64,000 nucleotides of DNA, taken from contig JAFUPC010000024.1 of the NCBI GenBank assembly GCA_017481495.1, positions 10,790-74,789 on the forward strand, read 5' to 3'. The stretch is from Clostridia bacterium (GTDB lineage: Bacteria > Bacillota > Clostridia > Oscillospirales > CAG-272). Of the stretch, positions 1 to 64,000 are shown one piece after another. The notes under the pieces are model-generated. The model searched no databases, had not been told where the DNA came from, and saw only the letters and a program-made list of their open reading frames with translations. A program made the position numbers and the translations under genes. Each line of letters opens with the position of its first letter. Positions within the stretch are counted from its first letter, which is position 1.

Positions 1-14
1 CGGCATTACAAGCA

Positions 15-383
15 ATGCCCTCTGACCCCAAGGAAGCGGAAGCGATGCTCCGGTCTTTGCAGGCGAAAAAGAAGTTCCCCGGACTTCTCGGCATTGCAAA
101 GAAAGCGGGCAAGGTCATCGCCGGCACCAATCTGACCGCCGAAGCCGTCCGTTCCGGCGCACCCGCTAAGATGCCGCACGCGGTCTTTGTAGCGTGCGAT
201 GCCTCCGAAAACACGAAAAAACGCATCACCAACTGCTGCACCTATTATGAGGTTCCCTTTTACGAAATTCCTCTTGATACCGCTTCTGTGGGAAATGCCA
301 TCGGCAAAAGCGGCAGTATCTCCGTTGTCGGCGTAACGGACAGAGGGCTTGCCGATGCCCTTGTGAAGCTCATCAAAGAATAA
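15..383 (+). CDS. ylxQ: L7Ae/YlxQ-family ribosomal-protein-like RNA-binding protein
   Basis: 122-aa ORF immediately upstream of infB, the conserved nusA-ylxR-ylxQ-infB position in Firmicutes. KKAGKVIAGTN...VFVACDASENTKKRI resembles the L7Ae/L30e family. Confidence 0.75.
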   Translation: MPSDPKEAEAMLRSLQAKKKFPGLLGIAKKAGKVIAGTNLTAEAVRSGAPAKMPHAVFVACDASENTKKRITNCCTYYEVPFYEIPLDTASVGNAIGKSGSISVVGVTDRGLADALVKLIKE

Positions 384-461
384 GTTATATGATATTGTAA
401 GAAAGTCGCTTGGACGCATTCAAAGGGTACGGACAAAAACGGTGTCTGTATCCGGAAAGGA

Positions 462-3400
462 ATGAGAAGATACATGATCAATACCCCCAACAGTCGTATT
501 ACCAATATGGCCAAGGATTTCGGTGTCAGAAGCAAAACGATTCTCGACATTCTGGAGTCCAACGGGATTGCGGGCTATAAGAACAACGCAGTCCTCTCGC
601 CCGACGAATACGGGCTTGTACTGGAAGCGCTGACGCGCGAAAGCCAGATCACCAACATGACACAGTACCTCGCCGGTGAGGTTGACATTCCGAGAACCGA
701 AGCAAAGAAAGACACCGCAAAAACAGAATCGGAAAAACCGAAATCCGCGAAGACAAAGACCGAAAAGCCGAAGACGAATACTCCGGCAACGGAGGTTCCC
801 AAAGCAGAAGAAATACCCGCCGCAAAGGTGCCGGAAACCAAAGCGCCCGAAGCGGAACCCGCAAAGGCAGACAGTTCTGCTAATACAGAACCTGCCAAAG
901 CAGAAGAACCCGTAAAGGCAGAACCTGCCCCGGCGGCACCCAAAACAGCAGAAAATACAGCGAAAGCAGAACAGACAGAGAAGGCAGAGCCTGTGAAGAC
1001 TGAAAACAACGTGAAAAACAACAGAGAAGAAACCACCGCGGACACGCAGAAGCAGCCCGTGCAGTTCCGCCCCAACACCAACCAGAAGCCGCAGAATGGA
1101 GACCGCGGCGGCAACAGAAACGGTCAGAACGGAGAACGCCGTGACCGCTCCCAGAACAACGACCGTCAGCAGAACAACGGACAGAACCGTCCGCAGAACG
1201 GCGAACGCCGCGACCGTCCGCAAAATGCTGACCGTCCGATGGGAGACCGTCCCCAGAATGGAGACCGTCAGCAGAACACAGACCGTCAGAACGGTCAGAA
1301 CCGGTTCGGTCAGGGCGACCGCAATCAGAATGACCGGAACGGTCAGAGAAACGGCGGCAATCGCGGCGACCGCGGCTACACCCCGCGCGATGATGACCGC
1401 GATCCCAAGGAAGGACGTCCGACGTTCCGCACGGCAGCTCCCAAGCCCGCACAGCCTGCGGCAACGAGCTATTCCAAGCCCGCGGCGACCGGCGGTTCCA
1501 CCCGTGTCATCGACACACGCGGTGCGGACAGCCACGTCGATCTTTCCAAGTATGACGAAAAGCTCGACACGCTCGTTCCGGATGCTGCAAAGGATCTCTC
1601 CGGACAGAAGCAGAAGCTGAAGAAGCAGAACAACCAGCAGCAGTTCGGCAAGAAGAAGCACGGCGACAAGGAACGTGCGGCGATGGACAAGATGCGCCGC
1701 GACCAGCAGGAAAAGGCGAAGAAGCAGCAGCTGAACGTCACGATCCCCGAAGAGCTTCAGGTCAACGAGCTTGCCGCTCTGCTCCATGTCACCAACGCCG
1801 AAATCGTCAAGAAGCTGATGCTCCTCGGCATCATGGCAAGTGTCAACCAGGTCATCGACTATGACACCGCGGCGCTGATCGCCGACGAATTCGGTGCAAA
1901 GGTCACAAAGGAAGTCGTTGTGACGATCGAAGAGCGCCTGTTTGAAGAAGAAGCCGACCGGGAAGAAGACCTCGTCACCCGTGCGCCTGTCGTCTGTGTC
2001 ATGGGTCACGTCGACCACGGCAAGACCTCCCTGCTCGATGCCATCCGTGACACCAATGTCACCGCAGGCGAAGCCGGCGGCATCACGCAGGCCATCGGTG
2101 CGTACCGTGTCCAAATCAACGGTCGTGACATCACGTTCCTTGACACGCCCGGTCACGAAGCGTTCACCGCCATGCGTGCGCGCGGTGCAAAGTCCACCGA
2201 TATTGCCATCCTCGTTGTCGCAGCGGACGACGGCATCATGCCGCAGACCGTGGAAGCCATCAACCACGCAAAAGCCGCAGACATTCCGATCATCGTTGCC
2301 ATCAACAAGATGGATAAGCCGCACGCGAATCCCGACATGGTCAAGCAGAGCCTGACCAACTACGAGCTGGTTCCCGAAGAATGGGGCGGCGACACCATCT
2401 GCGTGCCCGTTTCCGCGCTGACCCACAAGGGTATTGACGAGCTTCTGGAAATGGTTCTGCTCGTTGCCGACATGAAGGAACTCAAAGCAAACCCAATGCG
2501 CCGCGCAAAGGGTCTGGTTCTCGAATCCCGTCTTGACAAGGGCCGCGGCCCCGTTGCTTCCCTGCTCGTACAGACCGGTACGCTCCATGCGGGCGATGTT
2601 CTGATCGCAGGCACTGCTGTCGGCCGTGTCCGCGCGATGATGAACGACAAGGGTCGCACCATCAAGGAAGCCGGTCCGTCCGTTCCGGTCGAGATCACCG
2701 GTCTTGCGGAAATCCCGCAGGCAGGCGACGAATTTGCCGTTGTCTCCGACGAACGCATGGCAAGAGAGCTTGCCGAACAGCGCCGCGATCAGCAGAAAGA
2801 AGAAGTCTTCAAGGCGACCGCACGCGCGAACCTCGACACACTGTTTGCACAGATCAAAGAAGGTGTCAAAGACCTCAACATCATCATCAAGGCCGACGTT
2901 GCCGGTTCCGTGGAAGCGGTCAAGGCATCGCTTGTCAAGCTTTCCAACGAAGAAGTCAAGGTCAACGTCATCCACACTGCTGTCGGCGGCATCACGGAAA
3001 ACGACGTAATGCTTGCCGCCGCCTCCAACGCCATCATCATCGGCTTTGCCGTCCGTCCCGACAAGAGCGCACTCGACTCCGCCGCCACGCAGGGTGTTGA
3101 AATCCGCACCTACCGCATCATCTACGAATGCATCGAAGAAGTCGAAGCGGCAATGAAGGGTATGCTCGCGCCCGAATTCCGCGAAGCACTGCTCGGTCAC
3201 GCCGAAGTCCGTCAGACCATTCACGTTCCGAACGTCGGCACGATCGCCGGTTCCTATATTCTGGACGGCAAGGTCACGCGCCAGTCCCAGATCCGTATCG
3301 TCCGCGACGGTATCGTCATCTTTGAAGACGCGATTTCCTCCCTCAAGCGCTTCAAGGACGATGCCAAGGAAGTCGTTCAGGGCTACGAATGCGGTATCGG

Positions 3401-3476
3401 TCTCGAACGCTTCAACGACATCAAGGAAGGCGACATTCTGGAAGCGTTTATTATGGAAGAGGTTAAGAGAGGGTAA
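462..3476 (+). CDS. infB: Translation initiation factor IF-2
   Basis: 1004-aa ORF. GTPase motifs [22 protein letters not shown] and NKMD, plus the conserved C-terminal domains. Start is ambiguous (ATG 462 or ATG 474). Long low-complexity N-terminal region. Confidence 0.97.
690..1380 (+). repeat. Low-complexity coding repeats in the IF-2 N-terminal region (PAKAE-rich, then DRQ/N/G-rich)
   Basis: Translation shows reiterated KAEEP/AKAE units followed by many [18 protein letters not shown] units. All frames on both strands are open here because of the compositional bias. Confidence 0.8.
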
Positions 3477-3488
3477 GGTTATTACACC

Positions 3489-3591
3489 TGTAGGGGCACC
3501 CATTGGGCGTCCGCGGATCACCGCTGCGCGGTGATGTACCTCATCCACCGTTGGGTCCCTGCCCAACGGTCCCCCTTCCCCAAGGGGAAGG
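3489..3591. repeat. Hairpin-array repeat element (solo TGTAGGGG end) in the infB 3' region
   Basis: TGTAGGGGCACCCATTGGGCGTCC (23/24 match to the reverse complement of 58941-58964) is followed by hairpins ATCACCGC-TGC-GCGGTGAT, ACCGTTGGG-n6-CCCAACGGT and CCTTCCCC-AA-GGGGAAGG. Confidence 0.75.
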
Positions 3592-3639
3592 TTTTCGGTA
3601 AGAACCTTTTCGCTGATATTCTTGCTAAAAGCTACCCCC

Positions 3640-3672
3640 GAGCCGCCGCGTATGCGGCGGCTCTTTGTATCT
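3640..3672 (+). terminator. Rho-independent terminator candidate after infB
   Basis: GAGCCGCCGC-GTAT-GCGGCGGCTC perfect 10-bp stem followed by TTTGTATCTT. Confidence 0.6.
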
Positions 3673-3695
3673 TATCATATTATAAAGGATCTGTC

Positions 3696-5711
3696 ATGTC
3701 AAACACAACCGATTTTCTCCCCGTCTCCTATGACGATATGACGGCGCGCGGATGGGATGCGCCGGACTTTGTGTATGTGTGCGGCGATGCCTATGTGGAT
3801 CACCCGTCGTTCGGTGCGGCGATCATTTCGCGCGTGCTGGAGGCAAAGGGCTACCGCGTTGCGATGCTGTGTCAGCCGGATTACACGTCCTGCGACGATT
3901 TCCGGCGGTTCGGACGTCCGCGGCTCGGCTTTCTCGTATCCTCGGGCAACATCGACTCGATGGTCGCGCACTACACAGCGGCAAAGCGTCGCCGCAATTA
4001 CGACTATTATTCCCCCGGCGGAAAAATGGGGAACCGTCCCGACCGCGCGGTCATTGTCTACTGCAACCGCATCCGCGAAGCGTATGGGGATGTACCGATC
4101 ATCCTGGGCGGTCTGGAAGCGTCCCTGCGGCGGTTTGCGCATTACGACTACTGGGACGACCGTGTCCGCCGCTCGATCCTCGTCGATTCCCGAGCGGACA
4201 TTCTGACCTACGGCATGGGGGAAGCCATTCTCATCCGGCTGGCGGAGCTGCTCGACCGCGGCATTCCGGTCAAAAAGATCCGCGACGTGCGCGGAACGGT
4301 GTATCTGTGCCGCCCGGAAGACAAACTCAATTACGACCACGTCGGCGGCTGGAATTACGACGATCTGAAAACCGACAAGCGGCTGTATGCGGAAGCGTTT
4401 GCGGAGCAGTACCGCAACCAGGATTCCGTGAACGGCAAAGCGATCGTCGAATACTACGACGGCAAAATGCTGGTGCAGAACCCGCCGATGCCGCCCCTGG
4501 AGCGGGAAATGCTCGACTGGGTATACAGTCTTCCCTATCAGCGCACCTATCACCCGATGTACGAGCATGACGGCGGTATTCCCGGCATTGCCGAGGTGCA
4601 GTTTTCCCTTACCCACAACCGCGGCTGTTTCGGCGGATGCAATTTCTGCGCGCTGGCGTTCCACCAAGGGCGGACGGTGCGCAGTCGAAGCATTGAAAGC
4701 GTTGTTGCGGAAGCGAAGAAGATCACGGAGCTGCCCGGCTTCAAGGGATATATCCACGATGTCGGAGGGCCGACGGCGAATTTCCGGTATCCCGCGTGCG
4801 AAAAGCAATTAAAGGACGGGGTCTGTCCCAACCGCAAGTGTCTTGCGCCCACGCCGTGCAAAAACATGGTTGCCGACCACACAGAATATATTGAACTGCT
4901 GTCGGAAATCGAAAAGCTTCCGCGCGTGAAGCGAGTCTTCATCCGTTCCGGCATCCGGTTCGACTATCTGTTGGCGGACGAGCATTCGGGCGATGCGTTC
5001 TTCAAAAAGCTGGTACGCGACCATGTATCGGGTCAGCTGAAGGTCGCACCCGAGCACTGCGCGCCGAACGTTCTGCGCAAGATGGGCAAGCCGGACATCG
5101 AAGTCTTTGAGAAGTTCAAAAAGCGCTATTTTGAGCTGTCCGCCGCGTGCGGAAAGGAACAGTATCTGGTGCCGTATCTGATGTCCTCGCATCCCGGCAG
5201 TACGCTGAACGAAGCGGTAGAGCTTGCACTGTATCTGAAAAAGTGGAACTATTCGCCCGAGCAGGTGCAGGATTACTATCCGACCCCCGGTACGGCATCG
5301 ACGGTCATGTTCTACACCGGGCTTGACCCGTTCACGATGAAAGAAGTTTTCGTTCCGACCGATTATGAAGAAAAGCAAATGCAGCGCGCCCTGCTCCAAT
5401 ACAAAAAGCCGGAAAACGCCGACCTTGTGCGCCGGGCGCTTGTGAAATGCGGACGGGAAGATCTCATCGGGTTCGGAAAAGAATGTCTGGTGCGGCCGGC
5501 GGCAGGGCATACTGCCGGGAATCATTCTGCGGCAGGACATCATTCCGGCGGAAATCATTCCGGTGGGAATCATTCCGGTGGGAACCGTCAGGCATCCTCG
5601 CGGAAACCGTCTTCCGGGAATGCGGGAGCGACGGTGCAGAAATCGTCCGCGGGTTCCAGAAAGGGCTGGGCGAAGGCGAAGCCGAAGGGGAAAGGGACGA
5701 AGAAGAAGTGA
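3696..5711 (+). CDS. ygiQ: YgiQ-family (UPF0313) radical SAM protein
   Basis: N-terminus LPVSYDDMTARGWDAPDFVYVCGDAYVDHPSFGAAIISRVLEAKGYRV is typical of YgiQ. Radical SAM cluster CFGGCNFC is present. ATG 3696 is preceded by AAAGGA; the upstream extension from 3531 runs through the repeat element and is rejected. Confidence 0.9.
   Translation: MSNTTDFLPVSYDDMTARGWDAPDFVYVCGDAYVDHPSFGAAIISRVLEAKGYRVAMLCQPDYTSCDDFRRFGRPRLGFLVSSGNIDSMVAHYTAAKRRRNYDYYSPGGKMGNRPDRAVIVYCNRIREAYGDVPIILGGLEASLRRFAHYDYWDDRVRRSILVDSRADILTYGMGEAILIRLAELLDRGIPVKKIRDVRGTVYLCRPEDKLNYDHVGGWNYDDLKTDKRLYAEAFAEQYRNQDSVNGKAIVEYYDGKMLVQNPPMPPLEREMLDWVYSLPYQRTYHPMYEHDGGIPGIAEVQFSLTHNRGCFGGCNFCALAFHQGRTVRSRSIESVVAEAKKITELPGFKGYIHDVGGPTANFRYPACEKQLKDGVCPNRKCLAPTPCKNMVADHTEYIELLSEIEKLPRVKRVFIRSGIRFDYLLADEHSGDAFFKKLVRDHVSGQLKVAPEHCAPNVLRKMGKPDIEVFEKFKKRYFELSAACGKEQYLVPYLMSSHPGSTLNEAVELALYLKKWNYSPEQVQDYYPTPGTASTVMFYTGLDPFTMKEVFVPTDYEEKQMQRALLQYKKPENADLVRRALVKCGREDLIGFGKECLVRPAAGHTAGNHSAAGHHSGGNHSGGNHSGGNRQASSRKPSSGNAGATVQKSSAGSRKGWAKAKPKGKGTKKK
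5514..5585 (+). repeat. 15-bp tandem coding repeat (GGNHS pentapeptide units) in the YgiQ tail
   Basis: GGCGGAAATCATTCC / GGTGGGAATCATTCC / GGTGGGAAC preceded by two degenerate units; translates as AGNHSAAGHHSGGNHSGGNHSGGN. Confidence 0.85.
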
Positions 5712-5750
5712 TGGCGGTGACGGTGTCGATTTAAGGACGACGATGTTAAT

Positions 5751-5816
5751 GTTGTATTACGCTGTGCGAACATTTGCATCATGCTATACAAACCGAGGTT
5801 TTGTAGGGGTGCCCAT
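5751..5816. repeat. Repeat-family module (GCTGTGCGAAC..TTTGCAT..AAACCGRGGTTTTGTAGGGG), copy A
   Basis: About 54 nt from 5761 aligns at about 87% identity with 9700-9753; both copies sit just after a stop codon. Confidence 0.8.
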
Positions 5817-5836
5817 TTTCTCCATATATAAAAAAC

Positions 5837-5890
5837 ACAGGCAGTCCCCGCTCTCACACGCAGGACTGCCTGTTCATTGTTTTCTTTCTT
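5837..5890 (+). terminator. Rho-independent terminator candidate after ygiQ
   Basis: ACAGGCAGTCC-n15-GGACTGCCTGT 11-bp stem followed by TCATTGTTTTCTTTCTT. Confidence 0.6.
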
Positions 5891-6070
5891 CTTAATAATG
5901 ATACTTTCCGCGCAGTTTCCAAAGACATCCGGCGGACATGACATACACATGGCATCCATTATAATACAAAAACCCTATTTTCTCAAGAGCCGCACGGCGG
6001 ATTCCTCCGCCTTTCTCCGATAACAGCTTCGCCTGACATCTTCCCACGCAATTTATTCATGCGAAAACGA

Positions 6071-6099
6071 TTGACTTTTCCCATGATTTCGTGTATAAT
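6071..6099 (+). promoter_or_regulatory. Sigma-A-type promoter for prfA operon
   Basis: TTGACT, 17-nt spacer, then TG-n-TATAAT (extended -10), 42 nt upstream of the prfA ATG. Confidence 0.6.
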
Positions 6100-6140
6100 A
6101 TTATGATAGATATGAAAAACACGGAAGGATTTGAACAAGA

Positions 6141-7238
6141 ATGACCCTCTCCCTTTTGGAACGCTGTCGGGAACCGGCACTCCGGTATGCCGCCATTGAG
6201 ATGGAACTGCAGCAGCCGGACACCGTCGCGGATGCCGCGCGTTATCTTGCACGGATGCGGGAATACCGCGCGCTTGCGCCCATTGCCGATGCGTATGCCG
6301 CGTATACCGAAGCACAGAAGACGATGACGGAAGCGAAGCTGTTACTGGATGAAGCGGAAGCGGACGGCGATGACGGACTGTCCGCGCTTGCCCGCGAGGA
6401 GCTTACCCATGCAAACGAAACGGTCGAACGGCTGGAACGCGAGCTGACCGTTTTGCTTCTGCCGCGCGACGAGGACGACGACCGTTCCGTCATTATGGAG
6501 ATCCGCGCAGGTGCGGGCGGCGAGGAAGCCGCGCTGTTTGCCGCGAATCTTTATCGGATGTACCGGATGTACGCCGAGCACGCCGGGTGGAGCATTTCCG
6601 TGGTTTCCATAAACGACACGGAGTTGGGCGGCATCAAGGAAATCTCGTTCTTTGTGGAAGGAACGGGCGCGTTTTCCCGCTTCAAATATGAATCCGGCGT
6701 TCACCGCGTTCAGCGCGTACCGGAAACGGAATCGCAGGGACGCATCCAGACCTCCACGGCGACCGTTGCCGTTCTGCCGGAAATCGAAGACGTGGAAATC
6801 GACATTCCTCCCTCTGACATCAAAATGGAATCGTGCAAATCGTCGGGTGCGGGCGGTCAGCACATCAACAAAACGGAATCCGCCGTCCGCATCACGCACC
6901 TGCCGACCGGCATTGTCGTCGAATGTCAGGAGGAGCGCAGTCAGTTCAAGAACCGCGACAAGGCGATGAAAATGCTGAAAGCGAAGCTTTACGAAATGGA
7001 AAAAACCAAGCGCGACACCGAACGCGCCGATGCCAGAAAATCCCAGATTGGCTCGGGCGACCGCAGTGAGAAGATCCGCACCTACAACTTCCCCCAGCGG
7101 CGCGTGACCGACCACCGCATCGGTCTGACCCTCTACACGCTGGAAGACATCCTGAACGGCGATCTTGACGCGGTCATCGGCCCCTTGACCGAGGCGGACA
7201 TCGCGCGGAAACTGGAAGAAAGCGAGGAACACGCATAA
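6141..7238 (+). CDS. prfA: Peptide chain release factor 1
   Basis: GGQ motif (SSGAGGQHINKTESAVRITHLPTG) and an RF1-type RVPETESQGRIQTSTATVAVLPE segment; 365 aa. Confidence 0.95.
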   Translation: MTLSLLERCREPALRYAAIEMELQQPDTVADAARYLARMREYRALAPIADAYAAYTEAQKTMTEAKLLLDEAEADGDDGLSALAREELTHANETVERLERELTVLLLPRDEDDDRSVIMEIRAGAGGEEAALFAANLYRMYRMYAEHAGWSISVVSINDTELGGIKEISFFVEGTGAFSRFKYESGVHRVQRVPETESQGRIQTSTATVAVLPEIEDVEIDIPPSDIKMESCKSSGAGGQHINKTESAVRITHLPTGIVVECQEERSQFKNRDKAMKMLKAKLYEMEKTKRDTERADARKSQIGSGDRSEKIRTYNFPQRRVTDHRIGLTLYTLEDILNGDLDAVIGPLTEADIARKLEESEEHA

Positions 7239-8362
7239 TGGAAACACCGATTGCAACCGAAATCATCCCCGTCCGGGACGGAAAAAGTATAACGGAACAG
7301 GCAGATCTTGCCCGAGCGGCAGACTGCATCCGCCGCGGAGGACTGGTCGTGTTCCCGACGGAAACGGTCTACGGACTCGGCGGAAACGCGCTGGATGCCG
7401 AAGCGGCAAAGCACATCTACGCCGCAAAGGGCCGTCCGTCCGACAATCCGCTCATCATTCACATCGCGGATGTGGACTGGGCGGAAGAATACTGCCACAC
7501 GAACGAACTGTTCTACCGTCTCGCCTGCGCGTTCTGGCCGGGGCCGCTGACGATGATCATGAAAAAGCGGGACTGCATTCCCGCCTCCGTCACTGGGGGA
7601 CTGGAAACGGTCGCTGTCCGTCTGCCCTCCGACCCGGTCGCAAACGCGCTCATCCGTCTGTCGGGGGTTCCAATCGCCGCGCCCAGCGCGAATCTGTCCG
7701 GTCATCCGTCGCCGACGACAAAGGAACACGTCATCCACGACCTCTCGGGGCGCGTGGATATGATTCTGGCGGGCGAACCGTCGGAAATTGGCCTTGAATC
7801 CACGGTCATCAAGGTGGAAGACGACCGGGTCTTTCTGCTCCGTCCGGGGGCTGTGACATACGAAGACCTCTGCGCGCTGCTCGGGGAAGACCACGTTGTC
7901 GTTGACCGCATTGTCACCGAAAAGGTCACGGGCGACTTTGTTCCGATGTCTCCCGGCATGAAATACCGTCATTACGCGCCCAAAGCGCCTGTTCTGCTTC
8001 TGCACGGCACGGAGGACGAAATTCTTTCCTATATTCAGGAAAAAACAAAGGAGCCGGATGCCGGATTCCTGGTCTACGACGAAGATGCGCCGCTTCTGTC
8101 CGCAGTCTCCGCCCGCACCCTGACGATGGGACGGGGGGATGACCCCGCGATGCAGGCGCACCGGCTGTTTCTCTGCCTGCGGGCGTTTGACGAAATGCCG
8201 GACGTCGGCTGTATCTATGCACGCACGCCCTCCCGCGCGGGCATTGGTCTGGCGGTGTACAACCGTCTGGCAAAGGCGGCGGGATTCACCGTTGTGGAAT
8301 GTGGAAAAGCACCGGAAACGATGCCGGAGAAGCGGTCGGAGGGAGATTTGGCACATGAATAA
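7238..8362 (+). CDS. tsaC: L-threonylcarbamoyladenylate synthase, long Sua5/YwlC type
   Basis: VFPTETVYGLGGNALDAEAAKHIYAAKGRPSDNPLIIHI is the YrdC/Sua5 signature. At 374 aa it includes the C-terminal Sua5 domain. The ATG overlaps the prfA stop by 1 nt. Confidence 0.9.
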   Translation: METPIATEIIPVRDGKSITEQADLARAADCIRRGGLVVFPTETVYGLGGNALDAEAAKHIYAAKGRPSDNPLIIHIADVDWAEEYCHTNELFYRLACAFWPGPLTMIMKKRDCIPASVTGGLETVAVRLPSDPVANALIRLSGVPIAAPSANLSGHPSPTTKEHVIHDLSGRVDMILAGEPSEIGLESTVIKVEDDRVFLLRPGAVTYEDLCALLGEDHVVVDRIVTEKVTGDFVPMSPGMKYRHYAPKAPVLLLHGTEDEILSYIQEKTKEPDAGFLVYDEDAPLLSAVSARTLTMGRGDDPAMQAHRLFLCLRAFDEMPDVGCIYARTPSRAGIGLAVYNRLAKAAGFTVVECGKAPETMPEKRSEGDLAHE

Positions 8363-8987
8363 ACCGGCGTTTCAGATTCTCGGTCTGACGGGGCCGACCG
8401 GCGCGGGAAAAGGGGCGATTTCCGCCGTTCTCTCGGACTGCGGTATTCCCGTACTTGACACGGATGTTGTCAGCCGCATCGTCTACGAGCCGGGACAGCC
8501 GTGTCTTTCGGCACTTACCGCCGAATTCGGGACGGAAATTCTGCTTCCCGACGGCAATCTCGACCGCGCAAAGCTTGCCGCCCTTGTATTCGGGGAACCT
8601 GACCCCGAAAAAAAGAAAGAAAAGCTATCGTCGCTGAACCGCATCGCGCACCGATACATTCTTGCATACAGCCGGGACTGGCTTGCCGCGCAAAAAGCGG
8701 CGGGGTATTCTGCCGCGTGCATTGATGCACCGCAGCTGTTTGAGTCCGGGTTTGACCGGGAATGCGATTATATTATCGGTGTGACGGCGCAAAAAGAGAC
8801 CCGTATTGCGCGCATCATGGCGCGGGACGGTATCACGGAAGAAAAAACGCTTGCCCGCATCTCCGCCCAGCACGACGATGCGTTTTTTGCCCGGAACTGC
8901 GATGTACTGCTTGAAAACAACGGCTCAAAAGAAGCACTCACAGAACCGGTCAAAGACATTCTCCGGGCACGGGGACTGCTTTCATGA
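8355..8987 (+). CDS. coaE: Dephospho-CoA kinase
   Basis: ILGLTGPTGAGKGAIS P-loop at the N-terminus. ATG 8355 overlaps the tsaC end by 8 nt. The longer ORF from 8139 is an out-of-frame overlap with tsaC and is rejected. Confidence 0.9.
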   Translation: MNKPAFQILGLTGPTGAGKGAISAVLSDCGIPVLDTDVVSRIVYEPGQPCLSALTAEFGTEILLPDGNLDRAKLAALVFGEPDPEKKKEKLSSLNRIAHRYILAYSRDWLAAQKAAGYSAACIDAPQLFESGFDRECDYIIGVTAQKETRIARIMARDGITEEKTLARISAQHDDAFFARNCDVLLENNGSKEALTEPVKDILRARGLLS

Positions 8988-9685
8988 GCGACCGACCGTC
9001 GAACGGTATCCGAACGTCGGACACCAGCCGCACGGCAAGAAACCGGATGTGGCGGCGGCTTCACCGGCTGGCAGCGGTACTCTTATTGATTCCGGTTCTG
9101 CTGTTTGCCGCCCTCTGCATCGGGATCGCGCTCGATGAGGTGACGGTTCACATCTACAACAAATATTATCCGCGGAAATATATGGCGCTCGTCGAGCTTG
9201 CCTCCGAGCGGTGGGGTGTGCCGGAATCGGTCATCTACGGGGTCATCCACACGGAAAGCGGATTTGACGAAAACGCCGTTTCTCACGCGGGTGCCGTGGG
9301 GTTGATGCAGCTGACTGCGGACACCTACGACTGGATCTATTTCCTGCGCGGGGAGGACTGCGACCCCGAGACGATTTCCATGCCTGCCTACAACATTGAT
9401 GCCGGTGTCTATCTGCTTGCGTGGCTCTATGAACGCTACGGGCGGTGGGACACGGTCTATGCCGCCTACAACGCCGGTTACGCGCGTGTCAACGGGTGGC
9501 TGGAAGATGAAACGATCTCCTCCGACGGGGTGCTGGTGAACATTCCGATCAATGAAACGCGGAATTATGTATTACGGTGTGCGGAGGCGGAGGAAGTGTA
9601 TCGGACGTTTTATGCGGGAGACATAAACGGTGAACGTAGTTCACCCGCGAGCCGTGGGTCACCCGCGAGCCGTGGGTCACCGTAA
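8984..9685 (+). CDS. Membrane-anchored lytic transglycosylase (SLT domain)
   Basis: GVIHTESGFDENAVSHAGAVGLMQL SLT catalytic motif, N-terminal TM helix AAVLLLIPVLLFAALCIGIAL, and ATGA overlap with coaE. Confidence 0.85.
   Translation: MSDRPSNGIRTSDTSRTARNRMWRRLHRLAAVLLLIPVLLFAALCIGIALDEVTVHIYNKYYPRKYMALVELASERWGVPESVIYGVIHTESGFDENAVSHAGAVGLMQLTADTYDWIYFLRGEDCDPETISMPAYNIDAGVYLLAWLYERYGRWDTVYAAYNAGYARVNGWLEDETISSDGVLVNIPINETRNYVLRCAEAEEVYRTFYAGDINGERSSPASRGSPASRGSP
9641..9685 (+). repeat. 18-bp tandem repeat forming the SLT C-terminal tail
   Basis: TCACCCGCGAGCCGTGGG occurs twice, followed by partial TCACCGTAA; translated as SPASRGSPASRGSP-stop. Confidence 0.85.
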
Positions 9686-9688
9686 TGA

Positions 9689-9894
9689 TATTGTGTTGCG
9701 CTGTGCGAACGTTTGCATATTGATATGCAAACCGGGGTTTTGTAGGGGATGCCTCAAAGGTTTCGCTTTGCGAAACCATGCTCCCGCGGTCACCGTGCAA
9801 CGGTGACGGTCACCGCACCGCGGTGACATATGGTAAACCTTTCAACGGTGCGAAAGATTTTCAGATCACCGGGCGCCTAATAGGCGCCCCTACA
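9689..9894. repeat. Nested-palindrome mosaic element, paired ends TGTAGGGG (9741) / CCCCTACA (9887)
   Basis: Contains module copy B (9700-9753), hairpins GGTTTCGCTTTGCGAAACC, GGTCACCG-n4-CGGTGAC and GTCACCGC-n4-GCGGTGAC, the 27-nt module GGTGCGAAAGATTTTCAGATCACCGGG, and GGCGCCTAATAGGCGCC. Confidence 0.85.
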
Positions 9895-9987
9895 AACACA
9901 GAAAAGGCAGTTCCTCGTCCTTTCAGTTAATTCCCACCCCATTTCCCCCGATTCCAAACATTTCCGCCCCACATTTACAATTTATAC

Positions 9988-10016
9988 TTGCTTTTTTCGT
10001 CATCTTATGATAAAAT
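9988..10016 (+). promoter_or_regulatory. Promoter candidate for aminopeptidase gene
   Basis: TTGCTT, 17-nt spacer, then TGaTAAAAT extended -10, about 45 nt upstream of the ATG at 10060. Confidence 0.45.
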
Positions 10017-10059
10017 AGTATCAATATGATTTTTTAATCCCGAAAAGGAGAAACCGACC

Positions 10060-11511
10060 ATGGAAGAAAAGATCCAGAACCCGGCCGAAGAAAAGGCTGA
10101 GGAAAAGAAGGAAGAAAAGACCAAAGGTCAGGAGCTGAAGGAAAAGCTGTTCTATGAGCAGAAGGACGCTTTCAACGGTCTGACAAAAGAGATCCGCGAT
10201 GCGGCGCAGGAATTCTGCGTTCCGTATGCAAAGTTTCTTGACAACGCCAAGACCGAACGCGAAGCGGTCAACGAAGGCGTGAAGATGGCGGAAGCGCACG
10301 GCTTTGTTCCGTACACGTTCGGTCAGCCCGTCAAGGCCGGCGACAAGTTCTACATCAACAACCGCGGCAAGTCCCTGCACGTTTTCGTCATTGGACAGGA
10401 GCCTCTTGAAAACGGTATCCGCATTTCCGCCGCGCACGTGGACTCCCCGCGCATCGACTTGAAGCAGCATCCTGTCTACGAGGACAATGGTGTCTGCTAT
10501 CTGAAAACGCATTATTACGGCGGCATCAAAAAGTGGCAGTGGGTCACAATTCCCCTGGCTCTGCACGGCACGGTCTGCAAAGGCGACGGCACGACCGTTG
10601 ACATCTGCATCGGTGAAGACGACAACGACCCGATCTTCTACATCACCGACATTCTCCCGCATCTGGGTCACGAGCAGAACGGCCGCCCGATGGGTTCTGC
10701 CATCGACGGCGAAAGCCTGAACATCGTTGTTTCCGCATCTCCCTATGACGACGAAAAGGCAGACCAGAAGTACAAGCTGAATTTCCTTGCCGCAATGTAC
10801 GACAAGTACGGCATCACTGAGCGCGACCTGATGAGCGCGGAGCTTTCCATCGTTCCCGCCATGAAAGCGCGCGATATCGGTCTTGACCGCACTCTCATCG
10901 GTGCCTACGGTCACGACGACCGCGTCTGCGCATATCCGATGATGCTTGCGACCGTGGAAGCGGAAAATCCCGTTCACACCCTCTACGCCATCTTTGCCGA
11001 CAAGGAAGAAACGGGCTCCGACGGTCCGACCGGTATGCAGGGCAGCCTGATGACCGACGTATTTGCCGACCTTGCGAACACGATGGGCGCGAACATCAAT
11101 GTCGTCCGTGCAAACTCCAAGTGCCTGTCCGCAGACGTCAACGCGGCATTCGACCCCAAGTTCGGCGGTCAGTTTGAAGCACGCAACTCCTCCTACATCA
11201 ACAAGGGCGTCGTCGTGACGAAGTACACCGGCGGCGGCGGCAAGGGCGGCACCAACGATGCTTCCGCAGAATATGTCGGCTACATCCACAACCTGCTCAT
11301 CCGCGAGGGCGTTCTGTTCCAGACCGGTGAGCTCGGCAAAGTCGATGCCGGCGGCGGCGGAACCGTTGCGAAGTTCATCTCCGCGCACAATATTGATACC
11401 ATCGACATCGGTGTTCCGGTCCTCTCCATGCACGCGCCGTATGAAGTGGTTTCCAAATATGATATTTACGAGACATACCGTTGTGTCAAGGCATTTAACG
11501 AGGACAACTGA
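10060..11511 (+). CDS. M18-family aminopeptidase
   Basis: 483 aa. Segments ISAAHVDSPRIDLK, YLKTHYYGGIKKWQW, GAYGHDDRVC, DKEETGSDG and LSMHAPYE match the aspartyl/M18 aminopeptidase pattern. Confidence 0.85.
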   Translation: MEEKIQNPAEEKAEEKKEEKTKGQELKEKLFYEQKDAFNGLTKEIRDAAQEFCVPYAKFLDNAKTEREAVNEGVKMAEAHGFVPYTFGQPVKAGDKFYINNRGKSLHVFVIGQEPLENGIRISAAHVDSPRIDLKQHPVYEDNGVCYLKTHYYGGIKKWQWVTIPLALHGTVCKGDGTTVDICIGEDDNDPIFYITDILPHLGHEQNGRPMGSAIDGESLNIVVSASPYDDEKADQKYKLNFLAAMYDKYGITERDLMSAELSIVPAMKARDIGLDRTLIGAYGHDDRVCAYPMMLATVEAENPVHTLYAIFADKEETGSDGPTGMQGSLMTDVFADLANTMGANINVVRANSKCLSADVNAAFDPKFGGQFEARNSSYINKGVVVTKYTGGGGKGGTNDASAEYVGYIHNLLIREGVLFQTGELGKVDAGGGGTVAKFISAHNIDTIDIGVPVLSMHAPYEVVSKYDIYETYRCVKAFNEDN

Positions 11512-11513
11512 TA

Positions 11514-11542
11514 TAAAAAAACCGCCTGCGGGCGGTTTTTTC
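11514..11542 (+). terminator. Rho-independent terminator after aminopeptidase
   Basis: AAAAAACCGCC-TGCG-GGCGGTTTTTT. Confidence 0.85.
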
Positions 11543-11547
11543 TTGCG

Positions 11548-11935
11548 TTCGCCCATTGGGCGAACGCGTCTTCACTGTGAACGTAAGCGAACAACTTCAC
11601 TTGCCCCAAAGGGCAAACTTCACGAAAAACATATATATGTTGTCAACATAATGAGCGGCGCACCCCGTGTCGTGTAGGGGAAGCAATCTGCTTCTCGCGG
11701 ATCTGTAAATCTCTCGCATTATGAAAGGATTTTCAAATCTGTCTTTCCGAGAAAGATGTGCTGAATGAACAGGAGCCTGATAGGATCCACTACAAATGCG
11801 GAGGATGCGGGTCTTCAATCTTTATGTTGACTGCATCTTTATGTGTTTCGGTGAAATTTGCTCCTTTGGGGCAAGTGAAGTTTTACGCTTCGCGTAAAGT
11901 GAAGTTGGTGGCAATGTCACCAGTGAAGCTTCGCC
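11548..11935. repeat. Large imperfect inverted-repeat element with inner TGTAGGGG (11683) / CCACTACA (11787) pair
   Basis: Left arm 11570-11625 (CTTCACTGTGAACGTAAGCGAACAACTTCACTTGCCCCAAAGGGCAAACTTCACG) is about 85% identical to the reverse complement of 11850-11903. The inner module GGAGCCTGATAGGATCC is present. Confidence 0.8.
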
Positions 11936-11967
11936 TGCAGCGAAGTTATTAAATTTTGCTATTTCTA

Positions 11968-11997
11968 TTGACAAGGAGACCCATATTGTGGTATGAT
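11968..11997 (+). promoter_or_regulatory. Promoter candidate for DUF3006 gene
   Basis: TTGACA, 18-nt spacer, then TGTGGTATGAT. Confidence 0.5.
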
Positions 11998-12027
11998 TAT
12001 GGTAACACCCCGAAAGGAGGATTCTCA

Positions 12028-12195
12028 ATGGAACCAAGAAATTACACCGTGATCAAAATCGCCGGTGAATACGCGACCCTGCGTGATGATGAAACGGGGG
12101 ACGAGCTGTTCATCGCGATGGCACTGTTGCCGGAGGGCACCGACATGGGTACCCGTCTGCATTACGAAATGCTGGAATATACAATTATTGAATGA
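12028..12195 (+). CDS. Small DUF3006-like protein
   Basis: 55 aa. ATG 12028 lies 8 nt after AAAGGAGG. The sequence YTVIKIAGEYATLRDDETGDELFIAMALLPEGTDMGTRL resembles DUF3006. Confidence 0.6.
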   Translation: MEPRNYTVIKIAGEYATLRDDETGDELFIAMALLPEGTDMGTRLHYEMLEYTIIE

Positions 12196-12204
12196 CGGTG
12201 TGTT

Positions 12205-12753
12205 TCATCCGCGCGTGGCGCGAATCACCCCGCACGCGATTTTTGCGCCGGAATTTCCCGACGGCTGGGTATGAAAATCGTCCGGGCCCTCATGGATGAT
12301 GACGGTACGGCCGATGATGTCGCGCACGGCAAACCGTCCTGTCAGGAAAACAGAAAACGCATTGCCGCGCACGCCGAAGAGCGGCGGCATATCGCCTGCG
12401 TGGTACGGGTGCGGACATCCGAACGGGTTATAATGTCCGCCAGTTTCGGGAAAAGGTTCTCTGTCAGAGAACGGTTCTCCGGCGGAGAACGGCTCTCCGC
12501 TTGTGCCGTTTGCGGCACAGCTGCCGCCCTCGTGGATATGGAACGCGAACACCGGCTGTTCGCACCGCTCGTCGGAAACGGGCAATCCCTCGATGTCTGC
12601 TGTGACAAGGACACCGGGGGGCGTATTGTAAAACCTTACAAGTCCGCGGATGTCGGGATATTTCATCCCTCCCATGATCTCCGCATATGCGGCGGGTCTG
12701 CGCCTGCCGAGTCCCGATAAGGACGGGAAACGGAAACGGTCGGAATACATCAA
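12205..12753 (-). CDS. sodC: Cu/Zn superoxide dismutase family protein, no signal peptide
   Basis: Metal-ligand pattern FAFHIHEGG, GGHYNPFGCPHPYHAGDMPPL and VIIHEGPDDF, ending GNSGAKIACGVI. GAGGTG RBS lies 8 nt before the ATG at 12753. Confidence 0.85.
   Translation of the reverse strand: MMYSDRFRFPSLSGLGRRRPAAYAEIMGGMKYPDIRGLVRFYNTPPGVLVTADIEGLPVSDERCEQPVFAFHIHEGGSCAANGTSGEPFSAGEPFSDREPFPETGGHYNPFGCPHPYHAGDMPPLFGVRGNAFSVFLTGRFAVRDIIGRTVIIHEGPDDFHTQPSGNSGAKIACGVIRATRG
12445..12500 (-). repeat. Short tandem coding repeat (GEPFS/REPFP units) inside sodC
   Basis: Plus strand shows reiterated GAGAACGGYTCTCC units; protein reads GEPFSAGEPFSDREPFPE inserted before the GGHYNP motif. Confidence 0.7.
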
Positions 12754-12812
12754 TCGAACACCTCACAGTTCTGGAATCTGGTTCAGTATATGCGGGGAGG
12801 GGGTAGAGGTAT

Positions 12813-12910
12813 GCTGTCAACTTAACATTGACAGCGTGATATATTTCCGCCTTTGGCGGGTGATATACGCCTGCGGCGTATGATATATTTCGTCTTTTGG
12901 ACGAAATATT
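12813..12910. repeat. GCTGTCAA-n7-TTGACAGC hairpin followed by three tandem TGATATA+hairpin units
   Basis: GCTGTCAACTTAACATTGACAGC, then GTGATATATTTCCGCCTTTGGCGG, GTGATATACGCCTGCGGCG and TATGATATATTTCGTCTTTTGGACGAAATAT, located in the sodC/DUF4838 divergent intergenic region. Confidence 0.8.
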
Positions 12911-12950
12911 ACTGAAAATATATACTTCTCATAACCCAAGGAGGTTCCTT

Positions 12951-14873
12951 ATGTCTCATCTTATTTTATCCGAAAATCATGTAACTGCGTACCGCATTAT
13001 CTGCGGGGATCCGTCTGACCCGGCGGTTGGAAATGCGGCGGCGGAGCTGGCATCTTATTTTACCAAAATTACCGGTGCGGAGATTTCCGTTGTTTCTCCG
13101 GATGTACCTGCCGCGGAATACGAAATCGTGGTCGGCATAGCACACGGGGCGGAAAGCATCATTGCCGATCTGACAGCACTGGGCGAAGACGGGTTTGTCA
13201 TTCGGGCGGTCGGGAAAACGCTGTATCTGACCGGGTATCATGGGCGCGGAACGCTGTATGCGGTATACGAATTTCTCGAACGGTTCGCCGGATGCCGGTT
13301 TTACGCATCGTATTTTGAGAAAATTCCGTCGCTTGATGCTTTTACGATTCCTGCGGACACCGATGTGCGGGAAACGCCCGTTTTTTCCGTGCGGAACACG
13401 TTCTGGGCGGACTACACGCACAACGACAGCTTCTGTGCCAAGCGGAAAGCCAACGGCCGCAAGTTCACGCCGATCGCACCTGAATGGGGCGGCTCCTCCA
13501 ACTGGGCGGGGCCTGCGTGCCACACGCTGTTTGACTTAGCGGAAATGGACCGTGCCGACGGACACATCAACCGCGAACCGTGTCTGTGCGACGAGCAGGT
13601 CTACGAGACCGTTCTGAAAAATGTCCGTGCGCGGCTGGATGCGCATCCCGGTGCGCGTTTTCTCTCGATCTCCCAGAACGACAGCGATGCGCGGGGGATC
13701 GGCTGTATGTGCGACAAATGCAAAGCACTTTTGGAGAAGACCGGCTCTTATGCGGGTTCCTACATTCTGTTTGTCAACCGCATCGCCGACGCCATCCGGG
13801 ACGATTATCCCGATGTCACCATCCACACCTTTGCCTACCGTTTCACGCGGAAAGCACCCATCGGTGTCCGTCCTGCGCCCAATGTCACGGTGGAAATGTG
13901 TACGATCGAGGGCTGCTTCCGCCACCCCTTGGACGAATGCGATGCCATTGACGACCCGTACATGAAGTCCGACACGTTCCCGGTGCTGGTACGCAAATGG
14001 TCTGCTCTGTCCGAAACGCTGTCCATCTGGGACTACACGACGGACTTTGCGCATTACAGTCTGACATTCCCGAACTTCGGCGTTCTGCGGCAGAATGTGC
14101 GCCTGTTTGCCGAAAACAACGCGAAATTCATCTTCGAGCAGGGCGCGTACACCTCCCGCAACGGCGAATTCTGCGAGCTGCGCGGGTATCTGTTCTCCAA
14201 ACTGCTGTGGAATCCCTACATGACGGAAGAAGAATACCGTTCTCTTGCCGATGAATTTATCGGGGATTGGTACGGTGCGGGTGCGGATGCCGTCCGGGAA
14301 TATCTCACCTTTGCGCACACCGTGACCAAAGACCACCACATGACCGTCTACGACCATCCGACGGTGCTGTATCCGAATGAGACCGTCACGCATCACGCCG
14401 ATGGTGACATTCCGCCGCTCACGCCGGACGACATCCGGGACTATCGGAACACCGACTTCTCGCCGTATCTGTTCTGGTACACGGAACTGATACCGAACCC
14501 GATTCTGCCGCGGGGTTATGCGCTGTTCTCCTCCGCTCTTGACCTGGAATCCGACCCCGTTCTGCGGGAGCATATTGAGACCTCCGCTTTGCAGGTACAG
14601 TATCTGCAGTCCTATTTCCTGCGCCAGCTGTACGACACGATGCGGGAAAATCTGTCCCGTGTCTTGTCCGCGGTCGGGTGCGACGATGCACGGAAAGCGG
14701 AAATTCTCGCGTATGTCATGGCGGACAAGGAAGTGGACTACCGCGCGTTCAATGAACGGTTATATGATGAGATGCTTGCGCACAACTGTACCGACATCCG
14801 CGAGGGATTCCGGCTGAGTGCATTTGACAAAAAGAATCTGCATTTTGAGAACACGGCACTGGGGTGGGTGTGA
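12951..14873 (+). CDS. DUF4838-like glycoside-hydrolase-related protein (cytoplasmic)
   Basis: 640 aa. ATG 12951 follows AAGGAGG. The N-terminal pattern AAAELASYFTKITGAEISVV...GFVIRAVGKTLYLTGYHGRGTLYAVYEFLERFAGCRFY is typical of DUF4838 proteins. Confidence 0.65.
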   Translation: MSHLILSENHVTAYRIICGDPSDPAVGNAAAELASYFTKITGAEISVVSPDVPAAEYEIVVGIAHGAESIIADLTALGEDGFVIRAVGKTLYLTGYHGRGTLYAVYEFLERFAGCRFYASYFEKIPSLDAFTIPADTDVRETPVFSVRNTFWADYTHNDSFCAKRKANGRKFTPIAPEWGGSSNWAGPACHTLFDLAEMDRADGHINREPCLCDEQVYETVLKNVRARLDAHPGARFLSISQNDSDARGIGCMCDKCKALLEKTGSYAGSYILFVNRIADAIRDDYPDVTIHTFAYRFTRKAPIGVRPAPNVTVEMCTIEGCFRHPLDECDAIDDPYMKSDTFPVLVRKWSALSETLSIWDYTTDFAHYSLTFPNFGVLRQNVRLFAENNAKFIFEQGAYTSRNGEFCELRGYLFSKLLWNPYMTEEEYRSLADEFIGDWYGAGADAVREYLTFAHTVTKDHHMTVYDHPTVLYPNETVTHHADGDIPPLTPDDIRDYRNTDFSPYLFWYTELIPNPILPRGYALFSSALDLESDPVLREHIETSALQVQYLQSYFLRQLYDTMRENLSRVLSAVGCDDARKAEILAYVMADKEVDYRAFNERLYDEMLAHNCTDIREGFRLSAFDKKNLHFENTALGWV

Positions 14874-14920
14874 AACGGTTTTGAAATATAATGCGGCATG
14901 ATGCAACATCATACGGTGAA

Positions 14921-15169
14921 TGCTGTCGACTAAACGGGTAACGATGTCGCTACTGTCTTACGCAATGCGATTTCGACGATTTTGTAAGGGCGGCAATTTG
15001 TTGCCCGGTGATTTGAAAATTTTTCACACCTTTAACAGCTTTTTGCCTATCAGGAAGGTAATTTGGGGAATTCTAACACGTTTTCATTAGATTCAATGAT
15101 CCGCGGGCGACAAATTTGCCGTCCCTATAAAATCGCCCGATCGCATTGCGCAATACAACACCGACATCG
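14921..15169. repeat. ~250-bp imperfect palindrome with degenerate TGTAAGGG / CCCTATA ends
   Basis: Arms 14943-15007 and 15104-15169 pair through GATGTCG/CGACATC, CGCAATGCGAT/ATCGCATTGCG and TGTAAGGGCGGCAATTTGTTGCCCG/CGGGCGACAAATTTGCCGTCCCTATA. The 27-nt module CCCGGTGATTTGAAAATTTTTCACACC sits at 15004-15030. Confidence 0.8.
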
Positions 15170-15261
15170 CCGCCCCCAAAACTCCCCACATCTCCTCCCC
15201 AATATTAACAAAAAATTTTCACTTGCGCCGTATCCCGGACAAATGATTCTGATATACTATA

Positions 15262-15772
15262 TGACAGTATATTCTGTTCGTTGTCTGCGTGCGGCGCAGC
15301 TTCATCCGCGGATTGTTGTCAGTTCACCGTCCGGTACGTTTTGTGGGCGGGAACACGGCATTCCCTTGTCCGGATGCGGCGGAGCCGATACGCTCAGGGG
15401 GCATATTTCCGTTCCTGCGCGCTGTTTTTCGCGATTTCAGCGGGATGGAACTCTGCCAAATGGAAAATCCTCTGCATCATCCTCCGGTGCGGCAGTCCGG
15501 ATCCGTCACACGGAACACCGTCTGTTTTCTGTGCGGATCATTCTTTGGACTGTCAGTCACACCGATTGCCTGTCACCGGATGAAACGGTCTGATGCGGTC
15601 ATTTCCGGGACCGGTGCTGTGTCCCGTCATTTGTTGGTTCTCTATTATTTTACAGATATAAAATTAAACAACGGATGCGATTCACAAATACACCAATGTA
15701 GGGTACAGAATATACCGATTGCAGTTATGTATATGTATCAAGAATTGAACGGAAAGGAAACAAACATCCATC
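15262..15772 (+). promoter_or_regulatory. Candidate long structured 5' leader or independent ncRNA upstream of rnj
   Basis: No credible CDS. TGaTATACT extended -10-like box at 15251-15259. About 300 nt (15289-15583) has no stop triplet in any forward frame while the reverse strand is stop-dense. CGGGAC-n9-GTCCCG hairpin plus T-rich tract at about 15607-15650. Confidence 0.3.
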
Positions 15773-17485
15773 ATGGCAAAAGGAAAATCAAAGAACGCAT
15801 CCTCCGCCCAGACGCCTGCCGCACCCACAAGCAAGCTGAAGGTCATATCACTCGGCGGTCTGGAAGAGATCGGCAAGAACATCACGGTTCTGGAATACGA
15901 AAATGACATCATCGTCATCGACTGCGGCATGGGTTTCCCGGATGACGAAATGCCCGGCGTTGACTTCGTCATTCCGGACACCACCTATCTGGAAAAGAAC
16001 GAAGACAAGATCCGCGGCATCTTCATCACGCACGGACACGAAGACCACATCGGCGCACTGCCCTACGTTCTGCGCGATCTGCACGTTCCGGTCTATGCGA
16101 CCCGTCTGACTCTCGGTATTCTGCGCAACAAGCTCTCCGAGCACAGCTACGATCATGCACCGGAGCTGATCGAATGCAAAGCGGGCGACAAGATCCGTGC
16201 GGGCGTTTTCTCTGTCGAATTCATTCACGTCAACCACTCGATTGCAGATGCGTGCTGTTTCGCCATCAAGACCCCCGTCGGCATGGTCGTTCACACCGGT
16301 GACTTCAAAATCGACCTGACACCCATCGACGGCGCGATGATCGACCTGCCCCGGCTCGGACAGATCGGCAATGAGGGCGTGCTTCTGCTCATGTGCGAAT
16401 CGACCAACGCGGAGCGCCCCGGCTATTCTCCGTCCGAAAAGAACGTCGGCGCATCGCTGGAAGACATTTTCTTCAAAAACAAGGACAAACGCATCGTCAT
16501 TGCGACGTTCTCGTCCAACGTTCACCGTGTTCAGCAGATCATCGACACGAGCGCCCACTACAACCGTAAGGTCGCCATCACCGGCCGCTCGATGCTGAAC
16601 GTCGTTTCCGCTTCGCTGGAACTCGGTTATATGAACGTACCGGAAAACGTCCTCATCGACATCAACGACATCAAGAAATACAATCCCGAACAGCTCACCA
16701 TCATCACCACCGGCTCCCAGGGCGAACCGATGAGTGCTCTCTCCCGCATGGCGTTTGCGGAGCATGACAAGGTGGAGCTTGGTCCGCGCGACCTCGTCGT
16801 CATCTCGGCGTCCCCGATCCCCGGCAACGAAAAGCTGGTCGGCAAGGTCATCAACGAGCTGTGCAAGAAGCGCGTTTCCGTCATCCACTCCGGCGTTGCG
16901 GACGTTCACGTTTCCGGTCACGCAAACCAGGAAGAAATCAAAATGATGCACGCCCTGCTCCGTCCGAAGTTCTTTATGCCCATTCATGGCGAAAACCGCC
17001 ATCTGGAAGCGCACAAGGCACTTGCGGAGTCGATGGGAATGTCACCTGACCAGATCTTCGTCTCCGAGATCGGTCGGGTACTGGAAGTTGACAAGACAAC
17101 AGCGAAGTTCAACGGCACGGTTCCCGCCGGACGGGTGCTGGTAGACGGCTACGGTGTCGGCGATGTCGGAAACATCGTTCTGCGCGACCGCCGTCATCTG
17201 GCACAGGACGGTCTGATCGTCGTTGTTGCGACCATCGACACCATCGAACGCACCATCATCTCCGGCCCCGACGTGGTCTCCCGCGGTTTCGTCTATGTCC
17301 GCGAAGCGGAAGAGCTGATGGAAGAAGTCCGCGCCATCGCCTCCGAAGCCATTCAGGAATGCTTTGAATCCGATATGCTCGACTGGAACCACATCAAGAG
17401 CGCCGTCAAGGACGACCTGACCAAGTTCCTGTACGCAAAGACCAAGAGAAAGCCGATGATCCTGCCGGTCGTCATGAACGTATAA
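15773..17485 (+). CDS. rnj: Ribonuclease J
   Basis: 570 aa. Metallo-beta-lactamase/beta-CASP signature VISLGGLEEIGKNITVLEY...IFITHGHEDHIGALPYVL, with HTGDFK and SGHANQEE. Confidence 0.95.
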   Translation: MAKGKSKNASSAQTPAAPTSKLKVISLGGLEEIGKNITVLEYENDIIVIDCGMGFPDDEMPGVDFVIPDTTYLEKNEDKIRGIFITHGHEDHIGALPYVLRDLHVPVYATRLTLGILRNKLSEHSYDHAPELIECKAGDKIRAGVFSVEFIHVNHSIADACCFAIKTPVGMVVHTGDFKIDLTPIDGAMIDLPRLGQIGNEGVLLLMCESTNAERPGYSPSEKNVGASLEDIFFKNKDKRIVIATFSSNVHRVQQIIDTSAHYNRKVAITGRSMLNVVSASLELGYMNVPENVLIDINDIKKYNPEQLTIITTGSQGEPMSALSRMAFAEHDKVELGPRDLVVISASPIPGNEKLVGKVINELCKKRVSVIHSGVADVHVSGHANQEEIKMMHALLRPKFFMPIHGENRHLEAHKALAESMGMSPDQIFVSEIGRVLEVDKTTAKFNGTVPAGRVLVDGYGVGDVGNIVLRDRRHLAQDGLIVVVATIDTIERTIISGPDVVSRGFVYVREAEELMEEVRAIASEAIQECFESDMLDWNHIKSAVKDDLTKFLYAKTKRKPMILPVVMNV

Positions 17486-17495
17486 ACCATGTAAG

Positions 17496-17530
17496 GATAC
17501 CGCCGGCTATGGCGGTATCTTCTTTTTTAT
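17496..17530 (+). terminator. Rho-independent terminator after rnj
   Basis: GATACCGCC-GGCTAT-GGCGGTATC followed by TTCTTTTTTAT. Confidence 0.85.
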
Positions 17531-17552
17531 TTATCAACATCAAATCAAAATT

Positions 17553-19031
17553 ATGCTGTTTTCATCCACTGAATTTTTATTCTGGTTTCTGCCGCTCGTT
17601 CTGATTTTATATTTTCTTGTTTCGCGCTGGACGGCGGCGAAGAATCTGGTTCTGCTTTGTGCATCGCTTCTCTTTTACGCATGGGGCGAGCCGCGGTTTG
17701 TCTATGTGATGCTGGCATCCATTGTCTGCAATTATATCTTCGGATTGCTCATAGGAGGCGCAAAAATGCGCGCAAAAGCACGTGCCAAAGCGCCGCGGGC
17801 GGCGAAACTCGCACTCGGTGCCGGGGTTGTGTGCAATCTGGGACTCTTATTTGTGTTCAAATATCTGACCTTTGCGCTGGAAAATTTGGGTTCCGTCCTT
17901 TCCCTGCCGTTTGCCGTGCCGCAGATTGCGCTTCCCATCGGCATCTCGTTTTTTACGTTCCAGTCGATGTCGTATCTGATCGACGTTTACCGGGACGCGG
18001 CGGAAGTGCAGAAAAATCCCTTTGACCTTGCGCTGTATGTTGCACTGTTCCCACAGCTGATCGCGGGGCCGATCGTCCGGTACGAGACGGTCGCAAAGCA
18101 GATCTCACACCGCCGCGAGACGTGGGCGGGGATTCACACGGGGCTGTGCCGGTTTCTTGTCGGACTGTTTAAAAAGGTTCTCATTTCCAACCAGATGGGA
18201 CTGGTCGCGGACAAAGCGTTTTCCTTGAACGGTGCGGGCACGCTGTCCGCTGGGATGGCGTGGCTGGGGGCGCTGTCATATGCGCTTCAGATCTATTACG
18301 ACTTCTCCGGATATTCCGACATGGCGATCGGCCTTGGGCGGGTGTTCGGGTTCACCTTTGAAGAAAACTTCGATTATCCGTACATTTCTTCTTCCGTCAC
18401 GGAATTTTGGCGGCGGTGGCACATCTCGCTTGGCACCTGGTTCCGCGATTACGTCTACATTCCGCTGGGCGGTTCGCGCGTAAAAACGAAAGCGCGGCTC
18501 GTGTTCAATCTTGCCGTTGTCTGGATCTCGACCGGAGTTTGGCACGGGGCGGCGTGGAACTTCCTTTTCTGGGGTGTGTGGTTCTTTGTCCTCCTGACTG
18601 TGGAAAAGCTGTGTTTTTCCCATCAGCTGAAAGCGGCAGGAACGCTTCCCTTTTACAAAAAGCTTCCCGGCTGGCTGTATGCGATGACGGCGGTCCTTTT
18701 GGGGTGGGTGTTGTTCCGCGCGGAAAATCTGCCGCTTGCGTGGTCGTACCTCGGTGCGATGTTCGGGGCAGGAGATGTCACAGGCGACACGACGGCATTG
18801 CTGTTTTTGTCCCAGAAAGCGGTGTTTTTTGTCGCGGCGATTTTGTTCTCCGCACCCATTGTTCCGTGTCTGAAACGGAAGCTGGATGCGCTTCGGTCAT
18901 CCTCCGGCGGGGCACTTGTCCCGATGGTCTGTGACATTCTGTATCCGCCCGTGATGCTTGGGCTGTTCCTTGTCTGTGTGTCGTATCTCTTGAAGAGCGA
19001 TTACAATCCGTTTATTTATTTCAATTTCTGA
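17553..19031 (+). CDS. MBOAT-family membrane O-acyltransferase (AlgI/DltB-like)
   Basis: 492 aa, polytopic. Conserved segments ISFFTFQSMSYLIDVYR, YYDFSGYSDMAIGL, FWRRWHISL and W..YVYIPLGG. Confidence 0.9.
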   Translation: MLFSSTEFLFWFLPLVLILYFLVSRWTAAKNLVLLCASLLFYAWGEPRFVYVMLASIVCNYIFGLLIGGAKMRAKARAKAPRAAKLALGAGVVCNLGLLFVFKYLTFALENLGSVLSLPFAVPQIALPIGISFFTFQSMSYLIDVYRDAAEVQKNPFDLALYVALFPQLIAGPIVRYETVAKQISHRRETWAGIHTGLCRFLVGLFKKVLISNQMGLVADKAFSLNGAGTLSAGMAWLGALSYALQIYYDFSGYSDMAIGLGRVFGFTFEENFDYPYISSSVTEFWRRWHISLGTWFRDYVYIPLGGSRVKTKARLVFNLAVVWISTGVWHGAAWNFLFWGVWFFVLLTVEKLCFSHQLKAAGTLPFYKKLPGWLYAMTAVLLGWVLFRAENLPLAWSYLGAMFGAGDVTGDTTALLFLSQKAVFFVAAILFSAPIVPCLKRKLDALRSSSGGALVPMVCDILYPPVMLGLFLVCVSYLLKSDYNPFIYFNF

Positions 19032-19052
19032 GTTTATTCAATTTATGAATGT

Positions 19053-20255
19053 ATGAATACCGAACTTCTTGCAAAGAAAACAAAAACGCTTTCCACCGCC
19101 CTGACCGCGGCGGGATTTCTCGTGTTCGTGTCGGCGGTCGGCATATTGACGGTGACGAAAAATCACACTGCCCTCTTTTCCGACGTGGATGCCGGAACGG
19201 GGGAACCGATTTCTGCCATTGACCGCGTGACAACGGCGTTTGATGAAAACATCGTCGGATTTGACCGGTTTCTCTCGGTCTACGGCATCACCCAGCGCAT
19301 CATCGGGACATCGGTCTATGAGGATGCGGGGTACACTTATCTCATCCGCGACACAAAGGATTTTCTGCATTATCACACGACCCGCGCCGATGCAGCACCG
19401 TATGCGGATGCGGTGGCAGAGCTGTCCGACACACTGGCATCAGTGGGCATTCCGCTGGTCTATTTACAGGCGCCGACAAAGGAGATCGACGGGTTTACCG
19501 ATTATCCGGTGGGCATCACATACGAAAGCACGGAAAATGCCGCCGATATGATGGCTTGTCTGCGGGCGCGCGGGGTGACGGCACTGTCGTTTGCCGAAGC
19601 GTTTGCGCAGAACGATACGGACACATCCGCGCTGTTTTACCGCACCGATCACCACTGGACGACCGAAACTGCGTTTTCCGCGTTTACGATGACCGTGCCG
19701 TATCTGAACAACCTTTTGTCATGGGACTTGGATGTGTCTCTGTGTGAAGAGGACAACTGGGTGTCGCTGTACCAGCCGCAGACGTTTTTAGGCTCCATCG
19801 GGCGGCGCGTGGGGAAAGAGCTTGCCGGGCTTGACGATTACACGTTTTTAGAACCGGCGTTTGAAACGTCCTACAATGTATATTATCCGCCGGAATCGAC
19901 AACAGTTCCGTACTGGACAGGCTCGTTCTACGACACGATGGTGCGCGACAGTCTTTTGTATGCGGACGATGTGTCGGCGAACCGCTACGCGACCTATTTC
20001 CAGTACGACTACGGGGAGCTGATCATCGAAAATCTTTCCGCGGACAACGGTCTGCGCGTTGCCATCATCAAAGATTCGTTTGCGCTTCCGTTCACGGCAT
20101 TTCTGTCGACGGTCGTGTCGGAGATTGACATGATCGACCTGCGCGAGTTTGAGGGGTCGGTAACGGAACATCTTCTGGAAACATCTCCCGACCTTGTGCT
20201 GGTTCTGTACGGAAACGGCAGTTTTTCGGAGATCATGTATCAGTTTGACGAATAA
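19053..20255 (+). CDS. DHHW-family protein (partner of MBOAT acyltransferases)
   Basis: N-terminal TM anchor, literal FYRTDHHWTTETAF motif, immediately downstream of the MBOAT gene. Confidence 0.8.
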   Translation: MNTELLAKKTKTLSTALTAAGFLVFVSAVGILTVTKNHTALFSDVDAGTGEPISAIDRVTTAFDENIVGFDRFLSVYGITQRIIGTSVYEDAGYTYLIRDTKDFLHYHTTRADAAPYADAVAELSDTLASVGIPLVYLQAPTKEIDGFTDYPVGITYESTENAADMMACLRARGVTALSFAEAFAQNDTDTSALFYRTDHHWTTETAFSAFTMTVPYLNNLLSWDLDVSLCEEDNWVSLYQPQTFLGSIGRRVGKELAGLDDYTFLEPAFETSYNVYYPPESTTVPYWTGSFYDTMVRDSLLYADDVSANRYATYFQYDYGELIIENLSADNGLRVAIIKDSFALPFTAFLSTVVSEIDMIDLREFEGSVTEHLLETSPDLVLVLYGNGSFSEIMYQFDE

Positions 20256-20266
20256 GGAGTGCCATT

Positions 20267-21781
20267 TTGAAACGGTTGGTTTGTATTCTGCTTCTCGCGT
20301 TCTGTATCCTTGGACTGTGTTCCTGCCGGGACAATGACATCGGGAAAACGGAATACGTTTACACAGAGGACTATCTGAAAATCAAAGAACCCGGCGGCGA
20401 CGGTTTTCTTGTCAGCGGGAATGTCAAGGTTTGTGCGGATGGTGGGTATGTGTATCGCTTCACATCCGATATTCCCGAAAACATCGGAAATATGTTTATC
20501 GCTACACACAAAATACTGGAAGCCTATCTTCTGGACAACGGTGTACCGCAGGACGAATGTGTAACGATACACCTACTTGTTGAGAAAAGCAGTTTCACGC
20601 AAGGTGAGGAGAACACCGTCTGGCTCAGCCTTTCCGACCTCGGGACGCAGAAGCACGTTCTCGCTGTACTGTCCGCGCTGTGGGGGCGGGGCGAATATAC
20701 CAATTACGGCTATCTTTATGCGCTGTCCGACAAAATTTCCCGTGACCTTGGATGGTCGACCGACGGGGACGCTGGAACGCCTGACAACGCCTTGTTTGCA
20801 GAGAAGCCGGAGCTGTGTTCGCTTGTGTATCCCTGTTTTTTGACGGATTTTTATTCCGAGGAGAAAATTTCTGCCTGCCGCGCGCTTGCGTGCGAAGTTC
20901 TGTCCCGCATGGAGGATCCGTTTGCGGGGGAAGATGCGTTTCTTTCGGAACTTGCGGCATATATATCGGCGATTCTGCCGACAACGGGCGTGCTGTCAGA
21001 GAATGAGTTTTTCTTTGCGTTCGGCGGCGATGCGATCCCCTTGAAGATTCGGACACCGTATTTTACGATTGAGCGGACAACCGGGTACACGGCGGGTGTG
21101 CTTGCCGAGGGAGAAGAACTGACGGCGGACGTGCGTGCGGACGACCCGCTTTACAATTTCCCGCTGCTGCTCGACGTGCTTTCTTCTGCCGACGAAGCGG
21201 TCGAAGTGTTCCATGCGGCGTTTTCAGCAGCGGGGTATGAATGTCCCGAAGCGCCGTTTTGGGTACAGTTGGTATCGGACGGGGAATTTTCCTTTTATTC
21301 CTATGAAAACGGTGTCCCGCTGATGCGCACGGATTCCGTGTATTATCCGGTGCGCGGCTACGTCTGGTATGCGGCAGCGGAAGTTTTCAACAATGGCGGT
21401 ACTGTCGGAACGTGGGAGAACTGGCGCGCCAGTGTCCTCTATTCGTATTTTGCAAAAGAGGAAATGTTCCGCACGCAGTATGCGCTCTCCCGTCACCGCG
21501 GTGCACTGGATTCGCTTGGGGAGAAGATCGGCGAACCATTTGACGACGTTGACGACGAGCTGAAATTCATTTCCGCGATGCTTGCAACGTCGGAAGACAC
21601 GCTGTCCTACGAGCTGAAGACCACCAACCGCGCGGCGATGCCGTTTGCCGGGTACCTTGCCGACAATTACGGTGAGGAGGTCATGATCCAATGTATGATG
21701 GAGCCGGAACGGGCGGAAAGTCTGACCGGAATGTCGCTTGACGGTCTCATCCGGCACTGGACGGCAGAAATGCAGAAATAA
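20267..21781 (+). CDS. Lipoprotein of unknown function
   Basis: TTG start 7 nt after AAGGAG. Lipobox LLLAFCILGLCSC. 504 aa with no motif I can assign. Probably co-transcribed with MBOAT/DHHW (11-nt gap). Confidence 0.6.
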   Translation: MKRLVCILLLAFCILGLCSCRDNDIGKTEYVYTEDYLKIKEPGGDGFLVSGNVKVCADGGYVYRFTSDIPENIGNMFIATHKILEAYLLDNGVPQDECVTIHLLVEKSSFTQGEENTVWLSLSDLGTQKHVLAVLSALWGRGEYTNYGYLYALSDKISRDLGWSTDGDAGTPDNALFAEKPELCSLVYPCFLTDFYSEEKISACRALACEVLSRMEDPFAGEDAFLSELAAYISAILPTTGVLSENEFFFAFGGDAIPLKIRTPYFTIERTTGYTAGVLAEGEELTADVRADDPLYNFPLLLDVLSSADEAVEVFHAAFSAAGYECPEAPFWVQLVSDGEFSFYSYENGVPLMRTDSVYYPVRGYVWYAAAEVFNNGGTVGTWENWRASVLYSYFAKEEMFRTQYALSRHRGALDSLGEKIGEPFDDVDDELKFISAMLATSEDTLSYELKTTNRAAMPFAGYLADNYGEEVMIQCMMEPERAESLTGMSLDGLIRHWTAEMQK

Positions 21782-21825
21782 ATAGGCAGAAACCCGCGCT
21801 TTTTTGATTCCTTTCGCCAAATACC

Positions 21826-21854
21826 TTGACAAAGCGGGGGATTTGTGGTATAAT
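21826..21854 (+). promoter_or_regulatory. Promoter of TetR/acyl-CoA synthetase unit
   Basis: TTGACA, 17-nt spacer, then TGgTATAAT. 28/33 identical to the promoter at 26241. Confidence 0.65.
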
Positions 21855-21860
21855 AATTCA

Positions 21861-21877
21861 CAGCACACCGTGTGCTG
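21861..21877. promoter_or_regulatory. Candidate TetR operator palindrome
   Basis: CAGCACAC-C-GTGTGCTG, a perfect 8-bp inverted repeat starting 7 nt after the -10 box of the TetR promoter. Confidence 0.5.
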
Positions 21878-21925
21878 ATGGGGGTTCCCATCATCCACGT
21901 TTCCACAGCAAACCGAGGAGGCATT

Positions 21926-22504
21926 ATGCCAGACCAGAGCGACCATCGCATTCACGACGCAATGTCGGATAAAATCATCGAAACGGCAGAAGCACTCGTC
22001 ATGCAGGACGGCGCGGAGGATCTGACCGTGCGGAAAATCCTGCGCACGCTGAACATCACCAACCGCGTTTTTTACAACCGTTTTCACAACATCGGCGAGG
22101 TTCTGGAGATCGTCTACCGTTCGACCATCATGAAGGTGCGCGAAAGCATCACGCCGCCCGCCGACTCCCGGCAGGATTTCTTCGATTACGTCATTGACGT
22201 CGTTGCAAACACACTTCTGATCTCCTACGATACCAAAATGCGCTTCAACCAGTATGTCTTTGAAAACGATTCCCGTTCCCAGCTGAATTACAACTGGTGG
22301 AAAGCGGAAATCTCGCGCATCATTGATTATGCAAAGCAGCAGCATTTCATCCGGGACGTCGATACCGACATCATGAGCTACGCCATCTGGTGCTTCATCC
22401 GCGGCTACAACGCCGATGCGGTGGGGCGGAATCTTCCGCGCGACGAGGCGGAACGCAATTTCCGGTACAGTTTCCGGATTTTGTTGGACGGCATGAAAGT
22501 TTGA
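21926..22504 (+). CDS. TetR/AcrR-family transcriptional regulator
   Basis: HTH region AEALVMQDGAEDLTVRKILRTLNITNRVFYNRFHNIGEVL. ATG 21926 follows GAGGAGG. Confidence 0.85.
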   Translation: MPDQSDHRIHDAMSDKIIETAEALVMQDGAEDLTVRKILRTLNITNRVFYNRFHNIGEVLEIVYRSTIMKVRESITPPADSRQDFFDYVIDVVANTLLISYDTKMRFNQYVFENDSRSQLNYNWWKAEISRIIDYAKQQHFIRDVDTDIMSYAIWCFIRGYNADAVGRNLPRDEAERNFRYSFRILLDGMKV

Positions 22505-22649
22505 AAATAAGTCAGACATCCGTGCGATGACCTTGGGTTTCATGAAACTTTGATGCGAAACCGGGTACCGCACGCCGGCAAGTCTGAAACTGTACTTTTT
22601 TTCCAAGAATGACATCAACATCACCAACGGAAAGGGTTATAAAGCATTT

Positions 22650-24347
22650 ATGAACAAAGAACAGCTTCACGAAAAAATAGAATTTTCCACGGTACGGGAA
22701 CTTGTGGAATGGGCAGGTGACACATGGGGTGAGGACACCGCATTCTCGTTCCGTCCCAATCCCCACGACGAAACCGCCACGGAGGTCTCCTACACCGCAC
22801 TGCGCGGCGATGTCCGTGCGCTGGCATCTGCACTGCTTTCTATGGGCTGTGCCGGAAAGCATTGTGTCGTCATCGGCAAGATGTCCTACGACTGGGCACT
22901 GCTGTATTACGCGATTCTCTCCATCGGCGCGGTCATCGTTCCGCTCGACCCCGAATGGAATGCCTCCGACCTTGCGGACACCGCGGCAAAAGCCGATTCG
23001 GATTTCTTGTTCATCGAAGAATCGTTAAAGGAAAAGGCGGTCGTCATCGAAAACGCCTGCGCACTGTCCCATCCGCCCGTGTTCATGAGCACCAAGGACA
23101 CCGCCGCCGGCGTAAACGAACTGGTCGAAGGTGGCCGCGCGCTGTACGAAGAAAATCCCGATGCGTATCACACAGCGGAAATTGATGCAAACGCGCTGGC
23201 ACTGCTTGTGTTCACCTCCGGTACGACCGGCAAGGGCAAGGGTGTCATGCTGTCCCAGAATGCGGTTCTCTCCGACATTGCCGACGTCATTCCCTATATC
23301 GACTACTCCCGCAAGACGGTTTCCGTTCTGCCGCCGCACCACACGTTCGGCTCGACGGTCATGCTGCTCGGACACGTCATTTTCGGATGTAATATCTACA
23401 TCTCCTCCGGTCTGCGTTATGTGCAGAAAGAGCTGAAGGAGCAGAAGCCGGGACATCTGATCCTTGTTCCGCTGTATCTGGAAACGTTCTACCGGAAAAT
23501 TCTCGCGACCGTCAAGGAGCAGGGCAAGGAAAAGCTGTTGTTCCGAATGATCGCCATGAGCAACGGTATGCGCCGTGTGGGCATTGATATGCGCAAAAAG
23601 CTGTTTGCATCCGTGCGCGATGCGTTCGGCGGCGAAGTTCATATGGCGATCTGCGGCGGTGCGCCCCTCAATCCGGAGATCATCTCGTTCTTTGAATCCA
23701 TCGGTATCTCCACGCTGAATGGCTATGGCATCACCGAATGTGCGCCCATCGTCGCGGTCAACCGTTCCCGTCACGTCGTGGACGGCAGTGTCGGCACGGT
23801 CTTTGACATCGACACCGTGAAGATCGAAGACCCCAACGAGGACGGCGAGGGCGAGATCTGTGTCATGGGTCCGAACGTCATGCTCGGCTATTACAAGGAC
23901 GAAGCCGCAACCGCGGAAGCCATCGACGAAGACGGTTATTTCCACACGGGCGACTACGGCAAGCTCGACAAGGATAACATTCTCTACATCACCGGCCGCA
24001 AGAAGAACCTCATCATTCTCTCCAACGGCAAGAACGTCTACCCCGAAGAGATCGAAAACGAACTGATCGCAACGCCCGGCATTCTCGATGTCATCGTCTA
24101 CGAGGGTCAGTCCAAGCGCGGCGTTATGCACAACGCCATCGTTGCCGAAGTTTTCCCGGACAAGGACTATATTGAAAAGAACGGCATCACCGACATCAAA
24201 GCACATCTCCAGCCGTACATCAACGAATACAACCGCAACGCGGTTCCGTACAAGAAGATCAAGATTCTGAAGGTGCGTGCAAAGGAATTTCCGAAGAATA
24301 CGCTCCGGAAGATCATGCGGTTCCAGCTGGATACGACGATTGATTGA
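22650..24347 (+). CDS. AMP-dependent synthetase/ligase (long-chain acyl-CoA synthetase-like)
   Basis: AMP-binding motif LLVFTSGTTGKGKGVMLSQ, with GYGITE, YFHTGDYGKLD and KNVYPEEIE. Confidence 0.9.
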   Translation: MNKEQLHEKIEFSTVRELVEWAGDTWGEDTAFSFRPNPHDETATEVSYTALRGDVRALASALLSMGCAGKHCVVIGKMSYDWALLYYAILSIGAVIVPLDPEWNASDLADTAAKADSDFLFIEESLKEKAVVIENACALSHPPVFMSTKDTAAGVNELVEGGRALYEENPDAYHTAEIDANALALLVFTSGTTGKGKGVMLSQNAVLSDIADVIPYIDYSRKTVSVLPPHHTFGSTVMLLGHVIFGCNIYISSGLRYVQKELKEQKPGHLILVPLYLETFYRKILATVKEQGKEKLLFRMIAMSNGMRRVGIDMRKKLFASVRDAFGGEVHMAICGGAPLNPEIISFFESIGISTLNGYGITECAPIVAVNRSRHVVDGSVGTVFDIDTVKIEDPNEDGEGEICVMGPNVMLGYYKDEAATAEAIDEDGYFHTGDYGKLDKDNILYITGRKKNLIILSNGKNVYPEEIENELIATPGILDVIVYEGQSKRGVMHNAIVAEVFPDKDYIEKNGITDIKAHLQPYINEYNRNAVPYKKIKILKVRAKEFPKNTLRKIMRFQLDTTID

Positions 24348-24351
24348 TAGG

Positions 24352-24392
24352 AAGAAACCCACCGCCAACCACAGGCAGTGGGTTTTTATTTT
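24352..24392. terminator. Hairpin terminator candidate shared by convergent genes
   Basis: AAACCCAC-n15-GTGGGTTT followed by TTTATTTT, between the stop codons at 24347 (+) and 24391 (-). Confidence 0.55.
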
Positions 24393-26142
24393 ACGATTCC
24401 GATTTTACTTCCGCCAAAACATCTCCGCACCCCTGCACAGAAATCCCATTCTTTCCATGCGCCGGATGTGCCGGAAGTGTTTCATCCTGCACGAATGTGT
24501 TGCCGCGGAAGACGAGTTCCTTTACCGAAACGGCGCGCATCATGCGGGGATGGCACTGTGTGAAGCGGTTGTTTTCCACAGCGATGCGGCCGTGGAACGG
24601 GGTGTCGGGCAAGCCTGCCAGGCGCGGTTCGATGTGGACGGAAACGCCGCCGGCGTAGGCACTGTTGTCAAAATGACAGTTTTGGATGGTGACATCGTTC
24701 ACCGCGCCCGACTCATACCAGTCGAGCAGCTCGCCGCCGATCTGGACGGCGGTGTTCATATTATAGAACGTGCATCTGTCTACGACGGTCTTCCCGGATG
24801 TGGAGATGAGGAATCCGCGCGGGCGGTTGTAGCCGCACTCGCAGTTTTGGATCGTCACCGTGGGAGCGGTGGAGAGATTTTCAAGCAGATAATCGCCGGA
24901 TGCGAAGTCCAATCCATCCGGCTCTGCGGAAACCGTGTCGGATAAGGTCACGCGCAGTTCTTTCATGGACACAAGCTCGGACGATACGACTGTCCGCGTG
25001 CAGACGGTCTCTGTCTTCCGGCGATCAATGACGGCAACCGTATCGCCTGCGCGCAGGAAATTGATCCCCTCCTGCTGGAAATGGCCGAAGCCGACCGTGA
25101 GAACCCGGTTTTCCGCCGACCGGATAATGCCGTAAATGCCGTGGATGTTGCAGGCATCGTCCATCATGTTGGTGAATTTGCAGTGTTTCATGTCGATTCT
25201 GCCGCGGCAGTTGACAAAATGCGTGGCATCCGCGTTGACGGAGAGGATCCGCTGAGAACCCGCTTCCACCTCTGCCGTGATGCGGTCGAGGGTCAGGTTT
25301 TCGCTGGTCTGTGCGATGACGCCCATACTGCTTGTGTAGGTAAGGCAGATGTTTTCAAGGGTGACATCCTTTGCATCCGTGATGAAAATGCCGGGGAACT
25401 CCCGTGTCGCGTGGGTCATGACGAGATATGCGCCGGGCGTGTGGACGAAGCCCAGATTGCCGCGCATTTCAATGACGTCGGGGGAGCGCTCGGTCAGCGT
25501 GACGTCGCGGTACATTCCGCCAAGGAATCCGTGGTCTTTTTCCTCCCCGCAGTACGGAAAATACGGCGGCTTGCAGGCGCTCGGAACCGCCGCGGCATGG
25601 GTCGGATGCGGCAGGGGCTGACCCGGGGTCAGCGTGGGCGAAAATTCCAGCGACAGCGCAGTCTCGCACTCCTCCTCCCATCCGTCCACACGGCTGTAAA
25701 AGCAGAAATGTCCGTTTTTCACGCGGCATCCGCATTCCGGACTGTCAAACTGCAGAACGGTGCGGGTCTCGTCGGCTTCTGTGATCTTCGGCTGTGCATA
25801 ATACGGCGAGGAATAGTCGACGGTCAGGTTTCTGATGGTAACAGCTTCGCTTCTGTCAATGGCAAACGGCAGAATGCGTGTGTGGAATACCAGACGCGCG
25901 CCGTCACCGTCCACGGTGATGTTCCGTCTTCCGATGAGCGGGAACGCAATCGGCTTCTCGCCGGCATCGTTGTTGGAAATGGCATAAAATGCGGTATGCG
26001 CGCCCTCCGGATACAGGTGCAGTGTCTGCCCGTCCAGGGACAGGGTATCGCCGTCGTTCATGGTTGATAACGCGGCGATGACGGCAGGGGTGCTGTTTTC
26101 GCCGGATGCGAATTTCCGGTAATCGCGGATGTGGTGGAGCAT
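24391..26142 (-). CDS. Right-handed parallel beta-helix protein, glycoside-hydrolase-like (possibly GH110-type)
   Basis: 583 aa. Repeated beta-helix turns (NITVDGDG.., VTIRNLTVDY, VTLENICLTY, VTIQNCECGYN, VTIQNCHFDNS). No signal peptide. The family call is tentative. Confidence 0.6.
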   Translation of the reverse strand: MLHHIRDYRKFASGENSTPAVIAALSTMNDGDTLSLDGQTLHLYPEGAHTAFYAISNNDAGEKPIAFPLIGRRNITVDGDGARLVFHTRILPFAIDRSEAVTIRNLTVDYSSPYYAQPKITEADETRTVLQFDSPECGCRVKNGHFCFYSRVDGWEEECETALSLEFSPTLTPGQPLPHPTHAAAVPSACKPPYFPYCGEEKDHGFLGGMYRDVTLTERSPDVIEMRGNLGFVHTPGAYLVMTHATREFPGIFITDAKDVTLENICLTYTSSMGVIAQTSENLTLDRITAEVEAGSQRILSVNADATHFVNCRGRIDMKHCKFTNMMDDACNIHGIYGIIRSAENRVLTVGFGHFQQEGINFLRAGDTVAVIDRRKTETVCTRTVVSSELVSMKELRVTLSDTVSAEPDGLDFASGDYLLENLSTAPTVTIQNCECGYNRPRGFLISTSGKTVVDRCTFYNMNTAVQIGGELLDWYESGAVNDVTIQNCHFDNSAYAGGVSVHIEPRLAGLPDTPFHGRIAVENNRFTQCHPRMMRAVSVKELVFRGNTFVQDETLPAHPAHGKNGISVQGCGDVLAEVKSES

Positions 26143-26240
26143 GGTGGGTACCTTTCTGCGTGGTTTCTTTTTTCTATATTATAACAGAATCCAGGTGGTT
26201 TGTCAAGCGGGATTTTTTCAAAGAGATTGTAGGGATTCTC

Positions 26241-26269
26241 TTTACAAAGGCGGGGATTTGTGGTATGAT
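26241..26269 (+). promoter_or_regulatory. Promoter of beta-helix hydrolase gene
   Basis: TTTACA, 17-nt spacer, then TGgTATGAT. Spacer GGCGGGGATTTG is nearly identical to that of the TetR promoter. Confidence 0.6.
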
Positions 26270-26331
26270 TATATATGGAAAGATTGGCAATATTCTGATT
26301 TGACCACATTACCACCCCGGAGGACATCACC

Positions 26332-27936
26332 ATGACCCAGCCCATCATCATCCCGACCGTATACAACAACCCTGCTGTCACGACCGCCGAACGGACGGCG
26401 GCGGGCGACTTTAAAGCGTGGCAGGCAGAGGTCTTTCTGCCGGATGGCGGGAACAACGATCTGCCGACGGAGAATGCTGTCATCAAAAGTCCCTTTCACA
26501 CCCTGACGGTAAACGGCATTTCCGTTCCCGTTTACACCGCGCGGTGCGGAAAATCGCCGCATTCGTTTGCGTGGATCGACGTGGAAGCGGGAACAAAGGC
26601 GAGCGAATTCGTTCTGGATGTCGTTCTCACCTTGGACGAACGTGCTTCGGAATGCGGGAAATGTATCGTTCTGCCCGAAAGCCGCGGGGTCACTGCCGTG
26701 AAAACGGACACGGTGGAAACGCGCAGCAGATTTCTCTCGCAGATCACGGAATACGGCTCGTTTACCTACACCTTTGCGAAAACGGAAGCTGATGCACATA
26801 CCGACCCCACACAGATTCCGCTGACGCTGATGGTCACACAGGAAGTTCCGCTTATTGTGCCGGACGGGTATACAATTTTAGAAGTGGAAGCCGGGTATCA
26901 CGGCACGGATGCGCTGGAATTTACGCAAAGTCACACCGTTTATGTCATGAAGCCGGGACTGCACGGCATTTCCTCCATTGGGCTTCCGTCGGACAGCGTG
27001 CTGTACATTGCGCGCGGCGCGTATTTACAGGTGACGGATCGCAAAAATGCCGACGGAAGTCCGAACACAAAGACCGCCATTCATGCGGACGATGCGGAAA
27101 ACGTGCGCATTGTTTCGCGGGGGCTGCTTGACTGCGGCAAGGTCCTGGGCGGCGACCGCAAATTCAAGCACGTTTTCAATGTGGGGCGAAGCCGGAATGT
27201 CACAGTCGAGGGTATGACGGTCGTCAACGCAAACACTTGGACGATGTGCTTTTACAACTCCCAAAACGTGACGGCGGAATGGAATCTGCTTCTCTCTTTT
27301 CGCACCTACTCGGACGGCATCATGATGTCCGAATGCCGGGACAGCGCGGGACGGCACAATTTCGTGCGCACCGGAGATGATGCCATCGAGTTCAAGGGCA
27401 CCGGCTGGTGGGGCAAAAACACCAGTGAGAACTGCATCTATGAACACAACGACCTCTGGACGGACAAAGGCGCGGGATACTGTCTGACATGGGAATCGTC
27501 GTGCGGGATGCGGAACATGGTGTTCCGCGACAATTCCGTCGGTTTTGCCCAGCCGACCTGGACCGACCGCAACACCGCGCTGGACTGTCTCTGCGGCACC
27601 GACGCATCCGTCCGCTGGGGCGACATTACATTTGAAAACATCGAAATTTATCACGTCATCTCCCCCAACGCCATCAATGTTCAGTTGTCGGGAGCGGGGG
27701 CGATTCTGGACAATATTCTGTTCCGGAACATTACCGTTTCCTCGGCGGAAGCAGGTGTCTGTGCGTTCCGCATGGCGGATTCCGCTGATGGCGGAAGCAT
27801 TTCCGGTATCACGCTTGAAAATGTCAACTTCTGCGGGAAAACGCTTTCTCCCCATGACATATGTGACACGGGAGACACATCCCTTTTCAGAAACGAAGCG
27901 GCGGAGACGTTTACGGGGGCATTGACGGTCGTATGA
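26332..27936 (+). CDS. Pectin-lyase-fold glycoside hydrolase-like protein (GH28/GH49-related)
   Basis: 534 aa. NVTVEGMTVVNANTWTM, YSDGIMM and RTGDDAIEFKG resemble the GH28-type NTDG / GDD motifs. No signal peptide. GGAGGA RBS. Confidence 0.6.
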   Translation: MTQPIIIPTVYNNPAVTTAERTAAGDFKAWQAEVFLPDGGNNDLPTENAVIKSPFHTLTVNGISVPVYTARCGKSPHSFAWIDVEAGTKASEFVLDVVLTLDERASECGKCIVLPESRGVTAVKTDTVETRSRFLSQITEYGSFTYTFAKTEADAHTDPTQIPLTLMVTQEVPLIVPDGYTILEVEAGYHGTDALEFTQSHTVYVMKPGLHGISSIGLPSDSVLYIARGAYLQVTDRKNADGSPNTKTAIHADDAENVRIVSRGLLDCGKVLGGDRKFKHVFNVGRSRNVTVEGMTVVNANTWTMCFYNSQNVTAEWNLLLSFRTYSDGIMMSECRDSAGRHNFVRTGDDAIEFKGTGWWGKNTSENCIYEHNDLWTDKGAGYCLTWESSCGMRNMVFRDNSVGFAQPTWTDRNTALDCLCGTDASVRWGDITFENIEIYHVISPNAINVQLSGAGAILDNILFRNITVSSAEAGVCAFRMADSADGGSISGITLENVNFCGKTLSPHDICDTGDTSLFRNEAAETFTGALTVV

Positions 27937-28069
27937 CCCCTCTCTTTCCGTGATTTTTCCGCACGGAATATGCGCTTGTGTTTTTCCGCCCGTTGTGGTA
28001 CAATAGATATGAAAAAACACAAGAAAGGAAACTTTCGCTTTGCGAAAGTTATGGTCAAGATATTTCCAA

Positions 28070-28768
28070 ATGAAACTTTCGATCGGTGAAAACATCAAAT
28101 CCCTGCGCCGGGCGCAGAATGTCACGCAGGAGGAGTTGTCGCTTGCGCTCGGCGTCTCGTGTCAGTCCGTGTCGCGCTGGGAAATGGGCATCTGCTACCC
28201 GGACATGGAGCTGCTTCCGTGCATTGCGAACTATTTCGGAGTGTCGCTTGACACGCTGTGCGGCATGGAAGAGCTTCGCTCCCAAGACACGCTGAACGCG
28301 ATCTTCACAAAAGCAGGTGAGATGCGCCGAAACGGCGACCGCGCGGGGGAAATCGCACTTCTGCGGGATGCGGTGCGGCGGTATCCGCACAACGAGGGGC
28401 TGTTATCGGAGCTTGCGATTGCCCTGACTGATGTCAGCGCCATTAAAAATGGCGGGGAGGGGGAACGTGCGGAAGCCATTCTGCTCTCGGAGCAGATTCT
28501 CGACAGCGACAAAAACGCAAAACTGCACGCGACCACCCGCGCGAATCTCTGTTTATTGTATCTGCACGCGGGACAACGGGAGAAAGCGCTGTCTCTTGCG
28601 CGTTCGCTTCCGCACGTCTGGGAATCGCGGGAAATGATTTTACCGTTTCTGGTTTCGGAGGAGGAACGCCGGGAACGACTGGCGGAGTCGCTGTCGGTTT
28701 TGGAACAGGTGACGGCGGACATGAAAAACGGGCGGGAATTTCCTTTTGCGGAGGGGTATCGGGGCTAA
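28070..28768 (+). CDS. XRE-family HTH regulator with helical-repeat (TPR-like) C-terminal domain
   Basis: IGENIKSLRRAQNVTQEELSLALGVSCQSVSRWEMG HTH. All-helical C-terminal half. Paralogous to the 37038 gene. Confidence 0.8.
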   Translation: MKLSIGENIKSLRRAQNVTQEELSLALGVSCQSVSRWEMGICYPDMELLPCIANYFGVSLDTLCGMEELRSQDTLNAIFTKAGEMRRNGDRAGEIALLRDAVRRYPHNEGLLSELAIALTDVSAIKNGGEGERAEAILLSEQILDSDKNAKLHATTRANLCLLYLHAGQREKALSLARSLPHVWESREMILPFLVSEEERRERLAESLSVLEQVTADMKNGREFPFAEGYRG

Positions 28769-28778
28769 TGCTGATTTC

Positions 28779-29762
28779 CTATAACCACGCATCGACCTGT
28801 TTTTCATACCATGCATCCGGCATCGTTTTTATAACGTATGCGTGAGAGCCGCCCGGTTTCACTTCAAAGAAATTCTCTCCGGTCTCCGCATCGACGCTTG
28901 CGCGGCCGGATACTGCGCGGAAGCCGGCATCGTGTATTCCACTCACATCATGCGCGGCGAGCAGGACGAGCAGGGGATCCCATGCGCTCCGACCATCCGG
29001 GGAACCGTGGGCCTCAAAGGCGATACGCACAAGATCATCGGGATCTTCTTTTGGGTGGGCAATCACCGTCGCGCCGACCTCCCAGCCGAGAAATGTCACG
29101 GGAACGGGACAGTCACGCAGAACAGCGTGTGCGGCACGGCGGGCGCGGGCATTGCGGCAGAAATTGTTTTCCTTTCCGTGCCCTCCCTCCTGCCAGTTCC
29201 CCGCCATGCACCAGATGCGGCGCACCTTGGTTTTCACGAGCGCGATGCCGTCAAGCGGGGAACATTCGTCCGGCGGGGAGGAAAGCAAGGCGGCGAGCAC
29301 CTGCAGGTATCCGATCTCAAGCAGCTCCATACTGCCGTCCGCTGCACAGGCAAGCATCTGCCGGTATAGGGTAACACCGTTCACGAGAGCGGCGTTTTCC
29401 GGGATGGGTCTGCCCGGCGTGCCAGGTGTTCCCAGCGTTCCCGGCGTAGTGTCCGCGGCAACGGCTCCTGCTTTCTTTGCGACCGCATATTGATACGGCG
29501 GTCTGCCGCCGAAGTCGTCTGCCGCGATGTCGATGCCGACGGGAACGTCTCCGAAGCCCTCATCGCGCAGGATCGCCAGAAGCGATGCCGCCGCATACGG
29601 TGCCGCGGCGTTCAGAATGACACCGTCCGGTGTCCAGACACCACGCTTTGCCATTCTGCACATCATGCGGAGTGCGGCAACGTCGTCGCAGTCCGTCCAC
29701 CAGTCGGTGCCGAGCAGGATGCGGCGGTTTTTATTCTGCAAAATAGACATCAATGACCTCAC
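28779..29762 (-). CDS. Nucleoside-hydrolase-like protein (tentative)
   Basis: N-terminal ILLGTDWWTDCDDVAAL resembles the DxDxxxDD Asp cluster of IUNH-fold enzymes. The start overlaps the SBP gene end by 20-32 nt. Confidence 0.45.
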   Translation of the reverse strand: MRSLMSILQNKNRRILLGTDWWTDCDDVAALRMMCRMAKRGVWTPDGVILNAAAPYAAASLLAILRDEGFGDVPVGIDIAADDFGGRPPYQYAVAKKAGAVAADTTPGTLGTPGTPGRPIPENAALVNGVTLYRQMLACAADGSMELLEIGYLQVLAALLSSPPDECSPLDGIALVKTKVRRIWCMAGNWQEGGHGKENNFCRNARARRAAHAVLRDCPVPVTFLGWEVGATVIAHPKEDPDDLVRIAFEAHGSPDGRSAWDPLLVLLAAHDVSGIHDAGFRAVSGRASVDAETGENFFEVKPGGSHAYVIKTMPDAWYEKQVDAWL

Positions 29763-31206
29763 CGAAATGCTTCTGCGCCGCCTTTTCGAGCTTTTCGGCA
29801 GACGAAGCCAGGTCGCGCGAACCCTTTGACACCAGCGTACCGATGAGATCGACGTATTCCGCCGACTTGAACGTCCGTCCGAAGTCGATTTCCAGTCCGT
29901 CCATCAGAATGTCGAACATGACCTGCGATTCCTCGTCGCGCAGAAGCTTGTCGTCAAAAACCGTCTCGTAAATGGCGGGGTAAACGTAATTGTAGCTTTC
30001 GATTGCCAGCGCTTCCGTGACAAGTCCGGTCATTTCCATATTGTCAACATTGCGCGGAATGCCGAGCAGTCCCGTGCCGCCCGTGATGGTGGTGATGTAA
30101 TGTTCCTGCGTTTCGTCGTATTTTGGGAACGGCAGAAGACCCCAGTCCTCCTCCATGTCGCGGAAGAACTGGTAGGAGTCCGTCAAAAATCCGGAATAGA
30201 ACAGTCCCTGTCCCGCGGCAAACATCCGCGCGAGATCGTTTTCCTTGGAATAGTCGGTGATCATATACGAAGCATCGGTTTCCAGCAGATCGGACAGTTT
30301 ATCGACGATCGACTGATTGCGGTCGGAGATCATTGTCAGCGTAAAGCTTCCGTCGTCCGCGATGTCGATGGCTTTGACGTCCATGGCGACACCCATCGCA
30401 ACGCCGGACGTTCCGTGGGAGGAAAGCAGTCCGAACGTATCGTTTTCATCGTAAACGCCGTCGCCGTTGACGTCGGCGGACACCGTTTTTGCGTACCCGG
30501 CAAAGGTGTCAAACGTCCAGGTGTTGTCATTTACATGGTCGTAAAGACCGGTGATGTCGTACTCCGCCGCGATATTTTTGTTGAAATACAGGCAGTGCGA
30601 CAGCATGACACCCGTGAACGGGATGTAATTCATCTGCAAATAGCACCTGCCGTTGACCGTCAGCGACTGTGTTGCCAGCTGATTCCACCACGGCTGTGTG
30701 ATGTCCACATACGGGACTTCATTGTAGTCGGAAAGCAGTCCTTTCATCACCATCGACGTCATGGAATTGATGTGCGACCAGACGAGGTCGAATTCTCCGT
30801 CGCCTGCCATCTGGGAGCGTTCCAACGCAGAAACGGAATTTTCCGTCGCGTACTGCGTACAGGTAATGCTGACGTTGTACTGCTCTTCTACGATGCGGCA
30901 CCGTTTGTAAACGGTATCGTTGATGAGGTCGCCGTTTTCGCAGTCTGTCGTGAATTCATACGACGGCAGATCGCCGAGCTTTGCGTATTCGCGTCCCATG
31001 ATGTGGTATTCCGCGCCCTCAAAGTCCGCCGCCGGCAGAACATCTGCCGAATGTGTCATGGTTTCCCCGGTCACGATGTCCGTCTGGGTACCGGTTTCCG
31101 TGCCGGATGCCGCCGTATCGGTGCCGGTTTTCCCGTCGGTTTCGCCGCAGGACGCAAGCAGGAGTGCCGCTGTGAGTGCAAAGAAGAAAATGCGCGTGTG
31201 TTTCAT
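29731..31206 (-). CDS. ABC-transporter extracellular solute-binding lipoprotein (family 1, LipO-like)
   Basis: ATG 31206 lies 9 nt after GAAAGG. Lipobox ALLLASCGE followed by a T/G-rich linker. About 490 aa is typical of sugar SBPs. No permease or ATPase gene is adjacent. Confidence 0.8.
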   Translation of the reverse strand: MKHTRIFFFALTAALLLASCGETDGKTGTDTAASGTETGTQTDIVTGETMTHSADVLPAADFEGAEYHIMGREYAKLGDLPSYEFTTDCENGDLINDTVYKRCRIVEEQYNVSITCTQYATENSVSALERSQMAGDGEFDLVWSHINSMTSMVMKGLLSDYNEVPYVDITQPWWNQLATQSLTVNGRCYLQMNYIPFTGVMLSHCLYFNKNIAAEYDITGLYDHVNDNTWTFDTFAGYAKTVSADVNGDGVYDENDTFGLLSSHGTSGVAMGVAMDVKAIDIADDGSFTLTMISDRNQSIVDKLSDLLETDASYMITDYSKENDLARMFAAGQGLFYSGFLTDSYQFFRDMEEDWGLLPFPKYDETQEHYITTITGGTGLLGIPRNVDNMEMTGLVTEALAIESYNYVYPAIYETVFDDKLLRDEESQVMFDILMDGLEIDFGRTFKSAEYVDLIGTLVSKGSRDLASSAEKLEKAAQKHFGEVIDVYFAE

Positions 31207-31270
31207 CGGAATCATCCTTTCTTTTTTTGTATTGTTTTTCCAAAATGATCGGATAATTTTGGAAAATCTA

Positions 31271-31299
31271 TTGATTTTTTGTGCAATATCCGTTATAAT
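31271..31299 (+). promoter_or_regulatory. Promoter candidate for AraC regulator
   Basis: TTGATT, 17-nt spacer, then TATAAT. Confidence 0.5.
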
Positions 31300-31349
31300 A
31301 AGTATAGCATACTTTTCATGGAAAGGAAAGGAGAATTTCAGCAGAAAAC

Positions 31350-32306
31350 ATGAAAATTTCGTCAGAAATACAAGCGTGCGAACATCCGCTCCCGTCTCCG
31401 GTCGTTTCACGCGATGTGAAGCTGTACGCGATGCCGGATTTTTCCTATCATGCCGAGATCCCCTCGCTGGGCCTTGATTTCCGGCACTGCAGAACGCCGT
31501 TCTCCACAAATGCGATGCACATGGAGACGGACGAATGCGAGCTGACCGTTTACACGGAAGCCGGAAAATGTCTGATCGTGGAGGATACCGTCTACATCAC
31601 ACCGGGCATTGCGGTGTTCACGTTCCGGCCGGGAGAACTGCACTGCGGACTGCATCTGCCGAACAATCTGCACGAGCGGTATGTGGTGCAGATCCGTCCC
31701 GAAAAATTCCGCCTGCTTCCGGGCGGGGATGCGCTTCTGCGCTGTTTTTTCGACCGGGAAAAGGGGGAACATAACATGATCGTTCTGCCGCATGAGGACG
31801 AGCGCGCAATGATGAAAGCGCTGGATTCCGTTTTTCTGTATGCGGACAGCACGCTTTTAGAACGGGAAGCGCTGATGACGGCGGCATTCGTGCGCGTTCT
31901 GTCACTGTGCTGTCGGTATTACATGGAAGGATCTCCCGAAAGTCATCCGACCGGGATGTCGGGGGTTCTCTCCGGCATTCTGCGCGACATGGAAAATACC
32001 CGCTCCGCCCCGCGCACGGTTCCCGCCTATGCCGCGGCTGCCGGCATCAGCGTTTCCACAATGGAACGGCTTTTCCGTTCTGTCATGCAGACCACGCCCA
32101 TACAGTATCTGCGCCTGCGCCGTCTGGAATGCGCGCGGGAATATCTGCACAGCGGAATGAGCGTGACCTCTGCCTGTTATGCGGCGGGGTTTTCCGATTA
32201 TTCCCATTTCATTGCGGATTTCCGGCGGCAGTACGGGATCACGCCTGCGGTTTACCGCAGGATGTGCGGCGGGGGTGGGGATAAGGAGACATATTTCCGC
32301 CCTTGA
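31350..32306 (+). CDS. AraC-family transcriptional regulator (cupin + HTH)
   Basis: C-terminal AraC HTH: TVPAYAAAAGISVSTMERLFRSVMQTTPIQYLRLRRLECAREYL...GFSDYSHFIADFRRQYGITP. Confidence 0.85.
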   Translation: MKISSEIQACEHPLPSPVVSRDVKLYAMPDFSYHAEIPSLGLDFRHCRTPFSTNAMHMETDECELTVYTEAGKCLIVEDTVYITPGIAVFTFRPGELHCGLHLPNNLHERYVVQIRPEKFRLLPGGDALLRCFFDREKGEHNMIVLPHEDERAMMKALDSVFLYADSTLLEREALMTAAFVRVLSLCCRYYMEGSPESHPTGMSGVLSGILRDMENTRSAPRTVPAYAAAAGISVSTMERLFRSVMQTTPIQYLRLRRLECAREYLHSGMSVTSACYAAGFSDYSHFIADFRRQYGITPAVYRRMCGGGGDKETYFRP

Positions 32307-32338
32307 ATGAACAGCATTTCCACTTTTCACCTTCCCCC

Positions 32339-32367
32339 TTTACAAATCCCCGATTCTGTGCTATAAT
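32339..32367 (+). promoter_or_regulatory. Promoter of esterase-lyase operon
   Basis: TTTACA, 17-nt spacer, then TGcTATAAT. Confidence 0.6.
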
Positions 32368-32407
32368 CATTCATAACAATTCCAACATATGATAAGGAGC
32401 ATCCATC

Positions 32408-33931
32408 ATGATAGAAGACAACAACACCCCCGCATTACCGACTGACGGAACCGTGCCGGCGGACACCGCGCAGACATTATCCGCCGCAGTTTCTCTGCCG
32501 GAAACCTCCTTACAGGAGTGGAAGGTTTCGGGCATTTTTACCTCGCACATGGTTTTGCAGCGGGACACGCCCATCACGGTGTGGGGATTTTCCTCTCACA
32601 TCGGCGCCGCGGTAGAGGGCGAATGGTATGGGGAGCGCGTTTTTGGGACGGTCGGGGAGGACGGGCGGTTTTCGCTTGTGTTTTCCGCGCATCCTGCGGA
32701 CAGTGTACCGTCGTGCATGACCGTTTCCTCGGAATACGGTGTGACCGTGTTTGACGACATTCTCGTGGGTGACGTGTTCGTCATCGGCGGGCAGTCGAAC
32801 GCGGAGCTGTCCCTCGCCCCGTGTCTTGCCGACACCCCGGACATTGCAGAACAGCTGTCGGCGGAGCATCCCATCCGTCTGTTCCGTCAGACACAGGCGG
32901 GTGCCGCGGCAAAAAAGGAATTTCACCACATTCCCTCCCCCGACATTATTTATCCCGACTGGACATGGCAGACCGCGTCCCCGGAATCCGCAAAGGCGTT
33001 TTCCGCCATCGGCTATTACCTTGCGCACATTTTACAGCCTGTCATCGGGGTTCCTGTCGGCGTTGTCATGATGTGCGCGGGCGGCGCGTGTCTGCGGGAA
33101 CTGATGCCCGTTTCTCTTGCGCACCGGCTCGGCTATCACGCGGGTGCCAACGTTCCCATCGGCGGCTATTACAACACGCTGATTTCGCCGCTCATCGGTC
33201 TGCGCTTCCGCGCGCAGGTCTTTTTCCAAGGAGAGAGTGAGGGCATCTGGCTCGAAATGGCGGATGCGTATGACGACGATCTTGCCGCCTTTGTCGCCGA
33301 TGAACGCGCACGCTTCGGCTTTAACTTCCCGTTTTACAACATTCAGCTGTCCTCCTACCGGGAAGAGGGTGCGAAATTCTTCCCGCATCTGTCCCTCGTC
33401 CGCGCCAGTCAGCTGGATGCGCTTGAAAAAATTCCGAACTCCCATCTCACGGTCGCGCGGGACCTCGGCTCGGACGACGGGTATCCCGATTTTGCGCATT
33501 CCCCGCACAAATATGAACTGTCCTGCCGCCTTGCCGCACAGATCCTCGCATCGGAATACGGCATCGGGGACATTGGTGCCGCCGTCTCCCCGCATCCCAT
33601 TTCTGCCCGATACGATGAAAACGGCGGTGCGGTTCTCGTGACGTTTGCCAATGTTCACGGCGGATTGTGTACACAGGACGGTTCTGCACTCGTAGGATTT
33701 TCGTTTCCGGACGGAAACCGCGGTGAGATTCCGGCAAAGGCGGAGATTCTCTCCTCCGACACCGTGCGCGTGGAAATTCCCGCCGGGGCGATGACAAAAA
33801 CCGTGCATTTCGCGATGGGAAACATTGCGGACACCCGGGCGGCGAACCTTGCGGGCGGAAATCAAAACAGCCTTGCCCATCCGCTCCCGGTGCCGTCGTT
33901 CATTCTGCGCGTGGACGAAAATGCAGACTGA
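32408..33931 (+). CDS. Sialate O-acetylesterase-like carbohydrate esterase (SGNH-type)
   Basis: VFVIGGQSNAE catalytic-Ser block and FQGESEG block are typical of the 9-O-acetylesterase (DUF303) family. AAGGAG RBS. No signal peptide. Confidence 0.7.
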   Translation: MIEDNNTPALPTDGTVPADTAQTLSAAVSLPETSLQEWKVSGIFTSHMVLQRDTPITVWGFSSHIGAAVEGEWYGERVFGTVGEDGRFSLVFSAHPADSVPSCMTVSSEYGVTVFDDILVGDVFVIGGQSNAELSLAPCLADTPDIAEQLSAEHPIRLFRQTQAGAAAKKEFHHIPSPDIIYPDWTWQTASPESAKAFSAIGYYLAHILQPVIGVPVGVVMMCAGGACLRELMPVSLAHRLGYHAGANVPIGGYYNTLISPLIGLRFRAQVFFQGESEGIWLEMADAYDDDLAAFVADERARFGFNFPFYNIQLSSYREEGAKFFPHLSLVRASQLDALEKIPNSHLTVARDLGSDDGYPDFAHSPHKYELSCRLAAQILASEYGIGDIGAAVSPHPISARYDENGGAVLVTFANVHGGLCTQDGSALVGFSFPDGNRGEIPAKAEILSSDTVRVEIPAGAMTKTVHFAMGNIADTRAANLAGGNQNSLAHPLPVPSFILRVDENAD

Positions 33932-33965
33932 ATTATAATAAAAGGAAAGAAAGGGTTCAAAAACC

Positions 33966-36815
33966 ATGCGATTCTATACTCTGACCGGCGACCGTGCGCC
34001 GGAGCTTCAAAAGGAACGGGACTTTCTGCGCTTCACGGAGGGGGGTGCTGCGGCGGTTCTGCTTTACTGCCCGAATGTCCTTGCACACGGGAAGCGAATT
34101 TCGTTGGCTGATACTTCTACGGCGGACAACGATGCCGTCCGTACCTTTGCGGTCGGCGGGGTGATTTATGTTCCCGTGACCCTGTTCACAGAACACTTCG
34201 GCGCGGCGTTTGACGGTGCTGTGCTTTCCCGCGAAAACAGAAATTACCCGGTTTCCGGTGAATACCGGACGGGCGGCATTCCGGCGGTTCCGGTGCTTGC
34301 GGCGGCGGATGCACTCGGACTGTCCGCAAAGGCGTATGACGGCGGGCGGTTTGCCGTGGTCGGAGGAGCGGAAGACCTTGCGGTGCTTGACGGGGATGCC
34401 GCGCTCGTTCATGCGGGAATGTATGCGATGTTTGACGAATACGATGCCTCACGCTTCACGCACGAGGACTATAAAAAAGCAAAAGATCACTGGCGGCGCA
34501 AGCTGGTCGGAACTGCGGAAACGAATGACCTCTCAAGTCCCGCCGTTGCCGCCAAGATCGGCTATTTCGAGCGGATGTGCGAAAAGCGCATGGAGACCCT
34601 GAACCGCAAATCCTCTCCCGATGATGCGGATCCCGTGATCCTCTGGGGCGATGCTCCCGCCGTGGAATCCGAGGATGCGACTGCGCAGGCGCGGTATATA
34701 AACGACCTTGCGCGCGGCTGGGCAGCACCCGGCAGTAAATTCTACCATAACGACACCCTGCTTGCCGACATTTTATATGCGCTTGACTGGATGTACCGCC
34801 ATCTCTACGGACAGGCGGAGATCGACGGAACCGGCTGGCGTGACGTGCACATCTTCAACTGGTGGGACTGGTATGTCGGCGTGCCGGAGCATTTGACCGA
34901 CATCATTTTCCTCATCGAGGAGCATCTGACAAAACAGCAGATCAAACAGTATCTCGCGGTGTTTGAATACGTCTACACCTTTATGCGCCACAGGGAAACG
35001 ACCGGGGAGGCGATGAGCCGCATCTGCATCTGCACGAAGGTCGGTCTGGCGCTGGAGGAAGCGGCATATCTGAACCGTGAGGCATACGATTTCGATATTC
35101 TTCTGGAGTTGAACGAAGAAGGCTTCGGCCCGCACGTCGATTATCTCGATTTCACGCACGGAATGCCGTACAACATGGCTTACGGCATCCTGAATCTCGA
35201 CCGGGAGCTGCTCGTTGCCTCCATTCTGTCCGAAACGGCGCTTGCCTATCAGTCGCCGCAGATGTACAATCAGTTTTTGCTGGCAAAATATACGTTTGAA
35301 CCGGCGATGTATCACGGATGCGGCTTTTCGATGTTCCGCGGACGTTCCATCGGTCATGCGGATCTCGGTTCCGGCGTTTCCGTCATGGCGAATCTGCTCC
35401 CAATGATCGGCGTGTTCGGGGAGGATGAAGACCGCTACATAAAGACCATGATCAAGTCACACTGCAAAAATCCCGAATTTGCATCTTCCCTGCGCGGCAG
35501 ATGCTCCTTATACGACTTGGCGGTTTTGGAAGATCTTCTGCGCGATGAAACGATTCCCAATGATAAGAACTACGAATACGCCCACGCCTATTTCACCGGC
35601 GACCGCGCCGTTCAGCACAGAAACAATTATGCCGTCGGCATTGCGATGTCCTCCTCCCGTGAGCCGTCCTATGAAAGCATCAACAGCGCAAACAAAACCG
35701 GCTGGTACACGGGCGACGGCGCGATGTATCTTTACACGACGTATGACGAACACGCATACGACGGATGCAATTTCATCGATAATCTAAACATCGCGTACCG
35801 CTTCCCCGGCACGACCGAGGACGAACGAGAGCGGGTCATCCGCTCCATCCGCAGCACCGAGGCGTGGAATATGCCGACGGATTTCGCCGGTTCGGTTTCG
35901 GTAAAGGAAAAATATCTGACCGCCGCGATGGACTTTGTTTCCTACGATTTCGCCGGCCCCGAAAAAGACATTCCCGACACCGGCTACGGCGGCGGACTTG
36001 CCATTCACCGAAACGACCTGCACGCAAAGAAAGCGTGGTTCTGCTTTGATAAAGAAATCGTTGCGCTCGGCGCGGGTATCACCTCATCAATGGATTCCCC
36101 CGTTGCAACGACCCTTGAACACCGCCGCATCGTGCGCGACGGAGAATTTTCGCAGAGCATCTGTGCCGGGAATCATACCGAAACACTGCCCAAGGAACCG
36201 TACCGCTCAGCGTACAACGATGCCGCATGGCTCTCGATTGCCGGACACGCGGGATTCGTTTTCCTTGAAAAGACAGACATCGAATGTGCGCGCTACAACT
36301 GCGGCGAGGAATACAACAGCGCCAACTGCAAAGGACAGCCGTACATGGAATTCCGCATCCGCCACGGCGAAAACCCGACCGATGCATCGTATGCCTACGC
36401 GGTTCTGCCGTATGCAAACGAATCTGCGCTTACCGCGTACAGCGCATCTCCCGAGGTCACAGTCCTTTCCAACACCCCCGCATTACAGGCCGTGCGGAAA
36501 TCTTCTCTCGGCATGACCGGGTATGCGTTCCACGAACGCGGTGTGTGCGACACCCTTTCTGTTGACACCTCGTGCATCGTCATGGAGGAATGTTCGGGCA
36601 GCATCCGCACTGTCACGATGACCGAGCCGACCCTGAAAGCCCCCCGCGTGACGCTGACCGTCGGCGGCCGGTACCGACTGATTTCCCAAAAGAAGTACGG
36701 CGAGCCTACCGACTACATCTCCGTTGTGTGCGGGGAGAAGGAAACGGTTATCATCTGCGACACGACAAGGGCAAACGGGCGGCCGTTTGAGGTGAAACTG
36801 GAAGTAATTTCCTGA
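33966..36815 (+). CDS. Polysaccharide lyase family 8-like protein (hyaluronate/chondroitin/xanthan lyase fold)
   Basis: 949 aa. NWWDWYVGVPEHLTDIIFLIEEHL resembles the PL8 NWWxxxIGxP block. Also WYTGDGAMYLY and later beta-sandwich-like regions. No signal peptide. Confidence 0.65.
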   Translation: MRFYTLTGDRAPELQKERDFLRFTEGGAAAVLLYCPNVLAHGKRISLADTSTADNDAVRTFAVGGVIYVPVTLFTEHFGAAFDGAVLSRENRNYPVSGEYRTGGIPAVPVLAAADALGLSAKAYDGGRFAVVGGAEDLAVLDGDAALVHAGMYAMFDEYDASRFTHEDYKKAKDHWRRKLVGTAETNDLSSPAVAAKIGYFERMCEKRMETLNRKSSPDDADPVILWGDAPAVESEDATAQARYINDLARGWAAPGSKFYHNDTLLADILYALDWMYRHLYGQAEIDGTGWRDVHIFNWWDWYVGVPEHLTDIIFLIEEHLTKQQIKQYLAVFEYVYTFMRHRETTGEAMSRICICTKVGLALEEAAYLNREAYDFDILLELNEEGFGPHVDYLDFTHGMPYNMAYGILNLDRELLVASILSETALAYQSPQMYNQFLLAKYTFEPAMYHGCGFSMFRGRSIGHADLGSGVSVMANLLPMIGVFGEDEDRYIKTMIKSHCKNPEFASSLRGRCSLYDLAVLEDLLRDETIPNDKNYEYAHAYFTGDRAVQHRNNYAVGIAMSSSREPSYESINSANKTGWYTGDGAMYLYTTYDEHAYDGCNFIDNLNIAYRFPGTTEDERERVIRSIRSTEAWNMPTDFAGSVSVKEKYLTAAMDFVSYDFAGPEKDIPDTGYGGGLAIHRNDLHAKKAWFCFDKEIVALGAGITSSMDSPVATTLEHRRIVRDGEFSQSICAGNHTETLPKEPYRSAYNDAAWLSIAGHAGFVFLEKTDIECARYNCGEEYNSANCKGQPYMEFRIRHGENPTDASYAYAVLPYANESALTAYSASPEVTVLSNTPALQAVRKSSLGMTGYAFHERGVCDTLSVDTSCIVMEECSGSIRTVTMTEPTLKAPRVTLTVGGRYRLISQKKYGEPTDYISVVCGEKETVIICDTTRANGRPFEVKLEVIS

Positions 36816-36967
36816 ATACCATAAAAACACGACAGCCGTTTCCGCGGCTGTTTTGTCTTGCAAACAGGTTCTGGAAGATCTTGGAAGTGAACCAATATCT
36901 GCCGGGAAAATCCTACCCCAAAGCGTTTTTCCAACCGCGACTCGGATTTCCCCCGAACACGCATCGC

Positions 36968-36996
36968 TTTACATTCTCCGGATTTTTTGCTATAAT
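36968..36996 (+). promoter_or_regulatory. Promoter of XRE-TPR regulator gene
   Basis: TTTACA, 17-nt spacer, then TATAAT. Confidence 0.6.
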
Positions 36997-37037
36997 ATAA
37001 TCACCGGCCGGAAGAACAACAGAAAGGAATCACAACC

Positions 37038-38147
37038 ATGACAACCACAACACAGAACACCCTCTCGCAGGTCGTAAGAGAAAACCGCCGCAGACTGTCG
37101 CTGACGCAGGAGGAGCTGGCAGAACGGCTCGGGGTCACATCGCAGGCGGTCTCGAAATGGGAAACGGGCGCGGCGATGCCGGACATTACGCTTCTGCCGG
37201 TGCTTGCCAACTTTTTCTCCGTTTCGACCGACACCCTGCTCGGCGTGGATATTCACAAAAAAGAGGAACAGGTGAATGAAATTCTCGCCGAATACGGTCG
37301 TCTTGCGAATCTCGGCATGGAAAAAGAGAAATTCGACCTCATCTGCCGCGCTTATCGGGCATATCCGGGCGAAAACCGGATTGTCGAAAAATACATCTGG
37401 GGGCTGTGCTACGACCCGTATCACGGCGGCAGCGGTCTGCTTGCGCACGAAGAGGAACTGCTTTCCGTCTGCGGGCGGATCTTAAATGAATGTGTGGACG
37501 ACGAAGTGCGCTACTCGGCGGTCTCCGTTCTCTGCGGACTGTACCGGGACAAGGGCGACCTTGCGCGCGCGGAGGAAATGCTCTCCCGGCTTCCCGCGGA
37601 AATGCAGGGCGAGGAACGCGAATGCTTGTTTGCCCGCGGTGACACGCGCTGGTGGGACGCCATCCGCCGGAACGTGGTTTCCATTGTGGAAACGCTGACG
37701 GTCAAACTGCGCAACGAAGCACTTTTATCCACAGTCTCTCCCAAAGAACAGATCACACTGCTTGAAAAGGCCGTTTCACTCCTTATGCTGATCTACGACG
37801 ACGGCGATTATGGGTTTTCGCATTATCATCTGACGGAGCTGTACCACTGGATCGCCAACCGGTACCGCATGACAGGAGACGATGAAGCCGCCGCGAAGTA
37901 CCTGCGTCTCGGCTTTGCACACGCAAAGCAGTACGACAGCCTGCCCCCCGTGGTGATTCACACATCCCACGCCGTGCGCGGCGTGGTCTTCCGGCGGGCG
38001 GACGTGTCAAGCGGCTTCACCTGCAATCTGGTCAAACGGGAGCTGGATTATCTTTCCGCGTGGGAATGCTATGACGGCGTGCGGGAGGCGCCGTGGTATC
38101 GGGAAATCGTGGAAGAATTTGCGCCGTTCGGGAAAGATGGGAAATAA
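37038..38147 (+). CDS. XRE-family HTH regulator with large helical-repeat C-terminal domain (RRNPP-like architecture)
   Basis: LSQVVRENRRRLSLTQEELAERLGVTSQAVSKWETG HTH followed by about 300 aa predicted helical repeats. The HTH is paralogous to the 28070 gene. Confidence 0.8.
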   Translation: MTTTTQNTLSQVVRENRRRLSLTQEELAERLGVTSQAVSKWETGAAMPDITLLPVLANFFSVSTDTLLGVDIHKKEEQVNEILAEYGRLANLGMEKEKFDLICRAYRAYPGENRIVEKYIWGLCYDPYHGGSGLLAHEEELLSVCGRILNECVDDEVRYSAVSVLCGLYRDKGDLARAEEMLSRLPAEMQGEERECLFARGDTRWWDAIRRNVVSIVETLTVKLRNEALLSTVSPKEQITLLEKAVSLLMLIYDDGDYGFSHYHLTELYHWIANRYRMTGDDEAAAKYLRLGFAHAKQYDSLPPVVIHTSHAVRGVVFRRADVSSGFTCNLVKRELDYLSAWECYDGVREAPWYREIVEEFAPFGKDGK

Positions 38148-38166
38148 TTCGGCATTATGCGCAATG

Positions 38167-38200
38167 GGGACATCCTTCGAGGTGTCCCTTTCGTTTTGTT
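38167..38200 (+). terminator. Rho-independent terminator after XRE-TPR gene
   Basis: GGGACATC-n6-GGTGTCCC followed by TTTCGTTTTGTT. Confidence 0.7.
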
Positions 38201-38263
38201 GCACAAATCCATGAGTGCTTTTTTGTATAAAATGCCGAATTGGAATTATTTTTCTCAAAAATA

Positions 38264-38292
38264 TTGACATTTTATGTGAAGTCTGTTATAAT
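38264..38292 (+). promoter_or_regulatory. Consensus promoter of the secreted-protein/DUF5050/permease cluster
   Basis: TTGACA, 17-nt spacer, then TATAAT (TGt upstream); followed by a roughly 240-nt AT-rich leader. Confidence 0.65.
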
Positions 38293-38533
38293 AGAAACAG
38301 AAACATAAAAAGGAATGTTTTCCAAACCGATTTTTTCGGTGCGGGATGCAAATATATCATCCGCGAAACAAAGAGGTGATGCTCGACAGTACAACAATCA
38401 CCCTATGAAACATATGACTTTTTAGTGCATGGCATTTTTATATCCGAAGTTTGCATAGGTTGATTACCATCAATCTATGCGTTTGTTGTTTTTACAACAA
38501 AAAGACACAAGTCAAGAAAAACGAGGTACAAAA

Positions 38534-38965
38534 ATGCAAAAGAAAAAACTCATCGCCGCCATCACGGCAATCGCACTCACCGCGGCAACTCCGCTTGCCA
38601 TCCATGCGTATCAGGTAGCCACAACCGGTTCCTTAACTCTTGGAACAACAACAATGAGCGGTTATCTTTACCGTTCCAGTTCCTCCACCTATGTATTTTC
38701 GGCAGAGACAAGAATTGCTTCGCAGCCTTACGATTCCGCATCGCTGTCTGCAACCGTGCAAGTCTTCCCGTATGATGGATCTACAGTTGCACCTGTTTCT
38801 GCATCAACCTCCAAAGAGCAAAAAATTGCAGTCACAACAGGAACCACGAGTACCGATAACGCGTCCTCCGCATCTGGCACCCACACGGTTACATTCTACT
38901 ACGATGGTACTACCACGTTAAGCAAGACCGAATCCACATCATGGAGTAAATCAAATAACAATTGA
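38534..38965 (+). CDS. Small secreted Ser/Thr-rich protein, unknown function
   Basis: Signal peptide MQKKKLIAAITAIALTAATPLAIHA. Mature part of about 117 aa is more than one third S/T. Lower GC than surroundings. Confidence 0.55.
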   Translation: MQKKKLIAAITAIALTAATPLAIHAYQVATTGSLTLGTTTMSGYLYRSSSSTYVFSAETRIASQPYDSASLSATVQVFPYDGSTVAPVSASTSKEQKIAVTTGTTSTDNASSASGTHTVTFYYDGTTTLSKTESTSWSKSNNN

Positions 38966-38998
38966 TTTTCCATGTCATAAAAATCTTAAGGTAAGTGG

Positions 38999-39032
38999 TA
39001 TCGAACAATCTGTTCAGACAGATTGTTCGATA
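38999..39032 (+). other. Perfect 14-bp-stem intercistronic hairpin without U-tract
   Basis: TATCGAACAATCTG-TTCAGA-CAGATTGTTCGATA, between the secreted-protein stop (38965) and the lipoprotein ATG (39046). Confidence 0.8.
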
Positions 39033-39045
39033 CTCCATTATTAAA

Positions 39046-40278
39046 ATGAAAAAATATTTTTTGTTGATTTTCGTAGTGTTTGCTTTATCTTCATGTACCC
39101 ACCCCGACTCTCTTCCGGACGATTACAACTCCTCGATTACAATCGAACCTGCTTTCTATCTGCAATATGCCACCCAAGAATTTTCCTATCACACCTCCGA
39201 CGATGACAGCAAAACCGTTTCTCAAGGGCAAAAATACGATGCGTTCAGTCATCTGATGATTTACAACGGTTATCTGTATGCGTACCCATATACCACGATG
39301 TACCGCATCAATCCGGAAAACGGGAATATCACAACCGTTTGCACAGACCCGCTGTGTACGCATTCCAATATTGAATGTCCGTTTTTCGATGTGGACTTTT
39401 CATCATTTCAAATTGTGGACAACGCCGTGTATTTTGTCGGAAACAATACAACGCGGAATCCCGGCAAAGCAGGATTCACCTATTACCTGTACGACATTGC
39501 CGCCGGAACGTCTGAAACCGTAAACGCGCCGCATTCCGAGGATACCTTGCGCATCAACAATCCCGTCATTACCGACGATGGATGGTTTTATTACTATGAT
39601 TGCCTGTATGACGACGACAAGAAAGACTATCAGTATTTCATCCGTAAATATTCCCTGAAAACGGGGGAAGATAAAATCGTCCTTGAACCGGACGATTTCA
39701 GCACCACGCTGATTGACGAAATCGACGGGGAACTGTACTATCTGGACGGAATCGGTCTCGGCACATTCGACCCGGAAACCGGGGAAAAAACGCAGTTGTA
39801 CGACGGTTTCGCCGGAAACGCCGGATATGATGACGAATATTTCTATTTCCGCGACCGCGACAACTGCTTATACCGTCTTCCGATTGGTTCCGCCGAAGCC
39901 GAACGACTGACCGACTTCGGCGTGGAACAGTATTATATCACCGACAAGTATCTTTATTACAAAAAACAGGAAACCAACATCATCGGTTATTACGAAGACG
40001 GTACGCCCGCTGACATCGGCAGTCAGCAAATCTGGCGCATGAACAAGGACGGAACATCGCCGGAGCTTGTCTGGGAATTTACCGGGGCGTTATCCTGCAT
40101 GAACGTCGATAACTTTGCGGTACTCGGTGATTATATTTATTCCAAATTCTATTACTGGGACGATGCGCAGAAACACTACATCGAAAGCCAGAACGCCGGC
40201 GACAACGGCGGGAATATTTATCTCATGCGCGTTGACATCGAGAACCAAGAACTCTACTTTTTCAATCTGACGGAATGA
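39046..40278 (+). CDS. DUF5050-like beta-propeller lipoprotein
   Basis: Lipobox FVVFALSSCTH. Y/D/N-rich with reiterated LY(Y/R)..xxDG motifs (IWRMNKDGTSPELV, LYRLPIGSAEAERL). GC clearly below the window average. Confidence 0.6.
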   Translation: MKKYFLLIFVVFALSSCTHPDSLPDDYNSSITIEPAFYLQYATQEFSYHTSDDDSKTVSQGQKYDAFSHLMIYNGYLYAYPYTTMYRINPENGNITTVCTDPLCTHSNIECPFFDVDFSSFQIVDNAVYFVGNNTTRNPGKAGFTYYLYDIAAGTSETVNAPHSEDTLRINNPVITDDGWFYYYDCLYDDDKKDYQYFIRKYSLKTGEDKIVLEPDDFSTTLIDEIDGELYYLDGIGLGTFDPETGEKTQLYDGFAGNAGYDDEYFYFRDRDNCLYRLPIGSAEAERLTDFGVEQYYITDKYLYYKKQETNIIGYYEDGTPADIGSQQIWRMNKDGTSPELVWEFTGALSCMNVDNFAVLGDYIYSKFYYWDDAQKHYIESQNAGDNGGNIYLMRVDIENQELYFFNLTE

Positions 40279-40279
40279 T

Positions 40280-42688
40280 ATGCTCTCCTACGAACTCCGA
40301 AAACTCTTCTCTCCCCGCTGGCTTCGGGTGCTTGTCGTTGTTTTCCTTTTGCTGAACGCGGTGCTGTGCCTGTATACCACCCGTTACGCGGACGAATCCG
40401 TGCCGGATGACGACGTTTTGTCGCTGTTTGCGTGGGCGGCGGAAGATGCGGCGGGGGTACAGGCGGCGTATGCGGAAATCCGCGCGGAACAGGAAGCGGC
40501 GGATGCGCTGTGGCAGGAACAGATGCAGGCGGGGAATTACGACTACGAACCGCCCGTTCCCCCGAACCGCTACGTCACCGACGACCGTTACACGGACGCA
40601 CAGCTGTTTGCCGTTCTCTACCGCCACATCGACGCCATTCAATCCTACGACGGAACGGTCTCCGCCGTCATCCGCCAGGCGGAACGGAATCTGACCGAAT
40701 TTGACGCGATGGGCATTGCCCCCGATGCGTTCGTCTGCAAACTGCAGAACCGCAACATCGCGGTTTATTCCGCGCTTCTTGACACCGTGGAAATCGGATT
40801 TGAATACATCCGCGGCTGGGACACCTATCTGACCTACGGCACGGGCAATCTGTGCATGGCGGCGGTACTGCTGCTGTTCGCCTCCGTTCTGTTCACGGAA
40901 GAAGAACGGTGCGGCATTCTGCCGCTTCTGCGCACCTGCCGCCGCGGCAGAGGGGAAACCGCCCGGTGGAAGCTGCTTGCGCTGTTCGTCGTGACGGTGA
41001 GCACCGTTCTGGTGTTTTCCCTGGAATCGTTTGCCGTGTTCGGTCTGCGGCTCGGATATTCCAGTCCGTTCAACGTCGTGCAGGCGGTCGGGCTGTTCGC
41101 TCTGTGCCCGTATGCGATCAACATTCTGACGTATGCGGTTCTGCAGGTGTTTCTGCGCTGTCTTGTTCTGTTTGCGTTTGCGCTTGCCGTTGCGCTTATC
41201 AGCGTATTCTCTTATCATTACGCCGTCGTTTACGTCGGGGGACTTGGGATTCTCGGCGTGAACGTGCTTCTGGACGGGATTCTTTCCCTGAACGCCGATG
41301 CGCCCGCGAAGCTGCTCAATCTGCTCTCCGCCGCGGATACCACCGCCTTTTTTGAACGTCTGCGCGTGTCCGACGTGTTCGGCGCCGCCGTTGACACCGT
41401 TTGGCTTGCGGTCGCGGGGTACACGCTCGTTTCCCTTTTGTTTGGCATCGGCATTGTCGTAAAATTTATGCACAGTGCCGCAGCGGTACGGATTATATTG
41501 CCCGCATGGGCGGTTTCGCTTCGGCAGCGGTTTGCTTTTTTGAGGGAGCATTTTTCCCGGTTTCGTTTGCATTTTCCCGCCCGGGCGGCAAAAAAAGCAC
41601 CGCGCAGGTCGCTCTTTGGCTGGGAATGGCACAAAATGCTCATCGCGGCGCGCGTTCTGCCCGTGATTTTGCTTCTGTTCTGCGTGCGGTGCGCGTTGTC
41701 GGCAGATGCGGCGGACGTGACGCAGACGTTTTCCGATGCGGTTTACGAAGATTACATGACCCGCTGGCAAGGGGAGCTGACCGACACCGCCCGTGCGGAA
41801 ATCGCCGCCGAGCGCGCGTACATAAGCGAAACCCTGTCGGAGGAAACGGAAGTGCGCCTTTCGTATCTCGACGGGGAAATCTCCTACGACGAATACGCCG
41901 CGTGGCTGGTCGAATACAATTACGCCTTTACCCACGCGGAGCTGTTTTGCGAAATCGAAGACCACGTTTTGTATGTGGATCGGATGGCGGCGGCGGGATA
42001 CGGTGCGTGGTTTGTGTACGACACCGGTTGGGAAGCGCTGTTGTTTTCCGACTTTGATTTCACGCTGTATGCGGCGTTTCTGCTTCTGTTCGCCGGTGTT
42101 TTCGCGGTGGAATACGACACGTCCTCCTCAAACGGCGGCTTCTCGCAGATTCTGCGCTGTGCCAGACACGGCCGCCGCGCGACATTCCGCGCAAAATATT
42201 CCGCCGCAATAGTGGCATCGCTGTGTTTTTCCGTGTTGTGGAATGTGGCGGACATTGCGTTTGTTTCATTGGCATACCCGTTTCCCTCGCCCAATGCACC
42301 GGTTCTGTCGCTGGAATCCTGCGCATCCCTTGCCGCTTCCCATTCTCCGCTTGCCGCGTTTGCGGCGGATATGAGCATTGCCGGATTCTTTGCGCTGGTT
42401 CTGCTTCTGCGGATACTGTCGTCCGTTTTACTTGCGGTTCTCTTGTGTGCGCTTTCCGCACTTCTGCGCCGGTTGATCTCCGTGCTTGCAACGGCGATGC
42501 TTCTGACCGTTTTCCCGGCACTCTTGTCGTATTTTGGGTTTTCCTCGCTGTCGTTTCTTGATTTTACGGCGCTTTTGCGGGGGCATACGGCACTCTTGTC
42601 GCATACCCGACCGGAGCTTCTGCTTTTGGGGTGCGTGACCGTCTGCGTTTTTCTGTCCGGTGCCGCGTATCGGAGATTTTGTAAATAA
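40280..42688 (+). CDS. Tandem-fused ABC-2-type permease-like membrane protein (2 x about 6 TM)
   Basis: 802 aa. Two similar modules (aa 1-400 and 445-802), each with an N-terminal TM, a roughly 150-aa loop and five clustered TMs. Start lies 1 nt after the upstream stop. No ATPase gene nearby. Confidence 0.6.
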   Translation: MLSYELRKLFSPRWLRVLVVVFLLLNAVLCLYTTRYADESVPDDDVLSLFAWAAEDAAGVQAAYAEIRAEQEAADALWQEQMQAGNYDYEPPVPPNRYVTDDRYTDAQLFAVLYRHIDAIQSYDGTVSAVIRQAERNLTEFDAMGIAPDAFVCKLQNRNIAVYSALLDTVEIGFEYIRGWDTYLTYGTGNLCMAAVLLLFASVLFTEEERCGILPLLRTCRRGRGETARWKLLALFVVTVSTVLVFSLESFAVFGLRLGYSSPFNVVQAVGLFALCPYAINILTYAVLQVFLRCLVLFAFALAVALISVFSYHYAVVYVGGLGILGVNVLLDGILSLNADAPAKLLNLLSAADTTAFFERLRVSDVFGAAVDTVWLAVAGYTLVSLLFGIGIVVKFMHSAAAVRIILPAWAVSLRQRFAFLREHFSRFRLHFPARAAKKAPRRSLFGWEWHKMLIAARVLPVILLLFCVRCALSADAADVTQTFSDAVYEDYMTRWQGELTDTARAEIAAERAYISETLSEETEVRLSYLDGEISYDEYAAWLVEYNYAFTHAELFCEIEDHVLYVDRMAAAGYGAWFVYDTGWEALLFSDFDFTLYAAFLLLFAGVFAVEYDTSSSNGGFSQILRCARHGRRATFRAKYSAAIVASLCFSVLWNVADIAFVSLAYPFPSPNAPVLSLESCASLAASHSPLAAFAADMSIAGFFALVLLLRILSSVLLAVLLCALSALLRRLISVLATAMLLTVFPALLSYFGFSSLSFLDFTALLRGHTALLSHTRPELLLLGCVTVCVFLSGAAYRRFCK

Positions 42689-42695
42689 TAGAATT

Positions 42696-42743
42696 CCGTC
42701 CCCGGTATGCGTTTATGGCAGATGGGGACGGCTGTGTTTTTTA
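42696..42743. terminator. Hairpin terminator between convergent genes
   Basis: CCGTCCCC-n20-GGGGACGG followed by CTGTGTTTTTTA; A-rich on the other side. Confidence 0.65.
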
Positions 42744-44084
42744 TATCTTCTGCGCCGGAGCATTCTGTTCCTGCGCGGATCGCGCTTTCGCGGCGGCTTT
42801 CCGTTCGCGGACGATCTTATACAGCTCTTCCGCCGCAAGCCGGGTCTTGGCAACGACATCGCCCGTGTTCTGCGGGAAACAGTAATACAAGGTTTTGGTG
42901 TCGCCAATGCAGATCATGTCGCCGATCTCGTACCAGTAATAATCGGAATACAGGCTGTACGAAGCAAGCGGCTTCTGTGTATAATCAAGTCGCGGGACAC
43001 CGGCTTCATCCGGGCATCCGGTCAGGTGGAACCCACTCTCACTGTGGGTCAGACGTCCGTTTCCGACCCGATAGATGGCGCGGGTATCGACCAGCATCCG
43101 GATTTCCACCGAAATGTCGAGCTTATAAGTGCCGGCAAGCAGTTCTTCCCTGACACACCTGCGCTCCCAGCGGTACCAGTCGGGGATGTGCGGATATTCG
43201 GTCTCGCCGCCGGTCGCCTGCATCTGTCCGTTTTCAAGCAGGGTGTAGGATTTTCCGCACGCGCCGCAGGTAAGGGTGATGCCGCCGGCGGTCATCTGTC
43301 CCTCTGTCATGCAATTTGGACATTTATAGAGAACTCTTGACAGTCCCTCCGCGCGCTCGGGATGGTCGATGCGGACATTTTTATCTCTCTGCCACGCGAA
43401 ATTGTCAAAGGAAAATTTCTCGCGCAGGATGTCCATCAGTTCATCTGCCGTCTTTTCTTTGGTATCCGCGGGGGAAAAGAGGTATTCCATATCCGCCGAA
43501 ACCCGGACACGGCGGGTGCGGAGGCCGTTGTACAGCGGGGTGCGCGCAAACGCGCCGTAAGTGCGGATCATGATGACCGGAACGCCAAGCATCTTGACGA
43601 GACCGCCAAGCGAATCCGGCAGATCGGTCGCCGTTCCGTCAAAGCTGTAGCTGGCCTCCGGATACATGAGGATCGCGGCGTTCTGCTCCTTCACCGCATA
43701 CTGCATATCGCGGACAAGGTTGAGGTCTGTGACGAATTTTGTCGTCGGAATGCACCCGATGAGCCGCATGAGCAGTTCCATGCCGAACCCGACGAAGCCG
43801 TCGGAGGTGCAGACAATGTGAAACCGTCGCGGAAAGAGACACGCCGATGCGATTTTCAGGTCGAGAAAGCAGGAATGGTTCATTAAGATCAGGCACGGTT
43901 CGTTTTTCCCGAGCTTTTCCATGCCGATGCGGTTCACCGAAAAATGCGTTGCCCAGAGGTCGGGCATGGACAAGATTCGGATCAATCCATGCAGAAAACG
44001 GCTCGGCCGCATGGGCTTTTTGTGTTTTGGGCGCGGAATGGCGCAGACCTTTTCATAAGAGAGGTCTTTTTTGGTAATTTTCAT
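42741..44084 (-). CDS. PlsC-type acyltransferase with C-terminal zinc-ribbon-containing domain
   Basis: HxxxxD motif in LILMNHSCFLD. ATG 44084 follows GGAGG. The C-terminal half contains YKCPNCMTEG...LTCGACGKSY. Confidence 0.75.
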   Translation of the reverse strand: MKITKKDLSYEKVCAIPRPKHKKPMRPSRFLHGLIRILSMPDLWATHFSVNRIGMEKLGKNEPCLILMNHSCFLDLKIASACLFPRRFHIVCTSDGFVGFGMELLMRLIGCIPTTKFVTDLNLVRDMQYAVKEQNAAILMYPEASYSFDGTATDLPDSLGGLVKMLGVPVIMIRTYGAFARTPLYNGLRTRRVRVSADMEYLFSPADTKEKTADELMDILREKFSFDNFAWQRDKNVRIDHPERAEGLSRVLYKCPNCMTEGQMTAGGITLTCGACGKSYTLLENGQMQATGGETEYPHIPDWYRWERRCVREELLAGTYKLDISVEIRMLVDTRAIYRVGNGRLTHSESGFHLTGCPDEAGVPRLDYTQKPLASYSLYSDYYWYEIGDMICIGDTKTLYYCFPQNTGDVVAKTRLAAEELYKIVRERKAAAKARSAQEQNAPAQKI

Positions 44085-44116
44085 GGTCGCCTCCGGAGGG
44101 GTTGTTGTGAATGGAG

Positions 44117-45160
44117 TTATCCGCGGTACAATTCCGCCGCGCGGCGCAGGATGTCGGCGGATTCGCCTGGAATGCGGCCAAGGCCGTCGGGGCCGACATT
44201 GATGAGATAATTGATGCCAAGGTCGTTCAGACGGCGGCGGTTGGATGCCAGTGTTTCCGGGGAGATCCAGTTGTGGTCGCGGTAGGAAAATCCCCACGAC
44301 CGGTTGAGTGTGCAGGCGGACTCATAAAGGCCGTACTTTGACGGCTTGAAGCCGCCGATGTTCTGATAGTCGATGGTTTCGGGGTCGATCTGCGACAGGC
44401 GTTCCCACTCGGCACGGTCGCGGGGAATCTCGTTGTCGCCGAGCGACACATAATCGTACACGCCGTTGCCCAGCCGGGAATTGATGAGACAGTCCGGCTG
44501 CAGGCGTTTGACCGTCTCGTAAATACGCCGGGACTGCTCCGCCGTGATTGTCATCGGGACGTCGAACCATGCAAGGAACACATCGCCGTAATTGGTCATG
44601 ATCTCCTCGATCTGCGGCAGGATCTTCTTTTCAAAGCAAACGGAAAAATCCTTTCCCTCCGTCTCCGGCCAGTCCCAGCTGTTGTCCCACGAAACGCCGG
44701 AGCACGGAATATGCCGCGATAAGTATCCGCCGCCGTGGTATTCGTGCCAGTCGAGATCCTGCGAATAATAAAATCCGAGCTTCAGTCCGTACTTGCGGCA
44801 GGCATCCGCCAGCTCTCCAATGATGTCGCGGCCAAACGGTGTTGCATCGACGACGTTGTACGCATCGACCTTGGAATGGAACAGCGCAAAGCCATCGTGA
44901 TGCTTTGTCGTCACGACAAGATACCCCATCCCGCAGTCGCGCGCCAGCCGCACAATCTCCTCCGCATCAAAATAAATAGGATTGAACGCCGATGCGAGTT
45001 TTTCGTACTCCTTTATCGGAATGCCGAAATACGCGCCGATCCACTCCGCGTAATCACTGCTCTTTTTCCCGCGGTATTCGCCCGCAAGCAGGGAGTACAG
45101 GCCAAAGTGCATCATCATTCCGCAGCCGGAATTTTTGAAATAGGAAATATTTGGGTTCAT
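44117..45160 (-). CDS. Alpha-L-fucosidase (GH29), catalytic domain only
   Basis: GMMMHFGLYS, VVTTKHHDGFALFHSK and WHEYHGGGY blocks are typical of GH29. 347 aa. No signal peptide. Confidence 0.85.
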   Translation of the reverse strand: MNPNISYFKNSGCGMMMHFGLYSLLAGEYRGKKSSDYAEWIGAYFGIPIKEYEKLASAFNPIYFDAEEIVRLARDCGMGYLVVTTKHHDGFALFHSKVDAYNVVDATPFGRDIIGELADACRKYGLKLGFYYSQDLDWHEYHGGGYLSRHIPCSGVSWDNSWDWPETEGKDFSVCFEKKILPQIEEIMTNYGDVFLAWFDVPMTITAEQSRRIYETVKRLQPDCLINSRLGNGVYDYVSLGDNEIPRDRAEWERLSQIDPETIDYQNIGGFKPSKYGLYESACTLNRSWGFSYRDHNWISPETLASNRRRLNDLGINYLINVGPDGLGRIPGESADILRRAAELYRG

Positions 45161-45239
45161 GATGGTAGGCTCCTTGTGATTTTCTTTCTTTCATAATTAT
45201 ACCAGATAAATGCGCAGATGTCAATATGTATATCAAGAC

Positions 45240-45275
45240 AATAAAGAAGCACCCCCGTTATCCGGAAGTGCTTCC
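45240..45275 (-). terminator. Weak terminator candidate after symporter gene
   Basis: GAAGCAC-n15-GTGCTTC with only a short T-run on the minus strand. Confidence 0.35.
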
Positions 45276-45290
45276 ATTTCAAAAACATGA

Positions 45291-46832
45291 TTATTTGCCA
45301 AGATGCTCTTTCGTCGGCACGCTGATCTGTGCTTCGTAGCAAGAGAACATTTCCTCGGTCTTCTTCTCGTCTGGTTTCGGGGTCAGGAGGCTGACGACCG
45401 GGACGAGAACGATGCTGATGAGCATGACGACCGCGCCGCAGTTGACGGGCGACTGCATGAATGCGGGGAACGCACTGCGCACGACCATGTTCAGAATCAT
45501 CACGACAACGCCGAAGACGAACGAGACACAGCACGCGGCTTTCGTGGTGCGTTTCCAGTAAAGACCGTAGAGGAACGGTGCCAGGAATGCGCCCGCGAGC
45601 GCGCCCCAGGAAATTCCCATCAGCTGTGCGATGGAGGAAATGTTGAAATAATACTGGAGCAGTGCAATGACGGCGGAGATGAGAACGAACACCGCAATCA
45701 GCACACGCATGATGACGAGCTGCTGTTTTTCGCTGATCTCTTTCTTCGACAGCGGCTTGATGAGGTCGATGGTAAAGGTCGAGGAGGAGGTCAGAACGAG
45801 CGAGGAAAGCGTGGACATGGATGCGGACAGCACCAGGATGACAACAACACCCATAAGCAGATCCGGAAGTCCTTCCAGCATTGCCGGGACAAGACCGTCA
45901 TAACCGCCGACGGTGGTGTAATCGTCTACGAACAGTCTGCTGAAACCGCCGAGGAAATAGCATCCACCGGCAACGATGATGGCAAACAGCGTGGAAATGA
46001 TGGTGCCCTTGCCGATCGCCTTTTCGCTCTTGATGGCGTAGAATTTACCGACCATCTGCGGCAGACCCCAGGTACCGAGCGAGGTCAGGATGACAACGCA
46101 CAACAGGTTGAACGGGTCGGGTCCGAAGAACGACGTGAAGATGCCGGGAACCTCCCCGTATTCCAGAGAGGCATCCGTGACCTGTGCAAGACCTGCAACG
46201 GAGCCCATCAGACCGCCGTTCCGGTTCAGTACCGCCACAATGACAGCGGCGATGCCCGCCAGCATGATGATGCCCTGAATGAAGTCGTTGACCGCGGTCG
46301 CCATATAGCCACCGACGATGACATAGACCGCCGTCAGCGCCGCCATTGCGATGATACAGACACTGTAATCAATGTTGAACGCCATCGCGAACAGACGGGA
46401 GAGACCGTTGTACAGGGATGCCGTATAGGGGATCATGAAAATGAAAATGATGACTGCTGCGAAAATTTTCAGCGCTTTGGAGGTAAAGCGCTTTTCAAAA
46501 AATTCGGGCATGGTCGCGGTGCCGAGATGCTGTGTCATCAGTCTGGTGCGGCGGCCGAGAATGACCCACGCAAGCAGCGAGCCGATGAACGCATTGCCAA
46601 GGCCGATCCATGTGGAAGCCATACCGAATTTCCATCCGAACTGACCCGCATAACCGACGAAAATGACCGCGGAGAAATACGAAGTGCCGTAAGCAAACGC
46701 CGTCAGCCACGGGCCGACCGCACGTCCGCCGAGAACAAAGCCGTTGACGTCCGTTGCCGAGCGGCGGCAGAGCACGCCTACCGTGACCATCAGGGCAAAA
46801 AACGCAACCAGGAGTACGATTTTGATTACCAT
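45291..46832 (-). CDS. Sodium:solute symporter (SSS family)
   Basis: Polytopic. N-terminus FVLGGRAVGPWLTAFAYGTSYFSAVIFVGYAGQFGW is typical of PanF/PutP-like SSS carriers. ATG 46832 lies 9 nt after AAGGAA. Confidence 0.9.
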   Translation of the reverse strand: MVIKIVLLVAFFALMVTVGVLCRRSATDVNGFVLGGRAVGPWLTAFAYGTSYFSAVIFVGYAGQFGWKFGMASTWIGLGNAFIGSLLAWVILGRRTRLMTQHLGTATMPEFFEKRFTSKALKIFAAVIIFIFMIPYTASLYNGLSRLFAMAFNIDYSVCIIAMAALTAVYVIVGGYMATAVNDFIQGIIMLAGIAAVIVAVLNRNGGLMGSVAGLAQVTDASLEYGEVPGIFTSFFGPDPFNLLCVVILTSLGTWGLPQMVGKFYAIKSEKAIGKGTIISTLFAIIVAGGCYFLGGFSRLFVDDYTTVGGYDGLVPAMLEGLPDLLMGVVVILVLSASMSTLSSLVLTSSSTFTIDLIKPLSKKEISEKQQLVIMRVLIAVFVLISAVIALLQYYFNISSIAQLMGISWGALAGAFLAPFLYGLYWKRTTKAACCVSFVFGVVVMILNMVVRSAFPAFMQSPVNCGAVVMLISIVLVPVVSLLTPKPDEKKTEEMFSCYEAQISVPTKEHLGK

Positions 46833-46981
46833 AAAAATGATTTCCTTCCCTTGGGAATCTGTGTCGGGGATCCCCATATTTCAGCTTGCTAAAAGGATAC
46901 CACAGTTTCCCTGTTTTGTCAAGATATTTCCCGAAATTAAAATATTTTTTTGTCGGAAAGAAAATATTTTTCAAAAAGCCC

Positions 46982-47010
46982 TTGACAAATCCGTCCGGGT
47001 GTGGTATAAT
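46982..47010 (+). promoter_or_regulatory. Promoter of tRNA-Thr/tRNA-Tyr unit
   Basis: TTGACA, 17-nt spacer, then TGgTATAAT, 45 nt upstream of tRNA-Thr. Confidence 0.7.
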
Positions 47011-47055
47011 ATATATCGTTGCAGGGAGAGCGAGTCTTCCGACATCACAGAACAT

Positions 47056-47130
47056 GCTGGTGTGGCTCAATGGCAGAGCAGCTGATTTGTAATCAGCAGG
47101 TTGATGGTTCGACTCCGTTCACCAGCTCCA
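47056..47130 (+). tRNA. tRNA-Thr (anticodon UGU)
   Basis: Manual cloverleaf: acceptor GCTGGTG/CACCAGC, D arm GCTC-AATGGCA-GAGC, anticodon arm GCTGA-TTTGTAA-TCAGC, T loop TTCGACT, encoded CCA. Confidence 0.9.
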
Positions 47131-47133
47131 TAT

Positions 47134-47219
47134 GGGGGATTTCCCGAGTGGCCAAAGGGGACAGACTGTAAATCTGCTGTCTATCGACTTCGGTGGTCCG
47201 AATCCACCATCCCCCACCA
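47134..47219 (+). tRNA. tRNA-Tyr (anticodon GUA), long variable arm
   Basis: Acceptor GGGGGAT/ATCCCCC, anticodon loop CTGTAAA, long variable arm, T arm GGTGG-TCCGAAT-CCACC, encoded ACCA end. Confidence 0.9.
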
Positions 47220-47221
47220 AG

Positions 47222-47256
47222 ACTCCCGCGCGAAAGTGCGGGAGTTTTACTTTTTC
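47222..47256 (+). terminator. Rho-independent terminator after tRNA pair
   Basis: ACTCCCGC-n8-GCGGGAGT followed by TTTACTTTTTC. Confidence 0.8.
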
Positions 47257-47304
47257 ACTCTTCACTCCCCGCGGGAGTTTTGGTGAAGTAATAAGTAATA
47301 GCCA

Positions 47305-47356
47305 AAACGAAAACCGCCGCCGTTACGTTCATCTCCCGTACCGGCGGCAAATTTTT
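47305..47356. terminator. Bidirectional hairpin terminator candidate
   Basis: AAAACGAAAACC-GCCGCCG-n19-CGGCGGC-AAATTTTTATT; an A-run precedes and a T-run follows the stem. Confidence 0.6.
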
Positions 47357-47386
47357 ATTCAGAATCGTTCTTTGTCCTGACCCGAT

Positions 47387-48283
47387 TCACACTTCCTCAT
47401 AGATCCGCTTCATATTATTGAAAGAAACCTGCGTTCCGTACTCGCATTCCTCCATGCCTTCATATTCAAGGAAAATATCCCCGTCGAAGGCGGAATGCTT
47501 GATTGTGCGCATGATGTCCCAGATGTCAATGTCGCCCTGGGCGAGGATGGAGCCGCGCAGGAACGTGCCGTTGACCGAGCGGAACCAGGAATTTTCGCAG
47601 TCGAATTCTGCGGCGCCGCCGGGGTCGCGGTGTGCGGGACGGATATAGAAGTCCTTCATGTGGACGGTCTTTGCAAACGGGATCATCTTTTTGGCGGCGA
47701 TCTCCGGGATGTCGTCCACGCAGGTATAGTTGCCGACGTCCATCTGGTGGCCGAAGTTGTCTCGGTGGACGGAGGTCAGAATCTGCCGCACCCGCTCGGA
47801 GCCGTTGGCGTGGAAGCCGTGGTTTTCAAACAGGACGGTGATGCCGAGCGGCTTTGCAAAGTCGCACAGTGATTCGTAGGTCTCCACGATAAGCGGAAGC
47901 TCCTCCTGGAACTTCTCCATCGTGTTTTCCGTCATCGGACGGCGGTATGCCGCGGAATCCACGCGCATCGTGGGGATGCCGAGCTCCGACACCGCCTCCA
48001 TGTGCGTTTTGACACGCTTCATCTCCGCCGCGTATTCATCTTTTGTCAGCATGAGGAAGTTGGCGTTGAGGGAATAGTTTCCCAGCGGCACGCCGGTCTC
48101 GCGGCTTGCCGTTTTGAATTTGCCGATGAGGGAGCGATCTTCCGTGAAGTCAAAGCCGAACGGCACCAGCTCTACGACCTCCGCGCCCATGTTGCAGATG
48201 CGTTCAAAGGCTTCGATTGGAGTAAACTCGCCCGTCCGGATCTTGCGGGAAACGCCGTAAATGGAAATACCGAAACGTCGCAT
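47387..48283 (-). CDS. Sugar phosphate isomerase/epimerase (xylose isomerase-like TIM barrel)
   Basis: 298 aa. The pattern GAEVVELVPFGFDF...LFENHGFHANG...HMKDF...GDIFLEYEG is typical of the AP endonuclease 2/xylose isomerase-like fold. Confidence 0.75.
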   Translation of the reverse strand: MRRFGISIYGVSRKIRTGEFTPIEAFERICNMGAEVVELVPFGFDFTEDRSLIGKFKTASRETGVPLGNYSLNANFLMLTKDEYAAEMKRVKTHMEAVSELGIPTMRVDSAAYRRPMTENTMEKFQEELPLIVETYESLCDFAKPLGITVLFENHGFHANGSERVRQILTSVHRDNFGHQMDVGNYTCVDDIPEIAAKKMIPFAKTVHMKDFYIRPAHRDPGGAAEFDCENSWFRSVNGTFLRGSILAQGDIDIWDIMRTIKHSAFDGDIFLEYEGMEECEYGTQVSFNNMKRIYEEV

Positions 48284-48306
48284 TTTGTTATATCATCACT
48301 TTCTGT

Positions 48307-49578
48307 TTATAAATATCTTCGTAATATTCCAAGCACCGCCTGATTGTCGTCCGACAACGGGAGATTCTCGGCAAGCGAACCCGCCCTCCCCCGGGCGCGG
48401 TCTTCGTCCAGGGTGGACAGAAGCATGGCAAGCGATGCGCAATCGTTTTCCGCGGCGGCATAATCAAAGGCGGAAATGCCGCGGATGCCGGTCTTTTCGG
48501 GGTCACACCCGGCGGAAAGCAGCATGGCGGTCATGCCCGGCGACACGGCACGGCACGCGGCGGCGATGAGCGGTGTGCGGTCGTCGGTGACATCCACGGC
48601 ATCGGGATAATAGTTTTTCGCAAGCAAAAGAGCCAGTGCGGCGGCATTTCCGCGCCGGATATGGTAAAAACCAACGTGGTAATACAAAGGATGGCGCAGA
48701 AACTCCGTCAGCTCGCCGGGGCGTTCGTAAAAGCGGAACACCGTTTCGATGATGTCCGGATCTCCGCACAAAAGCGCGTACTGGAACAGATTGAACAGCT
48801 TTGGCGTGGGCGTGGGCGCGTTTTCTCCCGGCAGGGTGATGCCGTGGAACCGTGCTTCCTCCTGCAAGGTCGGGCGGAACCGGGCGGTCAGCTGGGGAAC
48901 GAGGACAAACAGTTGTGCAAGCAGGGCATGATGCCTCTTGGCAATGATCGCGGCAAGGCACGCCGTCAGCGTATCAAGCCCCGCGCCGTCAAACAGCCTG
49001 TCCCCGAACCGGATAAAGAAATCCACGGCACAGCGGCGCACGCCCCCCGGGCGGACATCCGCATCGGTGCTGTCCCACATGGGATCGGTCATGCAGTCCA
49101 TGACCGAGGTGCCGGTGACGTCCGGTTCAAAATAATCGTCAAACAGGAGCCCCTCGGCGGTGTCCGGGTCAAGATATGCGCCGTAGGTCATCGGGTCAAA
49201 GGAAAACGGCGAGTCGTTTTCCAGATAGATGGGGGAACCGACATTGTGAAAGCTTTCCTTTGCATCGAGATACAGCTGTCTGGAACCCACAACGACGTAC
49301 TGTCCGACATACGGGTCGAAATACACGGCAGTCGCTTCCTGCTCCACGTCGTTGCGGATCTGCGGCAGCATTTTCGCATAATAGACATCGAGAAACGACA
49401 CCGGCGGCACGCGCAGAAGCACACCGTCCCGGCAGGTCTCGTCCGACAGCGCATACGGATACGACAAAATCTTCCCCTCCGCGCGGTAGAGATACCCGAT
49501 CTTCGGCCCGATCAGACGGTAGCGGGATGCGGGATATTTCCGCGGCGGGTTACGGCGGAAACGGACGTAGCTTCTCAT
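48307..49578 (-). CDS. Ankyrin-repeat protein with unknown N-terminal domain
   Basis: C-terminal third shows ankyrin-like units (GNAAALALLLAKNYYPDAVDVTDDRTPLIAAA...GMTAMLLSAGCDPEKTG..GISAFDYAAAENDCASLAMLL). The start lies 1 nt after the ppiB stop. Confidence 0.6.
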   Translation of the reverse strand: MRSYVRFRRNPPRKYPASRYRLIGPKIGYLYRAEGKILSYPYALSDETCRDGVLLRVPPVSFLDVYYAKMLPQIRNDVEQEATAVYFDPYVGQYVVVGSRQLYLDAKESFHNVGSPIYLENDSPFSFDPMTYGAYLDPDTAEGLLFDDYFEPDVTGTSVMDCMTDPMWDSTDADVRPGGVRRCAVDFFIRFGDRLFDGAGLDTLTACLAAIIAKRHHALLAQLFVLVPQLTARFRPTLQEEARFHGITLPGENAPTPTPKLFNLFQYALLCGDPDIIETVFRFYERPGELTEFLRHPLYYHVGFYHIRRGNAAALALLLAKNYYPDAVDVTDDRTPLIAAACRAVSPGMTAMLLSAGCDPEKTGIRGISAFDYAAAENDCASLAMLLSTLDEDRARGRAGSLAENLPLSDDNQAVLGILRRYL

Positions 49579-49579
49579 G

Positions 49580-50050
49580 TCAGATGAGCGTGACCTTTGC
49601 CATCTTCATTTCGGTCTTCGGGCGGTCGTTTCTGTCGGTGGCAACGGATGCGATGCGGTCAACGACGTCCATGCCCTCGGTGACGTGACCGAATGCGGCA
49701 TACTGCCCGTCCAGGAAATCCGCATCCGCGTGGCAGATGAAGAACTGGGACGATGCGGAATTGTACCGCTGGGAACGCGCCATCGAGATGACACCGCGCT
49801 TGTGGGAAATGGGATTCTTGATGCCGTTGACGGCAAATTCGCCCTTGATGTTTTCGTCAGAGCCGCCCATACCGGTTCCGGTCGGGTCGCCGCCCTGGAT
49901 CATAAAGCCGGAGATCACGCGGTGAAAGATGAGTCCGTCATAAAAGCCCTCGGAAACGAGCTTTTCAAAGTTCGCACAGGTGATGGGCGCCGCTTCGGGG
50001 TTGAGTTCGATTTTAATGATGCCGCCGTCGGCCATTTCGATTTGTACCAT
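49580..50050 (-). CDS. ppiB: Peptidyl-prolyl cis-trans isomerase, cyclophilin type
   Basis: FHRVISGFMIQGGDPTGTGMGG signature. ATG 50050 follows AAAAGGAG. Confidence 0.9.
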   Translation of the reverse strand: MVQIEMADGGIIKIELNPEAAPITCANFEKLVSEGFYDGLIFHRVISGFMIQGGDPTGTGMGGSDENIKGEFAVNGIKNPISHKRGVISMARSQRYNSASSQFFICHADADFLDGQYAAFGHVTEGMDVVDRIASVATDRNDRPKTEMKMAKVTLI

Positions 50051-50105
50051 GATTGGGTTCTCCTTTTGTGATATAAAATGAATGGATATTTGATTCCTAT
50101 TATAT

Positions 50106-50133
50106 ATTATACCATAAATTGAGAAAATTGCAA
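50106..50133 (-). promoter_or_regulatory. Promoter of ppiB-ankyrin-TIM operon
   Basis: On the minus strand: TTGCAA, 16-nt spacer, then TGgTATAAT. Confidence 0.6.
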
Positions 50134-50184
50134 GCGGAAACACACATATTTACAGCGAAAATATTCGGAGGATATGCGCGGCAT

Positions 50185-53100
50185 TCAGGATCCTGCCGAA
50201 CTTCCGGTATCTTCCTTTCGTTTCTCAATTCTCGCCAGAATATCCTCATAATCCGGTATTCCCGGTTCCAGGAACCGTTCTTCCGTCACTTCCTCCACTA
50301 CGGCGGACAGCGACGTATCACTATCCCCAAAAGAATACGGCGGCATCGCATATTGCAGATACACCGTCTCCCCGGTGTCCCACCGCTCTGCCATCACGAA
50401 CAGATTCACCTCTCCGCTTCCGCCGCCCGCGGAACCGTGGAACAGGTATCCGTTTTCATAATTGTCGGGCAGAGAAAGCGAAGCGCGGCAGCACAGGTCA
50501 ATATTTTGATTATACCACCAAAAGACCATCGCCGGGTCATCCCGATACACGACGTACCGCGGGATCCCACCGACCGGCGCGGAGGTAAACAGGACGGATT
50601 CTTCAGTTTCCGGAACGGATTCGCCAAAAAACGCCTCTGTGGAAAGTACGGTGATGTCGGCGCGCGGAACATCGGTGCCGTCTTCCGTTGCCGCGGATGC
50701 ATACTGCCACGTCATCCCGTAATCGTCCGTCACAAAATACAGAATCCGCCGCCCGCCGTTTTCCATATACGCCCGAACGGGATAAGTACCCACCGCGCCG
50801 TCAAAGATCGGGACGAGCGGGTCATACGCATATGCGGCAATCCCATCCGGGAGCGGCAGGGTCAGACGCTCCCAGGTCTCACCGCCGTCCGCCGTGCGCA
50901 GGATTTCCGGCCCCGCGTCCATCGAATACGCATATCCGACAAACGCGACATCCGCCGATGCAAAGCCCGCGCCCGTCATGACGCCCGGATGACTGCCCTC
51001 CGCCGACGGCTCCGGGAGCATCTGCCACGTTTTGCCGCCATCCGTTGACCGCATGGCGTTTTTCTGCGCCGTGCCAAGGGACGTATCGAGATTCGTCAGG
51101 ACTGCCCAGCGGGTGTCGCCGTATTCTGCGTAATACGCCGCGCTCCAACTCAGCCAGTGCGGCTCCCACGATGCAATCTTCTCCGGGGTGGAACGGTCAT
51201 TTGCCGGAAAGTCCGCGATGATGTCCCACGGAATGCTTGCAATGTACGCGCCGCCCTCGGCGGTGTAGAGTTCGATTTCATTGGATTCGAGAGAAGCGAG
51301 ATAGGGGGTATAGGGGCCGGATACGGTCATTTGGGAAGAAACCGTCCCCGCCGCACCGCCGTCCGGGTAAGCAAGCCGTTCATACGCAAGATATTCTTCT
51401 TCCGTCAGTTCACACTCCACGCAGAACGGAGCGCTTTCCGCAGAAGTCCTCCGATACAGCCGCAAATAACGCGCTTCTCCCCGATACCGCAGCTCCGCCG
51501 CCAGGCAGAAATACCACGCCTGCGCCTCTTCACTCCGCCGTTCCTCTACCGAGACATACGGCAGGACGGTGATGCCGTCATATGGGATTCCGTCGGGAAT
51601 CTCCACTTCATTCATATAATAGGTTCCGCTCCTGTCCGGCACCGGCTCTTTTTCGCTTTCATACAGTGCATCAAAATACATCATCATGCCGGACGGTGTT
51701 TCGGGCGATGCACAGCAGAACAGATAATTTTTGTATCCGTCCACCGGCATTTCCCAGAGAACGGTTTCCTCCGGCGTGATTGTCCGCTGATCGCACGCCG
51801 CATAAACCAACGTCAGCACATCTCCGCACCGCACAAGATCGTACCGCCAGAAGTCGTCCCGATACGTCTCATCAAACGGCGCATAGGTCACAAGATACGT
51901 TTCGGAAAGGTCGGGCGACAGACAGCGGACAGTATGCACATCTTCCCCGAAATAATGCGCCTGTAAATCCGTTTCCGGGTCGCGGACATCGTAATGCAGC
52001 CAGATGCCCTCTTCAAACACCAATCGGTCGGATTTGGAAAACGTATACACCCCCGCATCCGTATCCTGCGAGGTGCCGTCCCGGCAAACGGCAAGAAGGC
52101 GTTCTTCCCCGTCCGCGGAAACGGCATAAACGGCATTCTGCCGCGGGACGCCGCCCACAAAGGTATTCCGCTCAATATAAACGGTTCCGTCCCACGCACC
52201 GAGTGCCGATGTGCCCGTTTCCGCACGGCGGTCATCCGTGTCCGTCTGTGCATCGTAAATTCCCCACCCGGCGGGCGTTTCCCCGTCATAAAGGGCATAA
52301 AGCACCCGGTTTTCATCCGTAAACCCGCGGAACACTTCCCCACCCGAAAAGTGCGTCTCGCGCCCGTTCGCGCAGGTTACGGTGAAGCCATTGTCCTGCT
52401 CTGTCACCGTGACACTGCCGTCGGGGGACGTCCTGCGCACGGAATACGCAACCGTTTCGGGATACGCATCCGGTGCGGTCTCCGTGCAGGACAGCGTGCC
52501 GTCGGGGTTTGCCGTCACGGCATACGCGTTTCCGGTTGTTCCGTTTTCATTCGCCGCATAGAGGATGCAGGTATTCCCGTCCGGGGTATAGGCGATGCTT
52601 GTCGGGGCGGCGGTCGTGTCGAGGTATTCCATAAACGAGGTCTGCGCTTCTCCCGGGTTTTGGGTGTCAATCACGGCGAGCAGAACGTCACGGTGCGCTG
52701 TGTTTCCGCGGTCGTCCGTGTGCGGGGTATACGTCACATAGACCCGATACCGGTCGGTAAACGGATAAGAAACCATCTGCGTTTCCCCCGCGACGGCGGG
52801 AAGCGGGCAGAGATTCCACGAAAGCGACGCGGGAATCGGATACGTCATCGTCTCATACATCCGCCCGACCACGCCGGCGGAGAAACCGCTGTCCGATACG
52901 GACAGTGCTGCAAAGCGGTCGGCATCGGGCAGGTCGTCCGTGTCCGACACATCCGATGCTTTTTCCACACCACCAAGCGAACAGCCTGCGGCGGCAAGGG
53001 TCAGCGTGACTGCCAGCACCGCCGCGATGCCGCGGTTCTTTGCCGGGGTTGTCAGGCGGACGATGCGTTCCTTTACCGGGTCGGCGGAAAACGCCGCGGT

Positions 53101-54048
53101 CAGCGCACCGGCGCGCGTTTTGTGTTCCGCTTCCGCGAGAATGAGCGATGCGTAGCGCAGGCGGTTTTTCGGCGAAAGCAATTCCGCGGCGCGCTCGTCG
53201 CAGGCAAGCTCGGCATCCCGTCGGGAGAGAAACACGCAGACGTGGATGAGCGGATGCCACCAGAACACGCTCGTGACGGCACAGCGGACAATATTCCAGA
53301 ACGGATCGCCGCGGCGAAGGTGCAGATATTCGTGCAGAAGTGCCATCGCGCATTCGGGGTTCGGCCGCTCTCTGTAATCCGGCGGAAGATAGATGACCGG
53401 GCGCAGACCCGTGACACACGGCGTCGGTGCCGCGGCGGAAAAATAGATTTTGGTATGTCCGACGGTGCGCAGATACTGTCTGTCCCGTTTCAGCCGACGG
53501 TCAAACCGAACGGCGGAAAGTGCAAACCACGCCCCGCACAGAACCGCGCCCGAAATCCAGACGGTGTACAGAAACCCGGAAAGCCGGATACCGTCGGAAG
53601 CGTGTTCCGACGATTGGGACGAATCCAAAACGGCGGTCTCAACGGTCGGGATGACTTGCACCGGCGGAGCGGTTCCCTCTATGGAACTGTTTTGCGCCGC
53701 GGAAATGCTTTCCGCATCGGAAACGGTTTCCGCCGGTTGGAACACGGTCTGCGGCGAAAGCGGGGAAAGTTCCGCCGTGTCCCGGGCGGCGGGATTTGGG
53801 GAGGCGGCAAGGTCTTCCGCCGCGGTGTCGGCATTTGCCGTTTCTTCGGAAAACGCCGCGGCGGACGGTTCCCGCACGAAGCTTTCCGGAATGTCAACGG
53901 TAAACAGCGGAAACGGCAGAACCATCCGGACGAGTACGCACAGCCACAGGGCGCAGATGAGTCTCTGCGGCACCCGGCGGCGGAACAGGGCGCGGATGAT
54001 GATCACAGCGGCACACAATACCGTCAGGGAAAAGAGGTATGACAGCAT
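50185..54048 (-). CDS. BlaR1/MecR1-type M56 peptidase signal transducer with very large non-PBP extracellular domain
   Basis: M56 zinc motif LLHEYLHLRRGD and typical TM layout. After the last TM (AAVLAVTLTLAAAG), about 930 aa have no penicillin-binding motifs but carry Asp-box/BNR motifs STDGGKTW and TADGGETW. The start is probably ATG 54048 (TGAAATG junction with blaI). Confidence 0.8.
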   Translation of the reverse strand: MLSYLFSLTVLCAAVIIIRALFRRRVPQRLICALWLCVLVRMVLPFPLFTVDIPESFVREPSAAAFSEETANADTAAEDLAASPNPAARDTAELSPLSPQTVFQPAETVSDAESISAAQNSSIEGTAPPVQVIPTVETAVLDSSQSSEHASDGIRLSGFLYTVWISGAVLCGAWFALSAVRFDRRLKRDRQYLRTVGHTKIYFSAAAPTPCVTGLRPVIYLPPDYRERPNPECAMALLHEYLHLRRGDPFWNIVRCAVTSVFWWHPLIHVCVFLSRRDAELACDERAAELLSPKNRLRYASLILAEAEHKTRAGALTAAFSADPVKERIVRLTTPAKNRGIAAVLAVTLTLAAAGCSLGGVEKASDVSDTDDLPDADRFAALSVSDSGFSAGVVGRMYETMTYPIPASLSWNLCPLPAVAGETQMVSYPFTDRYRVYVTYTPHTDDRGNTAHRDVLLAVIDTQNPGEAQTSFMEYLDTTAAPTSIAYTPDGNTCILYAANENGTTGNAYAVTANPDGTLSCTETAPDAYPETVAYSVRRTSPDGSVTVTEQDNGFTVTCANGRETHFSGGEVFRGFTDENRVLYALYDGETPAGWGIYDAQTDTDDRRAETGTSALGAWDGTVYIERNTFVGGVPRQNAVYAVSADGEERLLAVCRDGTSQDTDAGVYTFSKSDRLVFEEGIWLHYDVRDPETDLQAHYFGEDVHTVRCLSPDLSETYLVTYAPFDETYRDDFWRYDLVRCGDVLTLVYAACDQRTITPEETVLWEMPVDGYKNYLFCCASPETPSGMMMYFDALYESEKEPVPDRSGTYYMNEVEIPDGIPYDGITVLPYVSVEERRSEEAQAWYFCLAAELRYRGEARYLRLYRRTSAESAPFCVECELTEEEYLAYERLAYPDGGAAGTVSSQMTVSGPYTPYLASLESNEIELYTAEGGAYIASIPWDIIADFPANDRSTPEKIASWEPHWLSWSAAYYAEYGDTRWAVLTNLDTSLGTAQKNAMRSTDGGKTWQMLPEPSAEGSHPGVMTGAGFASADVAFVGYAYSMDAGPEILRTADGGETWERLTLPLPDGIAAYAYDPLVPIFDGAVGTYPVRAYMENGGRRILYFVTDDYGMTWQYASAATEDGTDVPRADITVLSTEAFFGESVPETEESVLFTSAPVGGIPRYVVYRDDPAMVFWWYNQNIDLCCRASLSLPDNYENGYLFHGSAGGGSGEVNLFVMAERWDTGETVYLQYAMPPYSFGDSDTSLSAVVEEVTEERFLEPGIPDYEDILARIEKRKEDTGSSAGS

Positions 54049-54049
54049 T

Positions 54050-54469
54050 TCAGTTTCCTCCGTTTTTGTCAAGGTTCCGTTCCGCATCCGCGATGATCTT
54101 GCGCAGTGCGGCGATGTCTTCCTCCTTCAGCGCGTTCCGTCCGGCAAGCGACGACATCATCATCCCGACCGAGCCGTCAAACACGCGGTCAAGAAACGAA
54201 TCCGTCTCCGCCGGCACGACGTCCGCGCGGGTGATGACGGGGTAATACTGCTGTATCCGCCCCGTGTCGTCCACACGGACGGCACCTTTGGCAATCAGCC
54301 GTTTCAGCATGACGAAAACGGTCGTTTTCGTCCAGCCGGTGTCGCGGGACAGCGCCCCGACCATCTCCGCAATCGAGCGCGGCTCCTTTTCCCAGAGCAG
54401 CTTCATGAGTTTCCATTCTCCGTCGGAGAGGGTGACGGTGGGGGTGGTTGGTCTTTTGGGGTCGTTCAT
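54050..54469 (-). CDS. BlaI/MecI/CopY-family winged-helix repressor
   Basis: 139 aa. SDGEWKLMKLLWEKEPRSIAEMVGAL...GWTKTTVFVMLKRLIAKGAV fits the Penicillinase_R family. GAGAGG RBS. Confidence 0.85.
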   Translation of the reverse strand: MNDPKRPTTPTVTLSDGEWKLMKLLWEKEPRSIAEMVGALSRDTGWTKTTVFVMLKRLIAKGAVRVDDTGRIQQYYPVITRADVVPAETDSFLDRVFDGSVGMMMSSLAGRNALKEEDIAALRKIIADAERNLDKNGGN

Positions 54470-54519
54470 TTTCGATTCCTCTCTTTCTGTATTTGTGGTT
54501 CCTTCTTGCATTTTTACAC

Positions 54520-54974
54520 TGTAGGGGATTGTTTCCGTTGAACCGTTACATTGGCAAGAACACGAGCGGAAAGGTTCGCACGGTAGCCCTCCTCCGGGAG
54601 GGGGGACAGTCTTACACCGTTCAACGAAGTTGCACCGTTCAACAAAGTTGAACATGAAGGTGCAAGACAGGGGGGAGCCCGACGGCGGGAAATCTTTCGC
54701 ACCGCCGTGGGTACTCTCTCTGTAAGTGTCCCCTACAGATACAGCATGAAGCAATACACGGCAAAAAGATAGAAGATTATATTCTTCATGTAAACATAGC
54801 ATAACGCGTTATCTTTTTTACCGAATTAGTCACTTTGTGCGGGAGTACCAATAGCAGTACAGCATCTTTCCCGCCGTCGGGCTCCCACCTGATTTTCCGC
54901 TATAGGCGTAAAATCTGTCCCCCCTCCCGGAGGAGGGCTTCCGTGCGAACCTTTCCGCTTCTATTCTTGCCAAT
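54520..54974. repeat. Mosaic element TGTAGGGG (54520) ... CCCCTACA (54737) plus inverted partial second copy
   Basis: Segment 54550-54609 is 56/60 identical to the reverse complement of 54915-54974. GGGAGCCCGACGGCGGG (54673-54689) is the reverse complement of 54870-54886. An internal direct repeat CACCGTTCAAC occurs twice. Confidence 0.85.
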
Positions 54975-55172
54975 GCAAAGTTTTCACCGAAACATCATAC
55001 CACAGAATTATTGTATTGATCGGTTAACGCCTGTTATCTTAAGTATACCACGCCGGTTAACGGATGTCAACCGGTTTTCCGTATTTTTACAAACTGTTCA
55101 TTTTTTCATTTTCCAATATCAACCGCCGCACAGCTTTCACCGCAGGTTTTTCACCAATTTTCCGGAATCCTA

Positions 55173-55201
55173 TTGACATTTCCCACAATTTTTGATATAA
55201 T
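55173..55201 (+). promoter_or_regulatory. Consensus promoter of glyQS
   Basis: TTGACA, exactly 17-nt spacer, then TATAAT; about 50 nt upstream of the ATG. Confidence 0.7.
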
Positions 55202-55255
55202 TAAATATCCATATAAAAATCTCCCCTTATCAAAAAGAAAGGTGTGTACCATACA

Positions 55256-56671
55256 ATGAACAACAGCGAAAAGACAATGGAAAAAGTGGTCGCGCTCTGC
55301 AAAAACCGCGGCTTTGTCTATCCCGGCTCCGAAATTTACGGCGGCCTTGCGAACTCCTGGGACTACGGCCCGCTCGGCGTGGAGCTGAAGAACAATGTCA
55401 AGCGTGCATGGTGGAAGAAGTTCGTGCAGGAATGCCCGTACAACGTCGGTCTGGACTCTGCGATCCTGATGAATCCCGAAACATGGGTGGCATCCGGTCA
55501 TCTGGGCGGCTTCTCCGACCCGCTCATGGACTGCAAGGTCTGCAAGACCCGTCACCGCGCGGACAAGCTGATTGAAGAATATGTCGCCGAAAACAACCTC
55601 TCCGACAATCCCGCCGGAATGTCCGATGCGGAAATGCAGTCCTACATCAAGGAGCATCACATCGTCTGCCCGTCCTGCGGCTCCGCAGACTTCACCGACA
55701 TCCGCAAGTTCAACCTGATGTTCAAGACATTCCAGGGCGTCACCGAGGATGCGACCAACACCCTTTATCTCCGTCCCGAAACCGCACAGGGCATCTTTGT
55801 CAACTTCAAAAATGTCGCAAGAACCACCCGCAAGAAGATCCCGTTCGGTGTCGGTCAGATCGGCAAGTCTTTCCGTAACGAAATCACCCCCGGCAACTTC
55901 ACGTTCCGTACCCGCGAATTCGAGCAGATGGAACTGGAATTCTTCTGCAAGCCCGGCACGGATCTTGAATGGTTCACCTACTGGAAGGACTACTGCGCAA
56001 ACTTCCTTTACAACCTGAACATGAGCCGCGAGAACCTCCGTCTGCGCGACCACGATGCAGAAGAGCTGTGCTTCTACTCCAAGGCGACCACCGACTTTGA
56101 ATATCTGTTCCCGTTCGGCTGGGGCGAGCTCTGGGGCATCGCAGACCGTACCGACTACGACCTGACCCAGCACCAGAACCACTCCGGTCAGTCCATGGAT
56201 TACTTCGATCCGGACACGAACGAAAAGTACGTTCCCTACGTCATCGAGCCGTCGCTCGGTGCTGACCGCGTGACCCTTGCGTTCCTCGTCGAAGCCTACG
56301 ACGAAGAAGTCATCGACGAAAAGGACACCCGTGTCGTCATGCGCTTCCATCCGGCACTGGCACCCGTCAAGGCCGCTGTCCTGCCCCTGTCCAAGAAGCT
56401 CGGCGACAAGGCAATGGAAATCTACACGCAGCTCTCCAAGTATTTCAACGTCGACTACGACGACTCCGGCTCCATCGGCAAGCGCTACCGCCGCGAAGAC
56501 GAGATCGGCACGCCGTACTGCATCACCGTTGACTTCGACACCGTCGGCGATGAAGCCAAGGGCATTGCCGCAGACAACTGCGTCACCGTCCGCGACCGCG
56601 ACACGATGGAACAGGTCAGAATTCCCGTCGAAAATCTGCTTTCCTATCTGCAGGAAAAGATGGAATATTGA
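55256..56671 (+). CDS. glyQS: Glycine--tRNA ligase (alpha2 homodimeric type)
   Basis: [40 protein letters not shown] is the canonical GlyQS N-terminus. Class II motifs are present. ATG 55256 lies about 10 nt after GAAAGGTG. Confidence 0.95.
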
Positions 56672-56693
56672 TTTCTGTAATTTTCAGATAAAG

Positions 56694-56737
56694 ATAACCT
56701 CCGTCCCGGATGTCCGTGGCGGGGGTTATGTTTTTTG
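56694..56737 (+). terminator. Rho-independent terminator after glyQS
   Basis: ATAACCTCCG-n16-CGGGGGTTAT (one G-U pair) followed by GTTTTTT. Confidence 0.75.
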
Positions 56738-56970
56738 GGAGTAGGAGATATTGGATATAGGAAACGCGAGAAAAGAAGCCTTTTGCAAGGACGCAAATAA
56801 GAAGGTTCACACGTTAAACTATCCCGCCCGCATCCTCTCCAAAATAAATATAACAAATACAAAATCCGATAAAATTCCCCAAACCCCTTGCTTTTTTCCT
56901 CCAAATGCAGTATAATATATATTTAGACTCATAAATCAATCCATATTCTGAAAGGACATTCTCAATTCCC

Positions 56971-58635
56971 ATGAAACTCTTCCAGCCCAAACTCCTCTCC
57001 AAAGATGTCATGGGCGGATACAACGCAAAACGGTTCACCTCCGACCTTGTTGCCGGGATCATCGTTGCCATCATTGCGCTTCCGCTCTCCATTGCGCTTG
57101 CCATCGCATCCGGCGTTTCTCCCGAAAAGGGCATTTACACCGCGATCGTCGCCGGCTTCGTCATCTCGTTTTTCGGCGGCAGCCGTGTCAACATTTCCGG
57201 TCCGACGGCGGCATTTGCGACCATCGTTGCGGGCATTGTCGCGCAGTACGGCACCGACGGGCTTGTCACAGCGACCCTGATGGCGGGCATCCTGCTCATT
57301 CTGATGGGCATCTGCCGCTTCGGTGCGCTCATCCGCTACATTCCGTACACCATCACGACCGGCTTCACCTCGGGCATTGCCGTCACAATCGTTGTCGGTC
57401 AGTTAAAAGACTTCCTCGGTCTGACCTATCCCGACGGGACCCATGCCGTTGAGACGATGGAAAAGCTGGAAGCCGTCGCGCGCTCCATCACGACCGTCAA
57501 TCCCGTGGCACTTCTGGTGGGACTGTTTGGGCTTGCCATTCTCATTGCGTGGCCCTATGTGCCGAAAATCGGCAAAAAGATCCCCGGCTCCCTCATCGCC
57601 GTACTTGCGGGGACTGCCCTTGTCAAGCTCTGCAATCTCAATGTCAACACCATCGGAGACCTGTACGAAATCGGCCGCGCCCTGCCCGCCTTCTCCGTTC
57701 CGTCCATCTCTCTTGACACGGTGGGCGAGCTGTTCCCCTCTGCCGTGACCATTGCTGTTCTTGCCGGCATTGAATCCCTGCTCTCCTGCGTGGTCTCCGA
57801 CGGCATGATCGGCGACCGCCACAACTCCAACACGGAACTGATGGCGCAGGGTCTGGGCAACATTGCCTCCGGGCTTTTCGGCGGCATTCCCGCAACCGGT
57901 GCCATCGCACGCACCGCGGCGAATGTGAAAAACGGCGGCCGCACGCCTGTTGCCGGCATCGTTCACGCGCTTGTGCTTCTGCTTGTTCTGGTCGTTCTGA
58001 TGCCTTATGCCGCATGGATCCCGATGCCCATCATCGCGGCGATTCTGTTCATGGTCGCCTACAATATGTGCGAATGGCGGCACTTTGTGGAGATCTGCAA
58101 GATCGCCCCTGCCGGCGACATTCTGGTTCTCGTTCTGACCTTTGTGCTGACGATCATCTTCGACCTTGTCGTTGCCATTGAAGTGGGAATGCTGCTCTCC
58201 GTCATTCTGTTCATGAAGAACATGGCGGACATCACGCACATCCGCACCTGGTCTGCCGCCGATGCCTACGAAGAAGAACACGAAAGCAAATCCGCCAAGC
58301 CCATTCCCGCCGGCGTTCAAGTCTGCGACCTGGAAGGCCCCATGTTCTTTGCCTCCGCCGACACCTTCCGCGGCATTGCGGTCAAAGACGGTGTCCGTGT
58401 CATCGTTCTCCGTATGCACGGCGTTCACACGCTGGACGTCACGGCAATGCGCTCCCTCCTCTCTGTCAAGAATGCCTGCGATGAGCGCGGCATTGTGATG
58501 ATTCTCGCGCACGTCAACGAGCAGCCGCTCTCTGTGATGAAGAAAGCCGGATTCCTCTCCCGTCTGGGAGATGGCAATGTCCTGCCGGACATTGATACGG
58601 CTCTGATGAGAGCCGCGGAGATTACCGGGGCATAA
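56971..58635 (+). CDS. SulP-family anion transporter with C-terminal STAS domain
   Basis: DLVAGIIVAIIALPLSIALAIASG N-terminal signature, polytopic core, and a C-terminal STAS-like region (VCDLEGPMFFASADTF...VIVLRMHGVHTLDVTA). Confidence 0.9.
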   Translation: MKLFQPKLLSKDVMGGYNAKRFTSDLVAGIIVAIIALPLSIALAIASGVSPEKGIYTAIVAGFVISFFGGSRVNISGPTAAFATIVAGIVAQYGTDGLVTATLMAGILLILMGICRFGALIRYIPYTITTGFTSGIAVTIVVGQLKDFLGLTYPDGTHAVETMEKLEAVARSITTVNPVALLVGLFGLAILIAWPYVPKIGKKIPGSLIAVLAGTALVKLCNLNVNTIGDLYEIGRALPAFSVPSISLDTVGELFPSAVTIAVLAGIESLLSCVVSDGMIGDRHNSNTELMAQGLGNIASGLFGGIPATGAIARTAANVKNGGRTPVAGIVHALVLLLVLVVLMPYAAWIPMPIIAAILFMVAYNMCEWRHFVEICKIAPAGDILVLVLTFVLTIIFDLVVAIEVGMLLSVILFMKNMADITHIRTWSAADAYEEEHESKSAKPIPAGVQVCDLEGPMFFASADTFRGIAVKDGVRVIVLRMHGVHTLDVTAMRSLLSVKNACDERGIVMILAHVNEQPLSVMKKAGFLSRLGDGNVLPDIDTALMRAAEITGA

Positions 58636-58664
58636 GCCGGCGCACCCACCTCCGGATGATTTTG

Positions 58665-59003
58665 TTGGGGAGCCTATTAGGCTCCAGCAAATCAGAAAAT
58701 CTTTCGCAGACGCATCTGCACTCCCGCTGTAAGCGAACGGTTCGCACGATAAACCTTCCCCTTGGGGCAATGCTGTCAACTTAAGAAAAGCGGCATTCAT
58801 TACGTCTGTAGGGGCACCCATATGGTTTCGCTTTGCGAAACCTTGCGTTCGTAACATATCGGTAAGATGTCGAAATATCATGAAAAATAACATTGTGGTA
58901 TGTTTTTTCAAACGATATAGACAGCATATCGTTTGGTAACGGACGCCCAATGGGCGCCCCTACAGAGTTAGAGAAAGCGTGTTCTCATTCTTAAGTTGAC
59001 AGC
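58665..59003. repeat. Nested inverted-repeat element: outer GCTGTCAACTTAAG / CTTAAGTTGACAGC, inner TGTAGGGG / CCCCTACA
   Basis: Perfect 14-bp outer inverted repeats at 58772-58785 and 58990-59003; inner pair at 58807-58814 and 58957-58964. Modules GGAGCCTATTAGGCTCC, ATCAGAAAATCTTTCGCA and GGTTTCGCTTTGCGAAACC are present. Confidence 0.85.
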
Positions 59004-59072
59004 ACTACCCTCTTGCCGGACACGCGTAAGCGGTGGATAAGGTCTCCGCCGGTTGAATGTAAAAAGATACAA

Positions 59073-59110
59073 AAGGATCCACGCTCCGCTTGGGGTATGG
59101 ATCTTTTTTA
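59073..59110 (+). terminator. Rho-independent terminator (probable true end of sulP transcript)
   Basis: AAAAGGATCCA-n16-TGGATCTTTT followed by TTAT. Confidence 0.7.
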
Positions 59111-59142
59111 TACGGAAATTTCGGTTATAATCAAGGTTGCCC

Positions 59143-59171
59143 TTGTTTTTCAGCGGAATCTATGGTATACT
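59143..59171 (+). promoter_or_regulatory. Promoter candidate for methyltransferase gene
   Basis: TTGTTT, 17-nt spacer, then TGgTATACT. Confidence 0.5.
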
Positions 59172-59204
59172 GAATATATAAAAAGGAAAACAGGAGGACT
59201 TCCC

Positions 59205-59981
59205 ATGAACATACTGACCCCGAACATCATCACCGAAAACTACGCCGACCTGCCGCCCCTGCGGCTGGACACAGCGAAAAATCTTGCCGACACGCGCGCC
59301 TATGTGGAGGGGATGCTGTCCCGTCCGGCGGAAGAAATGGCGGAATTTTTCACGGTACGCGAAAACGGCTACGACGAACATATGCAGATGTTCGCGCCAT
59401 GTTACGATGTGACCGCATCGCACATTCCTGCCGACTGCCGCACGCTTCTTGACCTTGGATGCGGCACGGGGCTGGAGCTGGATGCGCTTGACCGCATCTG
59501 CCGATCGGAAAACCGCGCCTTTCCCCGCGTGGTCGGCGTGGACATGACGGAAGCCCTGGTCGCACAACTATACAAAAAGCATCCGGACAAAGACATCACC
59601 GTGACCCTCGGCAGCTATTTCACCGTTCCGCTCGGGGAACAGGAATTTGACTGCGCGGTCTCCGTGGAATCCATGCACCACTTTTCGCTTGACGAAAAGC
59701 TTCCTCTGTTCCGGCGCATCTACGATGCGCTCCGCCCCGGCGGTATCTTTCTGCTCTGCGACTATTACGCCGCCTGCGAAGAAGAAGTCGCCCTCTGCGA
59801 AGAGCATTTCCGCATCCGCCGCGCGAAAGCCGCCCTCTCCCCCGATGCGTTCGTTCACATCGACCGCCCGCAGCTGGCGTACAAAGAAGCCGAAGTGCTT
59901 CGGAACGCGGGATTTTCGCGCGTGCGGTTCTGCACCGTCGGGGTGGAGGGGACGTTATTATTGATGGCGGAGAAAGCGTAG
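59205..59981 (+). CDS. Class I SAM-dependent methyltransferase
   Basis: Motif I LLDLGCGTGLE, with later GGIFLLCD. ATG 59205 follows CAGGAGG. Confidence 0.8.
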   Translation: MNILTPNIITENYADLPPLRLDTAKNLADTRAYVEGMLSRPAEEMAEFFTVRENGYDEHMQMFAPCYDVTASHIPADCRTLLDLGCGTGLELDALDRICRSENRAFPRVVGVDMTEALVAQLYKKHPDKDITVTLGSYFTVPLGEQEFDCAVSVESMHHFSLDEKLPLFRRIYDALRPGGIFLLCDYYAACEEEVALCEEHFRIRRAKAALSPDAFVHIDRPQLAYKEAEVLRNAGFSRVRFCTVGVEGTLLLMAEKA

Positions 59982-60107
59982 AGATTTCCGAAAAATAATT
60001 TTCCAAATCCCCCAACCTTCCCCTTAAAAAAATTGTCTGTTATACGAGTACTCAAAAAGGGAGCGCGAACCGCTTCCCCGAAATACGAAAAGAAAGGAAG
60101 ATGCCCC

Positions 60108-63100
60108 ATGTTTTGTTACGAACAGAATGACGAGACCCTCGTGATGCTGACGATGGCAGGCGAGCAGGCGGCGTATGAGGTTCTTGTGACCCGGTGGCAG
60201 AAAGCGGTGCTGGCGGCGGCGATGTCCGTTCTGCACAGTCACCACATGGCGGAAGATGCGGCGCAGGATGCGTTCATCACCGCGTGGATGAAGCTGGACT
60301 GCTTAAAAGAACCGGAAAAATTCGGCGCATGGGTCTGCCGCATCGCCCGCAACTGCGCAAAGAACACGATTCTGCGGTACCGAAGCTGGCTTCCCGCCGA
60401 AGCCGCGGATTCCGCAGATGCGTATCTTTCGTCCGGCAACCCCGACTTTGACCCGGAGGAACGGTTCCTCATCGCCGAGGAAAACGCGATTCTGCGGCAC
60501 TCGGTCGGCCGTCTGCCGGGACGGGTGGGCGACATCATCCGGATGCACTATTTTGAAGATCTTTCCGTTGGGGAAATTGCCCGCCGTCTCGGCATTGCCG
60601 AGGGCACGGTGAAATGGCAGCTTTCCGACGGCAGAAAACGGATACGAAAGGAATTGTGTGCAATGAACGAACAGTATAACGACAATCTGACACAGCGTGT
60701 CATGAAAAAAGTGGAAGAACTGAAAAACTGGCAGTATGACAATGCCAAGACCGGATTTGAGGAAGTTTACCGCGACGTACTCGCCGCCGTGGAGGGACTG
60801 CCCGAGTCCGACGAAGCAAAGGAAACCGGAAAATACCACGCAATGGCGGACGTTCTGATGCGCGGCCGCTGGTGGATCGCCGGGGACGATGAGCTGCGCG
60901 GGGACGAAATGCTTGCCCGCATCCGCGAAGCGGCGGAACGCGGACACAACGACGACGTCATGGCGTACCTCTGCACGGAAGAAACGCGCAAGCTCTGGGG
61001 CGATGCGCGTGTCGACTACATCCGCGAAACGCTCATTCCGCGCCTGGAAGCGGGCAATTACCCGAAAGCCCTGACTCATGCGTGGTATCAGCTCGGCGAG
61101 ACCCTGCTGATGAACGAAGACGGCAAAATCGGCGGAGAACTGCTCGCCCACGCAAACGAAGCGCTGGAAAAAGCGGTCGCCGTTTCCGGGGATTCCGGCA
61201 AAAATCTCTACACCGCCGCCGCGGAAGCGGCACTCGCACGGAACGCGGCGATCCTTTGTGACTGCACGGACAGAAAACAGCGTTCGTTCCGTCTGACTGC
61301 TGGTGCTGAGGAATACCGTGTCCTTGACACGGACGGCGCATTCCGCCGCTTTGACAACAACTGGTGGCAATGCGGACGACTCTGCTCGGCAGACCTGGAC
61401 GCGGATTTCGTTCTGCGCAACGCCTCCACCTGTGACGGGTATTTTACCTATCCCGGTCTTGGTGTCGGGGAGACCCACATCGGCTCCGACGGCACGCGCC
61501 TGACTTATGCGGACGATGATGCGACCGTCACAACGCCCGCCGGGACATTTGAGGGATGCCGGGTATGGGAGATCGTGCGCACGGACGATGCGGCGGGACT
61601 TTACCGCACCTGGTATAAGGAAAACGTCGGTATCGTCCGGCAGGAGCATCACTACGACGGTGTTACGGAGACCCGCGTGCTGTCTTCTTATGCGGTCACC
61701 GGACGGGGACTCGTTCCGCTTGTCCGCGGCAACACCTGGGAATACCGTGCGGAGCCAGAAAATCCCCACGTCAGAAAAGGCGGCCGCTATACCGTTTCTG
61801 CGGCGGAAAACGGCACTGCGCTCGTCTCCCTCACCGCGACCCTCATCCGGGACGGTTACGACGAGAACAGCTGGCTTGACATGATCGAATGCATCCGCGG
61901 CGAATACTTTGACGGGGAACACGTCTGCGACGTCACCCACGCAATCGAGCGCGCCAACGCCCTTGCCGTGACCCCGATTGAAAAGGCGCACACTGCCGCC
62001 GCGGCTTCCGTTGCAAAGCGTATCATGGAAACCGATTCCACATTCAATCCCGACTACCGCGCAACGGGACACTGGAACTTCTTTGCCCGCAGCAACATCC
62101 ACGCATCGGACGGCGGCGCCCGCCGCACGATGTCCCACCACTTCCGCTGGTCGTTTGAACTCAAAAATTACGTCGGCGGCGAGACCGAACCGCTTCTTTC
62201 CAACGACATTCTCGACATTCTCGGTGATGCACTGGGATGTGTCTCCGACGAAGCGTGGAAGCCCGGGTATCGGGACACCGTTCATCGGATGCCGCGGTAC
62301 CAAACGCCTCTCTGCACCGAAGTCGTCTGCGAGGATGCGGGCGAGGTGACGGTGAAGGCGGGAACGTTTGCCGGCTGTATGCGCATGAAGCTGAACGTCT
62401 CGGGTTATCCCGACAGCCTTGCCTATCGCGGCGGGAACCGGGAATACCTCTTCGCCCCCGGCATCGGTATCATCCGCGCTGAAAACGAAGCCTGCGGCGG
62501 CGCACGCAAGGTGGTCTACGAGCTGTCCGCCTACGAGGGCACGGGCGAGGGCTGGAACCCGCTCGATCCCGGCATGATGCGCACCTACGAAGCGCTTGAC
62601 TTAACGGACGGCTACATTGCCGGCACGGTCTACACCTTTGCCGCAGACGCCGACGGCAACACGGTCATCTTCTCCGACCGGACGGGCATCAAAGAAAAGC
62701 TGCAGCGCATCACGGACTACGCGGTCATCGACGGGGAGACCGTTGAAGAACGTCTCTGGAACGAGGGCAAGCACGATGAATCCCGTCTGCGCCACGCCGT
62801 CAACAACTTCCGTCTGTTTGCGCATTTCCACGGCAGACCGTCCCGCTACTGGGCGGCTCCCGACAAGGCGATCGCCTGGAACCGCTACCGGATGCAGATG
62901 CTGGAAAATCTGAATGAAGACGGCAGTGTTCCGGATGCGTGGAAAGGCCACTACGCCGCAACCGCGTTCCGTCTCGCCTGCGCTCTGTTCGGCTGTGGAA
63001 AGAACGACGAGGGCTGGGAAGCACTTGATCGCGCCTTCCCCGCAATGGAAGCATGGCTTTCGATTCCCGCCGGATGTGACATGGACACCGGCAACCCCCT

Positions 63101-63323
63101 CATCTGGGGCGGCATCAAGGTACGCAAGGGCAAGGATCTGCTCGTCCTCCCCGACGGCACGGTCGAACCGCTCTACTATGAATACCTCTTCTCCGAAAAC
63201 CAAAACCTCATGCACTACGGTCTGACCGCCGCCCACGGCTGGGAATGGTTTGACGGCGTTAGAAATGAAGAACGGTACAAGGATGCCATTGAGCGCGCAA
63301 AGAAGCTGACAAAGATCAGATAA
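60108..63323 (+). CDS. ECF-type sigma-70 family factor fused to a ~880-aa soluble C-terminal domain
   Basis: Region 2 (AEDAAQDAFITAWMKL...FGAWVCRIARNCAKN) and region 4 (MHYFEDLSVGEIARRLGIAEGTVKWQLSDGRKRIRKEL) fall within the first ~190 aa. The remainder has no TM segment and no motif I recognise. Confidence 0.8.
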   Translation: MFCYEQNDETLVMLTMAGEQAAYEVLVTRWQKAVLAAAMSVLHSHHMAEDAAQDAFITAWMKLDCLKEPEKFGAWVCRIARNCAKNTILRYRSWLPAEAADSADAYLSSGNPDFDPEERFLIAEENAILRHSVGRLPGRVGDIIRMHYFEDLSVGEIARRLGIAEGTVKWQLSDGRKRIRKELCAMNEQYNDNLTQRVMKKVEELKNWQYDNAKTGFEEVYRDVLAAVEGLPESDEAKETGKYHAMADVLMRGRWWIAGDDELRGDEMLARIREAAERGHNDDVMAYLCTEETRKLWGDARVDYIRETLIPRLEAGNYPKALTHAWYQLGETLLMNEDGKIGGELLAHANEALEKAVAVSGDSGKNLYTAAAEAALARNAAILCDCTDRKQRSFRLTAGAEEYRVLDTDGAFRRFDNNWWQCGRLCSADLDADFVLRNASTCDGYFTYPGLGVGETHIGSDGTRLTYADDDATVTTPAGTFEGCRVWEIVRTDDAAGLYRTWYKENVGIVRQEHHYDGVTETRVLSSYAVTGRGLVPLVRGNTWEYRAEPENPHVRKGGRYTVSAAENGTALVSLTATLIRDGYDENSWLDMIECIRGEYFDGEHVCDVTHAIERANALAVTPIEKAHTAAAASVAKRIMETDSTFNPDYRATGHWNFFARSNIHASDGGARRTMSHHFRWSFELKNYVGGETEPLLSNDILDILGDALGCVSDEAWKPGYRDTVHRMPRYQTPLCTEVVCEDAGEVTVKAGTFAGCMRMKLNVSGYPDSLAYRGGNREYLFAPGIGIIRAENEACGGARKVVYELSAYEGTGEGWNPLDPGMMRTYEALDLTDGYIAGTVYTFAADADGNTVIFSDRTGIKEKLQRITDYAVIDGETVEERLWNEGKHDESRLRHAVNNFRLFAHFHGRPSRYWAAPDKAIAWNRYRMQMLENLNEDGSVPDAWKGHYAATAFRLACALFGCGKNDEGWEALDRAFPAMEAWLSIPAGCDMDTGNPLIWGGIKVRKGKDLLVLPDGTVEPLYYEYLFSENQNLMHYGLTAAHGWEWFDGVRNEERYKDAIERAKKLTKIR

Positions 63324-63337
63324 CGGTTTGATTTTTT

Positions 63338-63373
63338 CACAACCCGCAGGAATGCGGGTTGTGTTGTTTTTTT
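63338..63373 (+). terminator. Rho-independent terminator after sigma-fusion gene
   Basis: CACAACCCGC-AGGAAT-GCGGGTTGTG followed by TTGTTTTTTT. Confidence 0.85.
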
Positions 63374-63380
63374 GGGGGGG

Positions 63381-63505
63381 ATTCTGACAACTTATGGTCG
63401 ACAATAAATGGTCTTGATAGAAAGACGGGCATACAGGCGTACCTGTCGCCGTTTCGTTATTTTCCCTTGCCAAAACAACACCGTCGCCCTTAAATTGACA
63501 ACATT
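63381..63505. repeat. Degenerate member of the GCTGTCAACTTA-type inverted-repeat family
   Basis: CTGACAACTTATGG at 63384 and CTTAAATTGACAACATTACCCC at 63488 (compare CTTAAGTTGACAGCACTACCCTC at 58990). Inner hairpin ACAGG-CGTA-CCTGT. Confidence 0.4.
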
Positions 63506-63670
63506 ACCCCGCAAACCTCTCCCCTCCCCCTCAAATTCTTCATTTTCCCCGAAATTTCCAAAAAATATTCACAGAAAAGACTATACAAATCGACGAAAAT
63601 ATGGTATAATACAGTATGGAGTATTTTACTCACCCAATTATGAACAAAATATGTATCCGAAAGACGAATC

Positions 63671-64000
63671 ATGAGAGATAACAACAATAAAAACTACAAC
63701 AAATCCCGTCACCCCGCGAAAAAGGATAGTTACGGCAGCCGCGATTTCAAAGAACGCAGAAGTACGGACAGCGCGGAGAGCATTGGGGCAGACAGTACAA
63801 ATTTTGACCCTGCGGCGGATGAATCCAACGGTGCCGTTGTCGGGCGCAATGCGGTCAGAGAACTGCTGAAATCCGGGCGGCCGATCGACAAGATCTTTGT
63901 GCGCCGGGGTGACCGCGAGGGTTCCATCACGGTGCTGGTCGCGCAGGCGATCGAACGGAAGATCCCCGTTCTTGAGGTCGAACGGCAGAAGCTGGATGCT
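63671..64000 (+). CDS. rlmB: 23S rRNA (guanosine-2'-O)-methyltransferase RlmB/TrmH family, 5' partial (runs off the window)
   Basis: After a basic low-complexity N-terminus, VVGRNAVRELLKSGRPIDKIFVRRGDREGSITVLVAQAIERKIPVLEV matches the RlmB substrate-binding N-domain. Open to the window end. Confidence 0.75.
   Translation, partial: MRDNNNKNYNKSRHPAKKDSYGSRDFKERRSTDSAESIGADSTNFDPAADESNGAVVGRNAVRELLKSGRPIDKIFVRRGDREGSITVLVAQAIERKIPVLEVERQKLDA

What the first reader, a model, noticed from the sequence alone, without database searches (positions are those of the whole stretch)
37038..42688. Lower-GC four-gene cluster: XRE-helical-repeat regulator, Ser/Thr-rich secreted protein, DUF5050-like lipoprotein, double ABC-2-like permease
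The cluster runs as follows:
- The regulator gene, then a terminator.
- A perfect consensus promoter (38264-38292) with a ~240-nt leader.
- A 143-aa secreted S/T-rich protein.
- A 14-bp-stem hairpin.
- A 410-aa Y/D/N-rich propeller-like lipoprotein.
- 1 nt later, an 802-aa membrane protein.

The stretch 38.15-40.28 kb is visibly AT-richer than the flanks, roughly mid-40s % versus about 60% by eye. None of the three effector proteins has an assignable function, no ATPase is present, and the set is wedged between glycan-utilisation genes and an acyltransferase. It looks like a self-contained envelope or export module under a dedicated sensor-regulator, and is the best candidate in this window for an undescribed system.
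Basis: partly seen in the sequence, partly recalled or inferred. Interest (0 to 1): 0.7.

Follow-up and report, generated by a model that had tools for sequence, protein, structure and literature searches.

The report
ATPase-less ABC-2 transporter cassette, strain-variable
The four genes are real and belong to a rare, uncharacterised envelope transporter cassette of uncultured gut Clostridia (small secreted protein, propeller lipoprotein, fused double ABC-2 permease). Relatives also carry an ATPase that is missing here, and the AT-rich part is a block that differs between near-identical strains.

Summary
Regulator 37038-38147, a perfect promoter at 38264-38292, a 143-aa secreted protein, a hairpin, a 410-aa lipoprotein and an 802-aa membrane protein. 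GC falls to 0.37-0.49 against about 0.57.

The permease is an internally duplicated ABC-2-like protein, and the lipoprotein is a DUF5050-like beta-propeller. The module is not self-contained:
- I held 66 related loci, all from Clostridia MAGs, plus one Clostridium tagluense plasmid.
- In them the permease is nearly always paired with 1-7 propeller lipoproteins.
- It is usually also paired with one highly conserved ABC ATPase.
- The window lacks that ATPase.
- The XRE regulator is not a conserved partner. Relatives use an ECF sigma gene abutting a permease with an N-terminal extension, or a leader-peptide attenuator that survives here only as a remnant.

The AT-rich stretch coincides with a 1.56-kb block, covering the mature small protein and nearly all of the lipoprotein. 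A 98-99% identical strain carries a 50-60% identical allele of this block.

Function is unknown. My best guess, at low confidence, is a cognate secreted-protein/lipoprotein pair working with an exporter energised in trans, for self-protection or competition. This is a new variant of a known kind and of moderate interest.

The parts
36968..36996 (+). Promoter-like site (TTTACA-17-TATAAT, 11 of 12) in front of the regulator gene
37038..38147 (+). 369-aa regulator. It has an N-terminal XRE-type HTH (residues 9-68) and a C-terminal helical domain of about 300 aa with only faint TPR matches. GC is host-like (0.575). It is not a conserved partner of the cassette.
   Evidence: Pfam HTH_3 E 9e-13; TPR_19 and TPR_14 E about 0.03, below cut-off. 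PDB matches cover the HTH only. Found next to the cassette only in the window, L001 and L003.
38166..38199 (+). Terminator-like hairpin plus T-run that ends the regulator transcript
38264..38292 (+). Perfect sigma-70-type promoter, TTGACA-17-TATAAT, with a TG extension
   Evidence: sequence read
38293..38533 (+). Structured leader of about 240 nt. No Rfam family matches. It is 100% identical in the sister strain L003 apart from a 1-nt indel.
   Evidence: MFE -65.5 kcal/mol, z = -4.8; Rfam negative; identity profile
38396..38465 (+). Candidate antiterminator. 38396-38410 can pair with 38451-38465, which is the 5' arm of the leader terminator.
   Evidence: Inverted repeat I3, 15 nt, 87% complementary
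38433..38462 (+). Decayed remnant (9 codons, MAFLYPKFA-stop) of the conserved leader ORF seen in relatives. The frame is not conserved in L003.
   Evidence: Sequence compared with the leader ORFs of L002, L004, L005, L045, L046 and L072
38452..38491 (+). Terminator-like hairpin (13 pairs, loop 4) plus T-run inside the leader, 43 nt before the start codon of the small gene. It is homologous in position and partly in sequence (GCATAGGTTG...CTATGCG) to the attenuator terminator of relatives.
38534..38965 (+). 143-aa Sec-type secreted protein. Predicted cleavage is after AIHA, before the conserved YQV. The mature 118 aa are 41% Ser+Thr, pI 5.6, without Cys, and predicted all-beta. It is an orphan family.
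   Evidence: Alignment A3; composition; 9 clusters among 1.84 billion representatives; AF2 pLDDT 52 with no fold match
38625..40187 (.). Strain-variable replacement block covering the mature small protein, the spacer and all but about the last 30 codons of the lipoprotein. Identity to the sister strain L003 is 30-70% here, against 97-100% immediately outside.
   Evidence: blastn; MAFFT identity profile; GC and GC3
38997..39034 (+). 17-bp perfect stem-loop between the small gene and the lipoprotein gene, without a U-tail. A strong hairpin at this position is seen in 8 of 9 relatives folded, and a ninth overlaps the stop codon of its small gene. The sequences are unrelated.
39046..40278 (+). 410-aa lipoprotein. 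Lipobox LSSC with Cys17, a disordered tether to about residue 68, then a beta-propeller. The motif C99-x2-P-x-C104-x-H106-x4-C111 is invariant or nearly so across the family.
   Evidence: AF2 pLDDT 67.8, pTM 0.72; Foldseek 3s25 (Eubacterium rectale 7-bladed propeller) with target-normalised TM-score 0.63, plus BamB and designed propellers; DUF5050 in 3 of 14 family members, best 3.5e-9; alignment A2
40280..42688 (+). 802-aa fused double ABC-2-like permease. Each half has TM1, a large acidic extracytoplasmic loop (153 and 114 aa), then TM2-6. The cytoplasmic loops after TM2 and TM2' carry the family-invariant E..G..LR..GR motifs. GC is host-like (0.578).
   Evidence: ABC2_membrane_4 E 4.6e-4, below cut-off; ABC2_membrane_2, _3 and _4 in homologues; the two halves are homologous, hhalign probability 99.5%, E 3.5e-23; alignment A1

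Best explanation
SHOWN.
- Window 38264-42688 is one copy of a rare, uncharacterised cassette family of Clostridia. Its conserved core is a fused (rarely split) double ABC-2-type permease, one or more DUF5050-like beta-propeller lipoproteins, and a dedicated, very conserved ABC-2-type ATPase.
- One sub-clade, to which the window copy belongs, adds in front a small Sec-secreted Ser/Thr-rich beta protein. A strong hairpin follows that gene.
- The window copy has no ATPase gene in 64 kb.
- Its leader-peptide attenuator is decayed.
- It sits beside a host-GC XRE regulator that is not a conserved partner.
- The AT-rich DNA corresponds to the promoter and leader plus a 1.56-kb block (mature small protein plus nearly the whole lipoprotein). 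This block has been exchanged for a 50-60% identical allele in a 98-99% identical strain.

INFERRED (mechanism).
- A strong promoter drives the operon. Transcription must pass a leader terminator.
- The hairpin after the first gene would make the small protein much more abundant than the membrane components.
- The lipoprotein, tethered to the outer face of the membrane, and the small protein form a cognate pair that varies together. This pair works at the two large ectodomains of the permease.
- The permease keeps the conserved cytoplasmic loops where an ATPase would dock, so it is probably energised by an ATPase of the same family encoded elsewhere in the genome.

Most likely role.
- About 35-40%: self-protection or competition at the envelope. 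The logic resembles that of LanI/LanFEG or the lactococcin-972 operon. A lipoprotein captures an envelope-active peptide or protein and an ABC-2 exporter expels it. The small secreted protein would be the cognate effector or ligand.
- The architecture and evolutionary statements above are high-confidence. The functional assignment is low-confidence.
For: Conserved unit:
- Small protein, lipoprotein, permease and ATPase occur in the same order, with overlapping stops and starts, in L002, L004, L005, L008, L013 and L015.
- A genome-wide scan gave 64 loci. After removing duplicates among all the loci held, 66 carry a full-length permease. Of these, 61 have at least one lipoprotein paralogue, 50 have one within 300 nt, and 42 have the ATPase family.
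- A split-permease version with an ATPase, a DUF5050 lipoprotein and a small secreted protein lies on Clostridium tagluense plasmid pCM022-183, next to agrBD.

ATPase:
- It is 73-89% identical between loci whose other genes are 23-80% identical.
- Its best NCBIfam matches are all ABC-2-type exporter ATPases: GldA, DrrA, PedB-type, lantibiotic protection and the Lcn972 group.

Folds and topology.

Allelic block.

Intact and constrained genes: dN/dS between the window and L003 is 0.42 for the permease and 0.31 for the regulator, against 0.06-0.40 for neighbouring genes.

Hairpin after the small gene: 8 of 9 loci folded, z from -4 to -6.4, and a ninth seen in the sequence.

Control typical of stress, quorum or resistance modules:
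- An ECF sigma gene lies directly upstream of 23 permeases, and those permeases carry an N-terminal extension of about 45 aa.
- A leader ORF ends inside a terminator. Compare the BmrCD leader-peptide attenuation (PMC4191407).
- LytTR regulators occur in 5 loci.

Functional analogues in the literature:
- The LanI lipoprotein with LanFEG, an ABC transporter with one NBD and two six-helix TMDs (PMC5786555, PMC4828448).
- lcn972 with orf2-orf3, a putative immunity ABC transporter (PMC4055356).
Against: - No member of the family has been studied, so function rests on architecture and analogy.
- The mature small protein is acidic to neutral (pI 4.7-6.9) and Cys-free. It has no sequence or fold similarity to any bacteriocin.
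- No processing, modification or lysis genes recur nearby.
- The window copy lacks the ATPase and its leader ORF is decayed. The sister strain's lipoprotein gene is split by a frameshift. The locus may therefore be losing function in this lineage.
- Most family loci have no small protein detectable with my profile (9 of 66), although more divergent ones exist.
- Arrays of up to 7 co-transcribed lipoproteins, and ECF coupling, would fit an uptake or receptor system equally well.
- PADLOC, phage, plasmid and viral-contig searches give no defence or mobile-element link.
Confidence: 0.5

Rival explanations
1. Acquisition system. The abundant small secreted protein scavenges a ligand such as a metal, cofactor or lipid. 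The propeller lipoprotein(s) act as surface receptors, and the ABC-2 transporter moves the cargo inward. Several lipoprotein paralogues would be receptors of different specificity feeding one transporter. Strain variation would come from phage or host pressure on exposed receptors.
For: - The part list matches PedA1A2BC of Pseudomonas putida: a permease, an ATPase, a YVTN beta-propeller protein and a periplasmic binding protein, required for lanthanide-dependent growth (PMC6839425).
- The relatives' ATPase scores third-best against the PedB-type model TIGR03864 (E 2e-44 to 9e-47).
- Having the first gene in excess through an intercistronic hairpin is also the classic design of binding-protein-dependent importers (my knowledge of malEFG).
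- The invariant Cys3-His motif in the lipoprotein could bind a metal.
- Sigma/anti-sigma coupling to a transporter is also typical of uptake systems such as FecIRA (my knowledge).
Against: - The NCBIfam models for the Ped permease and propeller do not match, and the ATPase score is far below the family cut-off.
- ABC-2 folds are overwhelmingly exporters.
- The small protein has no recognisable binding fold.
- No metal-responsive or nutrient-responsive regulator or riboswitch was found.
Confidence: 0.2
2. Decaying remnant. In this lineage the cassette is no longer a working system. The ATPase was deleted, the attenuator ORF is broken, and the genes persist only because the loss is recent.
For: - There is no ATPase in 64 kb, and only 52 nt separate the permease stop from the convergent acyltransferase gene.
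- The leader ORF is reduced to 9 codons and is shifted in frame in L003.
- The L003 lipoprotein is split into two ORFs.
Against: - All three ORFs are intact in the window and in the identical contig L001.
- The 802-aa permease is intact in both strains, with dN/dS 0.42, similar to its neighbours.
- The promoter is a perfect consensus and is 100% conserved.
- Maintenance of two divergent alleles of the block argues for selection.
- ATPase-less copies with long flanks also occur elsewhere (L032, L034, L056, L070). In at least one genome (RGIG6940) they coexist with loci that do have the ATPase.
- The L003 frameshift could be an assembly error.
Confidence: 0.2
3. A self-contained, ATPase-independent envelope or export module under a dedicated XRE sensor-regulator.
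For: - The regulator is adjacent, and no ATPase lies in the window.
- XRE-type genes lie within a few kb of some relatives: L002, L013, L042 and L055.
Against: - The ATPase is part of the operon in most relatives.
- The permease retains the family-invariant cytoplasmic loop motifs.
- This particular HTH plus helical-repeat regulator occurs beside the cassette only in this lineage, and it has a paralogue 9 kb away.
Confidence: 0.1

Closest known systems
LanI / LanFEG lantibiotic self-immunity (e.g. NisI, NisFEG) and CprABC resistance
   Same: - A surface lipoprotein plus an ABC-2-type transporter built from two permease domains and a separate ATPase.
- The operon follows the gene of a secreted product.
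- Stress or quorum-type control (PMC5786555, PMC4828448).
- The relatives' ATPase hits the lantibiotic-protection model at E about 1e-39.
   Different: - LanE and LanG are separate proteins of about 25-28 kDa with six helices each and no large ectodomain. Here the two halves are fused, about 400 aa each, with ectodomains of 153 and 114 aa.
- The lipoprotein is a beta-propeller with no detectable relation to any named family.
- There are no lanthipeptide genes.
- All model scores are below the family cut-offs.
- The window has no ATPase.
Lactococcin 972 operon (lcn972-orf2-orf3)
   Same: - The first gene encodes a small protein exported with a Sec-type signal peptide (for Lcn972 this is from my own knowledge).
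- It is followed by a large membrane protein and an ABC ATPase thought to give immunity (PMC4055356).
- The relatives' ATPase hits TIGR03608 at E 1e-30 to 1e-35.
   Different: - The small protein does not match Pfam Lactococcin_972 or any PDB chain.
- It is larger (118 aa mature) and acidic.
- The cassette has an extra propeller lipoprotein.
- The membrane protein is ABC-2-like.
- The ATPase score is below the cut-off (119.7 against 254.85 bits).
PedA1A2BC-type ABC system
   Same: The four-part composition is the same: secreted or periplasmic protein, beta-propeller protein, ABC-2-type permease and ATPase (PMC6839425). The ATPase similarity is E about 1e-45.
   Different: - That system is proteobacterial and periplasmic, and is linked to PQQ dehydrogenases and lanthanides.
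- Neither the permease nor the propeller matches the NCBIfam models of that system.
- Here the permease is fused and the propeller is lipid-anchored.
DUF5050 beta-propeller proteins (PDB 3S25, EUBREC_1955; TsgL of T7SSg)
   Same: - The best-fitting natural fold match has a target-normalised TM-score of 0.63.
- Pfam DUF5050 is detected in 3 of 14 family members, and above threshold in the C. tagluense homologue.
   Different: - The window protein itself scores no Pfam hit.
- The family adds a lipobox, a long tether and a Cys3-His motif.
- DUF5050 has no known function. Its one described context is a type VII secretion variant (bioRxiv 10.1101/2024.01.30.577966), which is absent here.
ECF sigma operons with ABC-2 transporters (B. 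subtilis sigY-yxlCDEFG) and transporter-coupled signalling (BceAB-BceRS)
   Same: In 23 related loci an ECF sigma gene abuts or overlaps the permease gene, and the permease carries an extra N-terminal cytoplasmic segment of about 45 aa in the position of an anti-sigma domain. Coupling of a transporter to its own induction is the Bce logic (PMC5786555). The sigY operon content is from my own knowledge.
   Different: - A fusion of an anti-sigma segment to a double ABC-2 permease is not something I know to be described. It is an inference from gene position only.
- The window copy has neither the sigma gene nor the extension.
Leader-peptide transcription attenuation of ABC exporters (bmrB-bmrCD)
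   Same: Relatives have a translated ORF of 38-50 codons whose stop codon lies in the 5' arm of an intrinsic terminator just upstream of the operon. BmrCD is controlled by ribosome-mediated attenuation (PMC4191407).
   Different: - The peptide (…LxYPIKRIHxxA-stop) is unrelated to BmrB as far as I can tell.
- What the peptide senses is unknown.
- In the window the ORF is decayed and only the terminator and antiterminator pairings remain.

Membership tests
ABC-2 type transporter permease (Pfam ABC2_membrane clan) | Sequence match to an ABC-2 membrane-domain model | tested here: inconclusive
   The window protein matches ABC2_membrane_4 at E 4.6e-4, 20.7 bits, below the 27-bit cut-off. Among 10 family members, 6 hit ABC2_membrane_4 weakly, one hits ABC2_membrane_2 at 3.9e-8 and one hits ABC2_membrane_3 at 2.3e-5. 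No NCBIfam model matches.
ABC-2 type transporter permease (Pfam ABC2_membrane clan) | About six helices per domain with the N-terminus inside, two domains per transporter | tested here: met
   A hydropathy scan and the charge bias of the loops give 2 x (TM1, large outside loop, TM2-6). The two halves are homologous (hhalign probability 99.5%, E 3.5e-23). This is a crude predictor, not a structure.
ABC-2 type transporter permease (Pfam ABC2_membrane clan) | A cognate ABC ATPase encoded with it | tested here: not met
   None in the 64-kb window. The feature is met in relatives: the ATPase family is present in 42 of 66 loci, often overlapping the permease stop.
LanFEG / LanI lantibiotic immunity | NCBIfam lantibiotic-protection ATPase and permease models; LanE/LanG-sized six-helix subunits; link to lanthipeptide genes | tested here: not met
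   The relatives' ATPase scores 133-138 bits against TIGR03740, whose cut-off is 309.75. No permease model matches. No lanthipeptide genes recur among neighbours. The halves are about 400 aa and carry ectodomains.
Lactococcin 972 family bacteriocin | Match to Pfam Lactococcin_972 or to the solved Lcn972 sequence | tested here: not met
   No Pfam hit for any of 8 small proteins, even at E <= 10. A profile search of the PDB returned only chance hits. The structure model is too poor to compare folds (pLDDT 52).
DUF5050 / beta-propeller | Pfam PF16472 match; multi-bladed all-beta propeller fold | tested here: inconclusive
   The window protein has no Pfam hit. Among homologues, 3 of 14 hit DUF5050 (best 3.5e-9), and the C. 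tagluense homologue scores 47.1 bits against a cut-off of 27. The AF2 model is an all-beta propeller (pTM 0.72), with 3s25 as the best natural match (target-normalised TM-score 0.63). Fold membership is met. Family membership is only distant.
Bacterial lipoprotein | Signal peptide ending in a lipobox [LVI][ASTG][GAS]C | tested here: met
   MKKYFLLIFVVFALSSC, with LSSC at residues 14-17. Pfam LPAM_1 is weak (E 0.07). Most paralogues carry a similar box. Lipid modification itself cannot be tested here.
PedA1A2BC-type ABC system | NCBIfam models for the ATPase (TIGR03864), the permease and the propeller of the PQQ-associated system | tested here: not met
   The relatives' ATPase scores 152-160 bits against a cut-off of 302. 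No model of that system matches the window permease or lipoprotein.
RRNPP-type (HTH + TPR) peptide-sensing regulator | N-terminal XRE HTH, C-terminal TPR sensor domain, and a cognate small secreted pro-peptide gene | tested here: inconclusive
   The HTH is met (HTH_3 E 9e-13). TPR matches are only faint (E about 0.03). No PDB relative covers the C-terminal 300 aa. No short pro-peptide gene was identified.
Known anti-phage defence systems (PADLOC) | Match of any effector protein to a PADLOC model | tested here: not met
   No hit for the small protein, the lipoprotein or the permease. Only the generic HTH and ATPase domains match.
Rfam cis-regulatory RNA | Covariance-model match of the leader | tested here: not met
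   Nothing relevant in the window at gathering threshold or at E <= 10, nor in six related loci.

The most novel reading that the evidence does not exclude
The family is a new kind of Gram-positive envelope machine. A double ABC-2 permease with two large ectodomains, in an ABCA-like layout, exchanges cargo with interchangeable, strain-specific beta-propeller lipoproteins and an abundant secreted partner protein. It reports its own activity to gene expression in one of two ways: through an anti-sigma segment fused to the permease, or through a previously undescribed leader peptide (…YPIKRIHxxA-stop) that ends inside a terminator. The small-protein/lipoprotein block would then define specificity groups, much as the variable region of agr does.
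Probability: 0.15. Interest if true: 0.75.

Novelty: new variant of a known kind. Interest (0 to 1): 0.5.

Why it matters
If the reading holds, it defines an unstudied ABC-2 transporter family that recurs, often in several copies per genome, in uncultured gut and rumen Clostridia. Three of its features are unusual: arrays of propeller lipoproteins, a permease that may double as an anti-sigma factor, and a conserved leader peptide ending in a terminator.

The allelic block shows that surface or secreted partner proteins are being swapped between near-identical strains. That points to strain-level competition, recognition, or phage and host pressure in the gut.

A homologous operon on a plasmid of the cultured Clostridium tagluense CM022 makes the system open to experiment.

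For this window in particular, the result is more modest. The copy lacks its ATPase and its attenuator ORF.

Tried and rejected
- **Riboswitch or known RNA in the leader.** Rfam at gathering threshold and at E <= 10 found nothing.
- **Homology to solved structures.** None for the lipoprotein, the permease or the regulator's C-terminal domain.
- **Small protein as a lactococcin-972-like or other known bacteriocin.** No Pfam or PDB signal. The AF2 model is too weak (pLDDT 52), so its Foldseek hits (E >= 0.68) are meaningless. A weak DUF5050-unrelated hit, DUF5068, appears in two homologues below cut-off and I did not take it further.
- **Anti-phage defence or phage, plasmid or viral carriage.** PADLOC is negative for the effectors. 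There is no phage match and no relatives in viral contigs. The only plasmid hit is the C. tagluense operon.
- **ATPase hidden in the window.** tblastn was negative.
- **Mosaic origin (permease native, first two genes foreign).** Rejected as a strong claim. Across loci the three genes diverge roughly in parallel, and the nearest permease (43%, L015) belongs to a cassette with a small-protein remnant. The GC contrast is better explained by recent replacement of the block.
- **Other recurrent neighbour genes that might reveal a substrate.** Clustering of 1032 flanking ORFs gave only further lipoproteins, another ABC ATPase type, BspA-like LRR proteins, LytTR regulators and anti-sigma-like proteins.
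- **More small-protein loci from metagenomes.** One scan failed for lack of a conserved stretch, and the repeat found one locus nearly identical to L002.
- **An operator shared by the two promoters.** No convincing shared repeat.

Full report
**Observation**

The ORF list confirms four co-directional genes:
- 37038-38147 (369 aa).
- 38534-38965 (143 aa). The listed ORF starts at 38477, but the ATG at 38534 follows a GAGG ribosome-binding site and begins a typical signal peptide.
- 39046-40278 (410 aa). The listed GTG at 38995 lies inside a hairpin.
- 40280-42688 (802 aa).

- A terminator-like hairpin follows the regulator at 38166-38189.
- There is a 12-of-12 TTGACA-17-TATAAT site at 38264-38292.
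- GC is 0.37-0.49 across 38.0-40.2 kb, against 0.52-0.61 around it.
- GC3 is also low in the two AT-rich genes (0.46 and 0.58, against 0.69).

- The hairpin between genes 2 and 3 has a 17-bp perfect stem (38997-39034, z = -6.4).
- The leader is a highly structured RNA (z = -4.8). It holds a terminator-like hairpin with a T-run (38452-38491) and a competing 15-nt pairing (38396-38410 with 38451-38465).

**What the proteins are**

- **Regulator.** It has an XRE HTH (HTH_3 E 9e-13). The remaining 300 residues give only faint TPR matches and have no relative in the PDB.
- **Small protein.** It matches no family. Its mature form is 118 aa, 41% Ser+Thr, pI 5.6 and Cys-free. An exhaustive HMMER pass over 1.84 billion representative proteins found only 9 related clusters. 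Its AF2 model is all-beta but poor (pLDDT 52) and has no fold match.
- **Lipoprotein.** It has a lipobox (LSSC, Cys17), a disordered tether and a beta-propeller (AF2 pTM 0.72). The best natural structural match is the 7-bladed propeller EUBREC_1955 (3S25, target-normalised TM-score 0.63), followed by BamB. Pfam DUF5050 is detected in some homologues but not in the window protein. A motif C-x2-P-x-C-x-H-x(4-6)-C is invariant or nearly so across the family.
- **Membrane protein.** The 802-aa protein is an internal duplication (hhalign probability 99.5%). Each half has TM1, a large acidic outside loop (153 and 114 aa), then TM2-6. ABC-2 models match weakly here and better in homologues.

**Relatives and context**

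The word-indexed protein searches found only 8, 7 and 3 homologues. Their contigs were decisive:
- L001 is identical to the window.
- L003 is a sister strain with the same flanking genes (SASA esterase, family-8 polysaccharide lyase, acyltransferase, fucosidase, SSF transporter).
- The low-GC contigs L002, L004, L005, L008 and L013 carry small protein, lipoprotein, permease and then a fourth gene that overlaps the permease stop. That fourth gene is an ABC ATPase (PF00005, E down to 1e-30).
- A second architecture (L009-L012) has an ECF sigma gene overlapping or abutting a longer permease, followed by 3-6 tandem lipoprotein genes of about 440 aa. These are paralogues of the window lipoprotein (E 1e-20 to 1e-23).

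A scan of one genome per species with the permease alignment returned 64 loci. All are from uncultured Clostridia of animal guts and rumens.

I built my own profiles for the six components and searched them against all ORFs. After removing duplicates among all the loci I held, 66 carry a full-length permease:

| Feature | Loci (of 66) |
|---|---|
| At least one lipoprotein paralogue | 61 |
| Lipoprotein within 300 nt of the permease | 50 |
| Three or more lipoprotein paralogues | 24 |
| ECF sigma gene directly upstream | 23 |
| The ATPase family in the held sequence | 42 |

- Most loci without the ATPase are cut by a contig end within about 350 nt of the module.
- The full L009 contig (L033) ends its lipoprotein array with the ATPase.
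- The ATPase is 73-89% identical between loci whose other components are 23-80% identical.
- Its best NCBIfam matches are ABC-2 exporter ATPases (GldA, DrrA, PedB-type, lantibiotic protection, NodI, Lcn972 group). All are below the curated cut-offs.
- The sigma-linked permeases carry an N-terminal extension of about 45 aa that the others lack. From its position I infer an anti-sigma role. This inference is untested.

One cultured organism carries the module, Clostridium tagluense CM022, on plasmid pCM022-183. The gene order is: a small secreted protein, two hypothetical proteins, the ATPase, the two permease halves as separate genes, and a DUF5050 lipoprotein. The operon runs divergently from agrBD. 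Apart from the ATPase and the DUF5050 protein, these genes are annotated as hypothetical proteins.

**The window copy is a variant**

- It has no ATPase. Only 52 nt separate the permease stop from the convergent acyltransferase gene, and tblastn finds no family ATPase anywhere in the 64 kb.
- ATPase-less copies with long flanks exist elsewhere (L032, L034, L056, L070). In MAG RGIG6940 they coexist with loci that have the ATPase.
- The window permease keeps the family-invariant motifs in the cytoplasmic loops after TM2 and TM2'. It is intact in both strains, with dN/dS 0.42, close to its neighbours.
- Supply of the ATPase in trans is therefore the most economical reading, although decay cannot be excluded.
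- The regulator is not a conserved partner. It has host-like GC and its own promoter and terminator, and a paralogue lies at 28040-28768.

**The AT-rich stretch**

- The window and L003 are 98-99% identical over 20 kb, except for one block.
- A global alignment places the break sharply. Identity is 97-100% up to about 38578 and from 40188 onward, and 30-70% between about 38625 and 40187.
- The block holds the mature small protein (60% aa identity between alleles), the spacer, and all but about the last 30 codons of the lipoprotein (about 51%).
- The signal peptide, the promoter and leader, and the permease are outside the block.
- The L003 allele is even more AT-rich (GC3 0.37-0.38), and its lipoprotein reading frame is split.
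- This is allelic replacement by recombination in conserved flanks, not local hypermutation. Between species, the small protein and the lipoprotein diverge no faster than the permease.
- Because the two proteins were exchanged as one unit, the block is what one would expect of a cognate interacting pair. This is an inference.

**Regulatory anatomy**

- In 8 of the 9 small-protein loci I folded, the spacer after the small gene holds a long hairpin (z from -4 to -6.4). The sequences are unrelated. In the ninth, the hairpin overlaps the stop codon.
- Such a hairpin would raise the ratio of the first product to the membrane components.
- In L002, L004, L005, L079, L045, L046 and L072, a promoter is followed by a 38-50-codon ORF ending …L-x-Y-P-I/M-K-R-I-H-x-x-A-stop.
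- In the last 13 sense codons, 8 of the 13 variable columns are third codon positions.
- The stop codon lies in the 5' arm of an intrinsic terminator. A TAG-to-TAA change in L046 is matched by a C-to-U change in the 3' arm.
- The gene for the small secreted protein starts 25-35 nt downstream of the terminator in the four loci where that spacing was read.
- This looks like a translated attenuator of the kind that controls bmrCD (PMC4191407). No Rfam family matches.
- The window retains the terminator, a competing pairing and a 9-codon remnant (38433-38462). The remnant is shifted in frame in L003.

**Mechanism and comparison**

Architecture places the family among ABC-2 systems with extracytoplasmic accessory proteins. 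Three known systems come closest:
- LanI/LanFEG: a lipoprotein that binds the peptide, plus a two-TMD ABC exporter (PMC5786555, PMC4828448).
- The lactococcin-972 operon: the structural gene, plus a putative immunity ABC transporter (PMC4055356).
- PedA1A2BC: a binding protein, a beta-propeller protein, a permease and an ATPase (PMC6839425).

Membership in each was tested and not met.

The following favour a protective or competitive role (about 35-40%):
- Control by ECF sigma, leader peptide, agr and LytTR elements.
- Arrays of divergent lipoproteins.
- The co-varying small-protein/lipoprotein block.

The following argue against it:
- The small protein is acidic and unlike any bacteriocin.
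- No processing genes recur nearby.

An acquisition system (about 20%) and a decaying remnant (about 20%) remain live alternatives.

**Verdict**

The system is indeed undescribed, but it is an ATP-driven ABC-2 cassette whose ATPase is missing here, and its regulator is incidental.
- Novelty: a new variant of a known kind.
- Interest is moderate (0.5). It comes mainly from the family-level features and the allelic block, not from this degenerate copy.

Noticed in passing
L002 1494-1628; L004 82-234; L005 148-297; L079 479-613; L045 6779-6895; L046 1470-1586; L072 3265-3393 (remnant in window 38433-38462): A conserved translated leader ORF of 38-50 codons ends …L-x-Y-P-I/M-K-R-I-H-x-x-A-stop. 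Its stop codon lies in the 5' arm of an intrinsic terminator just upstream of the small-protein gene. Variation is mostly at third codon positions, and one compensatory change (TAG to TAA with C to U) keeps the stem. No Rfam match. It is a candidate new leader-peptide attenuator.
   Followed up: partly
L009/L033 (sigma 9279-9857, permease 9854-12415, six lipoprotein genes 12435-20502, ATPase 20442-21401); likewise L012, L022, L026, L068, L074: In 23 loci an ECF sigma gene abuts or overlaps a permease that carries an extra N-terminal segment of about 45 aa (…IDDRFLLAADD…). Up to 7 translationally coupled, divergent propeller-lipoprotein paralogues and the ATPase follow. The segment may be an anti-sigma domain fused to an ABC-2 permease.
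   Followed up: partly
L080 = Clostridium tagluense CM022 plasmid pCM022-183 (NZ_CP086156.1 163922-176353): This is the only cultured-organism copy found. Gene order is: a small secreted protein, two hypothetical proteins, the ATPase, the two permease halves as separate genes, and a DUF5050 lipoprotein. The operon is divergent from agrB/agrD. Apart from the ATPase and the DUF5050 protein, the genes are annotated as hypothetical proteins.
   Followed up: partly
L003 9540-9764 and 9752-10732: In the sister strain the lipoprotein reading frame is split into two overlapping ORFs near codon 75. This is either a frameshift (pseudogene) or a metagenome assembly error.
   Followed up: partly
L072 3643-4953: An ISL3-family transposase gene (DDE_Tnp_ISL3, E 4e-59) sits inside the small-secreted-protein gene of a Frisingicoccus MAG, between its signal-peptide part and the rest.
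   Followed up: partly
window 28040-28768 (+): A second XRE-HTH plus TPR protein (242 aa) is paralogous to the regulator of the finding (E 9e-21 against its profile). These regulators therefore form a small family in this genome.
   Followed up: no
window 60033-63323 (+): A 1096-aa ORF has an N-terminus with ECF-type sigma regions 2 and 4, followed by a long extension with a DUF3108-like stretch. It is either a sigma factor fused to a large C-terminal domain, or two genes merged by my ORF call.
   Followed up: no
window 38146-38156 and 38231-38241: A perfect 11-nt inverted repeat (AATTCGGCATT / AATGCCGAATT) brackets the regulator's terminator. It ends 23 nt upstream of the -35 hexamer of the cassette promoter. 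It could be an operator or part of a longer stem.
   Followed up: no
window 32408-36815 and 42741-46877; tRNA at 47056-47127: The flanking genes are host-glycan genes: SASA esterase, family-8 polysaccharide lyase, alpha-L-fucosidase and an SSF transporter, plus an acyltransferase. They are syntenic and 98-99% identical in L003. The cassette sits between them with no evident functional link.
   Followed up: partly
L060 13579-13634: The 5' end of a group II intron (RF02001, E 3e-7) lies at the edge of a contig that carries a cassette with three lipoprotein genes.
   Followed up: no

What the first reader, a model, noticed from the sequence alone, without database searches (positions are those of the whole stretch)
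50185..54469. BlaI/BlaR1-type signalling pair whose sensor has a ~930-aa non-beta-lactam ectodomain with Asp-box (BNR) motifs
The repressor (139 aa) and the M56 protease-transducer are translationally linked (TGAAATG junction). The transducer has the HEYLH zinc site (about 53320-53334) and the usual TM topology. It lacks the C-terminal penicillin-binding sensor (no SxxK / SxN / KTG pattern seen). Instead it carries a low-complexity A/S/E/T loop (ORF aa 70-165) and about 930 extracellular residues (50185-52974). These include two sialidase-type Asp boxes (STDGGKTW, TADGGETW) and many aromatic-rich beta-like segments. The sensed ligand is therefore unlikely to be a beta-lactam. No obvious regulated resistance gene is adjacent: the downstream gene is an independently promoted ppiB operon.
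Basis: partly seen in the sequence, partly recalled or inferred. Interest (0 to 1): 0.65.

Follow-up and report, generated by a model that had tools for sequence, protein, structure and literature searches.

The report
BlaI/BlaR-type sensor with Asp-box ectodomain
A rumen bacterium carries a repressor plus membrane-protease signalling pair of the BlaI/BlaR family. Its 929-residue outer part is not a penicillin sensor but a stack of uncharacterised beta-rich modules, one of them a small Asp-box propeller-like domain; this is a recurrent, unstudied variant of a family already known to be mostly non-beta-lactam.

Summary
A 139-aa BlaI-family repressor gene (54050-54469, minus strand) is joined by TGAAATG to a 1287-aa M56 metalloprotease gene (50185-54048). 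The protease has HEYLH, an Asp five residues after the second His, ELACD, and a four-helix BlaR1-like topology. It has no transpeptidase domain and no SxxK or KTG motif.

The 929-aa ectodomain is not an orphan. A full HMMER scan found 1167 relatives, nearly all matching one ~215-aa Asp-box module (aa 903-1128). Fifty of the best 150 cluster representatives also carry an N-terminal M56 domain. In metagenomic loci, blaI sits directly upstream wherever the contig reaches. AlphaFold models the module well (pLDDT 82). Foldseek places it among Asp-box beta-propellers, but only as a partial match (TM 0.45 or less). The rest of the ectodomain matches no known family.

A 2026 paper already showed that only about 6% of M56 proteins carry a beta-lactam sensor, so the general idea is known. 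What is new is the module family, a lipobox-like end of TM4, and a conserved BlaI-type promoter about 570 nt upstream. That promoter is separated from blaI by a 488-nt palindrome. The ligand and regulon remain unknown.

The parts
54050..54469 (-). blaI-family repressor gene (139 aa, winged-helix Penicillinase_R)
   Evidence: Pfam PF03965 at 4.5e-28 (98.3 bits, cut-off 22.6); NCBIfam BlaI_of_BCL 8e-25 and CopY_TcrY 1e-18, both below their cut-offs. Identical at the nucleotide level in strain variant L087.
50185..54048 (-). M56 (BlaR1-family) membrane zinc-metalloprotease sensor gene, 1287 aa including the stop; its start is linked to the blaI stop by TGAAATG
   Evidence: The same 1287-aa product is called on public contigs.
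52975..54048 (-). N-terminal transducer (aa 1-358): TM1 4-22, TM2 30-48, extracellular loop 49-158, TM3 159-180, cytoplasmic protease region 181-339, TM4 340-358
   Evidence: Hydropathy and charge distribution: RRRVPQR between TM1 and TM2, 27 K+R in aa 181-339, and acidic segments outside. Pfam M56 covers ORF aa 136-343.
53575..53904 (-). Long low-complexity acidic A/S/E/P/T extracellular loop (aa 49-158)
   Evidence: Composition; 18 D+E against 3 K+R. Relative P0002 has a comparable P/T/E-rich loop.
53320..53334 (-). HEYLH zinc-binding motif (aa 239-243), followed by D248 (HExxHxxxxD) and ELACD at aa 280-284
   Evidence: Regex on the translation. The motif definition comes from bioRxiv 10.64898/2026.08.03.742534.
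52981..52995 (-). Lipobox-like AAAGC (Cys356) at the outer end of TM4, preceded by the basic stretch KNRG
   Evidence: A PROSITE-like lipobox sits at this position in 35 of 50 M56+module proteins (49 relatives plus the window's own protein), against 2 of 50 in their TM1-2 region.
51853..52806 (-). Ectodomain module A (aa ~415-732), all-beta with SPDG/TPDG/NPDG/SADG turns; no known family
   Evidence: Homologous segments in P0002, P0016, P0041, P0119 (all M56) and lipoprotein P0134. AF2 pLDDT only 55-74. No Pfam or PDB sequence match.
50665..51342 (-). Asp-box (BNR) propeller-like module (aa 903-1128), the conserved and recurrent sensor module
   Evidence: 1167 HMMER hits, nearly all to this segment. 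AF2 pLDDT 81.6, pTM 0.80. Foldseek hits to GH74, GH33, sortilin and Ycf48 at E 2e-5 to 1e-3 with TMq 0.45 or less. Profile against PDB: Sialidase26 4.5e-9, Ycf48 3.9e-8.
51025..51048 (-). Asp box 1, STDGGKTW (aa 1001-1008)
   Evidence: the S, D, G and W columns are invariant in alignment A1.
50872..50895 (-). Asp box 2, TADGGETW (aa 1052-1059)
50707..50730 (-). Asp box 3, degenerate, TDDYGMTW (aa 1107-1114)
   Evidence: it aligns with S/TxDGGMTW of the relatives.
50341..50622 (-). Small C-terminal beta module (aa ~1143-1236) that recurs in relatives, often N-terminal to the Asp-box module
   Evidence: phmmer segments q785-878 in P0003, P0004, P0006, P0011, P0012, P0017, P0020, P0028, P0029, P0119 and lipoproteins P0015, P0047, P0134. 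AF2 gives five strands at pLDDT 62-82.
55021..55070 (-). Probable BlaI-controlled promoter: TTGACA-17-TATACT (TG-extended) with CGTTAACCG boxes inside the spacer (55054-55062) and just downstream of the -10 (55021-55029)
   Evidence: Promoter scan scores 11/12. The 9-mer occurs only at these two places in 64 kb. The region aligns with the blaI promoters of L004 and L007: GTTGACA..CGTTA..TG.TAT.CTT..ATAAC..GCGTTAAC.
54517..55004 (.). About 488-nt imperfect palindrome lying between that promoter and the blaI ribosome-binding site
   Evidence: Inverted repeats I1 (80 nt, 88%) and I2 (61 nt, 74%). RNA fold -291 kcal/mol, z -20.6. Spanned by contigs of independent runs. No Rfam family.
54612..54653 (-). 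Tandem 18-nt units carrying the palindromes GTTCAAC-N3-GTTGAAC (54619-54635 and 54637-54653); two copies here, three in strain L087
54514..54557 (-). Weak promoter-like TTGCCA-18-AACAAT at the palindrome's proximal end, followed by CTACAGTGTAA (a TACA/TGTA-type dyad with a 1-nt spacer)
49580..50133 (-). Downstream ppiB (cyclophilin, 156 aa from ATG 50050) with its own promoter-like TTGCAA-16-TATAAT at 50133-50106
   Evidence: Pfam Pro_isomerase 7e-52; promoter scan; sequence.

Best explanation

The sensor is a four-helix membrane protein with a cytoplasmic M56 zinc protease. After its last helix come 929 acidic extracytoplasmic residues. These form at least three beta-rich modules:
- an uncharacterised all-beta module A;
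- a roughly four-bladed Asp-box propeller-like module;
- a small beta module.

By analogy with BlaR1/MecR1 and with CenIR and PetRP, binding of an extracellular or cell-envelope ligand to the ectodomain would activate the protease. The long acidic extracellular loop may take part. The protease would then cleave the BlaI-type repressor and derepress the blaI-blaR operon, read-through genes and unlinked targets.

The most likely control point is the TTGACA-17-TATACT promoter at 55042-55070, which carries two CGTTAACCG boxes. It is homologous to the blaI promoters of close relatives.

The ligand is most plausibly a glycan or a cell-envelope or protein partner, because those are what Asp-box propellers bind. 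This step and all biochemical steps are inferred, not shown.
For: Shown here:
- The M56 and BlaI domains are present above curated cut-offs, and the catalytic motifs HExxHxxxxD and ExxxD are intact.
- The two genes are translationally coupled.
- The topology agrees with the positive-inside rule.
- There is no transpeptidase domain or motif.
- The Asp-box module is an autonomous, conserved domain. It has 1167 relatives, a confident AF2 model, and propeller matches by fold and by profile.
- The M56+module fusion recurs in 50 of the best 150 representatives.
- In the metagenomic loci whose contig includes the 5' end of the M56 gene (L003, L004, L006, L007, L009), blaI lies directly upstream.
- The gene is intact in four strain variants, and synonymous changes outnumber non-synonymous ones, 18 to 13 codons.
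- The promoter/operator architecture is shared with L004 and L007, whose BlaI proteins match the window's at E about 1e-45.

From the literature (PMC13492132): about 15,000 M56 proteins fall into 254 architectures, only about 6% have the beta-lactam domain, and about 96% lie near a blaI.
Against: - No ligand, no regulon and no expression data exist. No RNA runs were found.
- The candidate operator motifs do not recur elsewhere in the 64-kb window, so no target gene is identified.
- Neighbours are not conserved among relatives.
- A 488-nt palindrome separates the conserved promoter from blaI. It may block or reshape expression, so the operon might instead use the weak proximal promoter-like site.
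- About 70% of the ectodomain is modelled at low confidence.
- phmmer of the N-terminal region found no solved BlaR1 chain. Kinship with BlaR1 therefore rests on profile HMMs only.
Confidence: 0.75

Rival explanations
1. Two-part sensor made from one precursor. TM4 is really an internal lipoprotein signal peptide. Lgt and Lsp lipidate Cys356 and cut before it, releasing the 931-aa ectodomain as a membrane-anchored lipoprotein. That lipoprotein would signal to the M56 core non-covalently, for example through the acidic extracellular loop.
For: - The segment KNRG-IAAVLAVTLTLAAAGC-S has the basic n-region, hydrophobic h-region and lipobox layout of a lipoprotein signal peptide.
- A PROSITE-like lipobox sits at this position in 35 of 50 M56+module proteins, mostly ...SAVGC[SA]F, against 2 of 50 in their TM1-2 region.
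- Each of the three ectodomain modules also exists as a stand-alone lipoprotein: P0010, P0043 and P0048 for the Asp-box module, P0134 for module A, P0015 and P0047 for the small beta module.
Against: - A lipobox 350 residues into a polytopic protein is not a recognised Lsp substrate. A literature search for internal lipoboxes found nothing.
- The motif may be a relic of a gene fusion with a lipoprotein.
- 15 of 50 proteins lack it.
- Canonical BlaR1 signalling relies on a covalent link between sensor and transducer (my knowledge of the family, not tested here).
Confidence: 0.13
2. The ectodomain is an enzyme or surface scaffold rather than a ligand sensor, for example a glycoside hydrolase of the sialidase or GH74 type. 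The M56 part would serve mainly as an anchor or as a feedback regulator of that activity.
For: The best fold and profile matches of the module are glycoside hydrolases: GH74, GH33, GH93 and GH43. There is a weak NCBIfam hit to the F510_1955 glycosylhydrolase family, E 0.006. A GH29 fucosidase gene lies about 5 kb away.
Against: - The module is only about 215 aa and matches only part of the much larger GH propellers (best profile match spans ~120 residues), with TMq 0.45 or less.
- The protein has no FRIP/RIP motif.
- The matches run through the Asp-box hairpins, which are structural rather than catalytic (Asp-box review PMC2716378, title and abstract seen).
- No CAZy-type Pfam domain appears in the window protein or in the eleven relatives scanned.
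Confidence: 0.06
3. It is a conventional beta-lactam sensor whose penicillin-binding domain has diverged beyond recognition.
For: It belongs to the family, and its best NCBIfam hit is blaR1_generic.
Against: - The protein has no SxxK or K[TS]G motif.
- It has no PF00905 hit.
- The blaR1_generic match stops at profile position 300 of 585 and scores 58.5 bits against a cut-off of 400.
- The ectodomain folds as all-beta modules rather than an alpha/beta PBP fold.
- No beta-lactamase or PBP gene is nearby.
Confidence: 0.01
4. The long ORF is an artefact or a decaying gene: an assembly chimera, or a fused pseudogene that no longer functions.
For: The protein is unusually long, about 70% of the ectodomain has no family, and the first word-index search found only the protein itself.
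Against: - Contigs from several independent studies cover it without breaks.
- There are four intact 1287-aa variants.
- Substitutions are mostly synonymous.
- P0002 (1320 aa) is collinear with it over the M56 domain, module A and the Asp-box module.
Confidence: 0.02

Closest known systems
BlaR1/BlaI and MecR1/MecI of Staphylococcus aureus and Bacillus licheniformis
   Same: The gene order is repressor then sensor. The transducer is an M56 zinc protease with four helices. The repressor is a winged-helix protein of family PF03965. The presumed mechanism is also shared: signal-triggered proteolysis of the repressor and autoregulation.
   Different: There is no penicillin-binding (transpeptidase-like) sensor and no linked blaZ or mecA. 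The ectodomain is about 3.5 times larger and all-beta. The extracellular loop is a 110-aa low-complexity acidic segment. The operator core appears to be CGTTAAC rather than TACA/TGTA.
CenIR of Clostridioides difficile, and the survey of M56 architectures in the same paper (PMC13492132)
   Same: [quoted passage not shown] The paper's conclusion that most BlaR homologues sense other things applies directly.
   Different: CenR has a short, largely unstructured C-terminal tail (aa 334-460). Here the tail is 929 aa of folded modules. The Asp-box architecture is not among the nine abundant architectures listed in that paper.
Other non-canonical BlaIR systems: PetR/PetP of Synechocystis (bioRxiv 10.1101/2020.07.31.226407), mycobacterial BlaIR, and PvmSR of Pseudomonas aeruginosa (bioRxiv 10.64898/2026.08.03.742534)
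   Same: Each is an M56 protease plus a BlaI/CopY-type repressor used for a purpose other than beta-lactam resistance.
   Different: The mycobacterial and PvmS sensors are described as lacking the BlaR1 sensor domain; the PetRP paper was not read. Here a very large ectodomain is present.
Asp-box (BNR) beta-propellers: Ycf48/HCF136, GH33 sialidases, GH74 xyloglucanases, Vps10/sortilin
   Same: SxDxGxTW hairpins repeat every ~50 residues in beta-sheet blades. Profile matches reach Sialidase26 at 4.5e-9 and Ycf48 at 3.9e-8.
   Different: There are only about four blades in ~215 aa, with a distinctive N-terminal part (GPFxGY...ELYTE...IP..I...FPA.DR) absent from those families. No catalytic motifs are present. 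No solved structure aligns with a TM-score above 0.45.
RsgI-type anti-sigma factors of cellulolytic clostridia (from my own knowledge, not tested here)
   Same: Gut and fibre-degrading Firmicutes attach varied extracellular modules to a membrane signalling core so as to sense extracellular polymers.
   Different: The signalling core differs: an anti-sigma factor with regulated intramembrane proteolysis there, an M56 protease acting on a repressor here. No carbohydrate-binding module was recognised in this protein.

Membership tests
Peptidase M56 (BlaR1-type transducers, Pfam PF05569) | Profile match above the curated threshold | tested here: met
   128.7 bits against a cut-off of 31, E 3.3e-37.
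Peptidase M56 (BlaR1-type transducers, Pfam PF05569) | HExxH zinc site with Asp five residues after the second His, plus a downstream ExxxD | tested here: met
   HEYLHLRRGD at aa 239-248 and ELACD at aa 280-284. Motif definition.
Peptidase M56 (BlaR1-type transducers, Pfam PF05569) | Four-helix topology with the protease domain in the cytoplasm and the C-terminal domain outside | tested here: inconclusive
   Hydropathy peaks and the positive-inside charge pattern fit. No dedicated topology predictor was run and there is no experiment.
Peptidase M56 (BlaR1-type transducers, Pfam PF05569) | Cleaves its cognate repressor | not testable with these tools
   Needs biochemistry.
BlaR1/MecR1 beta-lactam sensor-transducers (NCBIfam NF000326) | C-terminal penicillin-binding domain with SxxK, SxN and KTG motifs | tested here: not met
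   No PF00905 hit. No SxxK or K[TS]G in 1287 aa. NF000326 scores 58.5 bits against a cut-off of 400 and aligns only to profile positions 151-300 of 585.
BlaR1/MecR1 beta-lactam sensor-transducers (NCBIfam NF000326) | Linked beta-lactamase or PBP2a gene under BlaI control | tested here: not met
   The neighbours within about 10 kb are ppiB, an ankyrin-like protein, a TIM-barrel protein, a tRNA, an SSF symporter, a GH29 fucosidase, GlyRS, SulP, a methyltransferase and an ECF sigma fusion.
BlaI/MecI/CopY repressors (Pfam PF03965) | Profile match above the threshold, about 120-140 aa | tested here: met
   98.3 bits against a cut-off of 22.6; 139 aa.
BlaI/MecI/CopY repressors (Pfam PF03965) | Dyad operator overlapping its own promoter (classically TACA-NN-TGTA) | tested here: inconclusive
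   No TACA-NN-TGTA is present. Instead two CGTTAACCG boxes sit in a strong promoter-like site, conserved with L004 and L007. CTACAGTGTAA has a 1-nt spacer. Binding was not tested.
Non-canonical BlaIR-family systems (sense of PMC13492132) | An M56 protein without a transpeptidase domain, within five genes of a BlaI homologue | tested here: met
   The same pairing is seen in relatives L003, L004, L006, L007 and L009.
Asp-box (BNR) beta-propellers | Repeated SxDxGxTW hairpins at blade spacing | tested here: met
   Three boxes at aa 1001, 1052 and 1107. Pfam BNR 29 bits against a cut-off of 27. The columns are conserved in A1.
Asp-box (BNR) beta-propellers | A closed propeller of six to ten blades | tested here: inconclusive
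   The AF2 module has about 18 strands in 236 aa. Foldseek aligns about 180 residues to 6- or 7-bladed propellers at TMq 0.45 or less. Coordinates could not be inspected, so closure and blade number are unknown.
GH33 sialidases | FRIP motif and the catalytic Arg triad, Tyr/Glu and Asp in a six-bladed propeller | tested here: not met
   The protein has no RIP motif. The module matches only ~120 residues near the C-terminal end of Sialidase26 (aa 373-494 of 553).
Bacterial lipoproteins (PROSITE PS51257-type signal) | Lipobox [LIVMFWSTAG]2-[LIVMFYSTAGCQ]-[AGS]-C after a basic n-region and a hydrophobic h-region | tested here: met
   KNRG-IAAVLAVTLTLAAAGC.
Bacterial lipoproteins (PROSITE PS51257-type signal) | The signal lies at the N-terminus (Cys within about the first 35-40 residues) and is processed by Lgt and Lsp | tested here: not met
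   The Cys is residue 356 of a polytopic protein. Processing cannot be tested here.

The most novel reading that the evidence does not exclude
Gut Firmicutes carry a large, unrecognised family of giant modular BlaR-type sensors with ectodomains of roughly 200 to 2000 aa, built around a new ~215-aa Asp-box module. The ectodomain would be made as an internal lipoprotein precursor. Lsp would cut at the conserved G-C-[SA]-F end of TM4, giving a lipid-anchored receptor that signals non-covalently to the M56 protease core. In this organism the operon would additionally be gated by a 488-nt palindromic leader with strain-variable operator-like repeats.
Probability: 0.1. Interest if true: 0.7.

Novelty: new variant of a known kind. 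Interest (0 to 1): 0.4.

Why it matters
BlaIR-type systems are annotated across thousands of genomes as beta-lactam sensors, yet almost none of the non-canonical ones has a known signal.

This locus defines a recurrent sensor module that is fused to M56 proteases in at least 50 sequence clusters. The module also occurs on free lipoproteins and on other membrane-anchored proteins in gut and rumen Firmicutes. It is a compact, well-modelled domain of about 215 aa, which makes it a practical handle for ligand screening and structure determination.

Finding its ligand would show what a whole class of "BlaR" proteins in gut microbiomes senses. It would also stop them being counted as resistance determinants. 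The conserved lipobox-like end of TM4 offers a cheap test of whether some BlaR-type sensors are split after synthesis.

Tried and rejected
- A word-index homology search with the whole ectodomain and with the module-A alignment found only the protein itself or nothing. This was a sensitivity limit, not orphan status, because the exhaustive HMMER scan found 1167 relatives.
- The genome-contig scan found only a weak Chloroflexi BNR hit. The source species is not among the GTDB representatives, so its taxonomy stayed unresolved. A Firmicute origin is inferred from the relatives and from Gram-positive-type features.
- phmmer of the ectodomain, of the N-terminal region and of the module-A profile against PDB sequences gave nothing useful.
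- The whole-ectodomain AF2 model was poor (pLDDT 57). Its Foldseek hits (SorCS2, GH74, TolB, DPP-IV; TM 0.2 or less) are treated only as a hint of beta-propeller-like folds.
- PADLOC gave no defence-system hit.
- Rfam gave no family for the palindrome; only sub-threshold hits appeared.
- A viral-contig scan for the 16-mer of the palindrome arm gave four hits, which is no more than chance.
- No RNA runs were found for the locus.
- Searches for the candidate operators elsewhere in the window found none.
- The beta-lactam sensor, sialidase enzyme and assembly-artefact readings were considered and rejected (see the rival explanations).

Full report
**1. What is in the sequence**

On the minus strand, a 139-aa ORF (54050-54469) is followed by a long ORF that ends at 50185.

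The blaI stop (TGA, 54052-54050) and an ATG at 54048 form TGAAATG. The sensor is therefore most likely 1287 aa, the length used in public gene calls for four near-identical strain variants.

Pfam gives Penicillinase_R at 4.5e-28 for the small protein. For the large one it gives Peptidase_M56 at 3.3e-37 and BNR at 5.6e-7. NCBIfam's BlaR1 model matches only its transducer half: profile positions 151-300 of 585, 58.5 bits against a cut-off of 400.

The catalytic signature is intact. HEYLH is at aa 239-243 (window 53320-53334), with Asp248 five residues after the second His and ELACD at aa 280-284.

Hydropathy gives helices at aa 4-22, 30-48, 159-180 and 340-358. Basic residues cluster between TM1 and TM2, after TM3 and before TM4. 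The 110-aa loop at aa 49-158 and everything after TM4 are strongly acidic. This is the BlaR1 layout, with the protease inside and the C-terminal 929 residues outside.

The protein has no SxxK or K[TS]G motif and no transpeptidase hit.

There are three Asp boxes, not two, at aa 1001, 1052 and 1107.

The locus occurs in contigs from at least seven ruminant-gut studies and is spanned without breaks. It is a real, intact gene.

**2. What the ectodomain is**

The word-index search found only the protein itself. The exhaustive HMMER scan of 1.84 billion representatives found 1167 relatives at E of 1e-3 or better, and 158 at 1e-10 or better.

Nearly all of them hit one segment, ectodomain residues ~545-770 (protein aa 903-1128).

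I searched the best 150 locally with the window's M56 region. Fifty of them also carry an N-terminal M56 domain with HExxH, and these range from 447 to 2370 aa. The others are mostly short proteins. About a third of them have lipoprotein-type N-termini (30 of 91), and some have other membrane anchors.

Two further pieces of the ectodomain recur:
- Module A (ectodomain ~57-374) is found in P0002, P0016, P0041, P0119 and the lipoprotein P0134.
- A ~95-aa beta module (ectodomain ~785-878) is found in many M56 relatives and in lipoproteins P0015 and P0047.

P0002 (1320 aa) is collinear with the window protein over the M56 domain, module A and the Asp-box module.

An alignment of the module (A1) shows a well-conserved ~215-aa unit. 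Its consensus reads GPFxGY...IELYTE..G.Y..SIP..I..DFPA.DR...W.PGW...YYG.IGDFRWA, followed by three S/TxDGGxTW boxes.

**3. Structure of the module**

With a 37-sequence alignment, AlphaFold2 gives mean pLDDT 81.6 and pTM 0.80 for the module, with about 18 strands.

Foldseek against the PDB returns only Asp-box and related propellers: GH74 xyloglucanases, GH33 sialidases, sortilin, Ycf48, GH93 and GH43. E-values run from 2e-5 to 1e-3, with query TM-scores of 0.25-0.45 and about 180 aligned residues at best.

The module profile matches Sialidase26 (4.5e-9) and Ycf48 (3.9e-8) in PDB sequences, through the Asp-box blades only.

I conclude that the module belongs to the Asp-box propeller superfamily. 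It is a small form of about four blades with its own N-terminal part and no close solved relative. It has no FRIP motif and is far smaller than the glycoside hydrolase propellers it matches, so an enzyme role is unlikely.

The 929-aa model was poor overall (pLDDT 57). Only the module was confident. Module A is all-beta at pLDDT 55-74, and residues ~300-465 are undefined. Its fold matches are not interpretable beyond "propeller-like".

Module A has no Pfam or PDB sequence match. Among the long relatives scanned, the only extra known domain is an IseA-like DL-endopeptidase inhibitor at the C-terminus of P0012 (above threshold) and P0022 (below threshold). This is a faint pointer to the cell wall.

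**4. Is the pairing with blaI conserved?**

The metagenome scan with the module alignment gave six loci with the full module, all from human-gut assemblies, plus L009.

In L003, L004, L006, L007 and L009 the module is part of an M56 protein and a BlaI homologue lies immediately upstream. L005 and L008 are cut off before that point.

Neighbours differ between loci. L004 and L007 sit next to an integrase, NikA, AAA_25 and Mob_Pre, which is a mobilisable element. L003 sits next to a relaxase and RepA_N. No conserved target gene emerges.

**5. Regulatory region**

The strongest minus-strand promoter-like site is TTGACA-17-TATACT (TG-extended) at 55070-55042. It holds two copies of CGTTAACCG, one in the spacer and one just after the -10. 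These are the only two copies in 64 kb.

This region aligns well with the blaI promoters of L004 and L007 (GTTGACA..CGTTA..TG.TAT.CTT..ATAAC..GCGTTAAC). Their repressors match the window's at about 1e-45. In those loci the promoter lies about 45 nt from the start codon.

Here a ~488-nt imperfect palindrome (54517-55004) sits in between. It has nested arms of 80 nt at 88% and 61 nt at 74% complementarity. As RNA it folds at -291 kcal/mol, z -20.6.

The palindrome is present in independent runs. It matches no Rfam family.

Its blaI-proximal arm carries an extra pair of 18-nt tandem units. Each unit forms a GTTCAAC-N3-GTTGAAC palindrome. A strain variant has three units instead of two.

A weak promoter-like site and a TACA-G-TGTA dyad lie at the palindrome's proximal end.

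I take the distal promoter as the ancestral BlaI-controlled one and the palindrome as an insertion in the leader. Its effect is unknown.

Operators differ among more distant relatives. L009 has the classic TACAGTTGTA, and L003 has GTCTAC-N4-GTAGAC.

**6. Mechanism**

The best-supported reading is a BlaIR-family proteolytic switch. A signal at the ectodomain activates the cytoplasmic M56 protease. The protease cleaves the repressor, and the operon and any other targets are derepressed.

- Shown: domain identities, intact catalytic motifs, coupling of the two genes, topology pattern, absence of a beta-lactam sensor, recurrence of the fusion, and promoter homology.
- Inferred: every biochemical step, the ligand and the regulon.

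Downstream, ppiB has its own promoter-like site (50133-50106). No terminator was found before it, so co-transcription is possible.

**7. An unexpected detail**

TM4 ends in ...KNRG-IAAVLAVTLTLAAAGC-SLGG, which has the form of a lipoprotein signal peptide.

A PROSITE-like lipobox sits at this position in 35 of the 50 M56+module proteins, against 2 of 50 in their TM1-2 region. In the closest clade the motif is nearly invariant as SAVGC[SA]F.

All three ectodomain modules also exist as free lipoproteins, so the simplest account is an ancestral fusion of an M56 core with a lipoprotein. Whether the site is still processed, which would split the sensor in two, is open. I rate that at about 0.1-0.15.

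**8. Comparison with what is known**

Kurtz et al. 2026 (PMC13492132) characterised CenIR of C. difficile. They showed that about 15,000 M56 proteins fall into 254 architectures, that only about 6% carry the transpeptidase domain, and that about 96% lie near a blaI.

The Asp-box architecture is not among the nine abundant architectures they list. I found no paper that mentions it.

Other non-canonical systems are PetRP, mycobacterial BlaIR and PvmSR. The mycobacterial and PvmS sensors are described as lacking the BlaR1 sensor domain.

The locus is a member of the M56/BlaI family and of the non-canonical BlaIR group. It is not a BlaR1/MecR1 beta-lactam sensor, and it is not a sialidase.

**9. 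Verdict**

This is a new variant of a known kind: a recurrent, uncharacterised sensor architecture rather than a one-off. Interest is 0.40.

Noticed in passing
window 54517-55004: A ~488-nt near-perfect palindrome lies in the blaI leader, between a conserved BlaI-type promoter and the ribosome-binding site. Its nested arms are 80 nt at 88% and 61 nt at 74% complementarity, and as RNA it folds at -291 kcal/mol (z -20.6). It is present in independent runs and matches no Rfam family. It looks like an insertion relative to L004 and L007.
   Followed up: partly
window 54612-54653; L087 about 2380-2440: The 18-nt tandem unit GTTGAACGGTGCAACTTC, which forms GTTCAAC-N3-GTTGAAC palindromes, is present twice in the window and three times in a strain variant. 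The rest of the intergenic region is almost invariant.
   Followed up: partly
window 54546-54582 and 54942-54994: A 40-50-nt core of the palindrome arms (containing GGAAAGGTTCGCACGG) also lies on other contigs with unrelated flanks in runs X1, X2 and X5. Some of those copies have a different adjacent GC-rich hairpin. This suggests a dispersed repeat.
   Followed up: no
window 50983-51323 (aa ~909-1022 of the sensor): Strain differences are concentrated here. 26 of the 29 differences between the window and the X5/L088 allele over 50185-52000 fall in this 340-nt tract, which encodes the N-terminal half of the Asp-box module. Both alleles co-occur in run X1. Changes across the gene are mostly synonymous (18 vs 13 codons), so a recombination tract seems likelier than positive selection.
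   Followed up: partly
window 52975-53031 (aa 340-358): TM4 of the sensor looks like an internal lipoprotein signal peptide, with lipobox AAAGC at Cys356. The motif is conserved in 35 of 50 M56+module proteins.
   Followed up: partly
L004 860-5354; L007 2422-9461; L003 589-8612: Human-gut relatives of the blaI/M56-module pair sit on mobilisable elements. L004 and L007 are next to an integrase, NikA, AAA_25 and Mob_Pre. L003 is next to a relaxase and RepA_N.
   Followed up: partly
P0012 aa 2242-2366; P0022 aa 1781-1918: Two giant M56+module relatives end in an IseA-like DL-endopeptidase inhibitor domain (PF16800). This is a faint hint that this sensor clade deals with cell-wall hydrolases.
   Followed up: no
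window 60033-63323 (+): A 1096-aa ORF has ECF sigma-70 regions 2 and 4 at its N-terminus, followed by about 880 further residues that include a DUF3108-like stretch. It is either a sigma factor fused to a long extension or two genes read as one.
   Followed up: no
window 48307-49578 (-): A 423-aa protein with only weak ankyrin-repeat hits starts 2 nt after the ppiB stop (TGACATG). It is followed by a xylose-isomerase-like TIM-barrel gene (47387-48283), so ppiB heads a small operon of unclear logic.
   Followed up: no
window 38001-40000: GC content drops to 0.44 here against about 0.55 elsewhere. The ORF at 38995-40278 has no Pfam match, so this may be foreign DNA.
   Followed up: no
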